Shown here piece after piece: positions 1-64,000 of a DNA stretch of 64,000 bases; position 1 is the first letter of the stretch, and every line of letters begins with the position of its first letter. Where the stretch lies: positions 620,001 to 684,000 of the forward strand of contig OZ287068.1 of assembly GCA_965645245.1 (NCBI GenBank), in the 5' to 3' direction. Source of the stretch: Massalongia carnosa. Taxonomy: Eukaryota. The position numbers and the translations under genes were made by a program. The notes under the pieces were generated by a model. It made no database searches, was not told the origin of the DNA, and saw only the letters and a list, made by a program, of their open reading frames with translations.

Positions 1-3000
1 TCATAGCAAAGATCAGAGAGAACCCATCTAACGTCAATCGTGAAGAACTAATAGGGAAAGTCAGAGAATACAAGAGGCAAATCGATATATGGCAGAGCGA
101 ATGCAATGTGAATTACCTGATGTGGTCGTTAATGTTGGAAGGTGAAATCAATGAACTAGATGGAAATCATCATAATGCCATTCAAGCTTACGAGGCTGCA
201 ATCGACCATACCATGCTACACGACTTTGTACTCGAGCAAGCATTAGCGATTGAGCTACAGGGGGGGTTTTACATACGTCGGGGCGCCAAACGAGCCGCAC
301 GTTCCATGTTGTTGGATTCCATCTTCATTTATTCACGAATTAATGCTAACGGAAAGTCTTCTCAACTCAAGGAAAAACACGAATGGGTGCTAAATGGGAC
401 CTCAACTATGCGCACTGCGGATGTCGGGGTACAGACAGCAAGCACCATTGGTGAAATTGGTAACACTCAATATCGCATCGAAGAGAATGAGCGCCAGGAG
501 ACACGAAATCTGGGTCGAGAAACTGCTGGTGATCGCACAAAAGCCTGGGTCGCCCCGGAATCTCCTACTAGAAACTCATCGAAGAGACAAGACTCCGTCG
601 CAAGCCCGGACACGTCCGGGCTGGGACTAGATGTACTTGATCTTCAGAGTATTCTCGAATTCAATCAAGCAATCTCCTCTGAGCTACAGATAGATCGCCT
701 ATTAGCTCAAATGACTGGGATCATTTTGGAAAGTGCTGGTGCACAGGCCGATTTTGCTGCAGTGGTTATTGAAGGGGAAGGAGGTTGGTGTATTGCCGCT
801 AGTGGCACAGCAGACAAAATCTTATCAGAGGTGAGCGCTTCGGCCCTGAAAAGCTATAGCAATGCTAATATTCACAGGCTGTGCCTCTTTCAGAAATCCA
901 GGATGAAACGCAAAAGCAAGTTCTACTATATACCATGCGGTTCAAGGAGATTGTTTTCGTCCGTAATGTGGTTCATGATGATAGGTTTTGCAACACGCCA
1001 TCCATCAAGTCGGTTATATCTCTGCCTATTATCCAAGGGAGCGATCTGTTAGGAGTACTCTATTTAGTAAGTCTATCTGTTCTAAGACAAAGCAGTTTTC
1101 GAATTAGACTTAGTTGAAATAAACAATAAATCCAAACACCTATTCGACGTATTCTTTGTATACGGGTAATCTAAGCTAATTTTCTGCTAGGAAGGTCAGC
1201 CCAATTCTTTCACAGATCGTAACCTTGGTGTACTACAGTTACTCTGTAACCAGGTTGGTATCTCGATTTCCAACGCTCTTCTTTTTAGGCGGATTAGAAA
1301 AGTCTCAGCTTTAAATACTAGCATGATAGAGTCACAGAAGCGCGCTCTAGCTAAGGCTCGAGAAGCCGAGACCAAGGCCAAACTTGCTGAAGCTGAAGCA
1401 ATGAGGAATGCAAAAGCGAAGTCTATATTTTTGGCGAATGTTTCCCATGAACTCCGGACTCCTCTGAATGGTGTCATTGGTATGTCAGAGCTGCTTAAAG
1501 CTACGTCTCTGAACAGGGAACAAGACGGATACGCCGATTCTATCCGTGTCTGTGCAGGTAAGAGTATTCCCGTATATCCATTAGAAGTTATATATTGATG
1601 TTGGAAGATACGCTATTGACGGTCATCAACGACATCCTCGACTTTTCAAAGCTGGAGGCAGGAAAGATGAAACTCTTTAGCGTGCCGCTGAATCTTAGAG
1701 ATACCATTACCGAAGTAGTTCGAGCTTTATCATACACTAATATCGAACGTGGTTTGCAGACCATAGAAGATTTAGACCTGGACTCAACAACGCTGGTATT
1801 TGGCGATCCTGTCCGATTGCACCAAATCATCATGAACCTGCTTAGCAACAGCTATAAGTTTACTGCCAAAGGCTCTGTGACGGTACGATCCCGGACCGAA
1901 TGCGAAAATGATGAAATCATTCGCGTTACCTTTTCCGTGACGGATACGGGAATTGGTATCACACAAGAGCAAGTCTCTAGGCTTTTCAGGCCCTTTTCTC
2001 AAGCTGACAGCAGTACACAACGGTCCTACGGTGGAAGCGGGCTTGGATTATCCATCTGCAAAGCGCTCGTGAATGTTCTCAAGGGGAAGATTTGGCTTGA
2101 AAGCCAAATAGGAGTCGGCACTACCGTGTTCTTCACCATCACATTTCCTAAAGCTGTAAAGGCTGCTGTTACTGATAACCCCGAGATTTCTGCCAAGCAT
2201 CCAGATCCCATGGCAACCTGGTCATCGGACACGGATGGAATAGTCTCCAGCACCTCCATCGCCTCGTATTTCGATCTCACCCAAATACCACGTCATCTAA
2301 TTCGCATATGCGTTGCAGAAGACAATCCAATTAACCAAAAAATTGCTGTCTCCTTTGTTACCAAGCTAGGATTAAAATGTGAGGCATTCAGTGATGGCCT
2401 GCAGGCCGTAGAGGCACTTCGCCGCGGATCAAAGGAACGTCAACCTTTTCATCTGGTGCTTATGGACGTGCAAATGCCGGTGCTCGGGGGCTACGAGGCG
2501 ACACAGTTGATCCGGAAAGATGACGATCCAGCGGTCCGTGGCGTTCTGATCATCGCTATGACAGCTTCTGCGATTCGAGGGGATCGCGAGAAATGCCTAC
2601 AAGCGGGCATGAATGATTATCTTGCGAAGCCTGTGCGCGCGGCGGTACTTAAGTCGATGCTGGAGATTTATCTTACACGGTCGTCGATAACCACACCGAG
2701 TCTACAAGGAACACCTGCTACGACCACGACCACTGCTGCTCGAAACGGCCTGGACGAAAGTGTGCAAGACAGGAAAAAACTCAAAGACCCAAACGCACGG
2801 CCAGAAATCTTGAAAAGCCCGAATTCCCGCAACGAAGAGCCTTCCGATTTACAATCCTCAATGACTTCGCCGCAGCTGATGAATCAAAATGGCATTAGTG
2901 CAGCCAATCTTCCGCCTCTTCAGACTTCAAACGGCGCAGCGGACGAGATACTCCCTGTGAGGCCATCTAAGCATCTCAATAAAACCAGCAGCAATGCCAG

Positions 3001-3127
3001 CGATGAGACTATCACACAAGCCACTCGTGCGAGACTTTCTAGCGACGGCGATAATTCCCTTGCATCTTCTGATCCTCCATCTCCTCCACTCCGCCTTTCA
3101 TCGCGCTCGGGGCTCGAAAAGAACTGA
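1..3127 (+). CDS. Hybrid histidine kinase, 3' part (GAF-HisKA-HATPase-REC); probably the large group X (Chk1/PhkA-type) kinase; 5' end lies outside the window
   Basis: Exons <1-830, 878-1066, 1191-1557 and 1608-3127 join in frame via GT-AG introns. Motifs: [19 protein letters not shown] (GAF entry), [15 protein letters not shown] (H-box), [25 protein letters not shown], receiver [17 protein letters not shown]. Confidence 0.92.
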
Positions 3128-6100
3128 GATGATGAATCGTAGCTAGAATCGACCTGGACAACGATCCTAGAGGTTGGTTTGTTTTTCTGCCTTTAGTCAT
3201 ATAAATGAAGCAAATGCATAAGCGTTGGCGTTTTTCGCTTTAAGAAAAGTATAATGGGAAGGAGGGCTGGGTCTTGAAGGGGGGTCTAGCTGACGGCATA
3301 CCTGCCTCGGCGATTTTCCGATACCGCGGTGGAAGAAACAAAGAGATAGATGCAGCACAACCCGCTCGGTGGAGTTCCGTGTTATGTTTGTCTGTTAATG
3401 GTAAGGTTTATGGGGGCACCTTATTCATTTTTGGCGCAAGTGGTGTTCATTAAGGAAGAATGCTAGCTTCCGAGATTTTTTGTATAGAAAAATAATACGG
3501 AATAAGAAATAATGGCCTGTAGCGGCATGGAGGGAGGGAATGTACATATATGACACTGAGCAAGATTATAAGAATTACATGTCTTACATGTAAACTTTCT
3601 TTTAAAGATAGGCGATTCATGAGCGGGAGTGAATCGAAATGGACAGAAAGGATTTCTTATTTTTCTTTGATCCACTCAAGATTCCTTGAAGAGAAGAATT
3701 GGCTACAAGAACATCATCCTGTTGTTCTACATTTACATGCAAGGTGGCTCACAGCTCGGTCCAGCCACCTATCTTTGTCAATCGTCATTTCGGTCTAGAA
3801 CAAGATGGTCGGCAAGATAATATCCGCAGGGAAGAATCGATTGACGCAAAAAAAAAACGCATGATTGACTGAATGACGAAGCACTTGAATGACCGGATGA
3901 GTGGCTACTGTTTAGGAATGAGTGGTTTCCAACCGAAAATCGGGGCTTGAAGCAGCAATTAAACAGACATCTGAGACATGAGCCATGGGATTCAAACCCA
4001 GCGGGCAAGCAAAATCAGTCAGCATCTTGGAGCACATATACAGTCTCTAACCTAACAGACCCAGGTACCTGAGCACGGAGATGAAGTCAACGCACGAAGC
4101 CTGCTGCATACAAAGTAGGATAGGTATGAAAAGAAAGAGGCGACCAACTCGATAGCATGGATGGATATTAACCCAAAGCCTGCAGAGCTTACATAGCCAC
4201 TGATTAGTACAGGCAGATATGATATGCACGTCATTCGTTCGATGTAGTCGGGATGCAGGATGATTCGATGATTGGGCTGCTTTACGACCATGGATATGTC
4301 TCATGTTGGGGGGACTCGATGGCTTGCATGCTTGGTAACTCTGGGCAGTGGGCTTCTTCGTCGAGGTGCCGAAGGAATTTCAACAGGCACCGGCAGGTGG
4401 GGCAAAAGTGGTCACCTTCAAGCGTCGTTCAGCTCCGTTAGTGACGCCAAGCAGGGAACTTTCCACCCCTACGAGTGAATTAGCTACACCGAGCAGTTCG
4501 TCTTAAACCGCCGCAATTGCTACTCGTCAAGCCTTACGCGAGCAAATAGCCCCTAAACAAAATGTAAACCCTGACGACCACCTCGGCTTTGCCCGGCTTG
4601 GTAACCTCGTGCAAGAGGTCCAATCCCTAGAATGATGCGATCGATAGCACCCCGACCCCTAGCTCCGGGAATATATGAACCAGAGGAGTAAAGCGTACGA
4701 GGTATCGCGCCCTGGGGATTCCAGTTAAATTCCAGATCGACCTTTTCCTCGTCAGTCAAAGGAAAGATTTGGAGTCTTGGAGGTTGGCGCACACAAAACG
4801 GGCAAGTCTAAGAGAGTGGATGATGCATGGCGCATAGGTTTCGGGGGTCGATTTCCGAGGTTGAAATGGGTGGATCGGTGTTTCCTGGCGACCACACGCG
4901 ACCAAAGGAGACGAATGGGCGTTTTGATGGCTGATGTCGATCACGCCGCTTACAAGGGCGATGCTGGTTGTGGCGGCCGATCGACAGCGCTACCAAAACA
5001 GGGCGTGCTTCGCACGCGCAAGCTTTGCTGCTCCACAAGCGAATAACTTCAATGGCTTTGATCATCGATTAAGCGAAGCAGGAAAAGATATCTGGGATGG
5101 GATCTGTTCATTGGTAATGAAGTTCTAACATCTCATGCTTCTCGGCTTCTGCGACACCTATGGGGGGATGAGTGAAGGGTATAGTTAGCTCCTAAGTTGT
5201 GTTGTTCCATCGGGGGGTCATAACCTGTTTCCGTACTGGTGTTGGAGCCGGTCGATGGGTATTCACGGACCCGTACCGATTGGTGCCACAGTCAAGGGCG
5301 GCTATGTGGCTCAAAGGATTTGTAGCGAATGCCTTCACGAGAACAATAGATACACACAATGGGATATCATGAGGGTGATCATGATGAATGACCCACAGCC
5401 AATGATGATGTCTCGTTCTGCCTTGCGTGATAGGCGTTGAGATGGGCGACTCGATGGGCCAATGGTTACATCCGTACGGATTATGTGACCGATGAAGTTT
5501 TACGTTTTATGTCTACATCTGTTGTGCGCTTCCAACTACCGTAGGCTCTTCGCCCTGGTAGAAAAAAAAATCATTTGAAAAGAGAGCCCAAAAAAAAAAA
5601 GACTCACGGTGCCGCATGCAGCATGCAACGGTTGAAGCAGACACTCGCCCTGTATGCATGTATCCTGCGGTGAATTCACTGCCGAGAAGATCTGATCAAG
5701 TGTACTTTGTATCATAGGATGCCGATGATGCTTGGCCGGCGGTTCCTTGGGATAAGGTGGCTACACACTGGCGGATACTTGATACCAATTCTCCGATTTC
5801 TCCACCAGCACACGTTGGTAACATCGCTGGATGTCACAAGGGTTGGAAATCACATCGCTGGAAACAGGCAGGTCGCTACCTGTCAGACTAACGTCAATGT
5901 CTGCAGCGATGCTGAGATTGTTTCTCAGCTTCTTTGGTCCTTTCATTATTAGAGAGCACTGCACCTCATCACCATTGTCTTTTGTTTTCGGACGAGCAGT
6001 CCGAATGATTGGGTGAAGTTGATAGCATCCAAGGCATGCGGTGACATAACGCACGGGTCCAGGAATTGCGCCAGCGATACAGAAGTACAGCGGACTTGGT

Positions 6101-6554
6101 CATATCATTCCCTACTCCCCGAGCGTACAGAGTAGTTTTATTCCCTCGATTTATTCACACGCGATCAACCCAGGTCACGAGATCGTCGCTAATACCCTCG
6201 TTTTTTTATTTTTTAAATTAATTTCAGTCCCAACGTATGCACCGTTTCGAAGCTTTTGCATCATCACTCCCTATTGCCTCTCACACCGGTCCAAGCGTCG
6301 GTCTGCGCCTCTGGGGAACCTCGACACCTCACCGCGAAGACCTGAAGACCTGGGGATCTGGGGACACGGATGATCCAACGCACGTACGGTATTGTATCAC
6401 CAAACATTAAATATTGCTTACCCGTATCTTGGTACGGAGGACAGAAACAAACGGGTTATCATTTGAAATATCGGATGGACGGTTATCGTGGGTTACTTTA
6501 ACTTTTACAACCGGATCTCGGGGATGGATCCTAGTCTTGGGAGATGTGGGAGAT

Positions 6555-6636
6555 GCAGCAAATGCAGCAAATGCAGCAAATGCAGCATATGCAGCATATG
6601 CAGCACGATATGCAGCAAATGACCGCGCAGCAGCAG
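6555..6636. repeat. Degenerate 9-bp tandem repeat (GCAGCAAAT / GCAGCATAT)
   Basis: Directly visible: gcagcaaat x3, gcagcatat x2, then decaying copies. Confidence 0.85.
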
Positions 6637-8440
6637 AATGCGGTCCACAGCTAATTTGCTGAGTTGCTCCTCCAGGCTCAATCAAACCAGATCCTCGTTT
6701 CAAATCTTTTGCTGGATATGAAACCCATGAATTCGGGCATCAAGCCACCAAAGTATCTGTATGTAACTTGCCATTGGGTTATTACCGAGTACAGAGCGCT
6801 CTGTACTCGATGCCCCGTGATGCCCGGTCGCCTGAAGCCTGTACATAAGGGTCAACTTTTGTTCGTGGAGGACTGGATCAGGATCTGGATCAGGATCCGA
6901 CTTGCCCACAGAACAACCCCTCGCACTTCTGTACGGGAGACACGTAGGTAGGTAGGTCGGCAGGTGGGTAGGTCGGTAGGTACTCTGTACGCTGTAACGG
7001 ATACGGACTCGTCGGCGAGCATGGCACCAATCCGGCTATCGCGTAATTCGGATTCCCCTCAAGCCTTTGACCAAAGCAGTCACAACCGATGAGGTGGCTA
7101 CGTAACAGGTTCTCCCTCAATCAATCCCGTGGTCCCTTAGCCCAAGGGCCTTAGGCTTCCCCCTTTCCCTCCCCGTGACTTGGGGCTTTTTCGTACCATG
7201 TATCTCCATACCCAAGCAGTTAGAACCGCGTCACGAAAGACGGGTAAAAAAGTAACGAACCGGAGTTGGGACCCATCGGACCACCCAACAGAAAAAGTCA
7301 ATGAAAAAAAAAAGGCAGAAGAAGCGCGTGGAATGGGGAAAGCGAAAAAACGCTGCTGTCGACCTCACTAAACCTCATCCCTCTGTTCGCGCGCTCTCGC
7401 AGTCCTGTACGGAGTAGGGATCAGTCATCCAGTGGATGTGTGCGCTAAGTGCCTTGCTCACTATGTCCTGCCAACCTGGCGTGACGTGATCCAGCCTGCC
7501 TGATTGGACGAGAGAAGTCTTTTATGTTCCCTTTTTCCTTCGATGCGATCACCTCGGATTCTGCTCTTCTCATCTCTCAGGACGCTTGGGATATCATATC
7601 ATATATCTTCATAAACCATCTCATACATCAATCATGATAGCGATGATGATCGCGGACCACTCCGATCACTCAACAGTGAAATGAATGCCTCCCCTCACCG
7701 GCCTCGTCCTGCCTTGCTTCGCCCTGCGTCGCCTCACCCGTTACAGAGTACCCTTCGAGTCCCCTGTTTGAGGGAAGCTCTCTACGGAGAACCCATCCCA
7801 CTAGACTAGGCACTGCGACCTCATCACCACCACCGACCACGATTTAACCCTTGACCCTTTCCGCACTTCTTCTCTCTCCCCCAATCAACGTCCATGCCGC
7901 TGCCGAGCTGCAAATCATCTACTCCATCTGTCCTCTTATGCCCTACCCTTCTTCCTTAGTCTTATTAGCTTCCTTCGAGAACAAACGCCTCTTTTCCATT
8001 TCCCCCCCCCCCCTCTCCATCCCTAGTCCATCTCCGTTACGACATACCCAGCAGTGAATGCTACGCGCCCCCCCTTCAGGATCGGCTTTGCAGAGCATAG
8101 CCTGTTCCCTTTTTCAATCTCTATTTCTGAAGCGTTCAAAACAGGAAGGTTGCCACGACACGGCTTGCCCGCAAAAGGCATAGGCTTCTTACCTCATCTG
8201 GTCGATCCATCTTCAACGGTCAAGGTCCAATCTGGTATTCAAGAAAGCCACAATCCCATAAGATCGTCCGCCCTCATTTCAGTCTCGATCATCCTCGACT
8301 CCGCCAAGGTTGTATACATATTCATCTTGTATTTCCTTTCTCGCCCCCGAAAACCCCCCTCCCCTTCTTTCCCCCCCCCTCCCCCCCCCAACCCATATCC
8401 TGGCAGTATTGTCGTCTCATAAGACCCGAAGTCGCGCCTT

Positions 8441-9964
8441 ATGTTGCTTACGCTTAAACCGACGCTACAGAACGGGTTTAGCCCTCATGCGTACTCACCT
8501 CCGGCACGCTTTGCATCCCCCTCAACATTTCCCACCGCGGGATCTCTCCCTCTGCTGGACAGCACACCACGCAGGATGAGCACTCATCCTCGCGGACTAC
8601 CGCCGCCTTCGGCGATGACCTTGCCCACGCCAGATCGAATCCCTCCACCCAGCAGTCTCCCCATGGGTGCACTACCTGCGGCACCGTCACAGTGGCAAGG
8701 TGCGGATGAGTCGATGCGAAACTGGCTGCAAGCGAAATCCGAGGAAGATCGACGGAAACAAGAGGAGGAGCGAAGTCGACAAGAAAGTTACCGGCTGGAA
8801 ACGCGTAAGATCGAACAAACCATGTTGCGAGAGTCTCTGGCCGGCGGTGTTCCACCGTACATGGTGCCGATGGTGTTTGCAGGTATCGGTGGCGCTAACT
8901 TGGCCAACGCGAGCTTGGAATGGGCACAGCATTACATGGCACAGATCAGTCTACAGCAGCAGGTTCAGCTACAGCAGCAGCAGCAGCAGCAGCAACAACA
9001 ACAACAGCAGCAGCAGCAGCAACAGCAACAAGTTCAACCACAAGTGCAAGTGTCTCCGGAGCAACGCCGAGATAATCGAATGGTCGTGGGGCCTCAGCCA
9101 AACCCATACGGACCGCAGCAAATGCAACAATCAGCGCCGACGGTTCCGTTGCAGACTCCGCAGCAACTTCCCTCTCAGTCACAGCCAGGCACGAGTTTTG
9201 TTTCCTCGTACCAACTGGGTTCGGCCGCGGAGCGCGCACGAACACAACAACCCACTTTACAAGCCGCCCCGCCCACATCAGCTCCCCGACCGCCGCTATC
9301 AACATCATTACCACGGCTGAACACGGTGGAAATGCAAATCCAGCCGCCACCAACCGGTCCTGCGAGTCTACAGCTGCCAGGCCAGCATCCTCTCCAGCAG
9401 GCACAGAGTGCCCAGCCATCAGATCAGCAGCCATCTTCCTCCCCGACCATCTATTTTCATCATTGGGTTCCCCCCACTACGCAAGCGGGTGGCAAGGACC
9501 CTTCAACCCCGTCCGGGAAGAGCCAGCACGAATCTCCGTACTCGCAGAGCCAGGGCTCCCATCTACGTTCGGAGTACGCTAGTTCTCCGAAGAAGCGAAA
9601 AGCCACAGGAGCGCACCAGCCGGCGCCCCCTCCCACGTCGAACCCTCCGGACACATCCCCGTCCTTCTCCCACACCTCTTCAGCTTCGACATCTGGCCGG
9701 CGACGTGGTCACTCTCGGCAACGCAGCGATGCTTCATCACGGGCGATGCAGGAGCAGGCAGGCCTGCGCCATCGGCCGGTCGACCGTACAGAAAGTGGGC
9801 GGCAAAGCCTGTCCGAGGCCGAAAGTGGAAGCCAACGGCACAACTCGGCGCAACCTGAAACACGCCAAGTTCAGCAGCATCCGACCGGTTCGGAAATGAG
9901 ACCAGAATTACGAGACGTAAACGAGCGACACAGCCCAAAACGGGAATCGGAAGCGCCATCATAG
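8441..9964 (+). CDS. Gln/Pro/Ser-rich protein of unknown function with a short charged helical core
   Basis: Single 507-aa ATG ORF. Core WLQAKSEEDRRKQEEERSRQESYRLETRKIEQTMLRESLAGGVPPYMVPMVFAG, motif SPTIYFHHWVPP, basic SPKKRK (NLS-like) and a polyQ tract. Confidence 0.85.
   Translation: MLLTLKPTLQNGFSPHAYSPPARFASPSTFPTAGSLPLLDSTPRRMSTHPRGLPPPSAMTLPTPDRIPPPSSLPMGALPAAPSQWQGADESMRNWLQAKSEEDRRKQEEERSRQESYRLETRKIEQTMLRESLAGGVPPYMVPMVFAGIGGANLANASLEWAQHYMAQISLQQQVQLQQQQQQQQQQQQQQQQQQQQVQPQVQVSPEQRRDNRMVVGPQPNPYGPQQMQQSAPTVPLQTPQQLPSQSQPGTSFVSSYQLGSAAERARTQQPTLQAAPPTSAPRPPLSTSLPRLNTVEMQIQPPPTGPASLQLPGQHPLQQAQSAQPSDQQPSSSPTIYFHHWVPPTTQAGGKDPSTPSGKSQHESPYSQSQGSHLRSEYASSPKKRKATGAHQPAPPPTSNPPDTSPSFSHTSSASTSGRRRGHSRQRSDASSRAMQEQAGLRHRPVDRTESGRQSLSEAESGSQRHNSAQPETRQVQQHPTGSEMRPELRDVNERHSPKRESEAPS
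8954..9032 (+). repeat. CAG/CAA trinucleotide repeat encoding polyQ
   Basis: Run of cag/caa codons in frame within the 8441-9964 ORF. Confidence 0.9.
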
Positions 9965-12900
9965 GAGCGATGCAACCTGCCAAGCGGGGCCACGACATGA
10001 ATTTTATCCTGAAGGGGTTTTTTAGCATTCAACGGATTTAGGTTCTTATTTTGTCTTTGATTTGTATCATATTCGGGACGCTATTTTTACATTTTCCCTC
10101 GAACGTCTTTTTTTTTGGGAATACCCTTTCTGCGTTTGTTCGCTTCTCCCCAAAAAGAATGCCGCATCGATTGCGGTTCCGTCAACACTGGCATGTTCGA
10201 TAGCATCTTCTGTTCTCTTCTCCCACCCTGGTGGTCTGTTCCCGTTCTGCCGCAGGTCTCGTCATTTCGCATCTGATGTGATGTTTTACATCGGTGTCCT
10301 GGGTTGACCCTTTATTGTACCATAAAGTAGCATTCTATATGGCGCGGGCGGTATCCACGCAGGCGCAAGCCATTTTGCATCAGACTGTTTCTGCCGCTCT
10401 GCAAGTTCGATATAACTGACCATGACCCTTCGTTCGAATCCATGTCCGCTGCTGCCCCTAGTCCGGAAGGAGATCATGACCGGTTCGGGGTGAAGGTGGA
10501 AATTGCAAGGACCAACGATTATGTGTTGACATGGTCATTGCATCATCGCTTTTCAAGATACCTACTGCCTAGGTACCAGGTACCCGGTACCTACTTTCCT
10601 ACCTGCCTGGGCATGTGTGGATTGGATTACCTAACGGCAAAAGGGAACAGAGCGATCTAGTTCTGCGGGGGGATCGTTCATCGGTGATCAGGGCATTCGT
10701 TGGAAGAGGCAGGGTGATGTGGAGATTAAATGCTCATTTCGGTAGGAGATCCTCCGTTTTTTGATAATGACACGTGCTAATCCTCACGTGACTGTCGGCT
10801 TCTAACCTTATCTGCACCTCGGAAGCGGTGGAGGTCTAACCCGAACGGTCAAGTAACCAATGCAGGTAGTTGCATGTACTTTGGAGAAAGCTAGTTCAGC
10901 AGAAGCGACAACGTCTAGAGGAGAGAAAGCATAATAGAAGTATGTGAAATTGTTCGACGAGTGATTGGTTGGTCGGCTGGGGTTGAAACCAGCCGTGCTG
11001 AAACCATACTAGCTACTTATGGCTAAAACACCGCAATGTAGCTGAGTTAGGGTTTGACGAACTGAACGACGAACGGGCGGGGTTTGCTTGATCAAGAGAC
11101 CTTCCTTTACCTATTGACGGGAGTATCTATGCATATCTTACTTACCTCCTTATGATCAGCGCGAAAGCTTCGACGGAATGGGTGGTCCTTGGAGCACGTC
11201 TGCCAGCCTCCTTGCAAGGCGCGTCAGAAGATCTTTCCTGGATGCATCAGGGCATGCAGCGTTTCCGTTTCCGTTTCCGTATTTCCTAGTCTCTCCTTTC
11301 TCCTCCGAAAGACCCAGCTTGCTCATCAGTAATAGAGTAGCTGTCTCGTTGCCGGTTGACCTGAGTCGATCTCCTTCTAGAAGCTTTAGATACTTTCTGA
11401 TGCATGAAAGGGGGCCAATGAAACTTCTCGCCAGCTTCTTTTTCTCCGCCGTGCTTGCCTTACAGGCCAGCTATTCGCTGACTGCTTCGCGGAACTTATA
11501 GTGGTATGCAGCAAACGTATTTCCATCTCATTGGTTCAGTTTGAAGCCTTCAGAAGTATCGTCAGCGATGATCCTCTGGAGTTGTGATGGTTGTCTGCTG
11601 TTGAGGGTGCTTTTTCATGGATCTTCGATTCGAATCTTGCGCTAAGTGCAGTAGTTCGGACTTGCAAGCAATCGTCGAAAGCTGTTGCCCTCATCCACTG
11701 TAATAAAGCGGTGTTCCCAATCCTCTTTCGGCCGACTTTAATCAACTGTGTTCTAGCTCCGGTAAACTCTTCAACGACTTTAGCTTCGGTTTTTTTCCTT
11801 TTTTTTCCCCTCAAAGGATCGTGTTTCCTAAATTTGTAGCCCATATATATTCATTCCTTCCATTCATCCCCCTTTGTCTAATCATCTATACGAAACCGCA
11901 AATCAATGAACCTTTCCCCGACGTTCTCTTCCCATACCGACTAGCCAATGGACGACTGATATTTTGCGAAATGTCCCCAGAGCCTCCTCATGAGACTTTT
12001 GGCTGGGGGGGGGGGCGCGGGGGTTTGATGTTTTCCGAAAATCTTTACATACCGATTCCGTTCCTCCCAGAAGCCGGCGAACGACTCGCTCCCTCCAACA
12101 ATTGAGCACTGAAAGCCTCGGTTTGTGCTTGTAAGATTCCCCAAGGGTCCAGGATCGTCCCGTATCGAGCGGGGTCGGTTTTGTCACACCACCTGCAGTC
12201 AGCAGCAGAGCATCGTCACAGAGCAGCTTTAGCATCAGCTTCACAAATCTCTCTTCCTCCCCCTTCCCATTCAACCAATCTTTTCGGTCCCCCATCATCA
12301 TTCAAGGCCAGGCGAGGCTCTGAAAACCGGGCTCTCCTGCCCCTGGATCGCCGGGAAACATCTTTCTGGATTAATCTCAAAAATCGAGTAAAGCATCTCC
12401 CCCACAGAAAAGAGCCAGGCAGGGACTAACTTAGCCCACCTCGAGGCGCTCATGGGGTTTGTCCGCATTCCCAGCGCGCGTTGAACTACCGCGCAGCACC
12501 CGAGGATAGCGTTTTTGCAGCAAAAAGACGGAAAGCTATATAACAAGAACCCCCCCCCCCCCACCGATTGCTAGTATAAGTATGTATGTAATTTGCCCAG
12601 GAATTCCTCGGTGAGAGTTTCGGACTAGTAGGCGGCGACGCTTTCATTTTGATGTTCCTCTCCACTTTTTGGCGCCAGCTTTCGATTTCCAGGGTCTCCT
12701 AGATACTCTACTTCTGTTACTTTCCCCCATTTCTCTCCCTCTACTAGATTCCCCAAGATCCGTTAGCCAGCAAGCATCTCGCCATGATCCGTTAGGGGGC
12801 TCTATACGACGACTGGAACGGGACTCTCGACGACCACCGGCATGGTCAAGCTTTGTATGATACGTACTTCTTGTTGTTTTGCCAACTAACCAACCACTCT

Positions 12901-13547
12901 ATGTGCATATTAGTGAAGTCGGTCTTCTACCCACAAGCAGAGATACATAGATACGAATACCCCTTACCACAACGGTAATCAGTCAAATAAACCTTCCTCC
13001 CCCCCCCTTAAAAACCACAACCTCAACACCTCACACGACACCGACGACAGTAAGATCCGTTTCCCCCCCCCTCCTCTTTGCCTGTATACCACTACTTTGA
13101 ACCTCCCCGGTCCAAAACCCCTGGTCCAAAACCATCCATCCACCTATCACGGAGAAACCTGGCCCGTTTAGGCTCGAGGTTGAATCTCTCTAAGTTTTGT
13201 CCTTCTGTTGTGTTAAGAGCCTTTGGCTACCCCGTATAGCAGCCGATGAGCTTTTGCAAAGGGGTTGATTCAAAAGTCTGAGCTAGAGCCAGCGAGCTTT
13301 TGCAGAAGATCAGATATCACGGGGGTTGTTGACTCGGAATCCTAGGCCGGAGCCAGCGATTTCTTGGGAAAAGGGTTGGTGATAGCTTTTCACATAGTTA
13401 AAGAGCCATTTGTATTTGCAAGGCACGTTCTTTTCATATGCTGGTCTGGCTAGGTAGTATAGTTTAGTCTAGCATGATACAGAAGAGGATGGAATAATTG
13501 CGCCCTTACGCCGATTGCCTGTACAGAGAGGGGATGACATGCGCATG

Positions 13548-14783
13548 TTAATCCTCTGTGTGTTCAGGATCAGGGTCCAATCCCATCACCGCCTTGATAT
13601 GGTGCCTGACTAGCTGTGTAGAGGAATCGGTACCGTATCTAAGCTCTGCTGACTCTTCCGACATTTCACCGTGTCCTGGGACATTATGTTCTTTTAGAAC
13701 CTCCTCTAGCGTTGTTTGAACATGTACCCTCGCGTCTGGCTCGGATATCGTAGTCCTCCTCCTTATAATAACCTCTTGGCCTTCGATCGATAATATTGAT
13801 AAATCTGCCACATATTCGCTTGTCTGCCTGTGTTTCACTCTTCTTGGCTCTAATTCGTCGTATGCTTTTCGCTTCCGCACTGTAGGGTGTACGCCTTGTA
13901 CCATAGGCCTTTCGAGTTGTCCATATTCTAACCCCCACTTTACCGCTAGGGCTTGAAGACACAATTCAGGATGCGCCGCAATTGCGACTTCGAGGGTGTC
14001 ATATTGAGTGGCATCTGCATCCTCGGATTCGTGGATCTTCCAGTCTTGCCAGCCATCAATAGCGTAGTGTTTCGCCAGTCGTTGAAGAGCAGGGACTATT
14101 AGAGTTAGGTTGATAAGCATGTTCGAAAACTTGATAAGCTTACTGTTAGACTTGAGATACCAAAAACGTCTGACCGTCAAGGGAAAATCAGGAGCCACTA
14201 TATTCTTCGATTGGCCAGCTTGGTCTTGGACAAGTGCTCGAACCTTTTCGATTGAAAGATTCAATCTGGTGACCAAACGATTTCTCGCTACCGCCATAAG
14301 GTTGTCTGTTGACGCCTCGAGCTTGTCTGTGGACGCCTTAAGGTCGTCTTTAACAACCTTAAGGTCATCTTTGGTCGCGAACGCCTTAAGGTCATCTTTG
14401 GTCGCGAACGCCTTAAGGTCATCTTTAGTCGCGAACGCCTTAAGGTCGTCTTTGGTCGCGAACGTCTTAAGGTCGTCTTTGATCGCCTTGAATTGCTTTT
14501 GGATGTACTTGAAATGATCATCACCTTTCTTGTCGACCCTTTCAACCTTCTTATCCAGTTCATCTAGACGGCAATCCAAGTAGCGGCGATCATCGTATAA
14601 ATACGTTGCCGATTCACTCAACATACTGATGGCGCCATTGAGGAATGGTCTCAGATCTGTCTCGGAATCTGAAGGTCGCTCAGGTAAAACTAAAGTGACT
14701 GAGCCGGAAGAGCACGCTTGAGCCGTCTTAGAGAGAGCCTTTAGTTTCTCGAAAGAATAAAACATAGAGGTTGGTGCTGCCAT
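13548..14783 (-). CDS. Coiled-coil protein with nonad (FATKDDLKA) repeats and a putative DUF1773/Mug135-like domain
   Basis: 411-aa ATG ORF. Probable 48-nt intron at 14096-14143 (GTAAGC...CTAAC...TAG) gives ..WYLKSN|IPALQRL... Repeat stalk is followed by AVARN..IEKV..PDFPLTVRRFWYL..LQRLAKHYAI. Confidence 0.75.
   Translation of the reverse strand: MAAPTSMFYSFEKLKALSKTAQACSSGSVTLVLPERPSDSETDLRPFLNGAISMLSESATYLYDDRRYLDCRLDELDKKVERVDKKGDDHFKYIQKQFKAIKDDLKTFATKDDLKAFATKDDLKAFATKDDLKAFATKDDLKVVKDDLKASTDKLEASTDNLMAVARNRLVTRLNLSIEKVRALVQDQAGQSKNIVAPDFPLTVRRFWYLKSNSKLIKFSNMLINLTLIVPALQRLAKHYAIDGWQDWKIHESEDADATQYDTLEVAIAAHPELCLQALAVKWGLEYGQLERPMVQGVHPTVRKRKAYDELEPRRVKHRQTSEYVADLSILSIEGQEVIIRRRTTISEPDARVHVQTTLEEVLKEHNVPGHGEMSEESAELRYGTDSSTQLVRHHIKAVMGLDPDPEHTED
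14300..14490 (-). repeat. Coding tandem repeat: four 27-bp units plus 21-bp heptad units
   Basis: Plus-strand unit cgccttaaggtcatctttggtcgcgaa is repeated. Peptide: KDDLKTFATKDDLKAFATKDDLKAFATKDDLKAFATKDDLKVVKDDLKASTDKLEASTD. Confidence 0.95.
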
Positions 14784-15809
14784 GATGCGTCTTGATGCGA
14801 TCTGGATAACGATGGTTGGTTGAAGGGATGATGGTGTGTGCCGCTCATAAGTCGGAAATCACATGACCCCGTTTCCTTTCAGCCTCATAATTCGCACTAG
14901 GTATCACCTTTCATCCTACTTGTTCCTACACTTATTGCTAAACACTTTCATGCAAAATCTGTGTAAACGAGCTTTATCAACCTTGTAACGAGAATGATGA
15001 CACTGTCACTCATCTTATGGTAGCTGAGAATGACACTGAAACAATCCAAAGATTGTTTTTCACTGTCAACTTTAATCTCGAATCCCCCATACTAACGACG
15101 AATCAGCTCTCCCGCCAGTTCCTAAGCTTGATAAAAAGATGTGCATTACCATTTCAAAACAAGATGTTCGTCACTCAAATATAATGGTTGCATGGTTCGG
15201 TTTGAATCATATAGAAGAACTTTTCAAAGCGTTCTTGAGGAGTGTCTAGTGTTGATAATCTGTCTATTGCTGATGATAATCGAAATCTCTCAATGAGAGA
15301 GTAATCAAATCGATACTGGGATCGAAAAGCATCTATACATATCTCCACCAGTTAGGCCATCAAATCAACAGGTCTCCTTAACAGAATAGTAAGGCAACAA
15401 CCAGAGTATAAGAATGCGGCTCGAAAAATTTATGTTTCATTCAGGAAGGATGTAGCCTGTTGAGAATCACTACCAATGTTACTTAGTCTGCTCCTCGGTA
15501 TTCAACTCCTGTCAACAAAGCTAGCAGTGACGTGGATATTTCTCGCTGTCTACGTGAGAACCATATGATGCTGCTTATTTTGTCAAGGAGCTCCTTTAGG
15601 AAAGTCGCCCATTGGTAGTCGACCTAGAAGCTAGAGGTAGTACCGGTTTGATCTCGTTTGTATTAGCATGCAAGTGTTAGAAGGTCGAACTTGCTAGGTA
15701 TCTTTTGGGAAATGAGGCAGATTCGCGGACGGTTGACAACGAAGGCTATACTGCGGTGAGCTATAAGGTTGCTTTGGAATCTCTCCGAGAAATCATTCTC
15801 GACCTTGCG

Positions 15810-16030
15810 GATTACAAGCACATGTGCTATCTAGAAGTGGCTGTTACCGCTCTGCACTCAGTTACGGAGTGAGGCGAAAAACTTGATCCGGAGGTGTTGC
15901 CGTTTCTGCTTCATTTCCTAAAACTTACGACACAGCTCATCAGAAGCAAATGATAATTCACGGCCGGACCGGTCTCCATTCTGCTGTTCGATGCCAGAAT
16001 GGGAAAATGGCTAAGCTACTTGTGATTCAT
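15810..16030 (+). pseudogene. Decayed ankyrin-repeat gene fragment
   Basis: Fragments VTALHSVTE*GEKLDPEVLPFLL and EANDN/(+1)HGRTGLHSAVRCQNGKMAKLLV match the ankyrin consensus D..G.T.LH.A......v.lL, with a stop and frameshifts. Confidence 0.45.
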
Positions 16031-17402
16031 CGAATTGGACGTGCAGGTCTGCAAATCTCAAACCAGAACTTTCAGGAGAGTGGGAAAGTATTCTCGCCAG
16101 AGCTTGAGGAGACAATGTTGTCAATATGTCAGCCTTTATGTATATCAGGGGACGTCTTATTATTTTCAAACGATCTTGCTCTTATCGCTGAGCGGAAGGG
16201 TTCTACCCTGCATTGATGCTTCAACTCGAGCTTGAATGATGTCTACGGAGATCTAGATACGATAAATTACGCATTTCAAGCAAGAGCTGAGATAAGACAC
16301 GGAAGGTTGGGGAGTCATGCTGAGAGCGAAAGTAAGCGGTCTATCCCGGCAAGGATTCGCCAACGTAGAGAGAGCGTAAAAAAAAAAAGGAAATGGAAAC
16401 GTCAACCGTTCCCTTCTCAGCATCGGCCTTTTCCTATCCTATCTTCTATCTTCCAATCTTTCCAATCCTTTCAATCTCCAATACCCCTCTCCACCCTGCC
16501 CGGAACATACCTACCTATCTACCTACCTACCCACTCTCATACCACCCCACTCATCTCTTTCCCGGAACAACCCCACACCAACCCAACAAACACACCACCT
16601 ACTAAGACGGGAATGAGGGACGAACCATGGTAGTTCAGTTCAGTTCAGCTTTCCGGTTCTCGAAGACAAAAACGGCAAGGAATCGATTCGCGTTGCCTAC
16701 CTGCTTGCTTGCTTGCTTGCCAGGCCCTTTTTTCCCTTTCTACCTTCATCACTTTTATTACTTCCATCACCTCTATCACTGACTGACTGACTAAACCGAA
16801 TGGGCTTTCCCCCCAAAACCATCCCAGTTTTCCGATGGGGGGAGGGGGAGGGGGAGGGGTTCTTTTAACATCGCCACTGACAACAATGTGTACGGGAACG
16901 CTGAGTGAGAACATAGGTAAAAGTGCTTTGGGGGGGTGGGATGGTATATGTATGCAGTTGTAGGCCGGGGTAGGTGGGGGAGGGAGGACCTGTCTCTACA
17001 TATCTCGCTCTGTATGTGCAAGGTGCATTGCGTGTAGTTACTCTGGGCCTGTGTATGTGAAAAGGGCAAGGTGGGGACCCTGGTCGTGTCTTTCTTTATG
17101 AACACAACATCAACAGGGTAAGTAGGTAGGCTAACTACATACACCATCCGCCCCCTTTTCCCTCCCTCCCTAACAGAACATCCCCCAACAAAAAATCATC
17201 CCTAGTGATTATGGCTTCCGTGCCGAAGAAAAAAAACAACAATGTTGTTGTCGAAAACTAAGAACGGATTTGGGTATCAAAAAATCGCTACTTCCTGCCT
17301 CCCTCCCTCCATTCCATTACCACTTTTCGAACGGCCGCTGTAACGGAAACCGTTCACGTTCAGGAAATTCTCCCCTAGAGTTAAAAATACGAGATAAGCA
17401 AG

Positions 17403-19886
17403 CTACGTCCTCTTTCGATGCAGCTTCCACTCCGCCTTCGCGACCCGCATCAGCAGCTCCTCGTCACGGACCGGGATCCAGCTCGTGAGCACCTTCATGG
17501 AATTCTCAAAATCTGAGTCGAGCAAGATGTCGCGCGTGCCGTCGACTAGGGCGGCGGAAGCGGCGTGCAAGACGTCGAGACCGCCGTTGAAGGATTTTGG
17601 CAAGGTATTTGGGGGAAGAGCGTCTGCGGTGGAAGAAGAGTTTGAAGGAGGTGGAAGTGGAGGGATCGGATCGGGGTCACCGAGGAGCATGAAGACGTCC
17701 CAAACGCGGAGTTGGGCGGGGAAGGGGATGGAGTAGTTGAAGAGGGTGAGGTACCAGCGGGTGCCGTACGCGGTGGGGGAGATGTTTAGCTTCGTCTAAG
17801 GACATAGTCAGCCATCTTGTCCAACACATCTTTGCAGTTGGTCGAGCCATCGAGGGTAACATTACAAGGTGAAGCTTACTAGTTTCGTAGCTAGCTCCCC
17901 GTTGCCAAGCCAAGTCTTTTCAAACTCGTCGAGAGCGAGCATTAATCCTTGGAACCCGGCTTCGTAAAGTTGTTCTAGACCCCGGAGCTGCCACAGCCGC
18001 ACAAGCATCACAAATGCCATTTCTTCGTCAAAGTAGCAGAGAAGGGTGGCCGCCAAGGCCGCCATACCTTGCACATAGCCGGTGTCTGGGAAGTAGATGG
18101 ACAGACAGTGCAGGACCCTAAACAGCAGTCTTTGTCCTCCACGATAACGCCGCCGAAACATGATGTGGCTATTGATTGTGCGCGGGACGTCAATATCGAT
18201 TTGCACATCATCGGGAGATCCTTGGTCAATTAATTTTTGGAAAGTCGTGATAAGCTGCTCGTCGCTCGGGCTACCTTTTCGATTTTTGGCACTGGCCGTC
18301 ATGAACGCGTGCCATGCTGTTGCGCGCCATCGATCAGGTATCCCTTTCCAAGTCCTCTCGATCACTTTGGGGCTCTTCGTATCAAACTCGAACGTCATCC
18401 CGCCACCGTCTCGGTTCTTGTTGACTATCTTGGCCATCTTCCTCCATTTCCCCTCCCTCTCCCACTCCTTTCTTTTCAGCTCCTCCGCAGCCTGGCTACT
18501 CTCGTCATTTTCTGCAATGTCAGCCAGCCCCGGTGGAAGAGTTAGCATGTCGCCTGCTTCGTCTATGATCCTTCGGTCCTTGTGATGTGGGAGTCGGCTG
18601 GTGGTGGATCGAAGCTTTGATTGACCACCACTAATGCTACCTTGGCTCGAGCTTTGCGATGAAGACGGGCGGACCAATCTTGATGAAGTTCTTCTTGTGG
18701 TTAGGTGTGCAGTCGCCGAAAGTGGAGTTCTAGTTGATGCGTTCCTCCTTACCGTGCTTCGCTCCCTTCGGGGTGCTTCAGATGCAACTTGTAGAGAAGT
18801 AGAAACACGCTGAATTCGGGGCGGATCTGGTAGTGGAGAGTTTAATGACGACCCCTGGGAAGACAGCTTGCGTTGAACAATGAATCCATATCGATCCACA
18901 TCCCCGCCTCTGATGTCCTCCCAGTCTTCTATCCCACTTGCCAGTTCGTTCTCCTGCAACATTATAAGACTTTCTGTCTTACTATCCACCGTGGCAGCAA
19001 AGGATGGGTTCCTACTTTCCGGGGCGACATTCAAATCTCCGAATAGCACTCCATTGGATTGAACCGGTGATCGTGGAGCTTCTTCCGTAACAACACCATT
19101 ATCAAGCCCGCTTTTGTCCTTTACATGTGTTCTTCCAGCCCAATCAGATACCCTATCTGTTCCTCCTTCGTACATGGAGCGCACTTTGTGAGAAAGCATT
19201 TCGTCATCCGCAGAGAGTATTCGAGCGGGGACGCTCGGCGATGGTAGGGGCAACGAAGCATCTGGTATTCTGCGGCTGCCTACTAGCAGGGAATGCTTGA
19301 AAGGCGACCCGTTGGCATTGTTCGCCTTCTTGCCCCCAATCAGCATGCTTCCTCGCTTTGAAAAATCCACTTGACCAGGGATTGTCAAATCGTCAAATGT
19401 CCCGGTCGGAATATCCGTCACGATCCCCATGAAAGGCATTGGCGGTGTTGAAGATTTTATCTGGTCTTTCGAAACTCGTTGCCTCATCGATCCCCATCTC
19501 GTGTTTCTTTTGGAGGACGTCGTGGCTGCAGCGTCAGCTAAAGGAAACTTTGGAGGGTTGGGAGAGTCATTCAGGCTTGCCGCAGACTCTTTGTCGGTCC
19601 CGAGAGCTGTGCGGTTCTCAAGTGGTGTGTTGGTGGCAGATGGCGCCGGTGCTGAATCTCTTCTCGTTCCGTCCGTTAACTTTAAGCAGGCTGAGTAAGG
19701 CGAAAGCTGTTGACTTGCGGAAGTGATCGGTCGCCCTAAGCCTGTTTGTTTTAGATGAGGTAAAGGCGGAGGCGATGAACCACTCGTGAACGGAATAGGC
19801 GGTTTCGCAGCTGCAGTGCTTTCATAGCAAACAGCTTTGAGGCTCCCAATGCTCTGGGGGCGAGGTGAGGTCGGCATCGGCTTCAT
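17403..19886 (-). CDS. Rab GTPase-activating protein (TBC domain)
   Basis: Exons 19886-17880 and 17795-17403. Motifs KGIPDRWRATAW, QIDIDVPRT (IxxDxxR), YVQGM (YxQ), RWYLTLF..AQLRVWDVF. Confidence 0.93.
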
Positions 19887-21507
19887 GACATATTGGTCGA
19901 AGGGTGTGCCTTGCGAATGTTTTGACAGCGACTGCCATGAAGATAAGGAGGAAATATGTAGTTAAAGCAATGGGGCCGGTCACGGTGCTGGAAGTGCTGG
20001 AAGTGCTAGAAGTGCTGTTTATGCAGGATCAGGGAGTGCATATGTGTATCGACCCCGGATTGAAGCTCACTCTTAATGGGGCAAGGCGTAATGTAATGTC
20101 CAAGTGCTGAAGGTATCAAGATTACCGTTTTTGAGCTCAGACCTGTCATGCAGCACTTTTGCTTGCTTTCACTTCTCATTGGATGGGGGTAAGGTGGGTA
20201 TCATTAGCTCCGTTACACATCCCAAGTATTGCCTCAACATTCCATGAAAAAATACCCTGAGACGTAATATTACGCTCGTTCCTGTACGTTCGCGACATCG
20301 GACGTGTTCTTTTGAACTTTCCACGCGTTAAACCGGCCGAAGTAATCCCTGAGTGGCTTAGGGCAAAAGCCTTTCTGCGCGCCATCATGTGCGTCAAGCG
20401 CGTTGATCTCCTTTTTGTAATTCAAAACCATCTATTGTTGATTGGTGGAGATTCATGGCGGAGAGGCGGAAAAGCCACAGGATCTCAACTAACTAGGCAT
20501 TTTCATTTTCGCTTTCCCAACCTTAGGGCATCGAGTACCGAGTACCGAGTACTTCGTATGCTACCATTCCTCTCTAATAGCCACATCACCTTCTGGCCAA
20601 AAAAAAGCTTCATCATGTTTTCCTACATAGTCCACCGGTAATCCTGTTCGCCTTGATCCATGGAACTATTTATTAGTCTATAGGATCTCGGGATTACTTC
20701 CGTTGTGATCTTGGTTTAGAAGAAATATTTTGTATCTAATCTCCTATTTTCTTCAACCGAGACTCCGGTCTTCTGATACCGACTGCTTACAACCTATTCA
20801 AGGGGTCTTTGCATCTTACGAGGCCAAATGAAACACATATCATGACTGCTGGCTGGTGAAAGGTCTACGCCCATGAACCATCCTAAGGCTCGGTTTCCAC
20901 CTCGCTCAGCTGATGAATGGCTGGTAAAGGAAATTAACCATTCTCGTCTACCTACTAAGCCAGGTATGCAACCTCTCCAGCAAAAGCAAATCGACCTAAC
21001 AAATAAGAAATAAACGGAATTGACGACCGGGATATGTCATGTCAGAGCACTGAGATGCACAACTCTCCAAGATCGCCATCCAGAGTTTTTACTGGTGGTC
21101 AAAAAACTACCTGTCTATTGTATAACAGCACACTTTTAGGAAAAGGTTTGTAGAAGTACACCTCTAACGTCATACCTGTTAGTCATACCTGTTGGCGCAT
21201 GCAAGAAAGGCTGCTGAAAGTACTCCTGTAAGATATACAGAGTATTGTACCATCCACTGATCCTAAAGTTTTCACAAAGGTACAACCTTAGAGCTTCAAC
21301 GGAAGTGGCACGCCATGACAAAAAGGGTACCAAGCCACGTGCGCAAAACTCCAAAGATTTTAGGATTACATACTCCGTACATTCTTCGTAACATCTCAGA
21401 ACTTTCCCGAGAAGAGCAATCTCCTCTCTCAACTTCATAGCTTCAACCGGGTATAAACATTCAATCAATCAGCCTTTCGACGCCAAATAAAAGAGAAACC
21501 TCCATCC

Positions 21508-22697
21508 TTAACAACTCCTCTCCGCCACAGTCCCGAAAACCCTAAACCTCTTTACTCCCCCGTCAGGAATAATCGTCATCTTGATATGCGTATACGCCCT
21601 CCCAACCACATTCCCCAATTCCCCCTCTCCAAAGTCGAACTCCGTATCCGGGCCCAATACCTTCTCCCCTAAGATCTCCACCCACCTATCCTCCCCCTTT
21701 CCCTTCCACCCCTCCCCCTCCCCAAAATCCGCCCCATGCACCTTAAACGCCCTCGGATAATTCCCACGAAAATGCCTGGTATCCACCACGATCCTACCCA
21801 CGCACCCCCTAAACCCCAACCGTACCACCACCCAATCCTCATGCCCCGCCCCCCGACTCCGCCTGGTCTCCCACCCATCCCCCATATCCTCCCCCCTACC
21901 CGGCAGCAACAGATTGCCCGCGCGCCCCCATCGCTCGTTGCTGCACCCCACCGCCACGCCACCCATGCCCGCCGCGCTAAGCTCCACTTCCCCACCCGCC
22001 ACCATGAGAGACGGGATCGCCTCCCCGTACAGCCGGAACCGCGCAATGCCCCCGTCGGGAAACATGCGCAGCCGCACATGCGTCATCACATCGTAGTCCT
22101 CCCCATCGGGTTCTTCGGGGGGGATCCACCACGCGTGCCGCCGACTCGGTCCGCACGCCCGCTTCCCCAGCACCTCCCTCCACCTGGCATACTCCCCCGC
22201 CGCCACCCGTACGTCCGCACCTTCCCCCTGCTCGAAACAGCCATCGACCGCCACCGCCTCGGCGTGGTTCCCGTCGAAAAACGCCGTGTCGATTTCCACC
22301 CCGCGTGCGCGCCCGGCCGCCACGCCTAGCCTGATCACCACCCAGTCATACGCGGCCGGGTTGTGGCGGCGGGTTTCCCACCCGTCGTACCAGGCGCCAG
22401 TGGCGATGTAGACGCCGGGCCGGTGGAGAGGGGGGTGTGGGCTTAGGAGGTTGGTTGCTGGGGCAAAGAATTCGTCGGAGGTGGAGAGGATGGTGGAGCC
22501 GAGGGGCCGGGAGATTAAATCTAGGGGGGGGTTAGGGTTTTTTGGAGGTGATATTTTGGGGGTTTGGGGGAGGAAGAAGAGGTACCGGTATAATTGGATG
22601 TGAAGGTGCTGGAGATTTGATCGATGGGGATGGAGTCGTTGGGGATCGAAGGGGTGATATCTTGAATGGTTTCAGGGGATAGGGATTGAATTTCCAT
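21508..22697 (-). CDS. Allantoicase
   Basis: Exons 22697-22586 and 22520-21508. Two allantoicase repeats: SDEFFAPA.NLL, YDGWETRRHN, IDTAFFDGN, PDGGIARFR, MGDGWETRR, VDTRHFRGNYP, PDGGVKRFR. Confidence 0.95.
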
Positions 22698-23011
22698 GAT
22701 TGGTAGATTCGAGATTGTGGCTTGGTGGAAGTTGCGGTTGGTGGGGTGGGATAAGGAAACGTGATCAATACAAAAAGGGTTTTTATGCAAGCTCAGCTAG
22801 ATCGCATTCATGCCTCAAGGACTGCCATAACATGGGATTCTCTCAAAGCTCTATTCCGCAAGCTCGCTATACTCTTCGCATTACACATTGATATGCGTAC
22901 ATTTGATCTATCCTTCCTGGCGACCTCGCCCTGGATCCATAACCAAACGCCGCGGCGATGCAGAATTGGATTACGATCTCCCCACGCAGCCCCAAAACCT
23001 CTTCCAAGGTT

Positions 23012-25655
23012 TCAATCATCATCAGTTGAATTATCCCAGTCCTTCTTCTCCACAAAACTTTCATTACCGTTGAGATCAAGTCTCGCCAGGAATTCTTGCG
23101 GGATTGTGGGTATGTATTTCCGCTCCCTTTCCCTATTCATACCGCCGTACCCAGCTCCATAGCTGAGCCTCATGTCTACTGTGGTGGGCAACGAGAACTG
23201 CAACATATGTGCCGTATCTACCAAGAGACTTTCTGACATGCATTCTTCTTCCTCCGCCTGAGATCCGTCGTCCTGTCCCAAGGGTTGGTGACCGATAGGA
23301 AATAACGGTGATTGGAGCAAGTCCGGGCTTCCATCGTTCTTCTCTATCGCTTGATTACGTCGTAGTGTTCCTTGGTCTAGTTGATTAGCAAGAGCCTCGC
23401 GATCACGCCGAATCTTCTCCACGCGCTTCTTCTTCTCCGCTTGCAAGCTCAGAAGACGTTTACGAGCGATTTTTGGCAACGGTTTTTCTTCCTTTTCATA
23501 TCTGTAGTTACTGCTTGAGTGAAGTAGCTGCTGCGGGCTGAGCTTCGTAAACTGGTTTAACGTATTCTCCAACGAGTCCAACGAGTGGGGGTTATCGCCC
23601 AAAGAAGAAAAGCATTGCAGCCATTGAAGTAGTTGGATAACTGAAGTGAAGTGTTTTCGCGCTGCATCTACCATGTTCTCACCTGACGAGGTAAGAGAGC
23701 CATTCTCGTAATGTTCCGGTGAACGATTGTTTGCTCTGGCCCAATCTTCAAGAACGGAGATGTTCATCCGAATCTGCATGGCTTTTGTTCTCGCGAGGTA
23801 AGCTTTATTTAGTATGATGTGGTTGAAAAGCTCCGCTCCTATCCAATAGAATAATTGAGCTAGGATCTGCGCAACTATGACTGAATGGATGTCATAAAGG
23901 TCAAGGACAAAGAGAGTTGACGAAAGTAATGATGTGATGTTTCTTGGAGATGGCTGGGTTCTTTTGTTTGCAGGCGGTGGCTTATAAGTCACAGATTCCG
24001 GGATTTGTGTTTTGTTCTTCGAGCGAAATAATTTCCACTCACCCACAAACTCCAAGTTCTCGAACGGAATAGTCTCGTGATCGAGGATAGCCGCATCGAG
24101 AATTTTGTCCATTCTTCGCTCCGCATCTCTGATGATTAGAATGAAGATCTCGTTGATTAGCTCGACAAGTTGGACTTGGAATTCGGTGGTCGCCTCCACG
24201 AGGCCAGTATCCTTCTTTAGGTAGTGAAGAAGTAGAGTAGCATTGGAGATCCAGAAAGCCAGGACTGTCATATCCCATTGGTGCCGTTCAACCTTTGCGT
24301 TGATTTTGTCCATAGCCGTCTCGAGCAACATGGTCAACAGGTCACGGCTAGCATGATAATGGGCATAGCGTGCACTTAGAAACAAGACATTCGCAGGTAC
24401 CGGCTTCTGCGATGGAGATCTCTGTGGAGTCATTGTGGTGATAATAATATCCAAGATTTGCCCTAGCTCGTGTTCTTGAAAAACAAACATTTGATCGTTT
24501 AGGCATTTGTCCCAGATAAACTCTTGTTGTTCTTCTAATTCTTCAGGGGACTAATCCGTTAATTAGCCCAAGGATCTCTGTACACCTTCAAGCTAGAACC
24601 TACTTCAGGACGTTCGTCCATGCCCAAACTAGATAGATCAACTTCTAGATTCATAGAGCTTTCCATCATCATACGTCTTTTCATCTCATTCTCTTCCATT
24701 TCTTGCTCAAATCTGTCCTGAGAAAATCCGTTATCATAAAAGTCCTCGCCCACTCCAACATCACCAATATGATAGCCATGTTGGTGTAAGAAATTTGATA
24801 TTTCGCTATTGGGTGCAGCAAAGTCATAGGCTGTCCGACCCGAGGACGATTTGACCTCTGGTGAAGCGCCATGATCCAACAGGGTTTTGGCAATATCTTT
24901 ATGTCGGTTTGTCATTGCCCACATAAGCGAAGTCCATTGATTTTTGTCTTGTCGGTCAACTTCTGCACCAGCCTCAAGCAACGCTACTACAACATCGTGA
25001 TGTCCCTAAAAACAATGATGAGACAAATTACCCAAATTTTTATCCCTTTCAAAACTTACAAAGCAGCTGGCATAAATGATTGGCGCTGTTCCTTCCTCAT
25101 CTGGCCCATTGACATCTATATAGATTTTTGCTGCTCCATGCAATAGCTTTCCTACCCGCTCCATATCGCCATTACTGGCAGCCATGTGCAAAAATCTCTG
25201 CAGAATCGTTCTTTTCTTTATTTCTGGAAGTGATTCGTTGTTCAGGACCGAGTCTTCATCACCCCCGGCCGAGTCATCTTCTCGATGCGCAGCTTGAGAT
25301 GCTAACATTTCAATCAACCTCGAGTCATTGTCCTCGAGCCTTTGCGTAGCGCTTTCATCGTCAAAGCCATGATCATCCAACGACAAATTGAATGCAAGCG
25401 GCTGAGCGGGAACCGGGCTTGTGAGGAACTGTGATTGACCTGTCATGATCATTCTTAGCGGCTTGGCCAGTGGGGTTATGCAGATGACTGAGAGCCTCAC
25501 TCCATACCTTGCCAGGCATCATACATCTCGGTTTCTCCACCGTACTCGCGCACAGGTTGTCGGTCGTCTAAGGATCTGGGCAAGTTAGGCGGAAGCGGTC
25601 GGCGGTGTGGTAGCTCATCATCTTCCTCCTCTAAATGGGAATCTCCATTATGCAT
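23012..25655 (-). CDS. Ankyrin-repeat plus Dilute (DIL) domain protein
   Basis: Exons 25655-25508, 25439-25060, 25005-24604 and 24550-23012. Ankyrin motifs LHMAASNGD, DEEGTAPIIYASCFGH, DKNQWTSLMWA. DIL features FWISNATLLLHYL, QLFYWIGAELFN, QIRMNISVLEDW. Confidence 0.9.
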
Positions 25656-26384
25656 GTTGAGTCAACGGCATCAGGAGCCTTAATATGCGCAAGACTCTCC
25701 TAAGTTTAGCTGTGGTTTTCTCAGTAACCAAGTTCGAGCCCGAATATCCAGTTAATGGGGCCAATGAGTTCTGAAAATACCTAGATTCTTAGAACCCAGT
25801 CTTTAGTTGCTGGTTTAAAGTGTTCCGACCATTGTTTACACCTAAGGTTCATTTAAAGAATTGCCCTGGAAGAAAATTGTTGAGGCATCAGCTTGATATC
25901 GATGGCGGGATGGAAAGGCAATGCCCCTCTGCTATTGGCGGCACAGACAGAAAAGGGAAGTTGAAGCGGCTTGCTGATAAGAGAGTGTTCGGGCCGATAT
26001 TATTCCATAAAATCACGTGGGGGTGCTGGTTCTGAACGCGGGCCTCTTGCTTGCTTGCTTTCGGAAGGACAGTTGAACATTATGATGTACAGGTAAGATA
26101 GGCCCTCGTTTTAAGCTTTCACAAAACGTCTCTCAACCTTAAGAGAAGCATATATTCCTAGCTCAGTTGGATCATTGTTGTCTTCCAGTAGTTTGGCCTG
26201 GACTCCATGTGTTTTTTAAACTAATGTAAACACACCCCTTACGTGGCGATGCAACTCGTTTCTTCCACAAGTCACTCCCTTGTCATCTGCTCGTTACATA
26301 TTTCACTTTTTGTATAATCAAAGGGTTTTGAATATCGTCATGAACAGGCTAGCTTATTAGCCTATTAGTCCCCAAAGAGGCAGC

Positions 26385-29351
26385 ATGAAGAAATTCGGTA
26401 AAGGGCATCAGTCACTGGAGACTGTGCCTTTCGGCGCACCTCAAAATGTCAAAATACTAGCACTAGCCGATGACCCTGAAGATACTCCGTTGATAGCTCA
26501 TCACGGAGAGAGCCAGGTCATTGAAAACCCTGCGCTTTATGGTGACCCAGAAAAAAGGCGTTCCCCTTTCAGACATCTACAGCAGCTGCTGATGAAATAT
26601 CTCACAAATCTTTCACTGCCGGTCTTGCTGCTTGGAGGTGTAATTGCGCTTATTTACTTTGGAGGTGTGTAATCATGAATTCAGGGTTGATTTTACTGAA
26701 ACCTGTGTAGTGGTCTACCACCGGAAGTCGGTGCAAGAGCCTGTGGCAATCTGTCTTACTCCCGCCTGTGTTCTTGCTGCGTCTGAACTACTAAAAAATA
26801 TGTCTCCTAGACGTGATGAAATTGACCCATGTACGAGCTTTGACAAGTATGTCTGTGAGGGATGGGAAGAAAATCATGACCTTCGTGCAGACCAGGATAG
26901 CTCCTTTACGGGCACCATCATGGAGGAAACGTCGCAACAGATTCTACGTCACGTGCTGGAGTCACCATATACGGATAGCCATCAATTGGTTGAGATTAGC
27001 TCATTGGCTGAAAAGCAATTGTTCACTAAACTTCAAGACGCCTACAATGCGTGCATGAATGAAGATAAAATTAAGGAAATTGGTTCGAGACCGTTACTAG
27101 AAGTTCTCCGCCAGATAGAGAAACTCTTCCCTGCCGTAGCTCCCCAAAGGGCTTTTGACTCTTTCCCCCACCAAGTCGAGCAATATCAGAAAGGCATGTC
27201 TTTCAAGGAGAATAATCATTTATCAAACACTATAATATATCTCGAAAGTATTGGCGTCACCACACTAGTCTCTTTCACTGTCGGTGTAAGTCTTTAACTC
27301 ATAGTTTTTGTTTTTTCAAATCGTGTAAGAGCTAAGTTGATTCTATATAGGCTGATGATAAAGACCCTGATTCTGTCGTTCTTCATATTACTGCTCCACG
27401 TGCGCCTGGTTTGCCGTCAAAGGAGTATTACCAAGATAAGCAAGTTCTCGCCGACTATTCCAGAACAATCGGACAGGTACTAGAGGCTTTGCTTCAAGAA
27501 GCGAAACCTACCTCTCTAATTTACACGAGTCTTGCCGCCCTTACGAGCGAAGACCTAGTTAAATCTGTTGTCGGGTTTGAGTCGACGCTAGCACAAGCAA
27601 CTCCTGCTACAGAAGACGCGGAAGATGTCACGAAATATTATAACCCGCGCTCCCTGGAAGAGACGGATTCTCTTTTTCCACAGCTATCGATTGAACATAT
27701 CGTCTCAAGCCTAGCACCAACCGGTTACACGCCTGATAGATTAATCATTGGATCACCTTCTTATCTTCGGACCTTGTCGGGGCTTTTAAAGAACACTACA
27801 GTAGAGACCCTTCAAGCATATTTTGTTTGGAAGACAGTGCAAACATATGCGTCCCTAGTTAAGGACGACGCTGTAAAACCACTTTTAAAATTCAACAATC
27901 AGTTGCAAGGAAAGGACCCTGAAGCCACTGAAGAACGATGGAGGACTTGCGTTCAGTTCGCGGATGACGGTCTTAGTATGTTCTGATAGCCATTCTATTC
28001 ACCTTTTAAATTGCACTGCTTCTATCTTACCCTAAGGTATGAATGCAGCTAACACATACTGAATCACTAGGCTGGATACTAAGTAGCTTTTTCATCAAAA
28101 AAGCATTCTCGGAAGATGCCAAGGATTTTGGTGACCATATAGTTTCCGACATCAAAGAGCAATTCATTGAGAAGCTACATGCCGCAGAATGGATGAGCAG
28201 AGAGATCAGAAAATTAGGTGTGGAGAAAGGTAGACCAATCTCTTTCCTTGATACAACTGAAGACGGGGCTTATTACTGAATGATTAGTGCATAATATTGT
28301 GCAAAAAATTGGATTTCCCACAAAAAGCCCAGACGTTCGCAACTCTTCCGACTTGCAGAAGTATTATGCCACCGTTAATATCTCAAGCACCGAGTTTTTC
28401 CAGAACGCGATATCAGTTGCCCAGTTCGATATTCATAGAGAATGGTCTGCTCTTGGAAAACCAGCCAACAGGGATGAATGGGATATGACTGTACCAACAG
28501 TCAACGTAAGTAATCGTTTGCTATCAAGTTTAAGGTTTTATCTATTTGTCTGCTCGTTAGATCCATCCTTCAGCTGTGCTAATTGATTATGTTAACTCAG
28601 GCTTATTATAATCCGGCTGGCAACGAGATCGTCTTTCCTGCCGGTATCATGCAAGCTCCCGTATTTTACGACCCCAGTGTCCCAAATTATCTCAGTTACG
28701 GTGCATTTGGAGCTATTAGCGGGCACGAGCTTTCCCACGGTAAGCCCATCACCAACGGCAGCGAAGAGCGCACTAGCTAATTCCGCAAGCCTTCGACTCA
28801 ACGGGAAGGCACTTCGACAAGACCGGGAATTTCACCGAATGGTGGGACAACAAAACAATCACGGCCTTCCAAACCAAGGCGCAATGCTTCGTCGACCAGT
28901 TTCATGAATTCACCGTCCCCGGCCCGGACGCCAAGCCCCTGCACGTGAACGGCAAACTCACTCTGGGCGAGAATATCGCCGATGCGGGCGGCCTGAGCGC
29001 CTCGTTCGCCGCGTGGAAGCAGCTCGAGAAGGCCCGCCCGTCGCAGCTGCTCCCGGGTCTGCAGGATTTCTCCAAGGACCAGGTGTTCTTCATCTCCTAT
29101 GCGAACTGGTGGTGCAGCAAGACCAGGAAGGAATCGGCCATCAGCAAAATCTATCAGGATCCGCATGCACCTAAGTGGGCCCGTATCCTGGTAAGTCTTT
29201 ACCCATGATGATGACGAGGATGAGGATGATGGTGATGATGGGTGCTGGGGGCGTTGCGCTAACTCGTGAGCAGGGGACGATGGCCAATTCGAGAGAGTTC
29301 AAGGAGAGCTTCGGTTGCGCGGCGAAGGAGCCAAGATGTGAGCTATGGTAA
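26385..29351 (+). CDS. M13 family zinc metallopeptidase (neprilysin/endothelin-converting enzyme-like), type II membrane anchor
   Basis: Exons 26385-26664, 26711-27285, 27351-27975, 28071-28229, 28288-28505, 28601-28739, 28790-29190 and 29274-29351. Motifs CLTPACV, IDPC..F..YVC, VNAYY, HELSH, GENIAD.GG, C-terminal CELW. N-terminal hydrophobic segment. Confidence 0.95.
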
Positions 29352-30374
29352 AGGGAGGTGATGTTGGAGTATGTTATATCTCTCTACCAACGATCGGAAG
29401 GGTGCGGAAAGCGGAATGTACGTGGACGATGGATTCTTTGGGTTACTGGAAGCCATATACCTATTCTGTATACTCTACACTACCTAAATAGGTAAATATG
29501 TGCAAGCGAGCATTGGAATATAGATAGATATATCTTTACATATGTAGCTAACATATGTAACACCTTAAGTATTCAATACCTTGTGCAAGCAAATACGAGT
29601 ACAATCTAATAGGTATATATATACCTACCTATATCAAGCATCCCCTCCCAATTCTCAGAAGAACCAAACCCCATCTACACAAAACGCCCGCCCATCTATC
29701 CAGAAGCCCCCCCATACATACCTATGTACATACCTACCTACTATATCCACCGAATCCCTCTTTCTCTTCTATTTTACCCCCCCCCCCCCCAAAACAATTC
29801 TCCTTACCCTTCTATGACCACCACCTACCTACCCACCTGCCAACCTACCAACTTACCTATCCATCCCTCGTCGCAACAGCTCGAAAAATCGCGGGAAAAA
29901 CAGGACAAGACATCACGCGGCCTAAAGGCTGAATCAACTAACTAGTATTTATATATAGACGAGCGTAATTAGTCGGGGCCTGCATGCAACTGCTCTTGCG
30001 TCTGGCGCATCCGCGCGCCCCGTCACTCGACCGATCCTCGCGCAAAACGTTTAGCTACTGCAGCCTTTTGCATAGATCGCTTAAGAGGGAACGACTGCGG
30101 GGGGGCCCCATCAGACTTCTTAAATGCGGACTTTTTAAAAAAACCGAAAAATCAAATAGAGAACATGGCGTTTGGCATTAGTGAATTCTTGTAAACGGCA
30201 CGGCATTTTCTTTTTCACTAGGGAAGTCGGAAAAAGGTATATAGCGCAGGGTACCTAGTAGGTAGCTTCCATCAACGGCCCAGGAAGTCACACCTTGAGC
30301 GAAGGGATTTCGTTGGGAAGAAAAAGAAAGAAATCCCCCACGAAGCCCCCAACGAGCATTCAAATCATAACCTC

Positions 30375-32200
30375 CCACTCCCACTACGACGTGATCCGCC
30401 TCCCTGCTGATCGTTGACCGCAACCGCTCGGTGGGCGGCGTATGGGCGCAGGAGAACCTGTACCCGGGGCTGCGCGCCAACAACCTGGTCGGCACGTATG
30501 AGTTCTCGGATTTCCCCATGCACGAGGGCTTCGGCGTGCGGCGCGGTGAGCACATCCCCGGTAAGGTTGTGCACGAGTATTTCCGGCAGTACCCGGAGCG
30601 GTTCGGTCTCGCGCGCCGGCTGTTGCTTGGGTGGAAGGTAAGGAGCGCTGAATTGGTGGCGGGGGGAGGGGTGGAGGTTGGCGCTGGAGTCGGTAAGTAG
30701 GGATCAAGGGGAGGAGCGAGATTACGTGTGGAAAATTGATGGTGGCTACGGGACTGACTAGCTCGCCTGCTCCTGTTGATTTTCTCGGTAGTGCGGACTT
30801 CCACGTCCCCATCATAAATTTTGGGTCTTTCCAAAGGGAGACGGACAGGATTCTCCAAGATCCTGCAATCAAGCATGTTACGGTTCATGGCGCGGGGAAA
30901 GCTGCTCATGACACCGTGTACCTGTTAGCAGCTGCAGGGAAGCGCGTGACGTGGATCGTCCGCGCGTCAGGTCATGGTCCGGTCTTCATGGCACCGGCAC
31001 ACATCTACGTAGGGCTGTTTCTGTGCTGGTTGGAGATGCTGCCAGCGACACCTTCTTCTCGTGGTTTTCGCCTTGCGTATGGGGGGATGCTGACGGGTTC
31101 GGGTACATACGGTCGCTGCTGCATGGGACGAGGGTAGGAAGATGCATCACCGACAATTTTTGGAAAAAGCTGGAGACGGAAACCATCGAGCAGGCGGGGC
31201 TGAATGAGCATGAGAGACTGGAGAACTTGAAGCCCTTCAGTTCGGCTTTCTGGTATTCGACCGGGCTAGCGATATTGAACTACCCAACCAGCCTTTATGC
31301 TCTGGTGACAAGCGGGCAAATTGAAGTAGTGTAGAAGGACGTTGAGCGCCTTAAAGCGGGGAATATGATCCAATTCACAGACGGAAAGGCGGTGGCGACC
31401 GATGCATTGATTTGTAGCATTGGGTGGAGTTTTGTGCCTGACATCAAGTTCCTGCCGGAGAGCCAGCACTTGGAGCTTGGCATCCCGAGCACGCGGTACA
31501 CCAAGTCGCAAAAAGAGCTGTGGGCAAAACTGAACGCGCGAGCGGACGTGGAGATTCTCAATCGCTACCCCCAACTCCGGGAGGGTCCACGGTTGGAGTA
31601 TAACTCGTTGAGCGTCCGCAAAAACCTCTCATCTTCTTTGCAGGAACAATCACAAAGGCAACAAGAGGAATGTACTCCTTGGAGGCTATGGAGAGGGATA
31701 GTGCCGCCATTGATGAAGGAGAAAAACCTTGTGTTCTTAGGCATAGTTTCCAACTTGCAGGGAGCAATCACCAACGAAATCGGGGGGCTCTGGGCATATG
31801 CTTATCTAAACGGAGAACTTGACGGTGTCACAAGAGGCCTCAGCGTAACACGTCCTCGGGACGGGGAATCCAAGAATAGATTACATGACACTCTCAGCCA
31901 TATAGGGAACGAGAAGGAAAATGGAATAGTGACTGATGAACAAAGTCGCCTTCTGTACGAGACAGCAATCTTCAACCGCTTCGGCTACTGGCGATATCCA
32001 TGCGGATATGCGGTGTGCTTTCCAGACTTCGTCTTCGATGGGATTCCCTTTTTTGATCTATTACTTCAAGACCTGGGTTGGATTCGCTGGCGCAAAGGCT
32101 GGGGGTGGTTGGGCGAGATATTCGGAGGCCCATCGAGGGCTGGCCGACGAATGGCGACAGACGAGAGGTGGGCGTTCAACCTCAGGTACTCTAGCTTTTG
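30375..32200 (+). pseudogene. Flavin-containing monooxygenase (FMO-like) pseudogene
   Basis: Motifs GGVW...LYPGL..NN..GTYEFSDFPM, KLMVATGLTS, GAGKAAHD and DALICSIGW are spread over several frames. In-frame TAG at 31332-31334, frameshifts near 30670, 30720, 31050 and 32130, and the first GxGxxG is missing. Confidence 0.85.
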
Positions 32201-33945
32201 GGGGAGGGGGGAGGTAGGGGGGAGGATATGAACATGAATGGGTCTTGATAGACATGGGTAGTTTATATACTCCGGACCGAGTACTTTCGATACCTTGACC
32301 TCTGGTAATTGGCGTAATTGGGGTTTCGAACCCTAAAGAACTACAGAGCACCATCGAACAATGTCCATCCATCCTTGAGAACTACTCTGTAAAGCTACTG
32401 TAACTAGTAATTGAGCTTTGAAATGACCTTACCACTTTCGGGCGGGCTAATGAACGCGGGTGTGGGCCTAAAAGGGAAATCCAGATCTGGGCGTTCTTAC
32501 TTACTTACTGTGTAAGTAATTAACTAGCTCAGTCCTCTACACGAACCGCAACTGATCTTTGGTGTTGTTTCCTCGCACATTTACGGGGAAGCTTGGAGGT
32601 GCATCCTCATCAAACCGCACTTTTCATGTTCCATGTTCGTACGAGTATTTAGAGCTGAGGTCAATATATATGGGTATGCAGAGTGATACATCACATTTCT
32701 GTACTCTGTACTTCGTACGGACTCCGGAGTACTCCGTACGGTCGGATGAGATGTAGAGCGGCTCGCACCTTGGGCCTCGGTCCCGACACCTTGGAAATCG
32801 TCCCGCACGGCCCCGGAAATCAATCACTTTTTTTCTGTTTCCCCGAAAAGCTACCGAGTACGGAGTACTCTGCACGGAATACGGAGTACCCTTTGGGTAC
32901 ATCTACCAAGCGACAACTAGATCACACGAAGTTGACACTACGGCCAGAGCGGAACGGGGCAAAGGAGAGCACACCCCCAATGGAGATACGATCAGCGAGC
33001 CGGGAATCTGGGTGGTGGGCGGAAGGGTTTGTCACCTTAACTTTCGGCCGGGTTGTAGGAGGGGTGTGATTAGGCGGGCCCAAATTGAGGGTTTTGAATG
33101 GCATCTCCAGCCGAGGCTTCGTCCACATCGAGTTCCGCGTCGCTTCGTATGATTCGCTGGTTCGGATGGAGTACCTCTGTACAGCGATGTTTCTATGCCA
33201 GAGTATCGGTGGTGTGGAACTGTGCCATTTCGTCGTTTGGAACAGAACACGTATGGTACTCGGTACAGTGTACTCGGTACAAAGTACCGAGTACCTTTTG
33301 GGTGCGCTTTGATTGTCTGGCATCGAAACGTTTACCGCTTCTTTTGCGAGATTACCTACTAATACTCCCTTACGCACATCACGTTAGACCATGTCTTTTC
33401 TTCTACCCAATCAAGGTTCAACAGCCCTGCCCAGATGTGACGGAATGATCCTTGTTCTCCTCCACACTGCTGAAATTGGCGTACTTCCTAGGTTAGGGCT
33501 AGCCGTCTTGGCTGTTATCTGTTTACATAACCTGCCAAGACTCGGCTGCTACGTCCCGAACATCCCGTAATCCCCTCCTGCAGCTGTAAGTCCAACCTCC
33601 ACAGTAGAACACAAACCCCCCTAGTTCTTCAACGTTCCCCGTCATAGAAGCCACGGGCTCACCGCCGTTCTCGAGATCTCGATCGCTTGGACACCCATTC
33701 AACACGACCGTTGGACTCATGGCTCTGAGGTCGGCGCTACGATTGCGGAAGATCTAGGCTTGCGATGACCCGCCCAAAAATAGCCGTCGCCGATCTCTTC
33801 TTCTCCCGATCGCATCTGGCCGCCAACACTGGGTGACGGCGAGGACGAAAGCGACAGACTAGGGATCGAAATCCGGTGGAGGTGGACGATATATCTAGAT
33901 GCAACGGAAATTGGGTGTGGAACATATCGGTGACGGGTAGATCCC

Positions 33946-36900
33946 ATGTCCACATCGCCTAAGCTCCGCAGCTCGGAGTCTTTTCAACTTCGGGAACAAA
34001 CATCGTCGCTCGTCAAACGAAAGTGGAACGGCCAGCATTTGAACATCTCCTCGGAACCCGGAGAGGCTCGCATGGATGGTGTGTTGGCGCCAGGGCATGA
34101 TAGAGAACGACGGGAGGTGGTGAGGAGGAAATCAACCGAGAAGCCAGAACTCAGAGGTCGCCAGAATTCTCAGCGCCATGTGAAAAACAGCAAAGAGCTC
34201 CTTCGACAGCGATCGACCAAAAGGGTGAAAGACGTAGGGCCAGATGGAACGACGGGTGCAAGAGAAGGTAGACAGTTTACCGTGGCAAATGTGGGGAATA
34301 ATGGAAAGATATACCTCAGGTACGAGTAGACTTGGTGTCTGTGTCATCATGGTGGAACGATTTCTGTCGTTTCACCATGCCGGCCAAGTAGCCAAGCTGA
34401 TGTATTGGTCAGACCTGCTGTGCGACCTACGCCGCAAAAACCGCAATCGCCACCTTTTGTCTTTCCTCCTGTAACGCCTCCGGATAGCGCGAAATTCGGC
34501 ATGAACGCGAAATACTTTGCTCAGGATCAGCTTCGAGATGACGAGTGGTCGGATACGCAAAAGTCAGGGAAACCGGCTCAGGCCCGGCGCGCTAGATCCA
34601 CCGGTCGTGGGACCCAAACACATTCGCCTTCGCGGCGGCCTCGCGCTCACTCGTTATCAACCGTAGACAGCCAGGCTGGTGGGCAAGGACCACGAACGAG
34701 AGATTATAAGATTGTTATAGAGCATCCAAAAGCGACCTCGAACAACGGCGTGTTACCAACGATAGAGGTGCCCATTCCACACTACCGGCTTGGCACCCCC
34801 AGATTCAGCGCTCGAGGGACAGCATTTCTTCATAGTTCGGTGTATACCCGGACCTCGACAAATGAAGATATCGGATCCTCTGCCCTTTCGGCCGCTGAGT
34901 TTGATAGGCTATGGCCGGTTCCGCCGGGCATGGAGGGGCGCTCGGTTCTATCCCGCCGACACTCGCATGCATCTCCGCAACCATACTCGGTGCGAATCGC
35001 TCCTATGAACGAGGTGAACAGCAACGCTGCGGTAACCTCGTCGCCTGCGTTCCATCGATCCAAGCAACCCATCGTGGCAGGAATATTTGACGCGATGGCC
35101 TTGAACCCGGATGATCCTGCCATTGTACGCTATTCGCCAGCTACCGGCGAGATTACCGCAGCTTCTCCGGCGCGCATCATTGCACAGATCACGTCGAAAA
35201 ATTTCCTGGATTATGAGCTTCTCTCGGATTTCTTTCTCACCGTCCGGTCGTATTTACCAACGCATGAACTGTTGGCCTATCTGCTGGCGCGGTTCGAGTG
35301 GGCCATCAACCGATTCGATGACGACGGCCGAGTCATTCGGGTCCGTGCATTTGCGGCTCTCCGGCATTGGATTCTCAATTACTTCCCCTATGATTTTGTC
35401 ATTGATCGCGAGCTACGGGTTAAGTTTTGCGAGCGCTTGAACGCTCTGTCCACCACCGTGCGCGAAAGATCCATCCACGGTCCTAGCGATTTGAAGTTGA
35501 TCCTAGATCTCAAAAAATGCTGGAACGGACGTTGCGCGCTCTATTGGGACAACCTATCGCCGGACCATGAAGGTCGCCATGACTTGGATATTAGCCCTGG
35601 AGGCATTGCTGGGAGCCGCGATAGCCGGCTGACGCATCCGAGTCAGCTTTGGGCTAGAACGGTTGAGCTTCCCCTGGCCAAAATCGACAGCGTTGTGGAT
35701 CCCAAAGAGTCAGAAACGGCTCTCAACAACTGGTTCGATGCGGTCATAGAAGCCGAAGATAACAGAAAGACCCATCAAAGGCAAACATCCGTCGTTAGTT
35801 CCCGGAGCCTTCCCACCTCTCCGATCAGTGAACAAAGCATTCAAGCCATGTCGTGCACCTTGCCAGGGAAGGGCATCAAAAAGATTATAGCCCATTCCAA
35901 CCGCAACGGAGGCGCGCACCCGGTACCTGTGCCCATGGCAGTGCGTAAAGTCTGCCCTGCAGCGCCCTCAGCGGTTGCCAATGATCGGCCCGCCGAACCG
36001 AATCATGCTCATAAGCGGAGCGGAAGCTTTTCCGATGCCTTTCGAGACAAGCGGGCGTCTTTGCCCTCAATGCGGGTCGAGCCAGCGGATGAGCCTGTTA
36101 TGATGGCATTCCCATATTCGGGCAGTCTAATCCGGGGCAGCGTTTTACCTCCAGGCTCGCCGTATCTGGATCCTTTCAACTTGAATAGCTCCATCTCCGA
36201 TCTGCGGAGTTTATCATCGCACGATGATGAAAGCGATAGCCCGGAGAGTAGCAAGTTCAGCTCCCCCTTGAGTCCTGGTGTGAAGAATTTATTTGGAAGC
36301 ATTCGTCGAGCGTTGAGTAGTAAGCAAGCCTCGGGCCATCAGTCGTCTACCGTGGTCGGCAATGCCCCCGCGGCGTCTTCCAAAAGTTCGACCCTTCCGC
36401 TCAGTGTCTCCCACCAGAAAGAACTACAGACGGAGAAACGGCATCTAGACGTTTTACCGAAACAGTCTCGTATCGATCTTCTCTGCGCCGATGTCGCCGA
36501 GGTATATCAGCGAGCTCTCTTGCATGGTCTAGAATATGACTTGCGATCGATCAGCAGCATTGGAGTGGCCGCTGGGAACGATCGTCCACAACCGTCGCCG
36601 GAGTTTCAGAACGTCGATTATGTTCCGCCTGAGGCGGCAACACGAGATAACAGCGAAGTTGCTTATGGTAGTCGATCGATTGTCGTTTTTGACGACACAG
36701 GAGATGCGCCGCCAGTACCTGCTTTGCCCACCAAAGAGGATCTATTCGCGGCGGAAGAACGGTCACGTGGGTTAAAGAATGGGTCGATTTTGAAGGCACA
36801 TTCCGTGACCTCCCCACCCTCTGGCCCTGGATTGAGTGGGGTTCAGCCGAGGAGATTCCAGAACCCACCACCGCAAACCCCGGAGCAAGTCTCCCCTTTG

Positions 36901-39277
36901 ACCATTCAAGAGCCGCGAAGAGATGATCTCGTGCGTGAGAATTCCGATGAATCGGTAAGCGGCCGTGGTATGAAGCCTTCTCATCGACCTGGACCCTCGA
37001 CATTATCCAATGGCCAGTCTTTTCGATCGACCTACTCTGGATCGAGGTCGTTAAGAAAATACGCTTCATTTCAGAGCAGCATTAACCGAGTTCCACCAGA
37101 TTATCGATTTAACGGTGTGACGAGTTCCGATTCATTCCCAAGAACATCAACCGATGTCTCTGATCACCCACCCGCCAGAATGCTGCGAAGACGTCCGGGT
37201 GGGGATCTCCGCGCTCACCAAAACGTGCATGATCTCGAAATGATCCCAAGGCCAAGGTCTGCAGGCTCGATTAACACGTATACAGATTCCGTGCGGGCGT
37301 CGGAATTGTACATGAACAGGCCGGCCAAAAACTCGCAAAAGTATGGTTCTCCACCGTCACCGCCAATAGAAAGCGTAGTGCCTATCTCCGGAAAGCCTCT
37401 TTCGCTGGTACGAACGCACTCGTCACAACCTGCTCTGCGTCCATCGTTCGAAGCTGCTGTTGCAGAGTTCGCCAGGATACCGGACGATGAGGGAGGCGAT
37501 ATCGAAGCTACCCTGCTAAAACTAGAGGGTAAATATCGAAAAAGCCCTCCAATCGAGGTAAATCCAGTAGGGCCAGACAATCAACACCTTGCGAATGATG
37601 CTGTGCCACTCGAGCAGGATCTCAGCGACCCCAGCAACATCGAGGTGGAACGTCAATCCACCCCCAAAGAATCTGTAATCATCTCTGCTCCTCCTTATCC
37701 CGCATCACTCGAAGACCTCCGAGATGATGCCACACCCACGGGCGAGCGAAGCCAAAGCCTCAGGTATAACATGGCTTCAAGCCTCTACGCCGAATCGGAA
37801 GAATCTTATAACTCCACTCCCTTGCTCGATCGGGGCCTGAGCACCAAGTCAGGGTCAGGAGATCACACGAGCTCCGAGCGATCAAAAGTCTCTATGCCTC
37901 AGCCTCTGTTCAGTCGCAATCAAAGCGAGATAGATTACAAGACCAACCTCTTGATGCCTATGGGGGAGCCTGAAATTGATACCGATAGCCAAAGAAGGTT
38001 TAGATACCGTTCCTCAATCCCCACCACCACGGACTCGTTCCTTCTCGACGAAGACGAGTTCCTGAGTGACCTGTCCTCGGAGATGTCCATGGAAATGGTC
38101 GACCGCGAGGGACCAACCGAGCATCGGTTTGGATCATCCACAGAGCTTGTTCATCATGGAATGTTACCACCCAATCTTGAGCGTGTCACAGCATCATCGC
38201 CCCACCCTCCTACTCCTCCGGTGAGCAAGGAGGCCGCGATGGCGGTTACCTCTCAGACTGACCGTTTCCATGAACAGCGAAAGCCCCCTACCCCAGGGCC
38301 GTCGCCTGACAACAAGTACATCGAACCAGCGAAGAGATGCACACCCGAGATTCCCAAGGTGATTACGCCCCAAGTACCAATGGCTCCAATCCAGAAATAC
38401 CCCTCCCATCGCCATTTGCCCTTCGTGCTCACTTTTGACTCGGCCGTAATTGCCGAGCAACTCACCATCATCGAAAAAGACGCGCTCAACGAGATCAACT
38501 GGCAAGACTTGATCAACATGCGCTGGCACCACACCTCGCCCTCCACGCTGAACTGGGTTGATTACCTACGCACCCAAGAACCCACGGGCATTGAACTCGT
38601 CACTGCTCGTTTCAACGTTATGGTTAAATGGGTGCTCTCGGAAGTTGTCTTGACGCAAAGTGTGGAGGAGCGAGCTTTGACTTTGATAAAATACATCCAT
38701 ATTGCCAAGCACGCGCGAAAGGTGCACAACTATGCCACAATGCTGCAGCTCACAATTGCGTTGACGTCCATTGATTGTTCGCGGTTGACCAAAACGTGGG
38801 ACCTGGTGGCTCTGGCGGAGAAGAAGGCGCTGAAGGATTTGGAGAATCTTATCACGCCAATCAAGAATTTCCATAATCTACGGCAGGAGATGGAGACGGC
38901 GAACGCGGACGAAGGCTGTATTCCGGTTGTTGGTGAGTTCTAAACCCGTTCCGACACCCAACTTTGTTCAATAGAAGATTTTTAATACAAAATGTCTATA
39001 TGACTAACCAACCCTTCTCACCACAGCGCTGTATTGTCACGACCTAACCTACAACTCTCAAAAACCGTCTCAGATCGCCAGCACGCGCAGCGGGGAACCT
39101 TTGATCAACTTCGAACGCTATCGCACCACGGCCACCATCGTCAAGAGCCTCTTGCGCCTCATCGACGCGAGCGCCAAGTACACGTTTCAGCCCGTGGAGG
39201 GTCTGATAGAGAAGTGTCTCTGGATGGCTTCGTTGTCGGACGAGGGCATTCGCGTGAGGAGCAAGGAGCTAGAATGA
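33946..39277 (+). CDS. Ras-family guanine nucleotide exchange factor, Lte1-like (RasGEF_N + RasGEF)
   Basis: Exons 33946-34319, 34413-38932 and 39027-39277. RasGEF_N motifs LSDFFLTVRSY and VRAFAALRHWILNYF. RasGEF motifs IAEQLTIIEK, ARFNVMVKWVLSE, HNYAT, GCIP, LINFER. Confidence 0.9.
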
Positions 39278-39712
39278 ATGAATGGATAGATGGGATGGGA
39301 AGGGGCGGGATTGGTTTCGGGGTGGAAATGGGGGCTTTTTTTTTCTAGCGAGGTTTTTTTGGGCTGCGGATCCGGGAGGATGTTCGTGATGGGGATGGGA
39401 TGGGATGGGATGGCATATTTTTCATGACAACCAGTGCGTAGCTATAGGACTCGGTCCGGACAGGCGCATTCTTATGATCTTCTTTTCAGAGTAACCCCCC
39501 AACATAAAAGGGGAACGGAGGAAAGGGAGAGGAAAGGAAATGGGGCGAAAACGGTATGTTTACGGGATAGTACATGAGGGATGGGATGCGATGTGATGCG
39601 AGGGTCAACACGACCGACCAACCGACCGGATGCCTTTTCTGTTCCAGAACAGACCCAGGGAGGGACGGGGGGTTTTTTATCACGCCATTTAATGACTAAC
39701 TTGTGTCGTTTT

Positions 39713-39756
39713 ATTATTATCATTATTATTATTATTGCTACTATTATTGTTATTTT
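39713..39756. repeat. (TAT)n imperfect microsatellite
   Basis: attattatcattattattattattgctactattattgttatt. Confidence 0.8.
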
Positions 39757-40169
39757 TCGATTCTCTGTCCTTGCCGTGAAGATGATAATGATGGGTCCAA
39801 CCAATATTGGCATGGATATGAAATGAGGGGTGGAGGTAAAGGGTCAAGTAAATGGGAGGAGGAGGCCGGAGAGCGGGGGAAAATGGAAAAGGGGGGGGGG
39901 TCAAATGTTTTCCGAACGCTTCAATTTACTGAAAAAAGTCGGCTAAAGGCAAGCGTAGCGCATATATCGAATCGTGAACCATACGTTATTCATAGGAAAT
40001 TGCCCATTTTCGTATAAAACATCGAAAAACCATAATCCACCAACTCATGACTCCTCCTTCTAGCTTTTCTTGTCCCGTCTTGGATCCAAATTAGTTCTCA
40101 TCGTACCGTACGTGCGTGTGTCGTACAGACAAGCAAATGCATTCTCCTCCACGGCCAAAATCAAACTAT

Positions 40170-41074
40170 TCAAGAGGTCAAGCCCAACTTCTGCTTCTTG
40201 ATCCTCGGAACCACTCCCACCAAGGTGATGATCGACGCCACAATCACAGCCCACAGCTGAATGTGCAACACACTCTTGTTGTACGCCGTCTGGGTCGCGG
40301 TTGCCACCGCCGCGAACGAGAGCACTAGAATCACGTACCCGCTTGCCCGGTGATATTTGTAAATGGCCTTTGCGCTGTCGACGCTGCCGAACAGGGTGGG
40401 AGTATAAAACTGCGCGATTCCGACCAGAGCCTGGAGGAAAAAAAGTATGTAGACGATCAGGCCGATGATGTTGTGGGGGGTTCCGAAATGGGCGCCATTA
40501 TGAGCGAACTTGTTGTATTCGATGATTATGAGACCACCGAGGAGACTTAAGACGCTAGTAGTGTTCAAGATGGCGTGAATGTGGGTACCTTGCTTTTTTT
40601 GCTGTGGGGTGTGGGTTGGTTGGAGGAGCAGAATGGCTTGGGTGGTCAGAAGAATGCCGGCCGAGTTAAGGAGCTAGTTCGCCTCAAAAGTCAAAAGGCA
40701 ACGTATGAATGGCGGATGGGAAAGAATGAGGATCGAAGCCTACAGGATGAGCGGAAAAGAGCGATACGCTGTGGAGAAAGACGCTGGCCCAAATTGTCGC
40801 AGCAAGCTTCAAGACATTAGCATACGCGTACACAGGAAGGCTGAGCAAAGACGGACGATCCAGGTTCCAACTTGTGCGATCACGGCGGTACCTTGTGTTT
40901 CAGTGAGCAAATAGTACTGTGACTTAGGGCGGACAACGTACCAAGCACGAGGTTATACTGCAAGCCAATCCCATCCTGCTGCGACGCATCTCCAGATCGG
41001 CCGAGGAGAGGCTCATCCTCACCTCGACCTTCGGCGGCAGGATTTTCCTGCGGTATTCCAGTGGCAGAAGACAT
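40170..41074 (-). CDS. Cytochrome b561 domain membrane protein
   Basis: Exons 41074-40942, 40891-40857, 40806-40744 and 40673-40170. Four heme-ligand His motifs (LFSAHP, HIHAILN, HF.TPH, YKYHR.SGY) lie among hydrophobic helices. Confidence 0.9.
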
Positions 41075-42069
41075 GTCGTTCCAGTGAGAATCCGGTCAAA
41101 CACCACAAGACTGAAGATCAAGGCAAGAGCAGCGGGAGATCTGAAAAGGGGAGCGAGAGAGTTAAAGAAGACGAAGCTCAGGAGGTTGAATGGGGGATGG
41201 AGTCGAGATGATGAGGTAGATACTCTGTGCTCTGTATGTGATATTGAGGGGGTGTACTCTGTATTATGCATCAATATGCAACGCCTCGTCCCAATTCACC
41301 CCAATCCAGCTGACAGGCAAGCTTCGACCAATCAGGAGCAAGCTCGTCATGTTCATTTATCATCCATCCGAATTAGGGCTAAACGCGCATATTTCGGAAG
41401 TCAGCACGCTAACCACGGCCCCGAGTTCGACATTTATCCGAACTGGACCGACCAAAAGCACTGAACACCTGTATAACCAACCACAGACAGACAGATACAC
41501 AGCATTATTCTCCGTGGATCTCCTCACTCCTCGAGCAAGCCACGTAGAGGACTCTAGAGCGCACCGTACGTCTATACGGACCGAACTCTTGTCACTGTCA
41601 TACGCGCGGGCTACCTGTGATGGCTGTGAATAAAGTTAGGTAGGTAGTGGTTTCTCACCGTAAGGGTTCTTTGGGCAATGACGTCATGCGGGGCGGGGAT
41701 TTGCCAATTTCAAGGACAATGGCGGCAAAGTTAGCGTAGGGCATACCGGAGAAAGACCCTAACATATAGTAGCATGACGATGGGTAGGGCGAGGCATAGC
41801 CGTACTGTCACTGACAACCTAGGTTCCTGCCTAAGGGAAATACACATTTTACCATTTGTCAAATTCGATGCGTCTAGATTGTCCTCGGAGGAACGACCAG
41901 TGATGAAATCTATTGGCACCCAATGTATATGGATACCAAAAACAAATCCTACTTCAGCAAAACTCCACGGTGAAACCGTCGTGTTAAGTCGTTCGTCACC
42001 GACTCGATATCTTAACGAACATCTTCAACCGAAACATCAACTCTCACAAGTGTCGATACCTAAAGTTCG

Positions 42070-42768
42070 TCATGCGTTCCTGTAAATCCTCAATATTTCA
42101 TCAGCAAGCGTCTTGGTATCGTCGTCGGAGACGGGTAAATGATGCCCATTTTCGAACTCTAGAATGGTCGCGGTGCTCGGGTCGAAACACCGAGCAAGCA
42201 ATTGGCCTCTCTTAAGATAAACGTCGGATTTCCCGTGAACATGTACGCTGGGAAGGTGAATGCGGGCTTCGTGCCTGTCATCCCAATCGCTGACGATCGA
42301 ATAAGTCGTCGGCGGGAACACGGTGGAAGGGTTGGACAACTGTCGCATGGGAGGATACGCTCCGTTGAGGAACACGCCAAATCGCAAGTTCGGCGCCACT
42401 GCGTGGGTCAGCTCTTGCTCCTGCAAAAGCCCAGCGGCCACTCTGGTCCCTTGAGAGAATCCGAGAACCCCCACAACAGGCCTGCCATCCTGCTTGTGCA
42501 GCTCCCGTTGTAGAATCAATCTGACGCGCCCATCGTCCTCTTCATTCCTCGCGATCCACTGGAAAAATGGTCCAGCACTTTCGAAAACGGGGACCACCCC
42601 GGGACCTGGTTCCGACTCGACCGGCGCGTTCACGAAGACCAAGTGAAAATGCGAACGGAGTGCATGTTGGAGTTTGCGCGTTTGAAAGGAAAATATCAAC
42701 GCGGAAGTACCTCCGCCGTGAAAGCAGAGTATTCGCGGGAGAAGTGTGTCGTTGGAGGTCATCCCCAT
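42070..42768 (-). CDS. FSH1/DUF341 serine hydrolase (esterase)
   Basis: Intronless ORF with RILCFHGGGTS, GFSQG nucleophile elbow, HVHGKSD and GHHLP (Ser-Asp-His triad). Confidence 0.92.
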   Translation of the reverse strand: MGMTSNDTLLPRILCFHGGGTSALIFSFQTRKLQHALRSHFHLVFVNAPVESEPGPGVVPVFESAGPFFQWIARNEEDDGRVRLILQRELHKQDGRPVVGVLGFSQGTRVAAGLLQEQELTHAVAPNLRFGVFLNGAYPPMRQLSNPSTVFPPTTYSIVSDWDDRHEARIHLPSVHVHGKSDVYLKRGQLLARCFDPSTATILEFENGHHLPVSDDDTKTLADEILRIYRNA

Positions 42769-44370
42769 CACTTTGAGACGCTGACAATGTGTAACTATTT
42801 GAATTCCCTGCAACGATAATGAACGAGACACCGTACGGCTTGGAGAGGTCCTCTGTATTCGGTACTCTGTACAGAATACGGTAGATGACAAAATCCCTCG
42901 GTTGCCTCGCTTAACGAACCAGCTACTCTGTTACTCTGTTACACTGGTACTCTGTTACTCATGTGGCCCAGAAAGTTTGTCGTTTCCATTTCGAGTTAGC
43001 GTTACACAAAATCAGATGCGATAGTTTGGGAATGTAGGTTTACATGAAGTGATTCTATTGGCCACAATCCCTACTCTACGCTAGCCATAGAAGGAAACAA
43101 CAGACTTCTAGGCCACACGAGTACGGATTACAACGTACTCTGTTCCCGTACTCTGTACTCCGTAGTCAACGGATATCTCCTATGGCCCTGTCGTGTTAAC
43201 TTAGCCCCCAACACATGATGAGTCACGTGCGAACTAGCTGACGTTTGCGCCTGACATCGGAGGAAATACTTTGACTTTCCGTCCCTTGCCACTACCACCA
43301 CAAGTACCCTTTTTGTTTGGAGGGCATGTTTTTGGCCGACAAACTGCCAGTCCTGTCATTGGTCCAAACGGAACCAACTGTTCCTTGCATCTCTCCTCTC
43401 CTCACCTCCAAAAAATCAAACATTGCAAACACGATTGTCTCCGGCTTCTCCGAAAATCCCGCTGTCATAGAGTTCAGAGTGCCCACCGTTCCCCTCTTCG
43501 TCCCCCCCTCCCCCTCCCAAAAAAAACCGAAAGAAGACGTCTGTCAAAACCATGTACACAGGACGAACCGACAAACAAAAGCCGGCTTAGCGGTGACAGC
43601 GCATCAGACAGATGAGTTTGACCTTTCTCTGCTCACATTGGCCCTTCAACGGGCGTTTCGGCTTGACTTCCCTATTCCTGGCTTGGAGAATGTAGTCGTT
43701 GCATAGCTGGGAGGGATTCCGTCAGTGCCAATGCACTCCATCCCACAGAAGATCGCCTACGATGTGACGGGCGAAAATGCAACCCCAATCCCAACGCTGC
43801 AGTCACCGGACTATCAATCTCTCTCGTCCTTCGCCCCAAATGCTCCTAATCGCACCAATGGCCGCGTCTAACACAGCCCATGGTGCTCAGGATGCTCAAA
43901 AGCAGCGACGGATCGGGCGGCCATGTTAACCAGCAAGGAGGGTCTGTACGCCCAATGACAGGATGGATTCACGGCCGGGGAAGGAGGGGATACGGGCTAG
44001 AAACTCTAGTTGGACCAGATAATGCATCATATTCAGCTTCAAAGCGGGGTTCGGGCCTGGCGGTCAGGGAAGGGTATGAGCCATGGCCCTCGATCAACTC
44101 ACGGTCAGGTTCCGTGGGAAATGGGTATAAAAAGGAGGTCAACGACTGCTCCCTCCGTCTTCTTTTCTCCTTCCTCTCTATATTCTCCGAATTCTTTGGC
44201 CACCGCTTCTGGAGCCTTTCGTCCTTTATATTCAGCAAACTCGACGTCGGCCCCCTCCCGTCTTACCGTGCTTGCATCCGAGCCTGATCCTAGCACTACT
44301 ATCCGTCCCCCACCTCATCCGCTGTCTCAAGCCATCATCCTCGTTTGCCTCCACCATCATCTACCTTACC

Positions 44371-45088
44371 ATGCCGTCTGCCCAGACCATTCATCCCACC
44401 TCCCCTCCTACCATTCCTCTGGCCATGCCAGGGAAGTCTCCTTACTATTCTCCCCCGACACAGCAGATCCCCTATAGCCGCCTTGTCATCTCGCCGCCTC
44501 AACCTGGGTCAAGCGTAAACACGTCTGCAGTGCCATCCTTGACATCCGGTAGCTACCCAGGCAGCACCACCGGGGACCACGAAAGTTCCAACGGCGCTAC
44601 GTCCGGTATAGATCTGGTGGAGATGCTCAATGACCGTCTCAGCAACGCTGTGGATCCACTCCCTTTAGACAGAAGTCTGGCCCGACAAGCTCAAACGTGA
44701 GTTGCTGGAATCTCGCTTCTACCGCAAAGCTAATTGGCTAATCAATTTTCAGTTCCGGCGAACTCAACGCCAAGCACCGCGAACTCCTCGAACTGCAAGC
44801 CCTTGCCCAACGTCGTCTTAAAAGCACCCGCGCCAATTTTGCCGACGGAATGAGAGCCGCCAAAGAAGTTAAGCGGGATCTCGAGTGGACCCAGAAGCGT
44901 GTCACGTAAGTCAACGAAATCCCCCGGAAGAAGCCCTTTGATGGCTTTTTTTTCTTCGTTTCGGAACCTTTTCGAAGATCGCCGAGTTGACATTGGCAAA
45001 CAGAGCCCTTAAGACCAAAACGGAGCGTAAATATCCCACCGAATACCGAGCGGCCAATGAACGATACCCCGCCGCCGTCGACTATTGA
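44371..45088 (+). CDS. KXD1: KxDL-motif protein, BLOC-1 subunit Kxd1-like
   Basis: Exons 44371-44696, 44753-44905 and 45004-45088. Spliced peptide DPLPLDRSLARQAQTSGELNAK...AKEVKRDLEWTQKRVTALK...YPTEY contains the KxDL motif. Confidence 0.85.
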
Positions 45089-46078
45089 CCGATGTATAAG
45101 ATCTTTTACCTCTCCTTTCACCACCATTTCCGCTTGTCCAACATCAATCCCCTGGATTTCAAAGGAACTACTCGCTTGTCGTTGAGAGAGAGTTATGATA
45201 TTTTACGCTAGTGACGAACTTGGAGTTGATTATTCCGTGCAGCCGCCCTGGCGTTAGTCTCTCGCTGCTTTTGCTTGTTGGAAACGAGGAGGTTTAATCT
45301 GTAGCGCTTCCTTTTTACGCGCGGCTGTTTTGCATTTCCCTGTACCACGCATCGGCCGAATGAGTGGAGGGGGGGGGGGCGCAAGAAAGCCGATTCGCTG
45401 TCTCGTTAGCCTGAGATGACGGTGGTCAGCTAGCTAGTCTGAGTGGCAGTCTTTTTTTGGCCATTACCGGGGGGGGCCGGAGGGCCCGAAGGCCAGAGGG
45501 GATGGAAGGTGGCACGAGGGCTGCAGCCCTTTGCTGGCGGGGCCCCGTGGCTAGGGCGGGCCGACGCGCTGGGACAAGGGCTCCTTTGTGATTGGGTTTC
45601 GCGAATTGGCGTTTATTTATATTTTTTTTTGTTTTTTGGATATCCGTGAGCGTGGGTGGTTTCTTCAGCGACCTTTAGCTTTCGTTTGTTATGTAGGTTA
45701 GCGGGATTGCAAAAGAAAAGACTGCTATTTGAGTTCGTCCAGGGTACGAGATTACGGCCCGTGTACGTATGAATGTATCTATACCGCCTGAATACATTGA
45801 TAGGTAGGCAGGCAAACGCCCACTTTACGAACGAAGCGTTGAGATCCTCCTAATCGCCAGCTAAATCTCCTTTTCCCCTTCCCATCCTCCCGGCCCCCGC
45901 AGCACGCCCCCCCGACCTTATCATCACCACCCCTACTACCATGAACCAGCCTATTTTCGGGTTCCGATACGACCCTTTTCTCTCACCTTTCACCTTCCGC
46001 ACGTAAGGGATGGGAGAGGGAGAGGGAGAGGAAGAGGTAAAACGGAGATGTCGCTGGGTCTTGGTTGGTTTTCGGAAC

Positions 46079-47331
46079 TTAATTGGGTTTGGGATTGGGC
46101 CTTGTAGACGACGAGGATGGGATAGGGGGGAAAGCTTTGGTGGTGCGTCGTTTGCTGCTGCTGCTACGCTGGTGGTGGTGGTGGTGGTGGTGGTGGTGGG
46201 AGGAGGATATATGGTGACGGTGACGGCGATGGTGGCGGTGGTGAGAATGACTGTGCTCGTGCCCGGCAACTTCTCTAGAAGAGGACGAATCTAAGCCGAA
46301 GCCGTCTGGGCCCCTGTCGTCGTCATTCCCTTTATCCTTATCATCATCACCCTCCTGCGATTCCCGTTTTCTCCTTCGTCGCCTCTGCTTCTCCCTCTCC
46401 CTTTCCGTCCCTGTCCCCGTCCCTGTCCTCCGCCCCGCTCGCTCCGAATCGTCCAGCTCCCGTATCTCCCGCCGTTGCTCCTCTCTCCACCGCGCCCGCT
46501 CCCTCTCCACGTCCTGCAGTTCCCGCACTCCACACTGGATCGCCGCTAGAGGATCGTCGGCAGCCAGACGCGCGGTTTGGCGTTCCACGCGGCGAGGGTC
46601 GGGGTTGCCCCAGATGTTTGTGGGATGGTGGGGTTCGGTTTTTCCAGTTACAGCATCACCGTCATGATGATCGTTTCGAGAATGGTGATACCAAGGGGTC
46701 TGCCCCACTGCTTGCTTGAAGCCCGCCGCGTTCGCGAACCGCATGGTGTATTGGTCCTCGAATTCCTGCTTCTTTCTCGCGGTTTCGGCTTCAGCTTCCG
46801 CGTTCTTGGGGCCATTACGCTGAGATGCGCCCTCGGCTGCAGTGGGGAAGAGGTTGATATGGCCCCGGGCATCCGTCAATGGGGCGTTGCTCGTTCGGGA
46901 CACCTTTGCCTCCTTGCGCCCCGTTTCTTGCTTTCGTACCGCCGCCGTAGTTTCCTCCAGCGCCACACGGATATCCCGCTCCGTGTCATCTTCACCCGCG
47001 ATACGCCGCCTCTTGCGCTCTGGTCCTCGCTGGCCGCCTCCATGGTGAGATGTTTCGCCTGTTTGGCGGTACTCCTCGACTAGCCGGGGGGGCGCATCGC
47101 TGGTTTGCTGGCCACGCAGGATCTGAATGCGACGCTCGGCGTCAGCTTCTTGCATGCGCTGCTCGTCGGCAGCTTCGCGCGCGGCGGCTTTGGCTTCGTC
47201 CTCCTTGACTTTGGCGATGTTGGCGGTATTGTAGACGTTCCATGATTTTTTGCCGAGGAGATGTCTGCCACGTGGGGTGATGAGTAGGATCGTGTGATGG
47301 GATTGGCAAAAGCAGGAACTTACAGCGGCAT
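46079..47331 (-). CDS. Cir_N-domain protein (LENG1-like, likely spliceosome-associated)
   Basis: 8-nt first exon 47331-47324 (ATG CCG CT|GTAAGT) and exon 2 at 47264-46079. Motifs MPLHLLGKKSWNVY..NI.KV..DE, GHINLF, PWY, DDPL; Arg/His-rich tail. Confidence 0.85.
46170..46200. repeat. (GGT)n repeat encoding poly-His on the minus strand
   Basis: About ten ggt units within the Cir_N gene tail. Confidence 0.9.
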
Positions 47332-47628
47332 TTTGAAGGATTCGCGGAGGTGTGAAGTTGTGGGGTTGGGTGATATTTGTATATGGAGGGCTTTGGAGTA
47401 ACTGAATTCAGGGTGGTCCGAGCTTCCGGCTCCCCGGTTTCTTTAAGTTAGCGTACTTAGGCGCCTCTTTATCGATAAACGTACATGGCTCACACACAGA
47501 GTAGATGTACCTATGCCGGGAAGCCACGTACGACTGTGTAGGCTGCCAAATATTCAAAAGCCACTATATCATACTCCTAACCGGATGCTGTGTTTCTGAA
47601 GAAAGAAACCCATTTCCAAGTTCCTAGG
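47332..47628. promoter_or_regulatory. Compact bidirectional promoter region between the Cir_N gene and sec18
   Basis: Head-to-head start codons about 300 bp apart. Confidence 0.55.
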
Positions 47629-50217
47629 ATGTTCGGCCGCAGCCCTCGACCTACCCCCCCCCCTCGACAACCTCCCCCACCTTCCGCAGGCCCATATAGT
47701 CGGATACCTCCAGGTGGATCCGAGGCTTATGAAGCTCCACCTTCATACGGTCGCCCAGCATCGGGGATTCAACGATCCGGCGGCTATGACGGGGCAACGC
47801 CTGAAAAGCATGAGTACTCCCGGGGACAGTCGGACGGTCCGCGAGGAGGTGGAGCCGGGTCAGGGGAGCAGGAATGGCAACTCCGACCCGCCAAGAGCCC
47901 AGGGAATCAGTTCATCTTTGGAAATCTGTATGCTTTTTTCGGCTCAATCGGGTTGACGACGAGCGGACCTATCAGGCTAACATTGCGATACAGAGTCGCC
48001 GTCTCGCCGTTTGATTTTCCTGCTGCGCGTGATGGCTCCGACTTTTACATTATACTCAATGGCTCCTACGTTCTTACGGCAAGAAGGGTCGATGGGTTCC
48101 CGCAGGGCCAGCTCAGTCTTTCCGATCCACAGCGAACGTGGGCTTCAATCAGCCTGATGGACACCGTGTCGGTCCAAATCTATGATCCTTTTCACGAAGG
48201 TGGCCATCGATACCTCGGTTCATTAGATGCTGAAATTAGTTTCGCAGGCAGGAAGACGACAGAGGCTCCTTTTGATCAAGATGAGCTTGCTCAGCATTTC
48301 ACAAAGGTGAATTATCTAACATCTAAGCGGATGTTTCCCAACTAAATAGCTTAGAACTTCGAAAACCAAATATTCGCGCCAAACCAACGTCTTCTCATGG
48401 ACTATAAAAGCCTTCCCCTTCTCGTGATACTCAAAACCGTCCAGCTTGTCGACCTTTCAATGAGCAAGCCTGCCGCTTCTTCAGAGCCAAGCCATATAGA
48501 TCCGCGAGCTCGCGGGATTCTCACTCGCCAAACACTGATGAACTTTTTCAAAGACTCCAAGTCTGGCATCAATCTGAAAGCCTCCAGCCGAAGACCAGCG
48601 GCAAATGCGATCCTTCAGCCGAATTTTAAATTTGAGGATATGGGAATAGGCGGCCTAGACAAGGAGTTCAGCGCTATTTTCCGAAGAGCATTTGCCTCTC
48701 GTATATTCCCCCCTGGACTGATAGAAAAACTTGGGATCCAGCATGTCAAGGGTATTCTGTTGTTTGGGCCTCCAGGGACAGGAAAGACGCTAATTGCTCG
48801 AAGGATTGGAAAAATGCTCAATGCGCGGGAGCCTAAGGTCATCAATGGTCCAGAGGTGCTCAATAAATATGTCGGCCAATCAGAAGAAAACATTCGAAAA
48901 TTGTTCGCCGACGCCGAAAAAGAGTACAAGGAGAAGGGTGACGAGAGTGGTCTTCACATAATAATATTCGATGAGTTAGATGCCGTTTGCAAGCAAAGAG
49001 GTAGCGGCGCAGGAGGAGGGACGGGTGTTGGTGACAGTGTTGTAAACCAGCTTCTCTCCAAGCTCGACGGTGTGGAGCAACTCAACAATATCCTGCTTAT
49101 TGGTATGACGAATCGCATGGATATGATTGATGATGCCTTGCTACGACCTGGTCGATTGGAAGTGCATATGGAAATATCTCTGCCAGATGAAAGCGGCCGC
49201 GTTCAGATTTTGAAAATTCATACTGCGAAGATGAGGGAGAGTGGCAACCTAGACCGTGATGTCGATCTCGAAGAGATTGCTCATATAACTAAGAATTTTA
49301 GTGGAGCTGAAATCAGCGGATTAGTGAGATCTGCTACGTCGTTTGCCCTGAATCGTCATGTCAAAGTTGGAACGGTCGCCGGAGTTGCCGACGATGTGGA
49401 TAAAATAACGGTAAACCGAGATGATTTTGAGCACGCCTTTGACGACGTGAAGCCAGCCTTCGGTGTCTCGGAAGATGAGATGCAGCGATGCCTCCGTGGC
49501 GGCATCATTCATTTCTCGCCTTTCATTGATAACATCCTCAACGAGGGAAGTCTAATAGTCCAGCAAGTCCAGGAACCAGATTCAACGCCCCTCTTCAGCG
49601 CGATTCTGCATGGTCCCCCCGGAAGCGGCAAAACGGCACTCGCCGCTAAAATCGCTCTGGATAGTAACTACCCTCTGATCAAGCTCTGCAGCCCGGATAA
49701 CATGATAGGATTCAACGAGTCGATGAAAATCGAGCATATGCGACGAATCTTTGACGACGCGTACAAAAGCCCTCTAAGCGTTGTGCTAATGGACAACATC
49801 GAGCGTATCGTCGATTGGGTGCCGATCGGACCGCGCTTCAGCAACGGCGTCCTCCAGGCCTTGATGGTTCTGCTGAAAAAGGAGCCTCCCAAGGGACGAA
49901 GACTCCTGGTACTGGCCACTACAGGAGAGCGATCTGTCATGCAACAGCTCGACCTTTTCACCGCCTTCGATTCGGACATTGCTGTACCGAACGTGAGCGG
50001 TTTCGCGGAGCTGTCCCGCATCCTAGAGCAATCTAAAGTATTTCAAGATCCAGCTCGCGCGATCAGCGAGCTGCGCGAAATGACCGGCACTGATTCTGTG
50101 GGCGTGGGCATTAAGAAGATTCTGTTGGGCATTGAAACGGCGAAGCAGGATCGGGATCGTGAGGGGCGTTTTGCAAATGTCATTGCGAGGGCGGTAGCGC
50201 AGTTAAGTGCTTTATAG
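47629..50217 (+). CDS. SEC18: Vesicle-fusing AAA+ ATPase Sec18/NSF
   Basis: Exons 47629-47927, 47994-48306 and 48355-50217. Motifs MGIGGLDKEFSAIFRRAFASR, Walker A GPPGTGKT, IIIFDELDA, ALLRPGRLEV, second Walker A GPPGSGKT. Confidence 0.97.
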
Positions 50218-50635
50218 ATTTTTAGGTGGTGTAGGCGTGCAAAATCTGGCGTTTTGGGGCGTTTTCTATTTGATGGGTTGAATGCCAAAAGATTTATTAT
50301 ATACAATGGATTCCTTACGTCTGTTGTAAAAAGTGAACATTCTCCATCGCTCACCGACGCATCCAAGAAAACGCAAAAGGGGCCCCCTAACTATAAGGTA
50401 CTTTACATTACGTGTAAACATCAAGGCAGGCTATTCCTCACCTTCCCCACCTATCAAACTCCCATTCCCTCCATTTCCTCATCTTTCCAAATTTCCCCCT
50501 CCTCCCGGCTTCAGACCATCTTTTCTTTCCTTCCGTTGCATTCTACTCCCCATATCCACCCCCGCTAATCCTCTAATCCTTCACTCTGTTCACCTCCTCT
50601 CCCCCAACCCCACCAACCTACACCCATCCATACTC

Positions 50636-51211
50636 ATGGCCTCCCCATCCACCCCTCCTTGCCCACTCACCCCTCCCTCGCCCACCACCCTCGCGCAAAC
50701 AATGGGCTTTGCCTCCTTCGGCGCGAAACCGCATCTTAAGAAAAAGCGGAAACTCGACGGGCTGGGAGGGGGGAGCGGGAGTGGGAGTGGGAGTAACAGC
50801 TTGCCGCTGGGAGCAGGAGTCCGGAGGGGGATAGAGAGTGGGGAAAGTGGTGAGGATGGCGGTGAGGACGGGGAAGGGGATGGGATGGTGGCAAATGACG
50901 TGCCAGAAACCACACGTGCCGTCGTTGCATCTCCGCAAGAGCTTTACGCCACCAACACCAACACCGCCACCAACCGCCTCCTAGCCCGTCCTCCCCAGCA
51001 CCAAAACCCCGCTTCGTACCTCCACGCACTGGGACAGCCCTCGCAACACCCACACCAACACCAACACCAACACCAAAAGCAGCAGCAGCACGCTTCACGC
51101 GCGGACAAGAGCAAAAGCTTCCGGGACGAGAACGGGGACATGGCATACTACGATAGGAGCTTTGTGGAGGATCCGTGGAGGGGTTTGGAGCTGGGTGAAA
51201 AGGAGGCGTAA
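50636..51211 (+). CDS. Small low-complexity protein with MGFASFG and YY.xSF.EDPW motifs
   Basis: ATG at 50636 is in frame with stop at 51211. Motifs AQTMGFASFGAKP, KKKRK and YYDRSFVEDPWRGL. Confidence 0.7.
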   Translation: MASPSTPPCPLTPPSPTTLAQTMGFASFGAKPHLKKKRKLDGLGGGSGSGSGSNSLPLGAGVRRGIESGESGEDGGEDGEGDGMVANDVPETTRAVVASPQELYATNTNTATNRLLARPPQHQNPASYLHALGQPSQHPHQHQHQHQKQQQHASRADKSKSFRDENGDMAYYDRSFVEDPWRGLELGEKEA

Positions 51212-52041
51212 AGGTATGTATGTAGATCTAAAAATTTAGGGAAGGGTGGGTATGAGACGGGAGAGATAGGTAGAGTGGAGAGGTAGAGGGGAGAAAGGGA
51301 AAAGGGAAAAGGGGAGAATTCTAAGAACGCTTTTCCTTAATCAAGCAAGCACTTACCTCTGTAAAGAAGACAGCCGAGCGATTCGGTCGTGCGGGGAAAA
51401 GGGGGGAGCGCGAAACCCTGACGGAAACGGATACAAGAGGTGGGTAACGTTTACAGTTATCATCCCAGTCACTCGAACAGGCGACATCTTTCTCTATTCT
51501 AGCTATTTTACAGTACATGGGCACATATGAAGACTTCCCCCTCCCCACATTTTTTCTTGGCAGCTCGTAAGCATCGGAATTAAAGCCGCCCACATCGCTG
51601 GCTGGCTGGTTACTTCCTTTACCTAAATATGATGGAGAGACAGACAGGATTTTTCAAAAAAAAAAGAACAAACCAAAAAATCCCCAAAAAAAATCCCCTG
51701 GCTAGAGCTAATGCCCACATCATAGTTTAGGGCGGGGGAACGAACCAACGCCGCTGGCGAGGGGTTTGTTCTACAATTCGCGGCCCCCCTGCGTGCGCTC
51801 TGCTATTCATCAGCTAGAAATCAGTCGAGGGCCGGGGTATATCAGATCTTGTTGCATGAGGGATTTCATCCACTTTTCCTATCGCTATGCCAAATAATCA
51901 ATAAACAGCAGGTGGAGAAAGGCCGATGCGATGCCTATCCACCTTCATATGTCCTTATGCCTTGATGCGCCTATAATTTGTTTTTTGTCGTCTCAGTGAT
52001 ATTAAAAGGATTTTCAAACAGAAAGCCGAGAACACCATTCT

Positions 52042-55000
52042 TTAACCGGCTTCATTCGCTAAGCGGTCACTTAGGAAAACATGGGGTGTATTCGGATCCA
52101 CCAGGTCGATAAGGAGATTGCCCAGCGTGCGCCACTCGACCGGTTTAGTGGTATATTGCGTGAAGCCCGCGGCGGCAGAGTCACGCTGACCCTCGGCCAT
52201 GATGTTAGCCGAGAGCGCGATTATCGGGATGTGCGGGTGATGGTGCTGTTTTTCCCAAGCACGGATCTCGCGGCAGGTTTCGTAGCCATCTTTATTGGGC
52301 ATTTGAATGTCGCACTACGGGTTCTCGCCGTTAGGAAGGAGGGATGCAAAAGTAGAGAAAGAATATATGGGGCCAGCTTACTATTATCACAGAGTAGTAC
52401 AGTGGAGCATGGGAGAAGACCAGCTTAGTACACTCCTCTCCGTCCCAAGCTTCGATCACCTCCAGGCAGCACATCTTGCGAAGAAAGTGGGATAGCATCT
52501 ACCGATGATAAGTATGTACAGCCATTTGCAACTTGTATTACACACCTTCATGTTAAGTTTGTTGTCTTCCACGGCCAACACCCGGATTCCTCGGTTTCCA
52601 AGGATTTCTTCAAATTTCTTAAAAGCTTGTTTCTGAATGTCGACGACTTCAACTGCGTTGGCTCGGACGTGGTCTTTACTCAGCGCATTCTCTTGTCTCG
52701 GATCGAAAATCTTGGCAAATTTAGGCGGTTTGGCTGGCTTAAGCATAAAGTGGAGCCGCTGACTTGCAACGAGCTGATCATAGTTAAAGTTTGGCGCACC
52801 AGCCATAATCGCTGCCTGCTGAGCTTGATCGGTAATGATTACCATACATGTTTGTGAATGAGATCTCGAGTTCAGAATCAGCTCTATGAATGCCAGAACA
52901 TGTACGGCATCATTGAGCTGTAAGACAATATGAGTGAATACAACCGGTTGCTCGCCGGATATTATGTTGTGGCTTGCAATAATGTCCTCACTGGTAGCAA
53001 CCTGAGCAGGAATTGATGGCGGTAGAATTTGCCTTATGTGAGCCTCGGTGGTACGGCGGGTATGTTCCTGGGGACAAACTATCAGAATTGAGTAAATAGG
53101 CGGGTGCGTTAGCTCGGGTCCAACTAAGGGGGAGATCAGTTCAGGAATACTTCTTCCCTCCATGCTACCTTGCTTGGACGGCAAGGTCAAGTCCAATGCA
53201 GCAAAAGTATCTCGACTGTCCAGAGAAGAAGCAGAGGATCTTAGCGACCTACGAGCTGCTCTAAGAGAAGATGCCACGGAAGGGTCGGAGCTCCCAGAAG
53301 ACTCCAAGGTATCAGCCTTGATAGATATTTCACCAGGGGATGTTACAAGACTACGACCAAAAACATGCTTCTTCCCTCTAACATAGCTCGAAGAAGAGGT
53401 GCTCTCCGAAGAATTTTGGTAGGGGATCTTTGGACGATCTGCATCGGTGGGAAGTTTGAAACGTGCTGAAAACGTAAAAGTAGATCCTTTCCCTGGAGTA
53501 CTGAATGCAGATATATCACCATGATGTAACTCTACCATCTGCTTGCAAAGAAGAAGGCCAAGCCCAGTTCCGCCATTATGTCGAGTGCTGCTATTATCGA
53601 TTTGGCTATAGGGCCTGAAGAGAATTTTCGCGTCGTCCTCGGTAAATCCGCTGCCGGTATCCTGAACACTGAACAATAGAAAAATATCGCTTGGATCAGT
53701 CGAAGGATAGGCTTCACCGGGAGGAGGTTTTTTGACTGTGCAATCCACGAAAATCTCTCCTCGCTGTGTGAATTTGATGGCATTACTAACGAGATTCAGC
53801 AGAATCTGCCGGATCCGACCACCATCTCCCTTCACATTTGATGGTACCTCCTTATCTACAGCATAACAAAGCTCTAGGCGCTTTTCGTTCGCTTTTGAGG
53901 CTAGTGTCTCGAAAACATCTTCGATGACGGATCGGATATGGAACCAGTCGTAGTAGAGCGTGAGCATCTTAGCTTCAGCTTTGGAGACATCAAGAATGTC
54001 GTTAATTAGATCATGCATCCCTCGAGCCGCTGCGTCGGCACCATAAGTCCACTCTGATTGATACTCATCCAAATGGCTGTTCAATAAGAACTGTAGGTTC
54101 CCGATTATCCCGTTTAGAGGAGTCCTTATTTCATGTGACATGGTACTTAAGAATTGCATCTTCCGAGTTGTTTCTGATTCAAGCGTAGTGTTAGCTTCTT
54201 TCAACTTTTCCTCAATGCCCTTCTGGTCACTAATATCCGCGCAAGCAATGATCCATTGCGCGTCTCCTTGACCAAAGTTGACAGATTCAATAAGGGACCC
54301 TTGCACCAGATGCCAACGATATTGCCCCAGCTTAGACCTCAATCTCATCTCTGTGGTAATAGAAAGACGTCCCTGATCATCCTTTGATGCCTTGATTACG
54401 CCTCTGGTCGTCAATTTTCGTAGCAGGCCTGATGGAACAACCACTGGCGTACTCCCTGGGGTCTCATCACCTACAGGTTTCTGAAGCTCCCCTTTCATAG
54501 TTTCGTCTGTAGAGGCGGATTTCTGGGAAACTTCTGCTGAGGACAACGATCTCCCACTAAGAGAAGGAGGACCCAAAGTCCGAGAGCTCCAGTCGGCGGG
54601 TGCAACGTATTCATCTGTAAAAGCTGGAAATTGACATTTAACGATATCGTCGGGATGCACATGATCCAAGAAGCCAAAGCCAAGAGCATCATTGAAACAT
54701 TGCCCGGAGTATGAAAGCCACTGAGTATTTGCAAAAGTTAAACCCTCCGGTACTGAGGCTGCAAGTATGATGTGGGGGTTTGAATTCGCTAAAGATCTGT
54801 ATTTGCTTTCTGAATTGGCCTTTTCCTTCTCTCGAGCTGCGTTCACTTCGGCAACGTGCTGATCATGTATATCCATCGCCTGACCGTGCCAATGCTTGAT
54901 GCTGGAGTAAGAGTCTTTGATAGGGACGATGCGAATGTGGAACCAGCGATAATGACCATCGAACCGCCTTAATCGGACTTGGTGTGAAATCTGATCTCCT

Positions 55001-58000
55001 GTGCGAAGAGCTCTTGTCCAGAGCTTGCGAAACTGCCGGTGGTCATCGCCGTGTATGGTATCCCATGGTTTTTTCCGTATTTCAGCAGCGGATTCGTTAC
55101 GATAAGTCTGAAATCTGGAGTTGGCCCAGCAGATGTTACCAGTCTTGGGCTCGGCAATGAACTCTTGCACAGCTCCCGTATCAATCATAATTCTCATCAT
55201 GGAGGAGGTGGGAGGATGAAAAACGAAATCCTCCTTCCTTATGTTCCTCGCCTCATCAAAAGGTGAAGCAGAAGGTAATTTTGAAGTAGCTGCTGGTAGA
55301 GAAGGATTAGTGGCAATAAAATTAGCGCCATGAGTATGAAGCTGTTTTGACTGTTGCTGCGAGCGATCACTTCCATGTCCGGATGCCTGGAGCATTGCCT
55401 GTCTCCGTGGTGAGCTCGATGCTTCTGTATTGCGACGTGATGGGCTTGTTTCACGCTTGAGGCTCAATAACTCTTGGGAATCTTGTGGGCTTCGCTCAGA
55501 GCGCTCTGCGGATACAAGGTTCAAGCTTGAGTGGTCATCGGTGAGCATTGGCGAAGGTCTTCTAGCTTTCAAACTAGATTTGGGTGGTGTAGATGTAGAG
55601 AACCTTGCTTCCGCTATAGTAAGACTTTGCAGGTCGTTTCTCGTAAGTGAGCTTTGGAGCGAATCAAGTTTAGGTAAAAGCATAGACACATCTGGGGTCG
55701 GAATACTTGGGTGGGCCGACGCTGCCAAAGTTCCACTTGGTGTGCGCCGAGAAATAAATCTTTTTTTAGAGGCAAAATAGTTGTCGCTAGTTTCAGGGGG
55801 TATATCGCTCAAGGCTTTGTTGATCGACTGCTCATCATACTGACCTTGACCGGAAATATCCCATCCTGGCGTTCCTACATTTGAACCGCGCGGGCTATGC
55901 AAAGAGGTACCAGAATACTCGCTCGCGCTGGTGACGCTCTCCGTACTTGGCGGGGAAAATATTTCAGCGGTAGCTAAGTCACCATGAGGATGTTGTGAGT
56001 TTTGGAGCTCAAGAGCTGGGTTTCTACCATGACGGCGCTGTGAGATCCCCGTCAGTTGCTTTTCAAGATTTGAATGCAGACGCGCGTTGTATAACGACGT
56101 TGCTAGATGAGGAGCCAATAGTTTCAACGATGAAGACAGCGGCATAGGATAAGGTACAGTGGACGACAAGATTGAAAGAATGGCGATCGGGGTCTTTTTG
56201 TCGTCATCCGATGAGCTTATGGAGGGCTGACGGTGACCCCCTCGCACTGCAGAAGACTTTTGGCTCACACTTGGTTTATTTGCTTTCCGCCCACCGACTT
56301 CGTTGAGACGTGGCTGACGCTTTGATTTAGAAACTAGCGGATGCACAAGAGGGACATGTACAATGGAGCTAGCACGATCAACCCCGATGACTTCGATTTG
56401 ACGATCTGATGTATAATCATGAACTGGAGGGTTATCTGAGAACGCCTCCTCATCCACCGACGCATCCACAAAAAATGGATTCACCTCAGGATCAGCCTGG
56501 ACAGCCGGAGAGGGTGCAGGGCTTTGTGACCATGGCGACACCGGGACTTGCTCATAATCCTCATATGGTGGAGCATATGGCGATTTCTCTGTCACTTCAT
56601 CCTTCGCACTTGCTGAGCCTGACGTTGATTTGGAGCTACCACTGGTATGACTACGTGGGCGCTTTGTCGGCCTGCCAGCCATAAACGACGCTGACCTTAT
56701 GGACTTTTCAGAAGGATTGGCGCTTAAATTCACACCTTTACTCTCGGGGACCGGCCAGCTCATCCTCTGCTCATAACGCTCTTCCATCCGTGTAGCCATC
56801 CCATGGTCCATAAACTGCGAGGCATCAAAATACTCCCTGGTGAGATGTACCAGCTTACCCCTCTCGAGAACTCTCACGGCACCGGCACTGTTCAAGAGTG
56901 GGTCCGACTCCATCTCCAACATCTGCAGGACGGGTAACATCCTCGCTCGAGACACACGCTCATGCATGTCGAAAGTGTCAATACTCTGTGAAGATTTCTC
57001 AGCCTCGGTTGCCAAATGCTGCTGCAAGGACTGAGAGCTCAATTTGGTACCCTGGAAAGTTTCCTGTACTTGGGGTACACCACCTCGCAGAAATGATACA
57101 TTACTGTTGGCCCGAGAAGGAACGGGCCTTTGGGGGTTGGCAATCGAGCTTTTGCGTACCTCTGGTACTATAGACTCCAACCTCTGCGGAAAGCCAGAGA
57201 AGGAATGCCGCGATTCAAGTTTTGGGCGACTTTGTGCAGCTGGAGCATCCATCCAGTTAACACCACCTAGCTGCGCTGCATTTTCTCCGAGTTTGGGACT
57301 TGCTTCACTAGTTACCTCCTCGTGGCCATTTGAGTCAGAAACACCGCTTTGCGTACTTTGGAGATCTCTCGTCGGGCCCGACGAGAGTGGATCATCAATG
57401 GCAGCGTTGAATGTCGCCATTTGAGCCCATGGTACATTCTCAACATCAGTGCTATCTGAAGGCACAGCAAGTGTGGCACGGCTAGCCCCAAAACTGTCCC
57501 GCATAATCTGAGAAACGTTCGTCCACCATCTGTCTAGACCCGGCTCGGATTGTAGCTTCAATGTAATATTGTATAGATCTAGGCTCTCGGCTTCTGAGTT
57601 TCCAAGAAGTGAAAACCCTTTCCGAGAATTGAGGGGATTTGAGTCTGTTGCTAGTCGGTCTCTTGTTGTCTGATTCTTGACTGGATGGGATTGGGAAGGA
57701 GCAGTCGTAGGGGATAACGCAGTAAAAGGTCGGTGTAAAGCGGGCGCTACCCCACTAGTAGGCGTACCTGAGTCTATAGTCATTGGAGGAAAAGGATAGG
57801 ATGGCGTTGAGACTTGATGTGTTCCCGGGGTCTGCGGCATGCTGCTCCACTTGACTGTCTTGTTCGATTCCGTGGATGCCGTTTCAATTCCGGTCAAAGG
57901 GCTAGTGACCGATCCTTCAAACTTCGGCGATCTTCTCGTGGGGTCTTCCTCTAGGATAGGGGAGAACCTCTCCATTCTGGACTGCCGGGTGCCTCCAGAA

Positions 58001-58356
58001 ACCCCGGTATTCCCATCTCTTGCACCATCATGCTTGAAGTTGAATGTGAGCTCAGTGCGTGTCGGCTTACTCCTCCTGAATCTTCTCAAGGGTTCACCAT
58101 ACTCGATTTCTTTAGGGCCTTTGACCTCGACGTCGTCACTGCTGCTGTCTTCGTTTGGTGTAGCAACCGCTGATCGAAGTGGACCTACTTGTGGTGATCG
58201 AGGCGAGCTGGCCTGTGGCGATATCTTTGGAGAACCTTGATGGAAAGGATAGGATTTTGCCCGTTGCAAAACAGAAGGCCGTTGCAGTTTTGGTCTCTCG
58301 AAATTAGCACCTGCGCCCGATACATCTTTTGGCGATGAAGGGAGCATGGGCTTCAT
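52042..58356 (-). CDS. Hybrid histidine kinase with PAS domains (PAS-PAS-HisKA-HATPase-REC), PhkB/HHK2-like
   Basis: Exons 58356-52546, 52498-52382 and 52314-52042; the start codon is tentative. PAS motifs IHGDD..RLRRFDGHYRWF and HVHPDD..GQYRWH; FLSTMSHEIRTPLNG, NLVSNAIKFT, GGTGLGL; REC VEDN..CDIQMP..KP. Confidence 0.92.
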
Positions 58357-61300
58357 GACTCCCTCCCAAACATATAGCAAGGTAGCTTGATGAAAGCGCC
58401 CGGTCGCACTTCACCACATGTTGCAAGACTTCTCCATGAAGCCGAACAAATGCTTTAGAACTATTTGTATGGCTGCCCCGGGTGTCGCGTGTTGCGGTAT
58501 GGCTTTTCCGTGACGTCAAAGTGCAGAAGCGTAGGGAACCCGTGAATTAGGAGACTGCGTAAAAGTCAGGGCTCTCTATCAGGCGTTCTTTACTGAAAAT
58601 TCGTGTATATTCAAACATCCACACACCGGCTGTGTGTACCTCTCTGTCAAACGAAATCAGCTATGGGTGAAGTGAATGTTTCTGAGACTTGTGGATAGTG
58701 GCACCTTAGACGCCTTGCAGGGCGATCGGGATCTTCATGTTCGGACAGGACGATTGCGCTTCAATTGACGATACGTCGTCCACATTGAAGTCACATGTCA
58801 GCTGCCCCTTTCCCCTACTGCACCATAAGACCTGCGCAATGCTTTGTCTCCTATTACATTCAAGTTTTCACGCAGTTTTTGACATCAAAAAGTGAATCTA
58901 TGGATGGAGTTCCAATATGGAGTATTACGTCGTTACTACAAAGTAGCAGAGGCTCAAGCAGCCGCCGGCATCCATCTATTGCCTCAGACTAACGGGCAAT
59001 GGGCCGATCTGTTGGATCGCAGAATATCATACTACGCCTCCAAATATCATGAGCCCGCAGTCTTGGCTAATACAGTCCCTAACTCATCACCTATACCATG
59101 CCGTCCCCCCGCGTCTACCCACATGCTACTCCTGTGCCAGATATGAGTGCTCTCCCTTAGCCTCTGCCAATAATTCACGCTGGTGAGACTTCAAAGCAAA
59201 AATCGGGTAGTCCTTGGAGCACCAGAACTCTTGTTATTGGCTGGGTCAAAACCTAGCAAAGAAATCCAGAAATCTACATTGTGGTGTGATGTGATAAAAA
59301 ATCACTAAAGAGGACATACTCCTTTCTCTCAAGCCCTTCTTCAGGCTGCTGATATGCTTGCTCCTCTGGGTTTCTTACTCTGCGCCATTTTTAAAAAGTT
59401 GCATCTTTGCATGAGCATCCATATATTTTTAAAATCGCAAAGCGAGGACTGCTTCCAAAGCTCAGATGTGAGCTGTAAAATTCAGGAGTATTGATTGACC
59501 TCAGGCTACTTGGTTAGAGGTTGTATAATCAATTCTCGTTTCTTTCTCCGGCCTTGCGGACTAAAGAGATTGAGGAAATAATATGTTGCAAAAGTGCCCT
59601 TAAGATGGTGGGTTGGCTTATTAAGAACAGATTTCATTCTTTAAGGTATTCCGTGAGTCGTTTCCCTGGAAACTAAAAAGTTGATTAAAGAACGGGTAAT
59701 TTGCTAAAGAGCATTTCTCACTTCATTGGACACATCATTCATGCAACTTTAAAAAACCGGGGGGAGCTAATCATCCAGGAATGAAATGCATAACCTTCGA
59801 TATCCTCCTACCGCTGGGTTGGGTTCTCGCTTGACTATTAGCGTTCTTTGGCGTTTTTAATGAGGGGATCTGAAGATTCCTGGCGGGAATTTTGCCGTCT
59901 TCCAACTCTTGAGACCTTGGTGTTTCCCGCTCGCGGCTATGAAAAGCGAAAAGGCTACTCCGGTCTCCCAGACGTGAAATGCATAATCTTCGATGCTTGA
60001 AAGATGCCTCCCACGGTCTCTGGATCTAATATATAGTATAAAAATTAAGAGAGGATCCTCGCCGGAGATGAACAAACAATGAATGAAGGCTGAGGCTCTA
60101 AGCATGGGATGATCGAGCAAAGAAGTGATGTCAGCCATTACCCACAAAAGAATGTGGTCGCCAACTCGAAGAGCTGTGCTCACTCTTAAAGTGAGGCAGT
60201 CGAGCTGTTGGTCCGACTTCAAGCAAGAAAACTGTGAAACTCGGCATTCGTCAGCAACCGATAACGTTTTTTAGTCAAGGTCTTATGAAATATGAAAAGG
60301 AGAAAGTGCTATTAAAGAGAAGCTTCGAGTGTTTACTGCTAACAACGAATTATTATTAGCGAGACACCATGTGAACTTGGAATGAGAGTACATCTTACTG
60401 ATTTAGACTAGAATCGGGGAGACTGACCTTTACGTGATGAAGAGCGCCGAGGGATCAAATCACAGGGAGTGCATGCGGTGAGAGATCCACTAAGTCCTAC
60501 GTCGAAATGAAAGACAAGTATCTACAGACAATGATGAGCATTGGAGGTTTCGTGCTTATAGATAAGGTAGTCGAAGATGTTGGGAGGTGCTTACCAACTC
60601 TTGAAAGAAGAAAGAAAGACTTAGATGAAGATACCAAAACGCCATTCTATGATGCTTCTAAATAATAGGAGATATATAAGTTCACTCTGATGATAAGCTT
60701 CATCACAGCTCGCTTTGGATGATGGAATAGAGTTGATTGAATGGCTTTTTGAAGAAGGATGATTGTGGAGCGTTTAAGATGAAAAGTCAGGGCATGGCCA
60801 AAAAAGATAATGAATACCTAGCTTTAGAGCCCAAACAATCGTGTTCCATCCCTTCCGAAAATCTCATCACAAATTTTCGCTAGTTTCAGACCAATCTCTG
60901 CTTCGATTTGTTTCCTCTCCCTTATGTTGTTTATCATTTACTAAGGAACCAATTTGACTCCTATCCCTCATGGAGAACTCTCTCCTTCGCGCCAAACAGA
61001 CAAGTTCATGACAGAGATCAGCCCCTTTGGCGCTCGAATGGTGTTCTGGATTATTTGAGGCCTTCAGTTCTACTCAAAGGAGAAGCTGATATTAGTACTT
61101 ACCCATCGGGTGGGCACCTGTAGACTTTGACCTCCCTGAGAAGCTCATTCCATTCCCTTCGTTGTCTGCTCTAATTCCAGATTTTTTTTATTGGAAGTGA
61201 TACTGACAGGTCCATAATTCCAGCCGGAGAACCTTTCTTTGCGGTTAACACAAAAATTTGACAATTTGTGAGGCTCCTGCATCCTCGTTTGCAGCGCTAA

Positions 61301-62383
61301 CAAAAGACTCTGAATCAGCTGATTCAAAGTTCATGAAAACTCCTCTCCGTTTACAACTACACTACTTCAGAGTATCAAGCCAAGCTCAAATATACCAAAC
61401 CTTTTTCCCGCCGATAGAGTTGCAGGCGATGGATGAGACAGTTTATTTTTCATTGCCTCTCAAGTAGAGCTCAAGAAAGATAGAGAAAGAACCATTCACT
61501 AATAATGTCACAGCAATCGCAACTCTCTAATACTCACTTCATTCCGTCCCAAAAAAGTAGAGAAAAAACCTACCACTGCTCCCTTCCCATTTGTTCTTTA
61601 TCATCCAAGAAGCCAGAAAAAGAACACCACAGCCATTACTGCACCTACCTACCTACCGAAAACATACAAAACCAACCCAGCTCAAGAATCCTATACCTTC
61701 TTCTCCTAAAAGAAATCTAGCTTGCTTTGTGAGGCAATGGATGCACGCATTTTATGAATATTCATCCCTCCAAATCTAAGAACGTCACTGAGCGAAAGAA
61801 TAAAAACTGACGAGTGCTTGCCTAGCTACCCAGCTATTCGTCCTCATCCATCCATCCATCCATTCATTCCTTGTCTTAAAATCCTCCTCCTCCTCCTCCG
61901 GTTCACGCAGACAAGATTCACTCACTCACCTACGCCCCACCAAGGATCATCCCGATTCGCTAGCTAGATGAGTAAAGGAATAAGTAAGTGAGTATGTTGC
62001 TGACGGGGTTTACCAAATCGCTTGCCTACCAACCTAGGTAGTAAATGAGAATGATCAGGAATAGATATTTCCTGTTCAAGTGGGCATCACCAATCACTAT
62101 TTGCCTTATCTGAGCTAGTGTTTTTGTGCCATACGTTTGGCTAGAGGGCTAGTATAGAGAGAGGAAGGAGGATTTGAGATAGTAACGGAATTACTTACTG
62201 AATGATCGAGAAAAGAAATCCTTCTCTGTTAAATAAAAGTAAAATCACGGATCCCACTTACACAAACGCCTCCAAAGTCAGTTATCATATTTCGATGCAA
62301 AGCTCCTATTAACCGACATCATCGCTTAATCACGCCCCTATAACCTATGCGATTCTTTTTGCCAGAAATTTCAAACGACCGTT

Positions 62384-63689
62384 TCAGACCTGCACGGAAG
62401 TCATTGTCTCAATCTGCCTGATGAGGAAGCTCTTCTCATCCGCGAACTGATCGTCGTCGGTTCGATCTTCCAAAAACTTTGGCAAGAAACTTAGGAGTCT
62501 CTCGCGGTTGTTGACGAGTATCCGCTGCACGGCCACGGATTTGTGAGGGTTGGCGACGAAAACCTTAGTTTTACACATCAGTTCGAAGCGCACCAAAAAG
62601 CTTATGGTTAAAATATTACCTTGAAAACATGGAATCCCTCGTACTGCACCATCTTGCGGTCATCCTTCAGCAAATTCATGCACAGCTTGAGATGCTCGCC
62701 TCGATCCACGTATTGGGTCATGGTACTGTAATTGATGCGGTCAAGCAAAAGTTCCCCTAGAAGCTTTATTGATTGCCGCTTTGTGACGTAAGAGCTTGAT
62801 TGCACCAGGATTGAATTGTAGCGCTGGAAGAACAGATCAAAGTTTATTGATAAATATTGAGCAACGAGCTGTTTGTGCCTAGTAAGGATTTCCTGAACGA
62901 ACAATAAGCGTACGTCTAAGCAATCTCGCTTCAACTTTATAGCTTACTCTGAAAGTTGTAAAAGCATCAGTGCTCAGCTCGAATGCGCCTTGGTCGATCC
63001 AAGGGAAAAACTTCCAAAATATCCCTTCCCCCGACTGTTTGGTTTCTAGGTCAATCTGGTCGACATTGACAGCTCTTTCATTCTCTCGAGACTCGTCGTA
63101 CATAATGATGGCAGCTACAGCTTCATGTTTAAGGGCCTCCCTCATCACAACGCCACAAGGCATTGCACTCTCCTTGTGGTTATATCCTCGACATAACTCG
63201 ATGACAACCTCCGGTCTTTGATTAATGATGTGTGATAATGCGGGCGGATCGGCGTTTGAGCCGTTTGGAGGCTTGAAGCGCAGCACATAGGAGAATATGG
63301 ACTGGGCATCCTTTCGGGACTCAAACGGGAGCTTGTGTATGCTACGGGCGAGAGAGTATAGGAGGTCTTCCTGTAGGATAGCTGTGACCAGCTGCGAGGC
63401 TTGATCCGCGCTGGCTTCTGTCTCTGTAGGGGACTATCAGCAACCAAATCCAGGAGAGAAAGATATCTATCAGAATATCTGACCTTGAGTTCCCTGCAGT
63501 ACTAGTTTGATCTGAGCAAGCAGTTTAGCTAAGTCCTCTTCTGTCTTTGGTATTGTATTAGCTTTCCTCTGTTGTACAGGCAAAGGAGGCTACCTTCTGC
63601 GAAGCCGGTGGTTGCCATAACCGGGTAAGTAGGTCTTTCGCAGGTTTAGCGAGATCTGATTTTGTCTTGGTACGAAAGAGGAATGCCAT
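62384..63689 (-). CDS. hymA: MO25/Hym1 family scaffold protein (conidiophore development protein HymA)
   Basis: Exons 63689-63594, 63544-63484, 63423-62948, 62892-62620 and 62563-62384. Motifs LPFESRKD, FELSTDAFTTFREILTRHK, YVTKRQSIKLLGELLLDR, YEGFHVFKVFVANP. Confidence 0.96.
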
Positions 63690-64000
63690 TGGTTTGATGT
63701 CCTTTCCAGATTTCCAAATTTCAGATTAATATGACTACATATCGCTGTATCGAAGTGCTTGGTTGACGAAGTGTGACGATGGACGAATGAGCAGTCATGC
63801 TGGCTGATGTTTTGCATGTTAGGTAGTATGATAGAGAAAGGGGAGACCCACTACATACCTTAGGTATATAGGTTGTTGAAACAGTGGCTCTCATGTTATC
63901 TAGGCAAATAGAGTGAAATTCAACCAAGCAGATCTAGGCACCTGTCGACCTTGGCACTCTGTAAGTAGGTCCTCTTCACACTGACGGTACAGTTAGTATC

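What the first reader, a model, noticed from the sequence alone, without database searches (positions are those of the whole stretch)
13548..14783. Candidate Tdk1/Mug135-like single-gene toxin-antidote (meiotic-drive-type) protein in an accessory island
Seen: a lone intact ORF among decayed DNA, with an N-terminal ~80-aa region, a repeat-expanded coiled-coil stalk, then AVARN..IEKV..PDFPLTVRRFWYL..LQRLAKHYAI and an extra ~150-aa tail containing a basic KRK..RRVK patch. Knowledge (recalled, not searched): an 'AR..N ... P.FP.T ... L..L...Y.L' segment after a coiled coil characterises the DUF1773/Mug135-like C-terminal domain. S. pombe Mug135 (Tdk1) is a repeat-expanded DUF1773 protein acting as a killer meiotic driver, with a trimeric stalk and a C-terminal domain that binds the BET protein Bdf1. 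Inference: this may be a Pezizomycotina counterpart, i.e. a selfish toxin-antidote locus.
Basis: partly seen in the sequence, partly recalled or inferred. Interest (0 to 1): 0.78.

Follow-up and report, generated by a model that had tools for sequence, protein, structure and literature searches.

The report
Tdk1-like stalk-and-head gene in lichen fungus
An intact gene of a probably lichen-forming fungus encodes a nuclear stalk-and-head protein whose head looks most like that of the fission-yeast selfish killer gene tdk1, hinting that this driver family reaches a fungal group where it was reported absent, although no killing activity has been shown.

Summary
The ORF is real. It is a two-exon gene (13548-14783, minus strand) with a 48-nt in-frame intron, giving 395 aa when spliced.

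It belongs to an unnamed Pezizomycotina family: 119 cluster representatives at E<=1e-3, from four classes.

The protein has four parts:
- a short N-terminal helix and a conserved LPxRP linker;
- one long helix carrying a recently expanded 27-nt repeat, which encodes FATKDDLKA nonads of the trimeric alpha/beta coiled-coil type;
- a compact head domain;
- a tail with a KRK..RRVK nuclear-localisation-like patch.

No sequence method links it to Pfam PF08593/DUF1773, and Foldseek finds nothing.

Family traits echo tdk genes: variable stalk repeats, deep paralogs and RIP-like dead copies.

The 'accessory island' is not supported, because the neighbours are ordinary genes and the locus is colinear in a second isolate.

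Toxin-antidote drive is untested. The listed SNPs (4 synonymous, 1 not) suggest purifying selection.

Verdict: a probable remote Tdk-superfamily relative whose function is not established.

The parts
13548..14783 (-). Whole gene from ATG to stop: 411 codons read through, 395 aa after splicing
   Evidence: full-length homologs
14144..14783 (-). Exon 1 (640 nt): N-terminal region, stalk and first part of the head domain
   Evidence: junction confirmed by P0003
14096..14143 (-). 48-nt in-frame, stop-free intron (GTAAGC...CTAAC...TAG); phase 1
   Evidence: spliced homologs lack these 16 residues; pLDDT about 62 for these residues
13548..14095 (-). Exon 2: rest of the head domain and the tail; stop codon at 13548-13550
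14673..14687 (-). LPERP motif (residues 33-37) in the linker between the N-terminal helix and the stalk; conserved as LPxRP across subfamilies
   Evidence: linker seen in the P0003 model
14280..14648 (-). Long stalk helix, about residues 46-168
   Evidence: P0003 model helix 45-172; window model helix ending at residue 168; in-register trimer contacts
14357..14486 (-). 27-nt tandem repeat, 4.8 copies, 95% matches; encodes FATKDDLKA nonads (residues 108-142)
   Evidence: short-read contigs of 3 runs break here
14292..14378 (-). Degenerate 21-nt (heptad) repeat, 4.1 copies, 69% matches
13905..14297 (-). Head domain (read-through residues 163-293, interrupted by the intron): ARNRL, beta-hairpin, FPLTVRRFW, LQRLAKHY, helical part up to GLEYGQL. 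Structurally closest to the Tdk1 stalk end plus C-terminal domain
13827..13877 (-). Basic bipartite patch RKRK...RRVKHR (residues 303-319), nuclear-localisation-like and conserved family-wide as KRK..RRV(K/R)
   Evidence: that it acts as an NLS is an inference
13551..13904 (-). C-terminal tail (residues 294-411) with three conserved short segments; predicted mostly disordered in the homolog

Best explanation
This is a functional, spliced gene for a nuclear, self-associating stalk-and-head protein. It belongs to an unnamed but widespread and patchy Pezizomycotina family.

The family is most likely a very divergent branch of the Tdk/DUF1773 (IPR013902) superfamily, whose fission-yeast members are single-protein toxin-antidote killer meiotic drivers.

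Shown:
- the gene model;
- the family and its range;
- the expanded nonad repeat;
- a confident head-domain fold whose only clear solved look-alike is Tdk1.

Predicted: the stalk forms a parallel in-register trimer, with alpha/beta coiled-coil layers at the nonads.

Inferred:
- the KRK..RRVK patch takes the protein into the nucleus;
- the head sits on top of the stalk as in the Tdk1 'mushroom';
- the disordered tail motifs bind partners.

In this genome the gene behaves like a fixed, single-copy gene under purifying selection. I therefore read it as a retained descendant of such an element, either a fixed driver or one taken over by the host, rather than as a demonstrated active driver.
For: Gene model and family:
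- Gene and intron.
- The domain profile A2 found 119 representatives at E<=1e-3, of which 67 at <=1e-10 and 20 at <=1e-30, among 1.84 billion proteins.
- Named members come from Lecanoromycetes, Eurotiomycetes, Dothideomycetes and Coniocybomycetes.

Structure:
- The head model has pLDDT 89.9 and pTM 0.82.
- The aligned Tdk1 range covers the stalk end and the DUF1773 segment 268-340 (PMC11551393, passages).

Architecture like Tdk:
- N-terminal part, proline-containing linker, long helix with internal repeats, then head (Tdk features from PMC12930445 section 8).
- The stalk repeat number varies among six orthologous loci: 6, 4, 4, 3, 6 and 3 heptad units.
- Two deep clades each hold both lichen fungi and Eurotiales.
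- RIP-like dead copies exist: 96 of 99, 65 of 68 and 52 of 58 differences can be explained by C>T/G>A changes alone in one direction and 0 in the other. Five of the six control pairs gave 14-46 in either direction; the sixth, P0089/P0131, gave 16 and 3.

Oligomer:
- The homotrimer model of residues 101-300 scored 0.71, with the best of 3 controls at 0.00.
- That mark was reached by 21 of 30 proteins solved as pairs of one chain and by 0 of 23 solved as single chains. These counts hold only roughly here, because the job had three copies and the calibration two.
- On eukaryotes the mark was reached by 17 of 29, but by only 1 of 7 with no older solved relative, and by 0 of 30 single chains.
- The runs agree in at least 65% of contacts and partner pLDDT is 51-52.
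- Contacts are in register and follow a 9-residue period over the nonads, then a 3-4 spacing.
- The nonads match the solved trimeric Tcar0761 construct 5apz (E 6.7e-7; PMC4786415, passages). The pass may therefore come from memory of that structure.

Selection:
- Between 13548 and 14386, the second isolate shows 5 listed SNPs, 4 synonymous and 1 not (P313S).
- dN/dS is 0.29-0.57 for the more diverged pairs of the L001-L006 orthologs, over 383 of 436 columns.
Against: Sequence searches:
- Pfam PF08593 is absent at E<=10 from the protein and from 11 domain pieces, and at E<=0.1 from 63 of the 119 relatives scanned.
- HMMER profiles A1, A2 and A6 do not find Tdk1 among PDB sequences at E<=10.
- None of the proteins found with the broad profile carries PF08593: 39 in the near length range and 1 in the longer range.

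Structure:
- Foldseek gives nothing at E<=0.001 for either model.
- The head is longer than the Tdk1 C-terminal domain, and a tail of about 118 aa follows that Tdk1 lacks.

Population and locus:
- Depth is the same as the flanks, there is no second copy in the window, and the locus is colinear in a second isolate.
- Substitutions are mostly synonymous. A stable gene of this kind is not what an active, turning-over driver typically looks like.
Confidence: 0.6

Rival explanations
1. The gene is an active or recently active single-gene killer meiotic driver that works like Tdk1. One protein would be harmless in one oligomeric state and toxic after a conformational switch in spores, with new synthesis in carriers acting as antidote.
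For: - Tdk1 is the only clear structural match of the head.
- The stalk carries a recently expanded repeat with 95% identical units, and repeat number varies among close relatives. The tdk authors note internal repeats as a possible source of incompatibility (PMC12930445 discussion, passage).
- The protein has an NLS-like patch, and Tdk1 is reported as nuclear (PMC11551426, passage).
- The family is patchy, has deep paralogs and includes RIP-like dead copies.
Against: - No genetic or expression data exist.
- The gene is single-copy and colinear in the second isolate, and 4 of the 5 listed SNPs are synonymous.
- dN/dS is below 1 in related orthologs, except for near-identical pairs with 5-11 differences. 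For tdk1 a piN/piS of 1.2 was reported (PMC11551393, passage).
- The neighbours are ordinary genes.
- Even within Schizosaccharomyces, about half of the tdk loci are pseudogenes (49 of 93) and only three active and one marginal driver are described (PMC12930445).
Confidence: 0.15
2. The family is unrelated to Tdk. The shared helix-plus-small-head shape is convergent or a chance match, and the protein is an ordinary nuclear coiled-coil scaffold, for example a chromatin or transcription factor partner.
For: - All sequence-level tests are negative, and so is Foldseek.
- The signals are those of purifying selection at a stable locus.
- The conserved tail motifs and the insertion in the head have no Tdk counterpart.
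Against: - The Tdk1 match was predicted beforehand from a motif, then came first and second of 48,161 chains. It lies 2 Z units above the rest and covers 106 residues within Tdk1 241-349 (109 positions).
- The order of parts and the repeat-bearing stalk also agree.
Confidence: 0.28
3. The ORF is a chance open frame or a dead gene.
For: - It lies in an ORF-poor stretch.
- The stored gene call P0002 reads through the intron.
Against: - The open frame runs 436 codons at about 47% GC.
- Full-length homologs at 37-48% identity cover 87-99% of the query.
- The family is conserved from end to end.
- The fold is confident.
- Variation is mostly synonymous.
Confidence: 0.02

Closest known systems
Tdk1 (S. 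pombe SPCC330.04c/mug135) and the tdk family; DUF1773 = Pfam PF08593 = IPR013902; structures 9JA5 and 9JA6
   Same: - The order of parts: N-terminal region, proline-containing linker, long helix with an internal variable repeat, compact C-terminal head.
- A parallel coiled-coil oligomer is predicted.
- A basic nuclear-type patch is present.
- The family is patchy, has several deep lineages and includes dead copies.
   Different: - No detectable sequence or profile similarity, and 14% identity in the structural alignment.
- The head carries an extra GW..W acidic insertion, and a conserved tail of about 118 aa follows it.
- The stalk repeats here are 9-residue ATKDD nonads.
- The host group is Pezizomycotina, where IPR013902 was reported in 0 of 832 species (PMC12930445 section 13).
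- Drive, toxicity and BET-protein binding are all untested.
Alpha/beta coiled coils with beta-layer nonads (Thermosinus Tcar0761, PDB 5apz; Hartmann et al. 2016, PMC4786415)
   Same: - Four to five tandem 9-residue units FATKDDLKA against MATKDD(L/I)A(R/N) (E 6.7e-7).
- They fit the published consensus [aliphatic]-A-T-K-[polar]-[DE] (passage), apart from F at the first place.
- The trimer model shows in-register contacts with a 9-residue period.
   Different: [quoted passage not shown]
- Here the nonads are a young expansion inside a fungal gene whose relatives carry 7- or 11-residue units instead.
- The likeness therefore concerns the repeat unit, not the gene.
DUF3294 (Pfam PF07957), a fungal family of unknown function
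   Same: - Weak matches over the ARN..FP.T part occur in 3 of 63 relatives. The best is P0081, E 7.9e-4, 19.7 bits against a cut-off of 20.6.
- An ESM-Atlas lead scored 0.81.
   Different: - All matches are below the curated cut-off, and the window's own protein has none.
- No paper text was found for this family.
Known spore killers of Pezizomycotina (Spok, Neurospora rfk-1, Fusarium SKC1); recalled, except that an rfk-1 preprint appeared in the listing
   Same: They share the host subphylum and a similar proposed outcome, the killing of spores that lack the element.
   Different: These are unrelated proteins and mechanisms as far as I recall. No comparison was run here.

Membership tests
Tdk / DUF1773 (PF08593, IPR013902) | Match to the Pfam PF08593 profile | tested here: not met
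   - No PF08593 row at E<=10 for the protein.
- None for 11 domain pieces at E<=10.
- None for 63 of the 119 relatives at E<=0.1.
- 0 of the 40 proteins found with profile A6 (39 near, 1 longer) carry it.
Tdk / DUF1773 (PF08593, IPR013902) | C-terminal globular domain with the Tdk1 fold, continuous with the end of the stalk helix | tested here: met
Tdk / DUF1773 (PF08593, IPR013902) | Alpha-helix of variable length directly before the domain, with internal repeats | tested here: met
   - A single helix spans residues 45-172 in the P0003 model.
- The window gene has 27-nt and 21-nt repeats.
- Repeat units number 6, 4, 4, 3, 6 and 3 among orthologous loci.
Tdk / DUF1773 (PF08593, IPR013902) | [quoted passage not shown] | not testable with these tools
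   - The solved Tdk1 chains cover residues 118-129 and 211-354 only, and no Tdk sequence or model was on hand.
- This family has helix 7-24, a linker with conserved LPxRP, and then the stalk. That is suggestive only.
Tdk / DUF1773 (PF08593, IPR013902) | Parallel coiled-coil self-association (trimer of the C-terminal part; tetramer of full-length Tdk1) | tested here: met
   - This is a prediction only. The trimer of residues 101-300 scored 0.71, with the best of 3 controls at 0.00.
- The mark was reached by 21 of 30 solved one-chain pairs and 0 of 23 single chains. These counts are rough here, because the job had three copies.
- On eukaryotes it was reached by 17 of 29, by 1 of 7 without an older solved relative, and by 0 of 30 single chains.
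- The runs agree in at least 65% of contacts and pLDDT is 51-52.
- The pass may come from memory of 5apz.
- A tetramer was not tested, and head-to-head contacts are not among the confident contacts.
Tdk / DUF1773 (PF08593, IPR013902) | Several copies per genome with many pseudogenes | tested here: inconclusive
   - At family level there are two deep clades, each holding Teloschistaceae members, and RIP-like dead copies.
- For this genome, depth equals the flanks and the window has no second copy, but no whole genome is held.
Tdk / DUF1773 (PF08593, IPR013902) | Killer meiotic drive by one protein acting as toxin and antidote; for Tdk1 itself, binding to Bdf1 | not testable with these tools
   This needs crosses, expression assays and binding assays.
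Alpha/beta coiled coil (beta-layer nonads) | Tandem 9-residue units with [aliphatic]-A-T-K-[polar]-[DE] | tested here: met
   - The FATKDDLKA units span residues 108-142.
- They align to the Tcar0761 construct 5apz at E 6.7e-7.
- The consensus comes from PMC4786415.
- F stands where an aliphatic residue is usual.
DUF3294 (PF07957) | Match to the Pfam profile at its curated cut-off | tested here: not met
   - The window's protein has no row.
- The best relative scores 19.7 bits against 20.6.

The most novel reading that the evidence does not exclude
[quoted passage not shown] On this reading the young ATKDD nonad expansion, a trimer-specifying alpha/beta coiled coil, sets the oligomeric switch or the mutual incompatibility between alleles.
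Probability: 0.12. Interest if true: 0.85.

Novelty: new variant of a known kind. Interest (0 to 1): 0.62.

Why it matters
Both tdk papers state that DUF1773/IPR013902 proteins are absent from Pezizomycotina. PMC11551393 says so in a passage, and PMC12930445 section 13 reports 0 of 832 species.

The family found here is structurally Tdk1-like and invisible to the Pfam model. It occurs in lichen fungi and in Aspergillus, Penicillium, Talaromyces and black yeasts.

If it is a true relative, this single-protein driver superfamily would extend to the largest fungal subphylum. That would support the proposed ancient origin of the superfamily. It would also make the idea testable in species that can be crossed and transformed.

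Separately, the gene gives a eukaryotic example of a tandem ATKDD nonad array. In the passages read, such arrays are described from prokaryotic proteins. Here the array arose by a recent repeat expansion.

Tried and rejected
Structure searches:
- Foldseek against PDB found nothing at E<=0.001 with either the full-length homolog model or the head model.
- VIA-align with the full-length model returned only coiled coils, because the long helix filled the list.

ESM Atlas:
- For P0003 residues 160-357 it gave weak leads only. One cluster at 0.82 carries PF08593 on 16% of its members, and a DUF3294 cluster scored 0.81.
- For P0012 it gave no usable hit.

Sequence profiles:
- The family profile A1 against PDB sequences hit only influenza HA2 long helices (best E 1.2e-5). 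I read this as coiled-coil likeness.

Genome and loci:
- The window's own genome is not held.
- The fetched metagenome loci are not in a held genome either, so PF08593 could not be sought there or in control genomes.

Expression:
- No RNA holder was listed for the stretch, so splicing and expression could not be read from reads.

Second isolate:
- All listed indels lie outside the CDS, but 4 indel rows and 18 SNP rows were not shown.
- My arithmetic on the contig pieces gives 7 inserted letters somewhere in 11500-14386 and one deleted letter in 14397-19000.
- The allele's intactness is therefore not proven, and the SNP count for 14397-14783 is a lower bound.
- Contigs break at the 27-nt repeat, so its copy number in other isolates is unknown.

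Ideas dropped:
- My passing idea that 15.6-16.2 kb holds decayed ankyrin repeats found no Pfam support.
- The 'accessory island' reading was rejected.

Neighbours of related locus L002:
- They are a C2H2 zinc-finger ORF and a Gti1/Pac2 ORF, not syntenic with the window.

Steps not made:
- A domain-only fold of the spliced homolog P0003 was not made. The window's own read-through segment was folded instead, so that model carries the 16 intron-coded residues.
- No Tdk-family sequence was on hand, so no profile-profile comparison with PF08593 was run.

Literature and earlier findings:
- The terms DUF3294/PF07957 and five locus tags of family members gave no relevant paper.
- Supplements of the bioRxiv preprint were not seen and may list remote homologs.
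- Earlier findings of this scan held nothing relevant.
Full report
**1. What is in the sequence**

- On the minus strand a frame is open for 436 codons from stop to stop (13548..14858). From the ATG at 14783 it reads 411 codons to a TAA stop at 13548-13550.
- Reading, nucleotides 14143 down to 14096 form a canonical fungal intron of 48 nt: GTAAGC, a CTAAC branch site, then TAG. It is in phase 1, in frame and free of stops.
- Splicing removes 16 residues and joins ...KSN to IPALQRLAKHY..., giving 395 aa.
- The NCBI-annotated homolog P0003 (Gyalolechia fulgens MAG, 357 aa) has exactly this junction.
- In the fold of the read-through segment, the intron-coded residues have pLDDT about 62, with more than 90 on both sides.
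- Tandem Repeats Finder reports a 27-nt unit in 4.8 copies with 95% matches at 14357-14486, and a degenerate 21-nt unit in 4.1 copies at 14292-14378.

**2. Surroundings**

- The window is not an obvious accessory island. Its long ORFs encode two histidine kinases, a RabGAP-TBC protein, allantoicase, a DIL-domain protein, an M13 peptidase, a RasGEF, an FSH1 hydrolase, an AAA ATPase and Mo25.
- The gene does lie in an ORF-poor stretch (3.2-17.4 kb). Of 26 flanking ORFs, 25 have no Pfam match, and the 26th is part of the RabGAP gene.
- No second family member lies in the window. No whole genome is held.

**3. Other isolates**

- Five public runs from three studies hold the stretch, one of them labelled lichen metagenome. 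No RNA holder is listed.
- Laid on 9000-19000, two runs of 'organism A' are identical to the window.
- The lichen-metagenome run of another study is colinear with scattered differences.
- Depth is the same as the flanks, and contigs of three runs break at the 27-nt repeat.
- Between 13548 and 14386 all 23 differences of that contig are listed. Five fall in the CDS: four synonymous and one P313S.
- Some rows of that output were not shown, so the intactness of the second allele is not proven (see Tried and rejected).

**4. The family**

- A word-indexed search found full-length relatives at 37-48% identity, plus many N-terminal or C-terminal halves cut at the intron. The alignment is conserved from the first residues to the last.
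- A profile of the part from ARNRL to the end (A2) was scored against 1.84 billion representatives. It found 119 proteins at E<=1e-3, 67 at <=1e-10 and 20 at <=1e-30.
- Of 30 clusters looked up, 14 carry an organism name:
  - Lecanoromycetes and Coniocybomycetes: Umbilicaria vellea, Villophora microphyllina, Xanthoria sp./Rusavskia elegans, Sclerophora amabilis.
  - Eurotiales: Aspergillus thermomutatus, A. lucknowensis, Penicillium atrosanguineum, P. pancosmium, Talaromyces atroroseus.
  - Other named members: Emmonsiellopsis, Helicocarpus griseus, Myotisia, Rhinocladiella mackenziei, Lepidopterella palustris.
- Together with Gyalolechia these span four classes of Pezizomycotina, four lineages of which were checked.
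- A maximum-likelihood tree was built from 43 rows with at least 95 domain columns; fragments and three hypermutated rows were left out. It splits into two clades with 100/99 support. Each clade holds both Teloschistaceae lichens and Eurotiales. The window's protein pairs with Gyalolechia at 100/99.
- The family is therefore old, patchy, and present as deep paralogs.

**5. Traits that recall selfish or fast-turning genes**

- Six orthologous metagenome loci (L001-L006) differ in the number of VKAVKDD heptads in the stalk: 6, 4, 4, 3, 6 and 3. They also carry other unit gains and losses.
- Three database proteins look like RIP-mutated copies:
  - P0004 to P0007: 96 of 99 differences are explained by C>T/G>A changes alone.
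  - P0004 to P0069: 65 of 68.
  - P0008 to P0072: 52 of 58.
  - In the opposite direction the count is 0 in all three cases.
  - Five of six ordinary pairs gave 14-46 in both directions; one, P0089/P0131, gave 16 and 3.
  - The three proteins contain no Gly or Pro at all.
- RIP acts on duplicated DNA (established knowledge), so family members have been duplicated in some genomes.
- Against a free-running arms race, dN/dS among L001-L006 is 0.29-0.57 for the more diverged pairs. It exceeds 1 only for near-identical pairs with 5-11 differences (383 of 436 columns used).

**6. Sequence-level tests of the DUF1773 idea: all negative**

- Pfam at E<=10 gives only weak coiled-coil-type rows for the protein.
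- None of 11 domain pieces and none of the 63 longer relatives out of the 119 match PF08593.
- Three of those 63 have weak sub-threshold matches to DUF3294.
- HMMER profiles of the whole family (A1), of the lichen-type domain (A2) and of a broad domain-only set (A6, 35 rows) do not find Tdk1 among PDB sequences at E<=10.
- The last two word-indexed searches, run with A6, returned 1 and 39 proteins. None is labelled PF08593.
- By Pfam's own criterion, this protein is therefore not a DUF1773 member.

**7. Structure**

- The homolog P0003 was folded with 108 sequences and gave pLDDT 84. The model has a helix at 7-24, a linker, one uninterrupted helix at 45-172, a small hairpin, five short helices up to residue 285, and a mostly low-confidence tail.
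- Searches with this model were swamped by coiled coils.
- The window's own residues 140-300 were then folded with 83 sequences, giving pLDDT 89.9 and pTM 0.82.
- Foldseek again found nothing.
- The aligned Tdk1 range spans the end of the stalk and the globular domain 276-354, including the DUF1773 segment 268-340 (PMC11551393, passages).
- I take this as good, though not conclusive, evidence of a shared fold and probable remote homology.

**8. The stalk**

- The nonads FATKDDLKA (residues 108-142) align to the GCN4-Tcar0761 construct 5apz at E 6.7e-7.
- That structure is a trimeric alpha/beta coiled coil. Its beta-layer consensus is [aliphatic]-A-T-K-[polar]-[DE] (PMC4786415, passages).
- A three-copy model of residues 101-300 scored 0.71, with the best of 3 controls at 0.00.
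- That mark was reached by 21 of 30 proteins solved as one-chain pairs and by 0 of 23 solved as single chains. These counts are rough here, since the calibration used two copies.
- On eukaryotes the mark was reached by 17 of 29, by 1 of 7 without an older solved relative, and by 0 of 30 single chains.
- The runs agree in at least 65% of contacts and pLDDT is 51-52.
- The confident contacts are in register (residue i with i). They recur every nine residues over the nonads, then at a 3-4 spacing up to residue 166.
- Because 5apz is solved, this pass may reflect memory of that structure. It shows likeness and does not prove a trimer.
- Head-to-head contacts were not among the confident ones.

**9. 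Comparison with the tdk family**

As described in PMC12930445 (sections 8 and 13 and passages), Tdk proteins have a Z-shaped N-terminal part, a PP motif at a flexible linker, a helix of variable length, the IPR013902 domain, internal repeats, many copies and many pseudogenes.

- Features this family shares: the helix, the repeats and the fold of the head.
- A possible counterpart: a conserved LPxRP linker after a short N-terminal helix.
- Family-level signs of paralogy and dead copies are also present.
- Features this family adds: an insertion in the head (GW..W plus an acidic loop) and a tail of about 118 residues, with a basic KRK..RRVK patch and three conserved short segments.
- Both tdk papers report the domain as absent from Pezizomycotina. 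The negative Pfam results here are consistent with that, and suggest why such a family would go unseen.

**10. Verdict**

The 'accessory island' is not.
- The Tdk1-like reading is supported at the level of fold and architecture (about 0.6). It is not supported at the level of Pfam membership.
- It is untested at the level of function. I put an active or recently active driver at about 0.15.
- The main rival is an unrelated nuclear coiled-coil protein with a convergent shape (about 0.28).

Noticed in passing
proteins P0007, P0069, P0072, P0181-P0183 (relatives, not in the window): These copies are hypermutated in a RIP-like way: 96 of 99, 65 of 68 and 52 of 58 differences from their intact relatives can be explained by C>T/G>A changes alone. 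They contain no Gly or Pro at all. They still keep open frames of 154-348 codons (up to 407 stop to stop in P0182) without premature stops, apart from a C-terminal truncation. That is odd for random RIP.
   Followed up: partly
L001-L006, about 9560-9700 in L001-L005 (relatives): The number of stalk heptad repeats differs among six orthologous metagenome loci: 6, 4, 4, 3, 6 and 3 VKAVKDD units. One locus has lost an RIDKLDT unit and another has duplicated a VNQRFD unit.
   Followed up: partly
window 14096-14143; L004-L006: The intron inside the head domain is in frame and stop-free here (48 nt) and in L004-L006 (about 51 nt). L001-L003 carry a stop in it. Intron retention would therefore give a second protein form with an insertion of 16-17 residues in the head. 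L007-L009 lack this intron.
   Followed up: no
proteins P0028-P0035, P0060: Other proteins carry nearly the same nonad, such as FATKDDLRD in more than 15 tandem copies in P0028, the same unit in one named Oligoflexia MAG protein, and the same unit in a Trametes polyzona protein. The repeat unit recurs across very distant lineages.
   Followed up: no
family profile positions 65-155 (stalk start): The whole-family profile hits the long helix of influenza HA2 in hundreds of PDB entries, with a best E of 1.2e-5. This is probably coiled-coil likeness. The alpha/beta coiled-coil paper notes a beta-layer in fusion-pH HA2.
   Followed up: no
window 8423-9964 (+): This 513-codon open frame is rich in Q, P and S, contains a poly-Q run of more than 20 residues, sits in a GC-rich stretch (0.56-0.60) and has no Pfam match. 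It is possibly a low-complexity regulatory protein.
   Followed up: no
relatives P0081, P0085, P0121: These have sub-threshold matches to Pfam DUF3294 (PF07957) over the ARN..FP.T part of the head (best E 7.9e-4). DUF3294 may be another distant relative of this fold.
   Followed up: partly
window 1562-3127 (+) and 52456-58410 (-): Two hybrid histidine-kinase genes lie in the window. One has HATPase_c and a receiver domain. The other is a 1984-codon frame with PAS, HisKA and HATPase_c.
   Followed up: no
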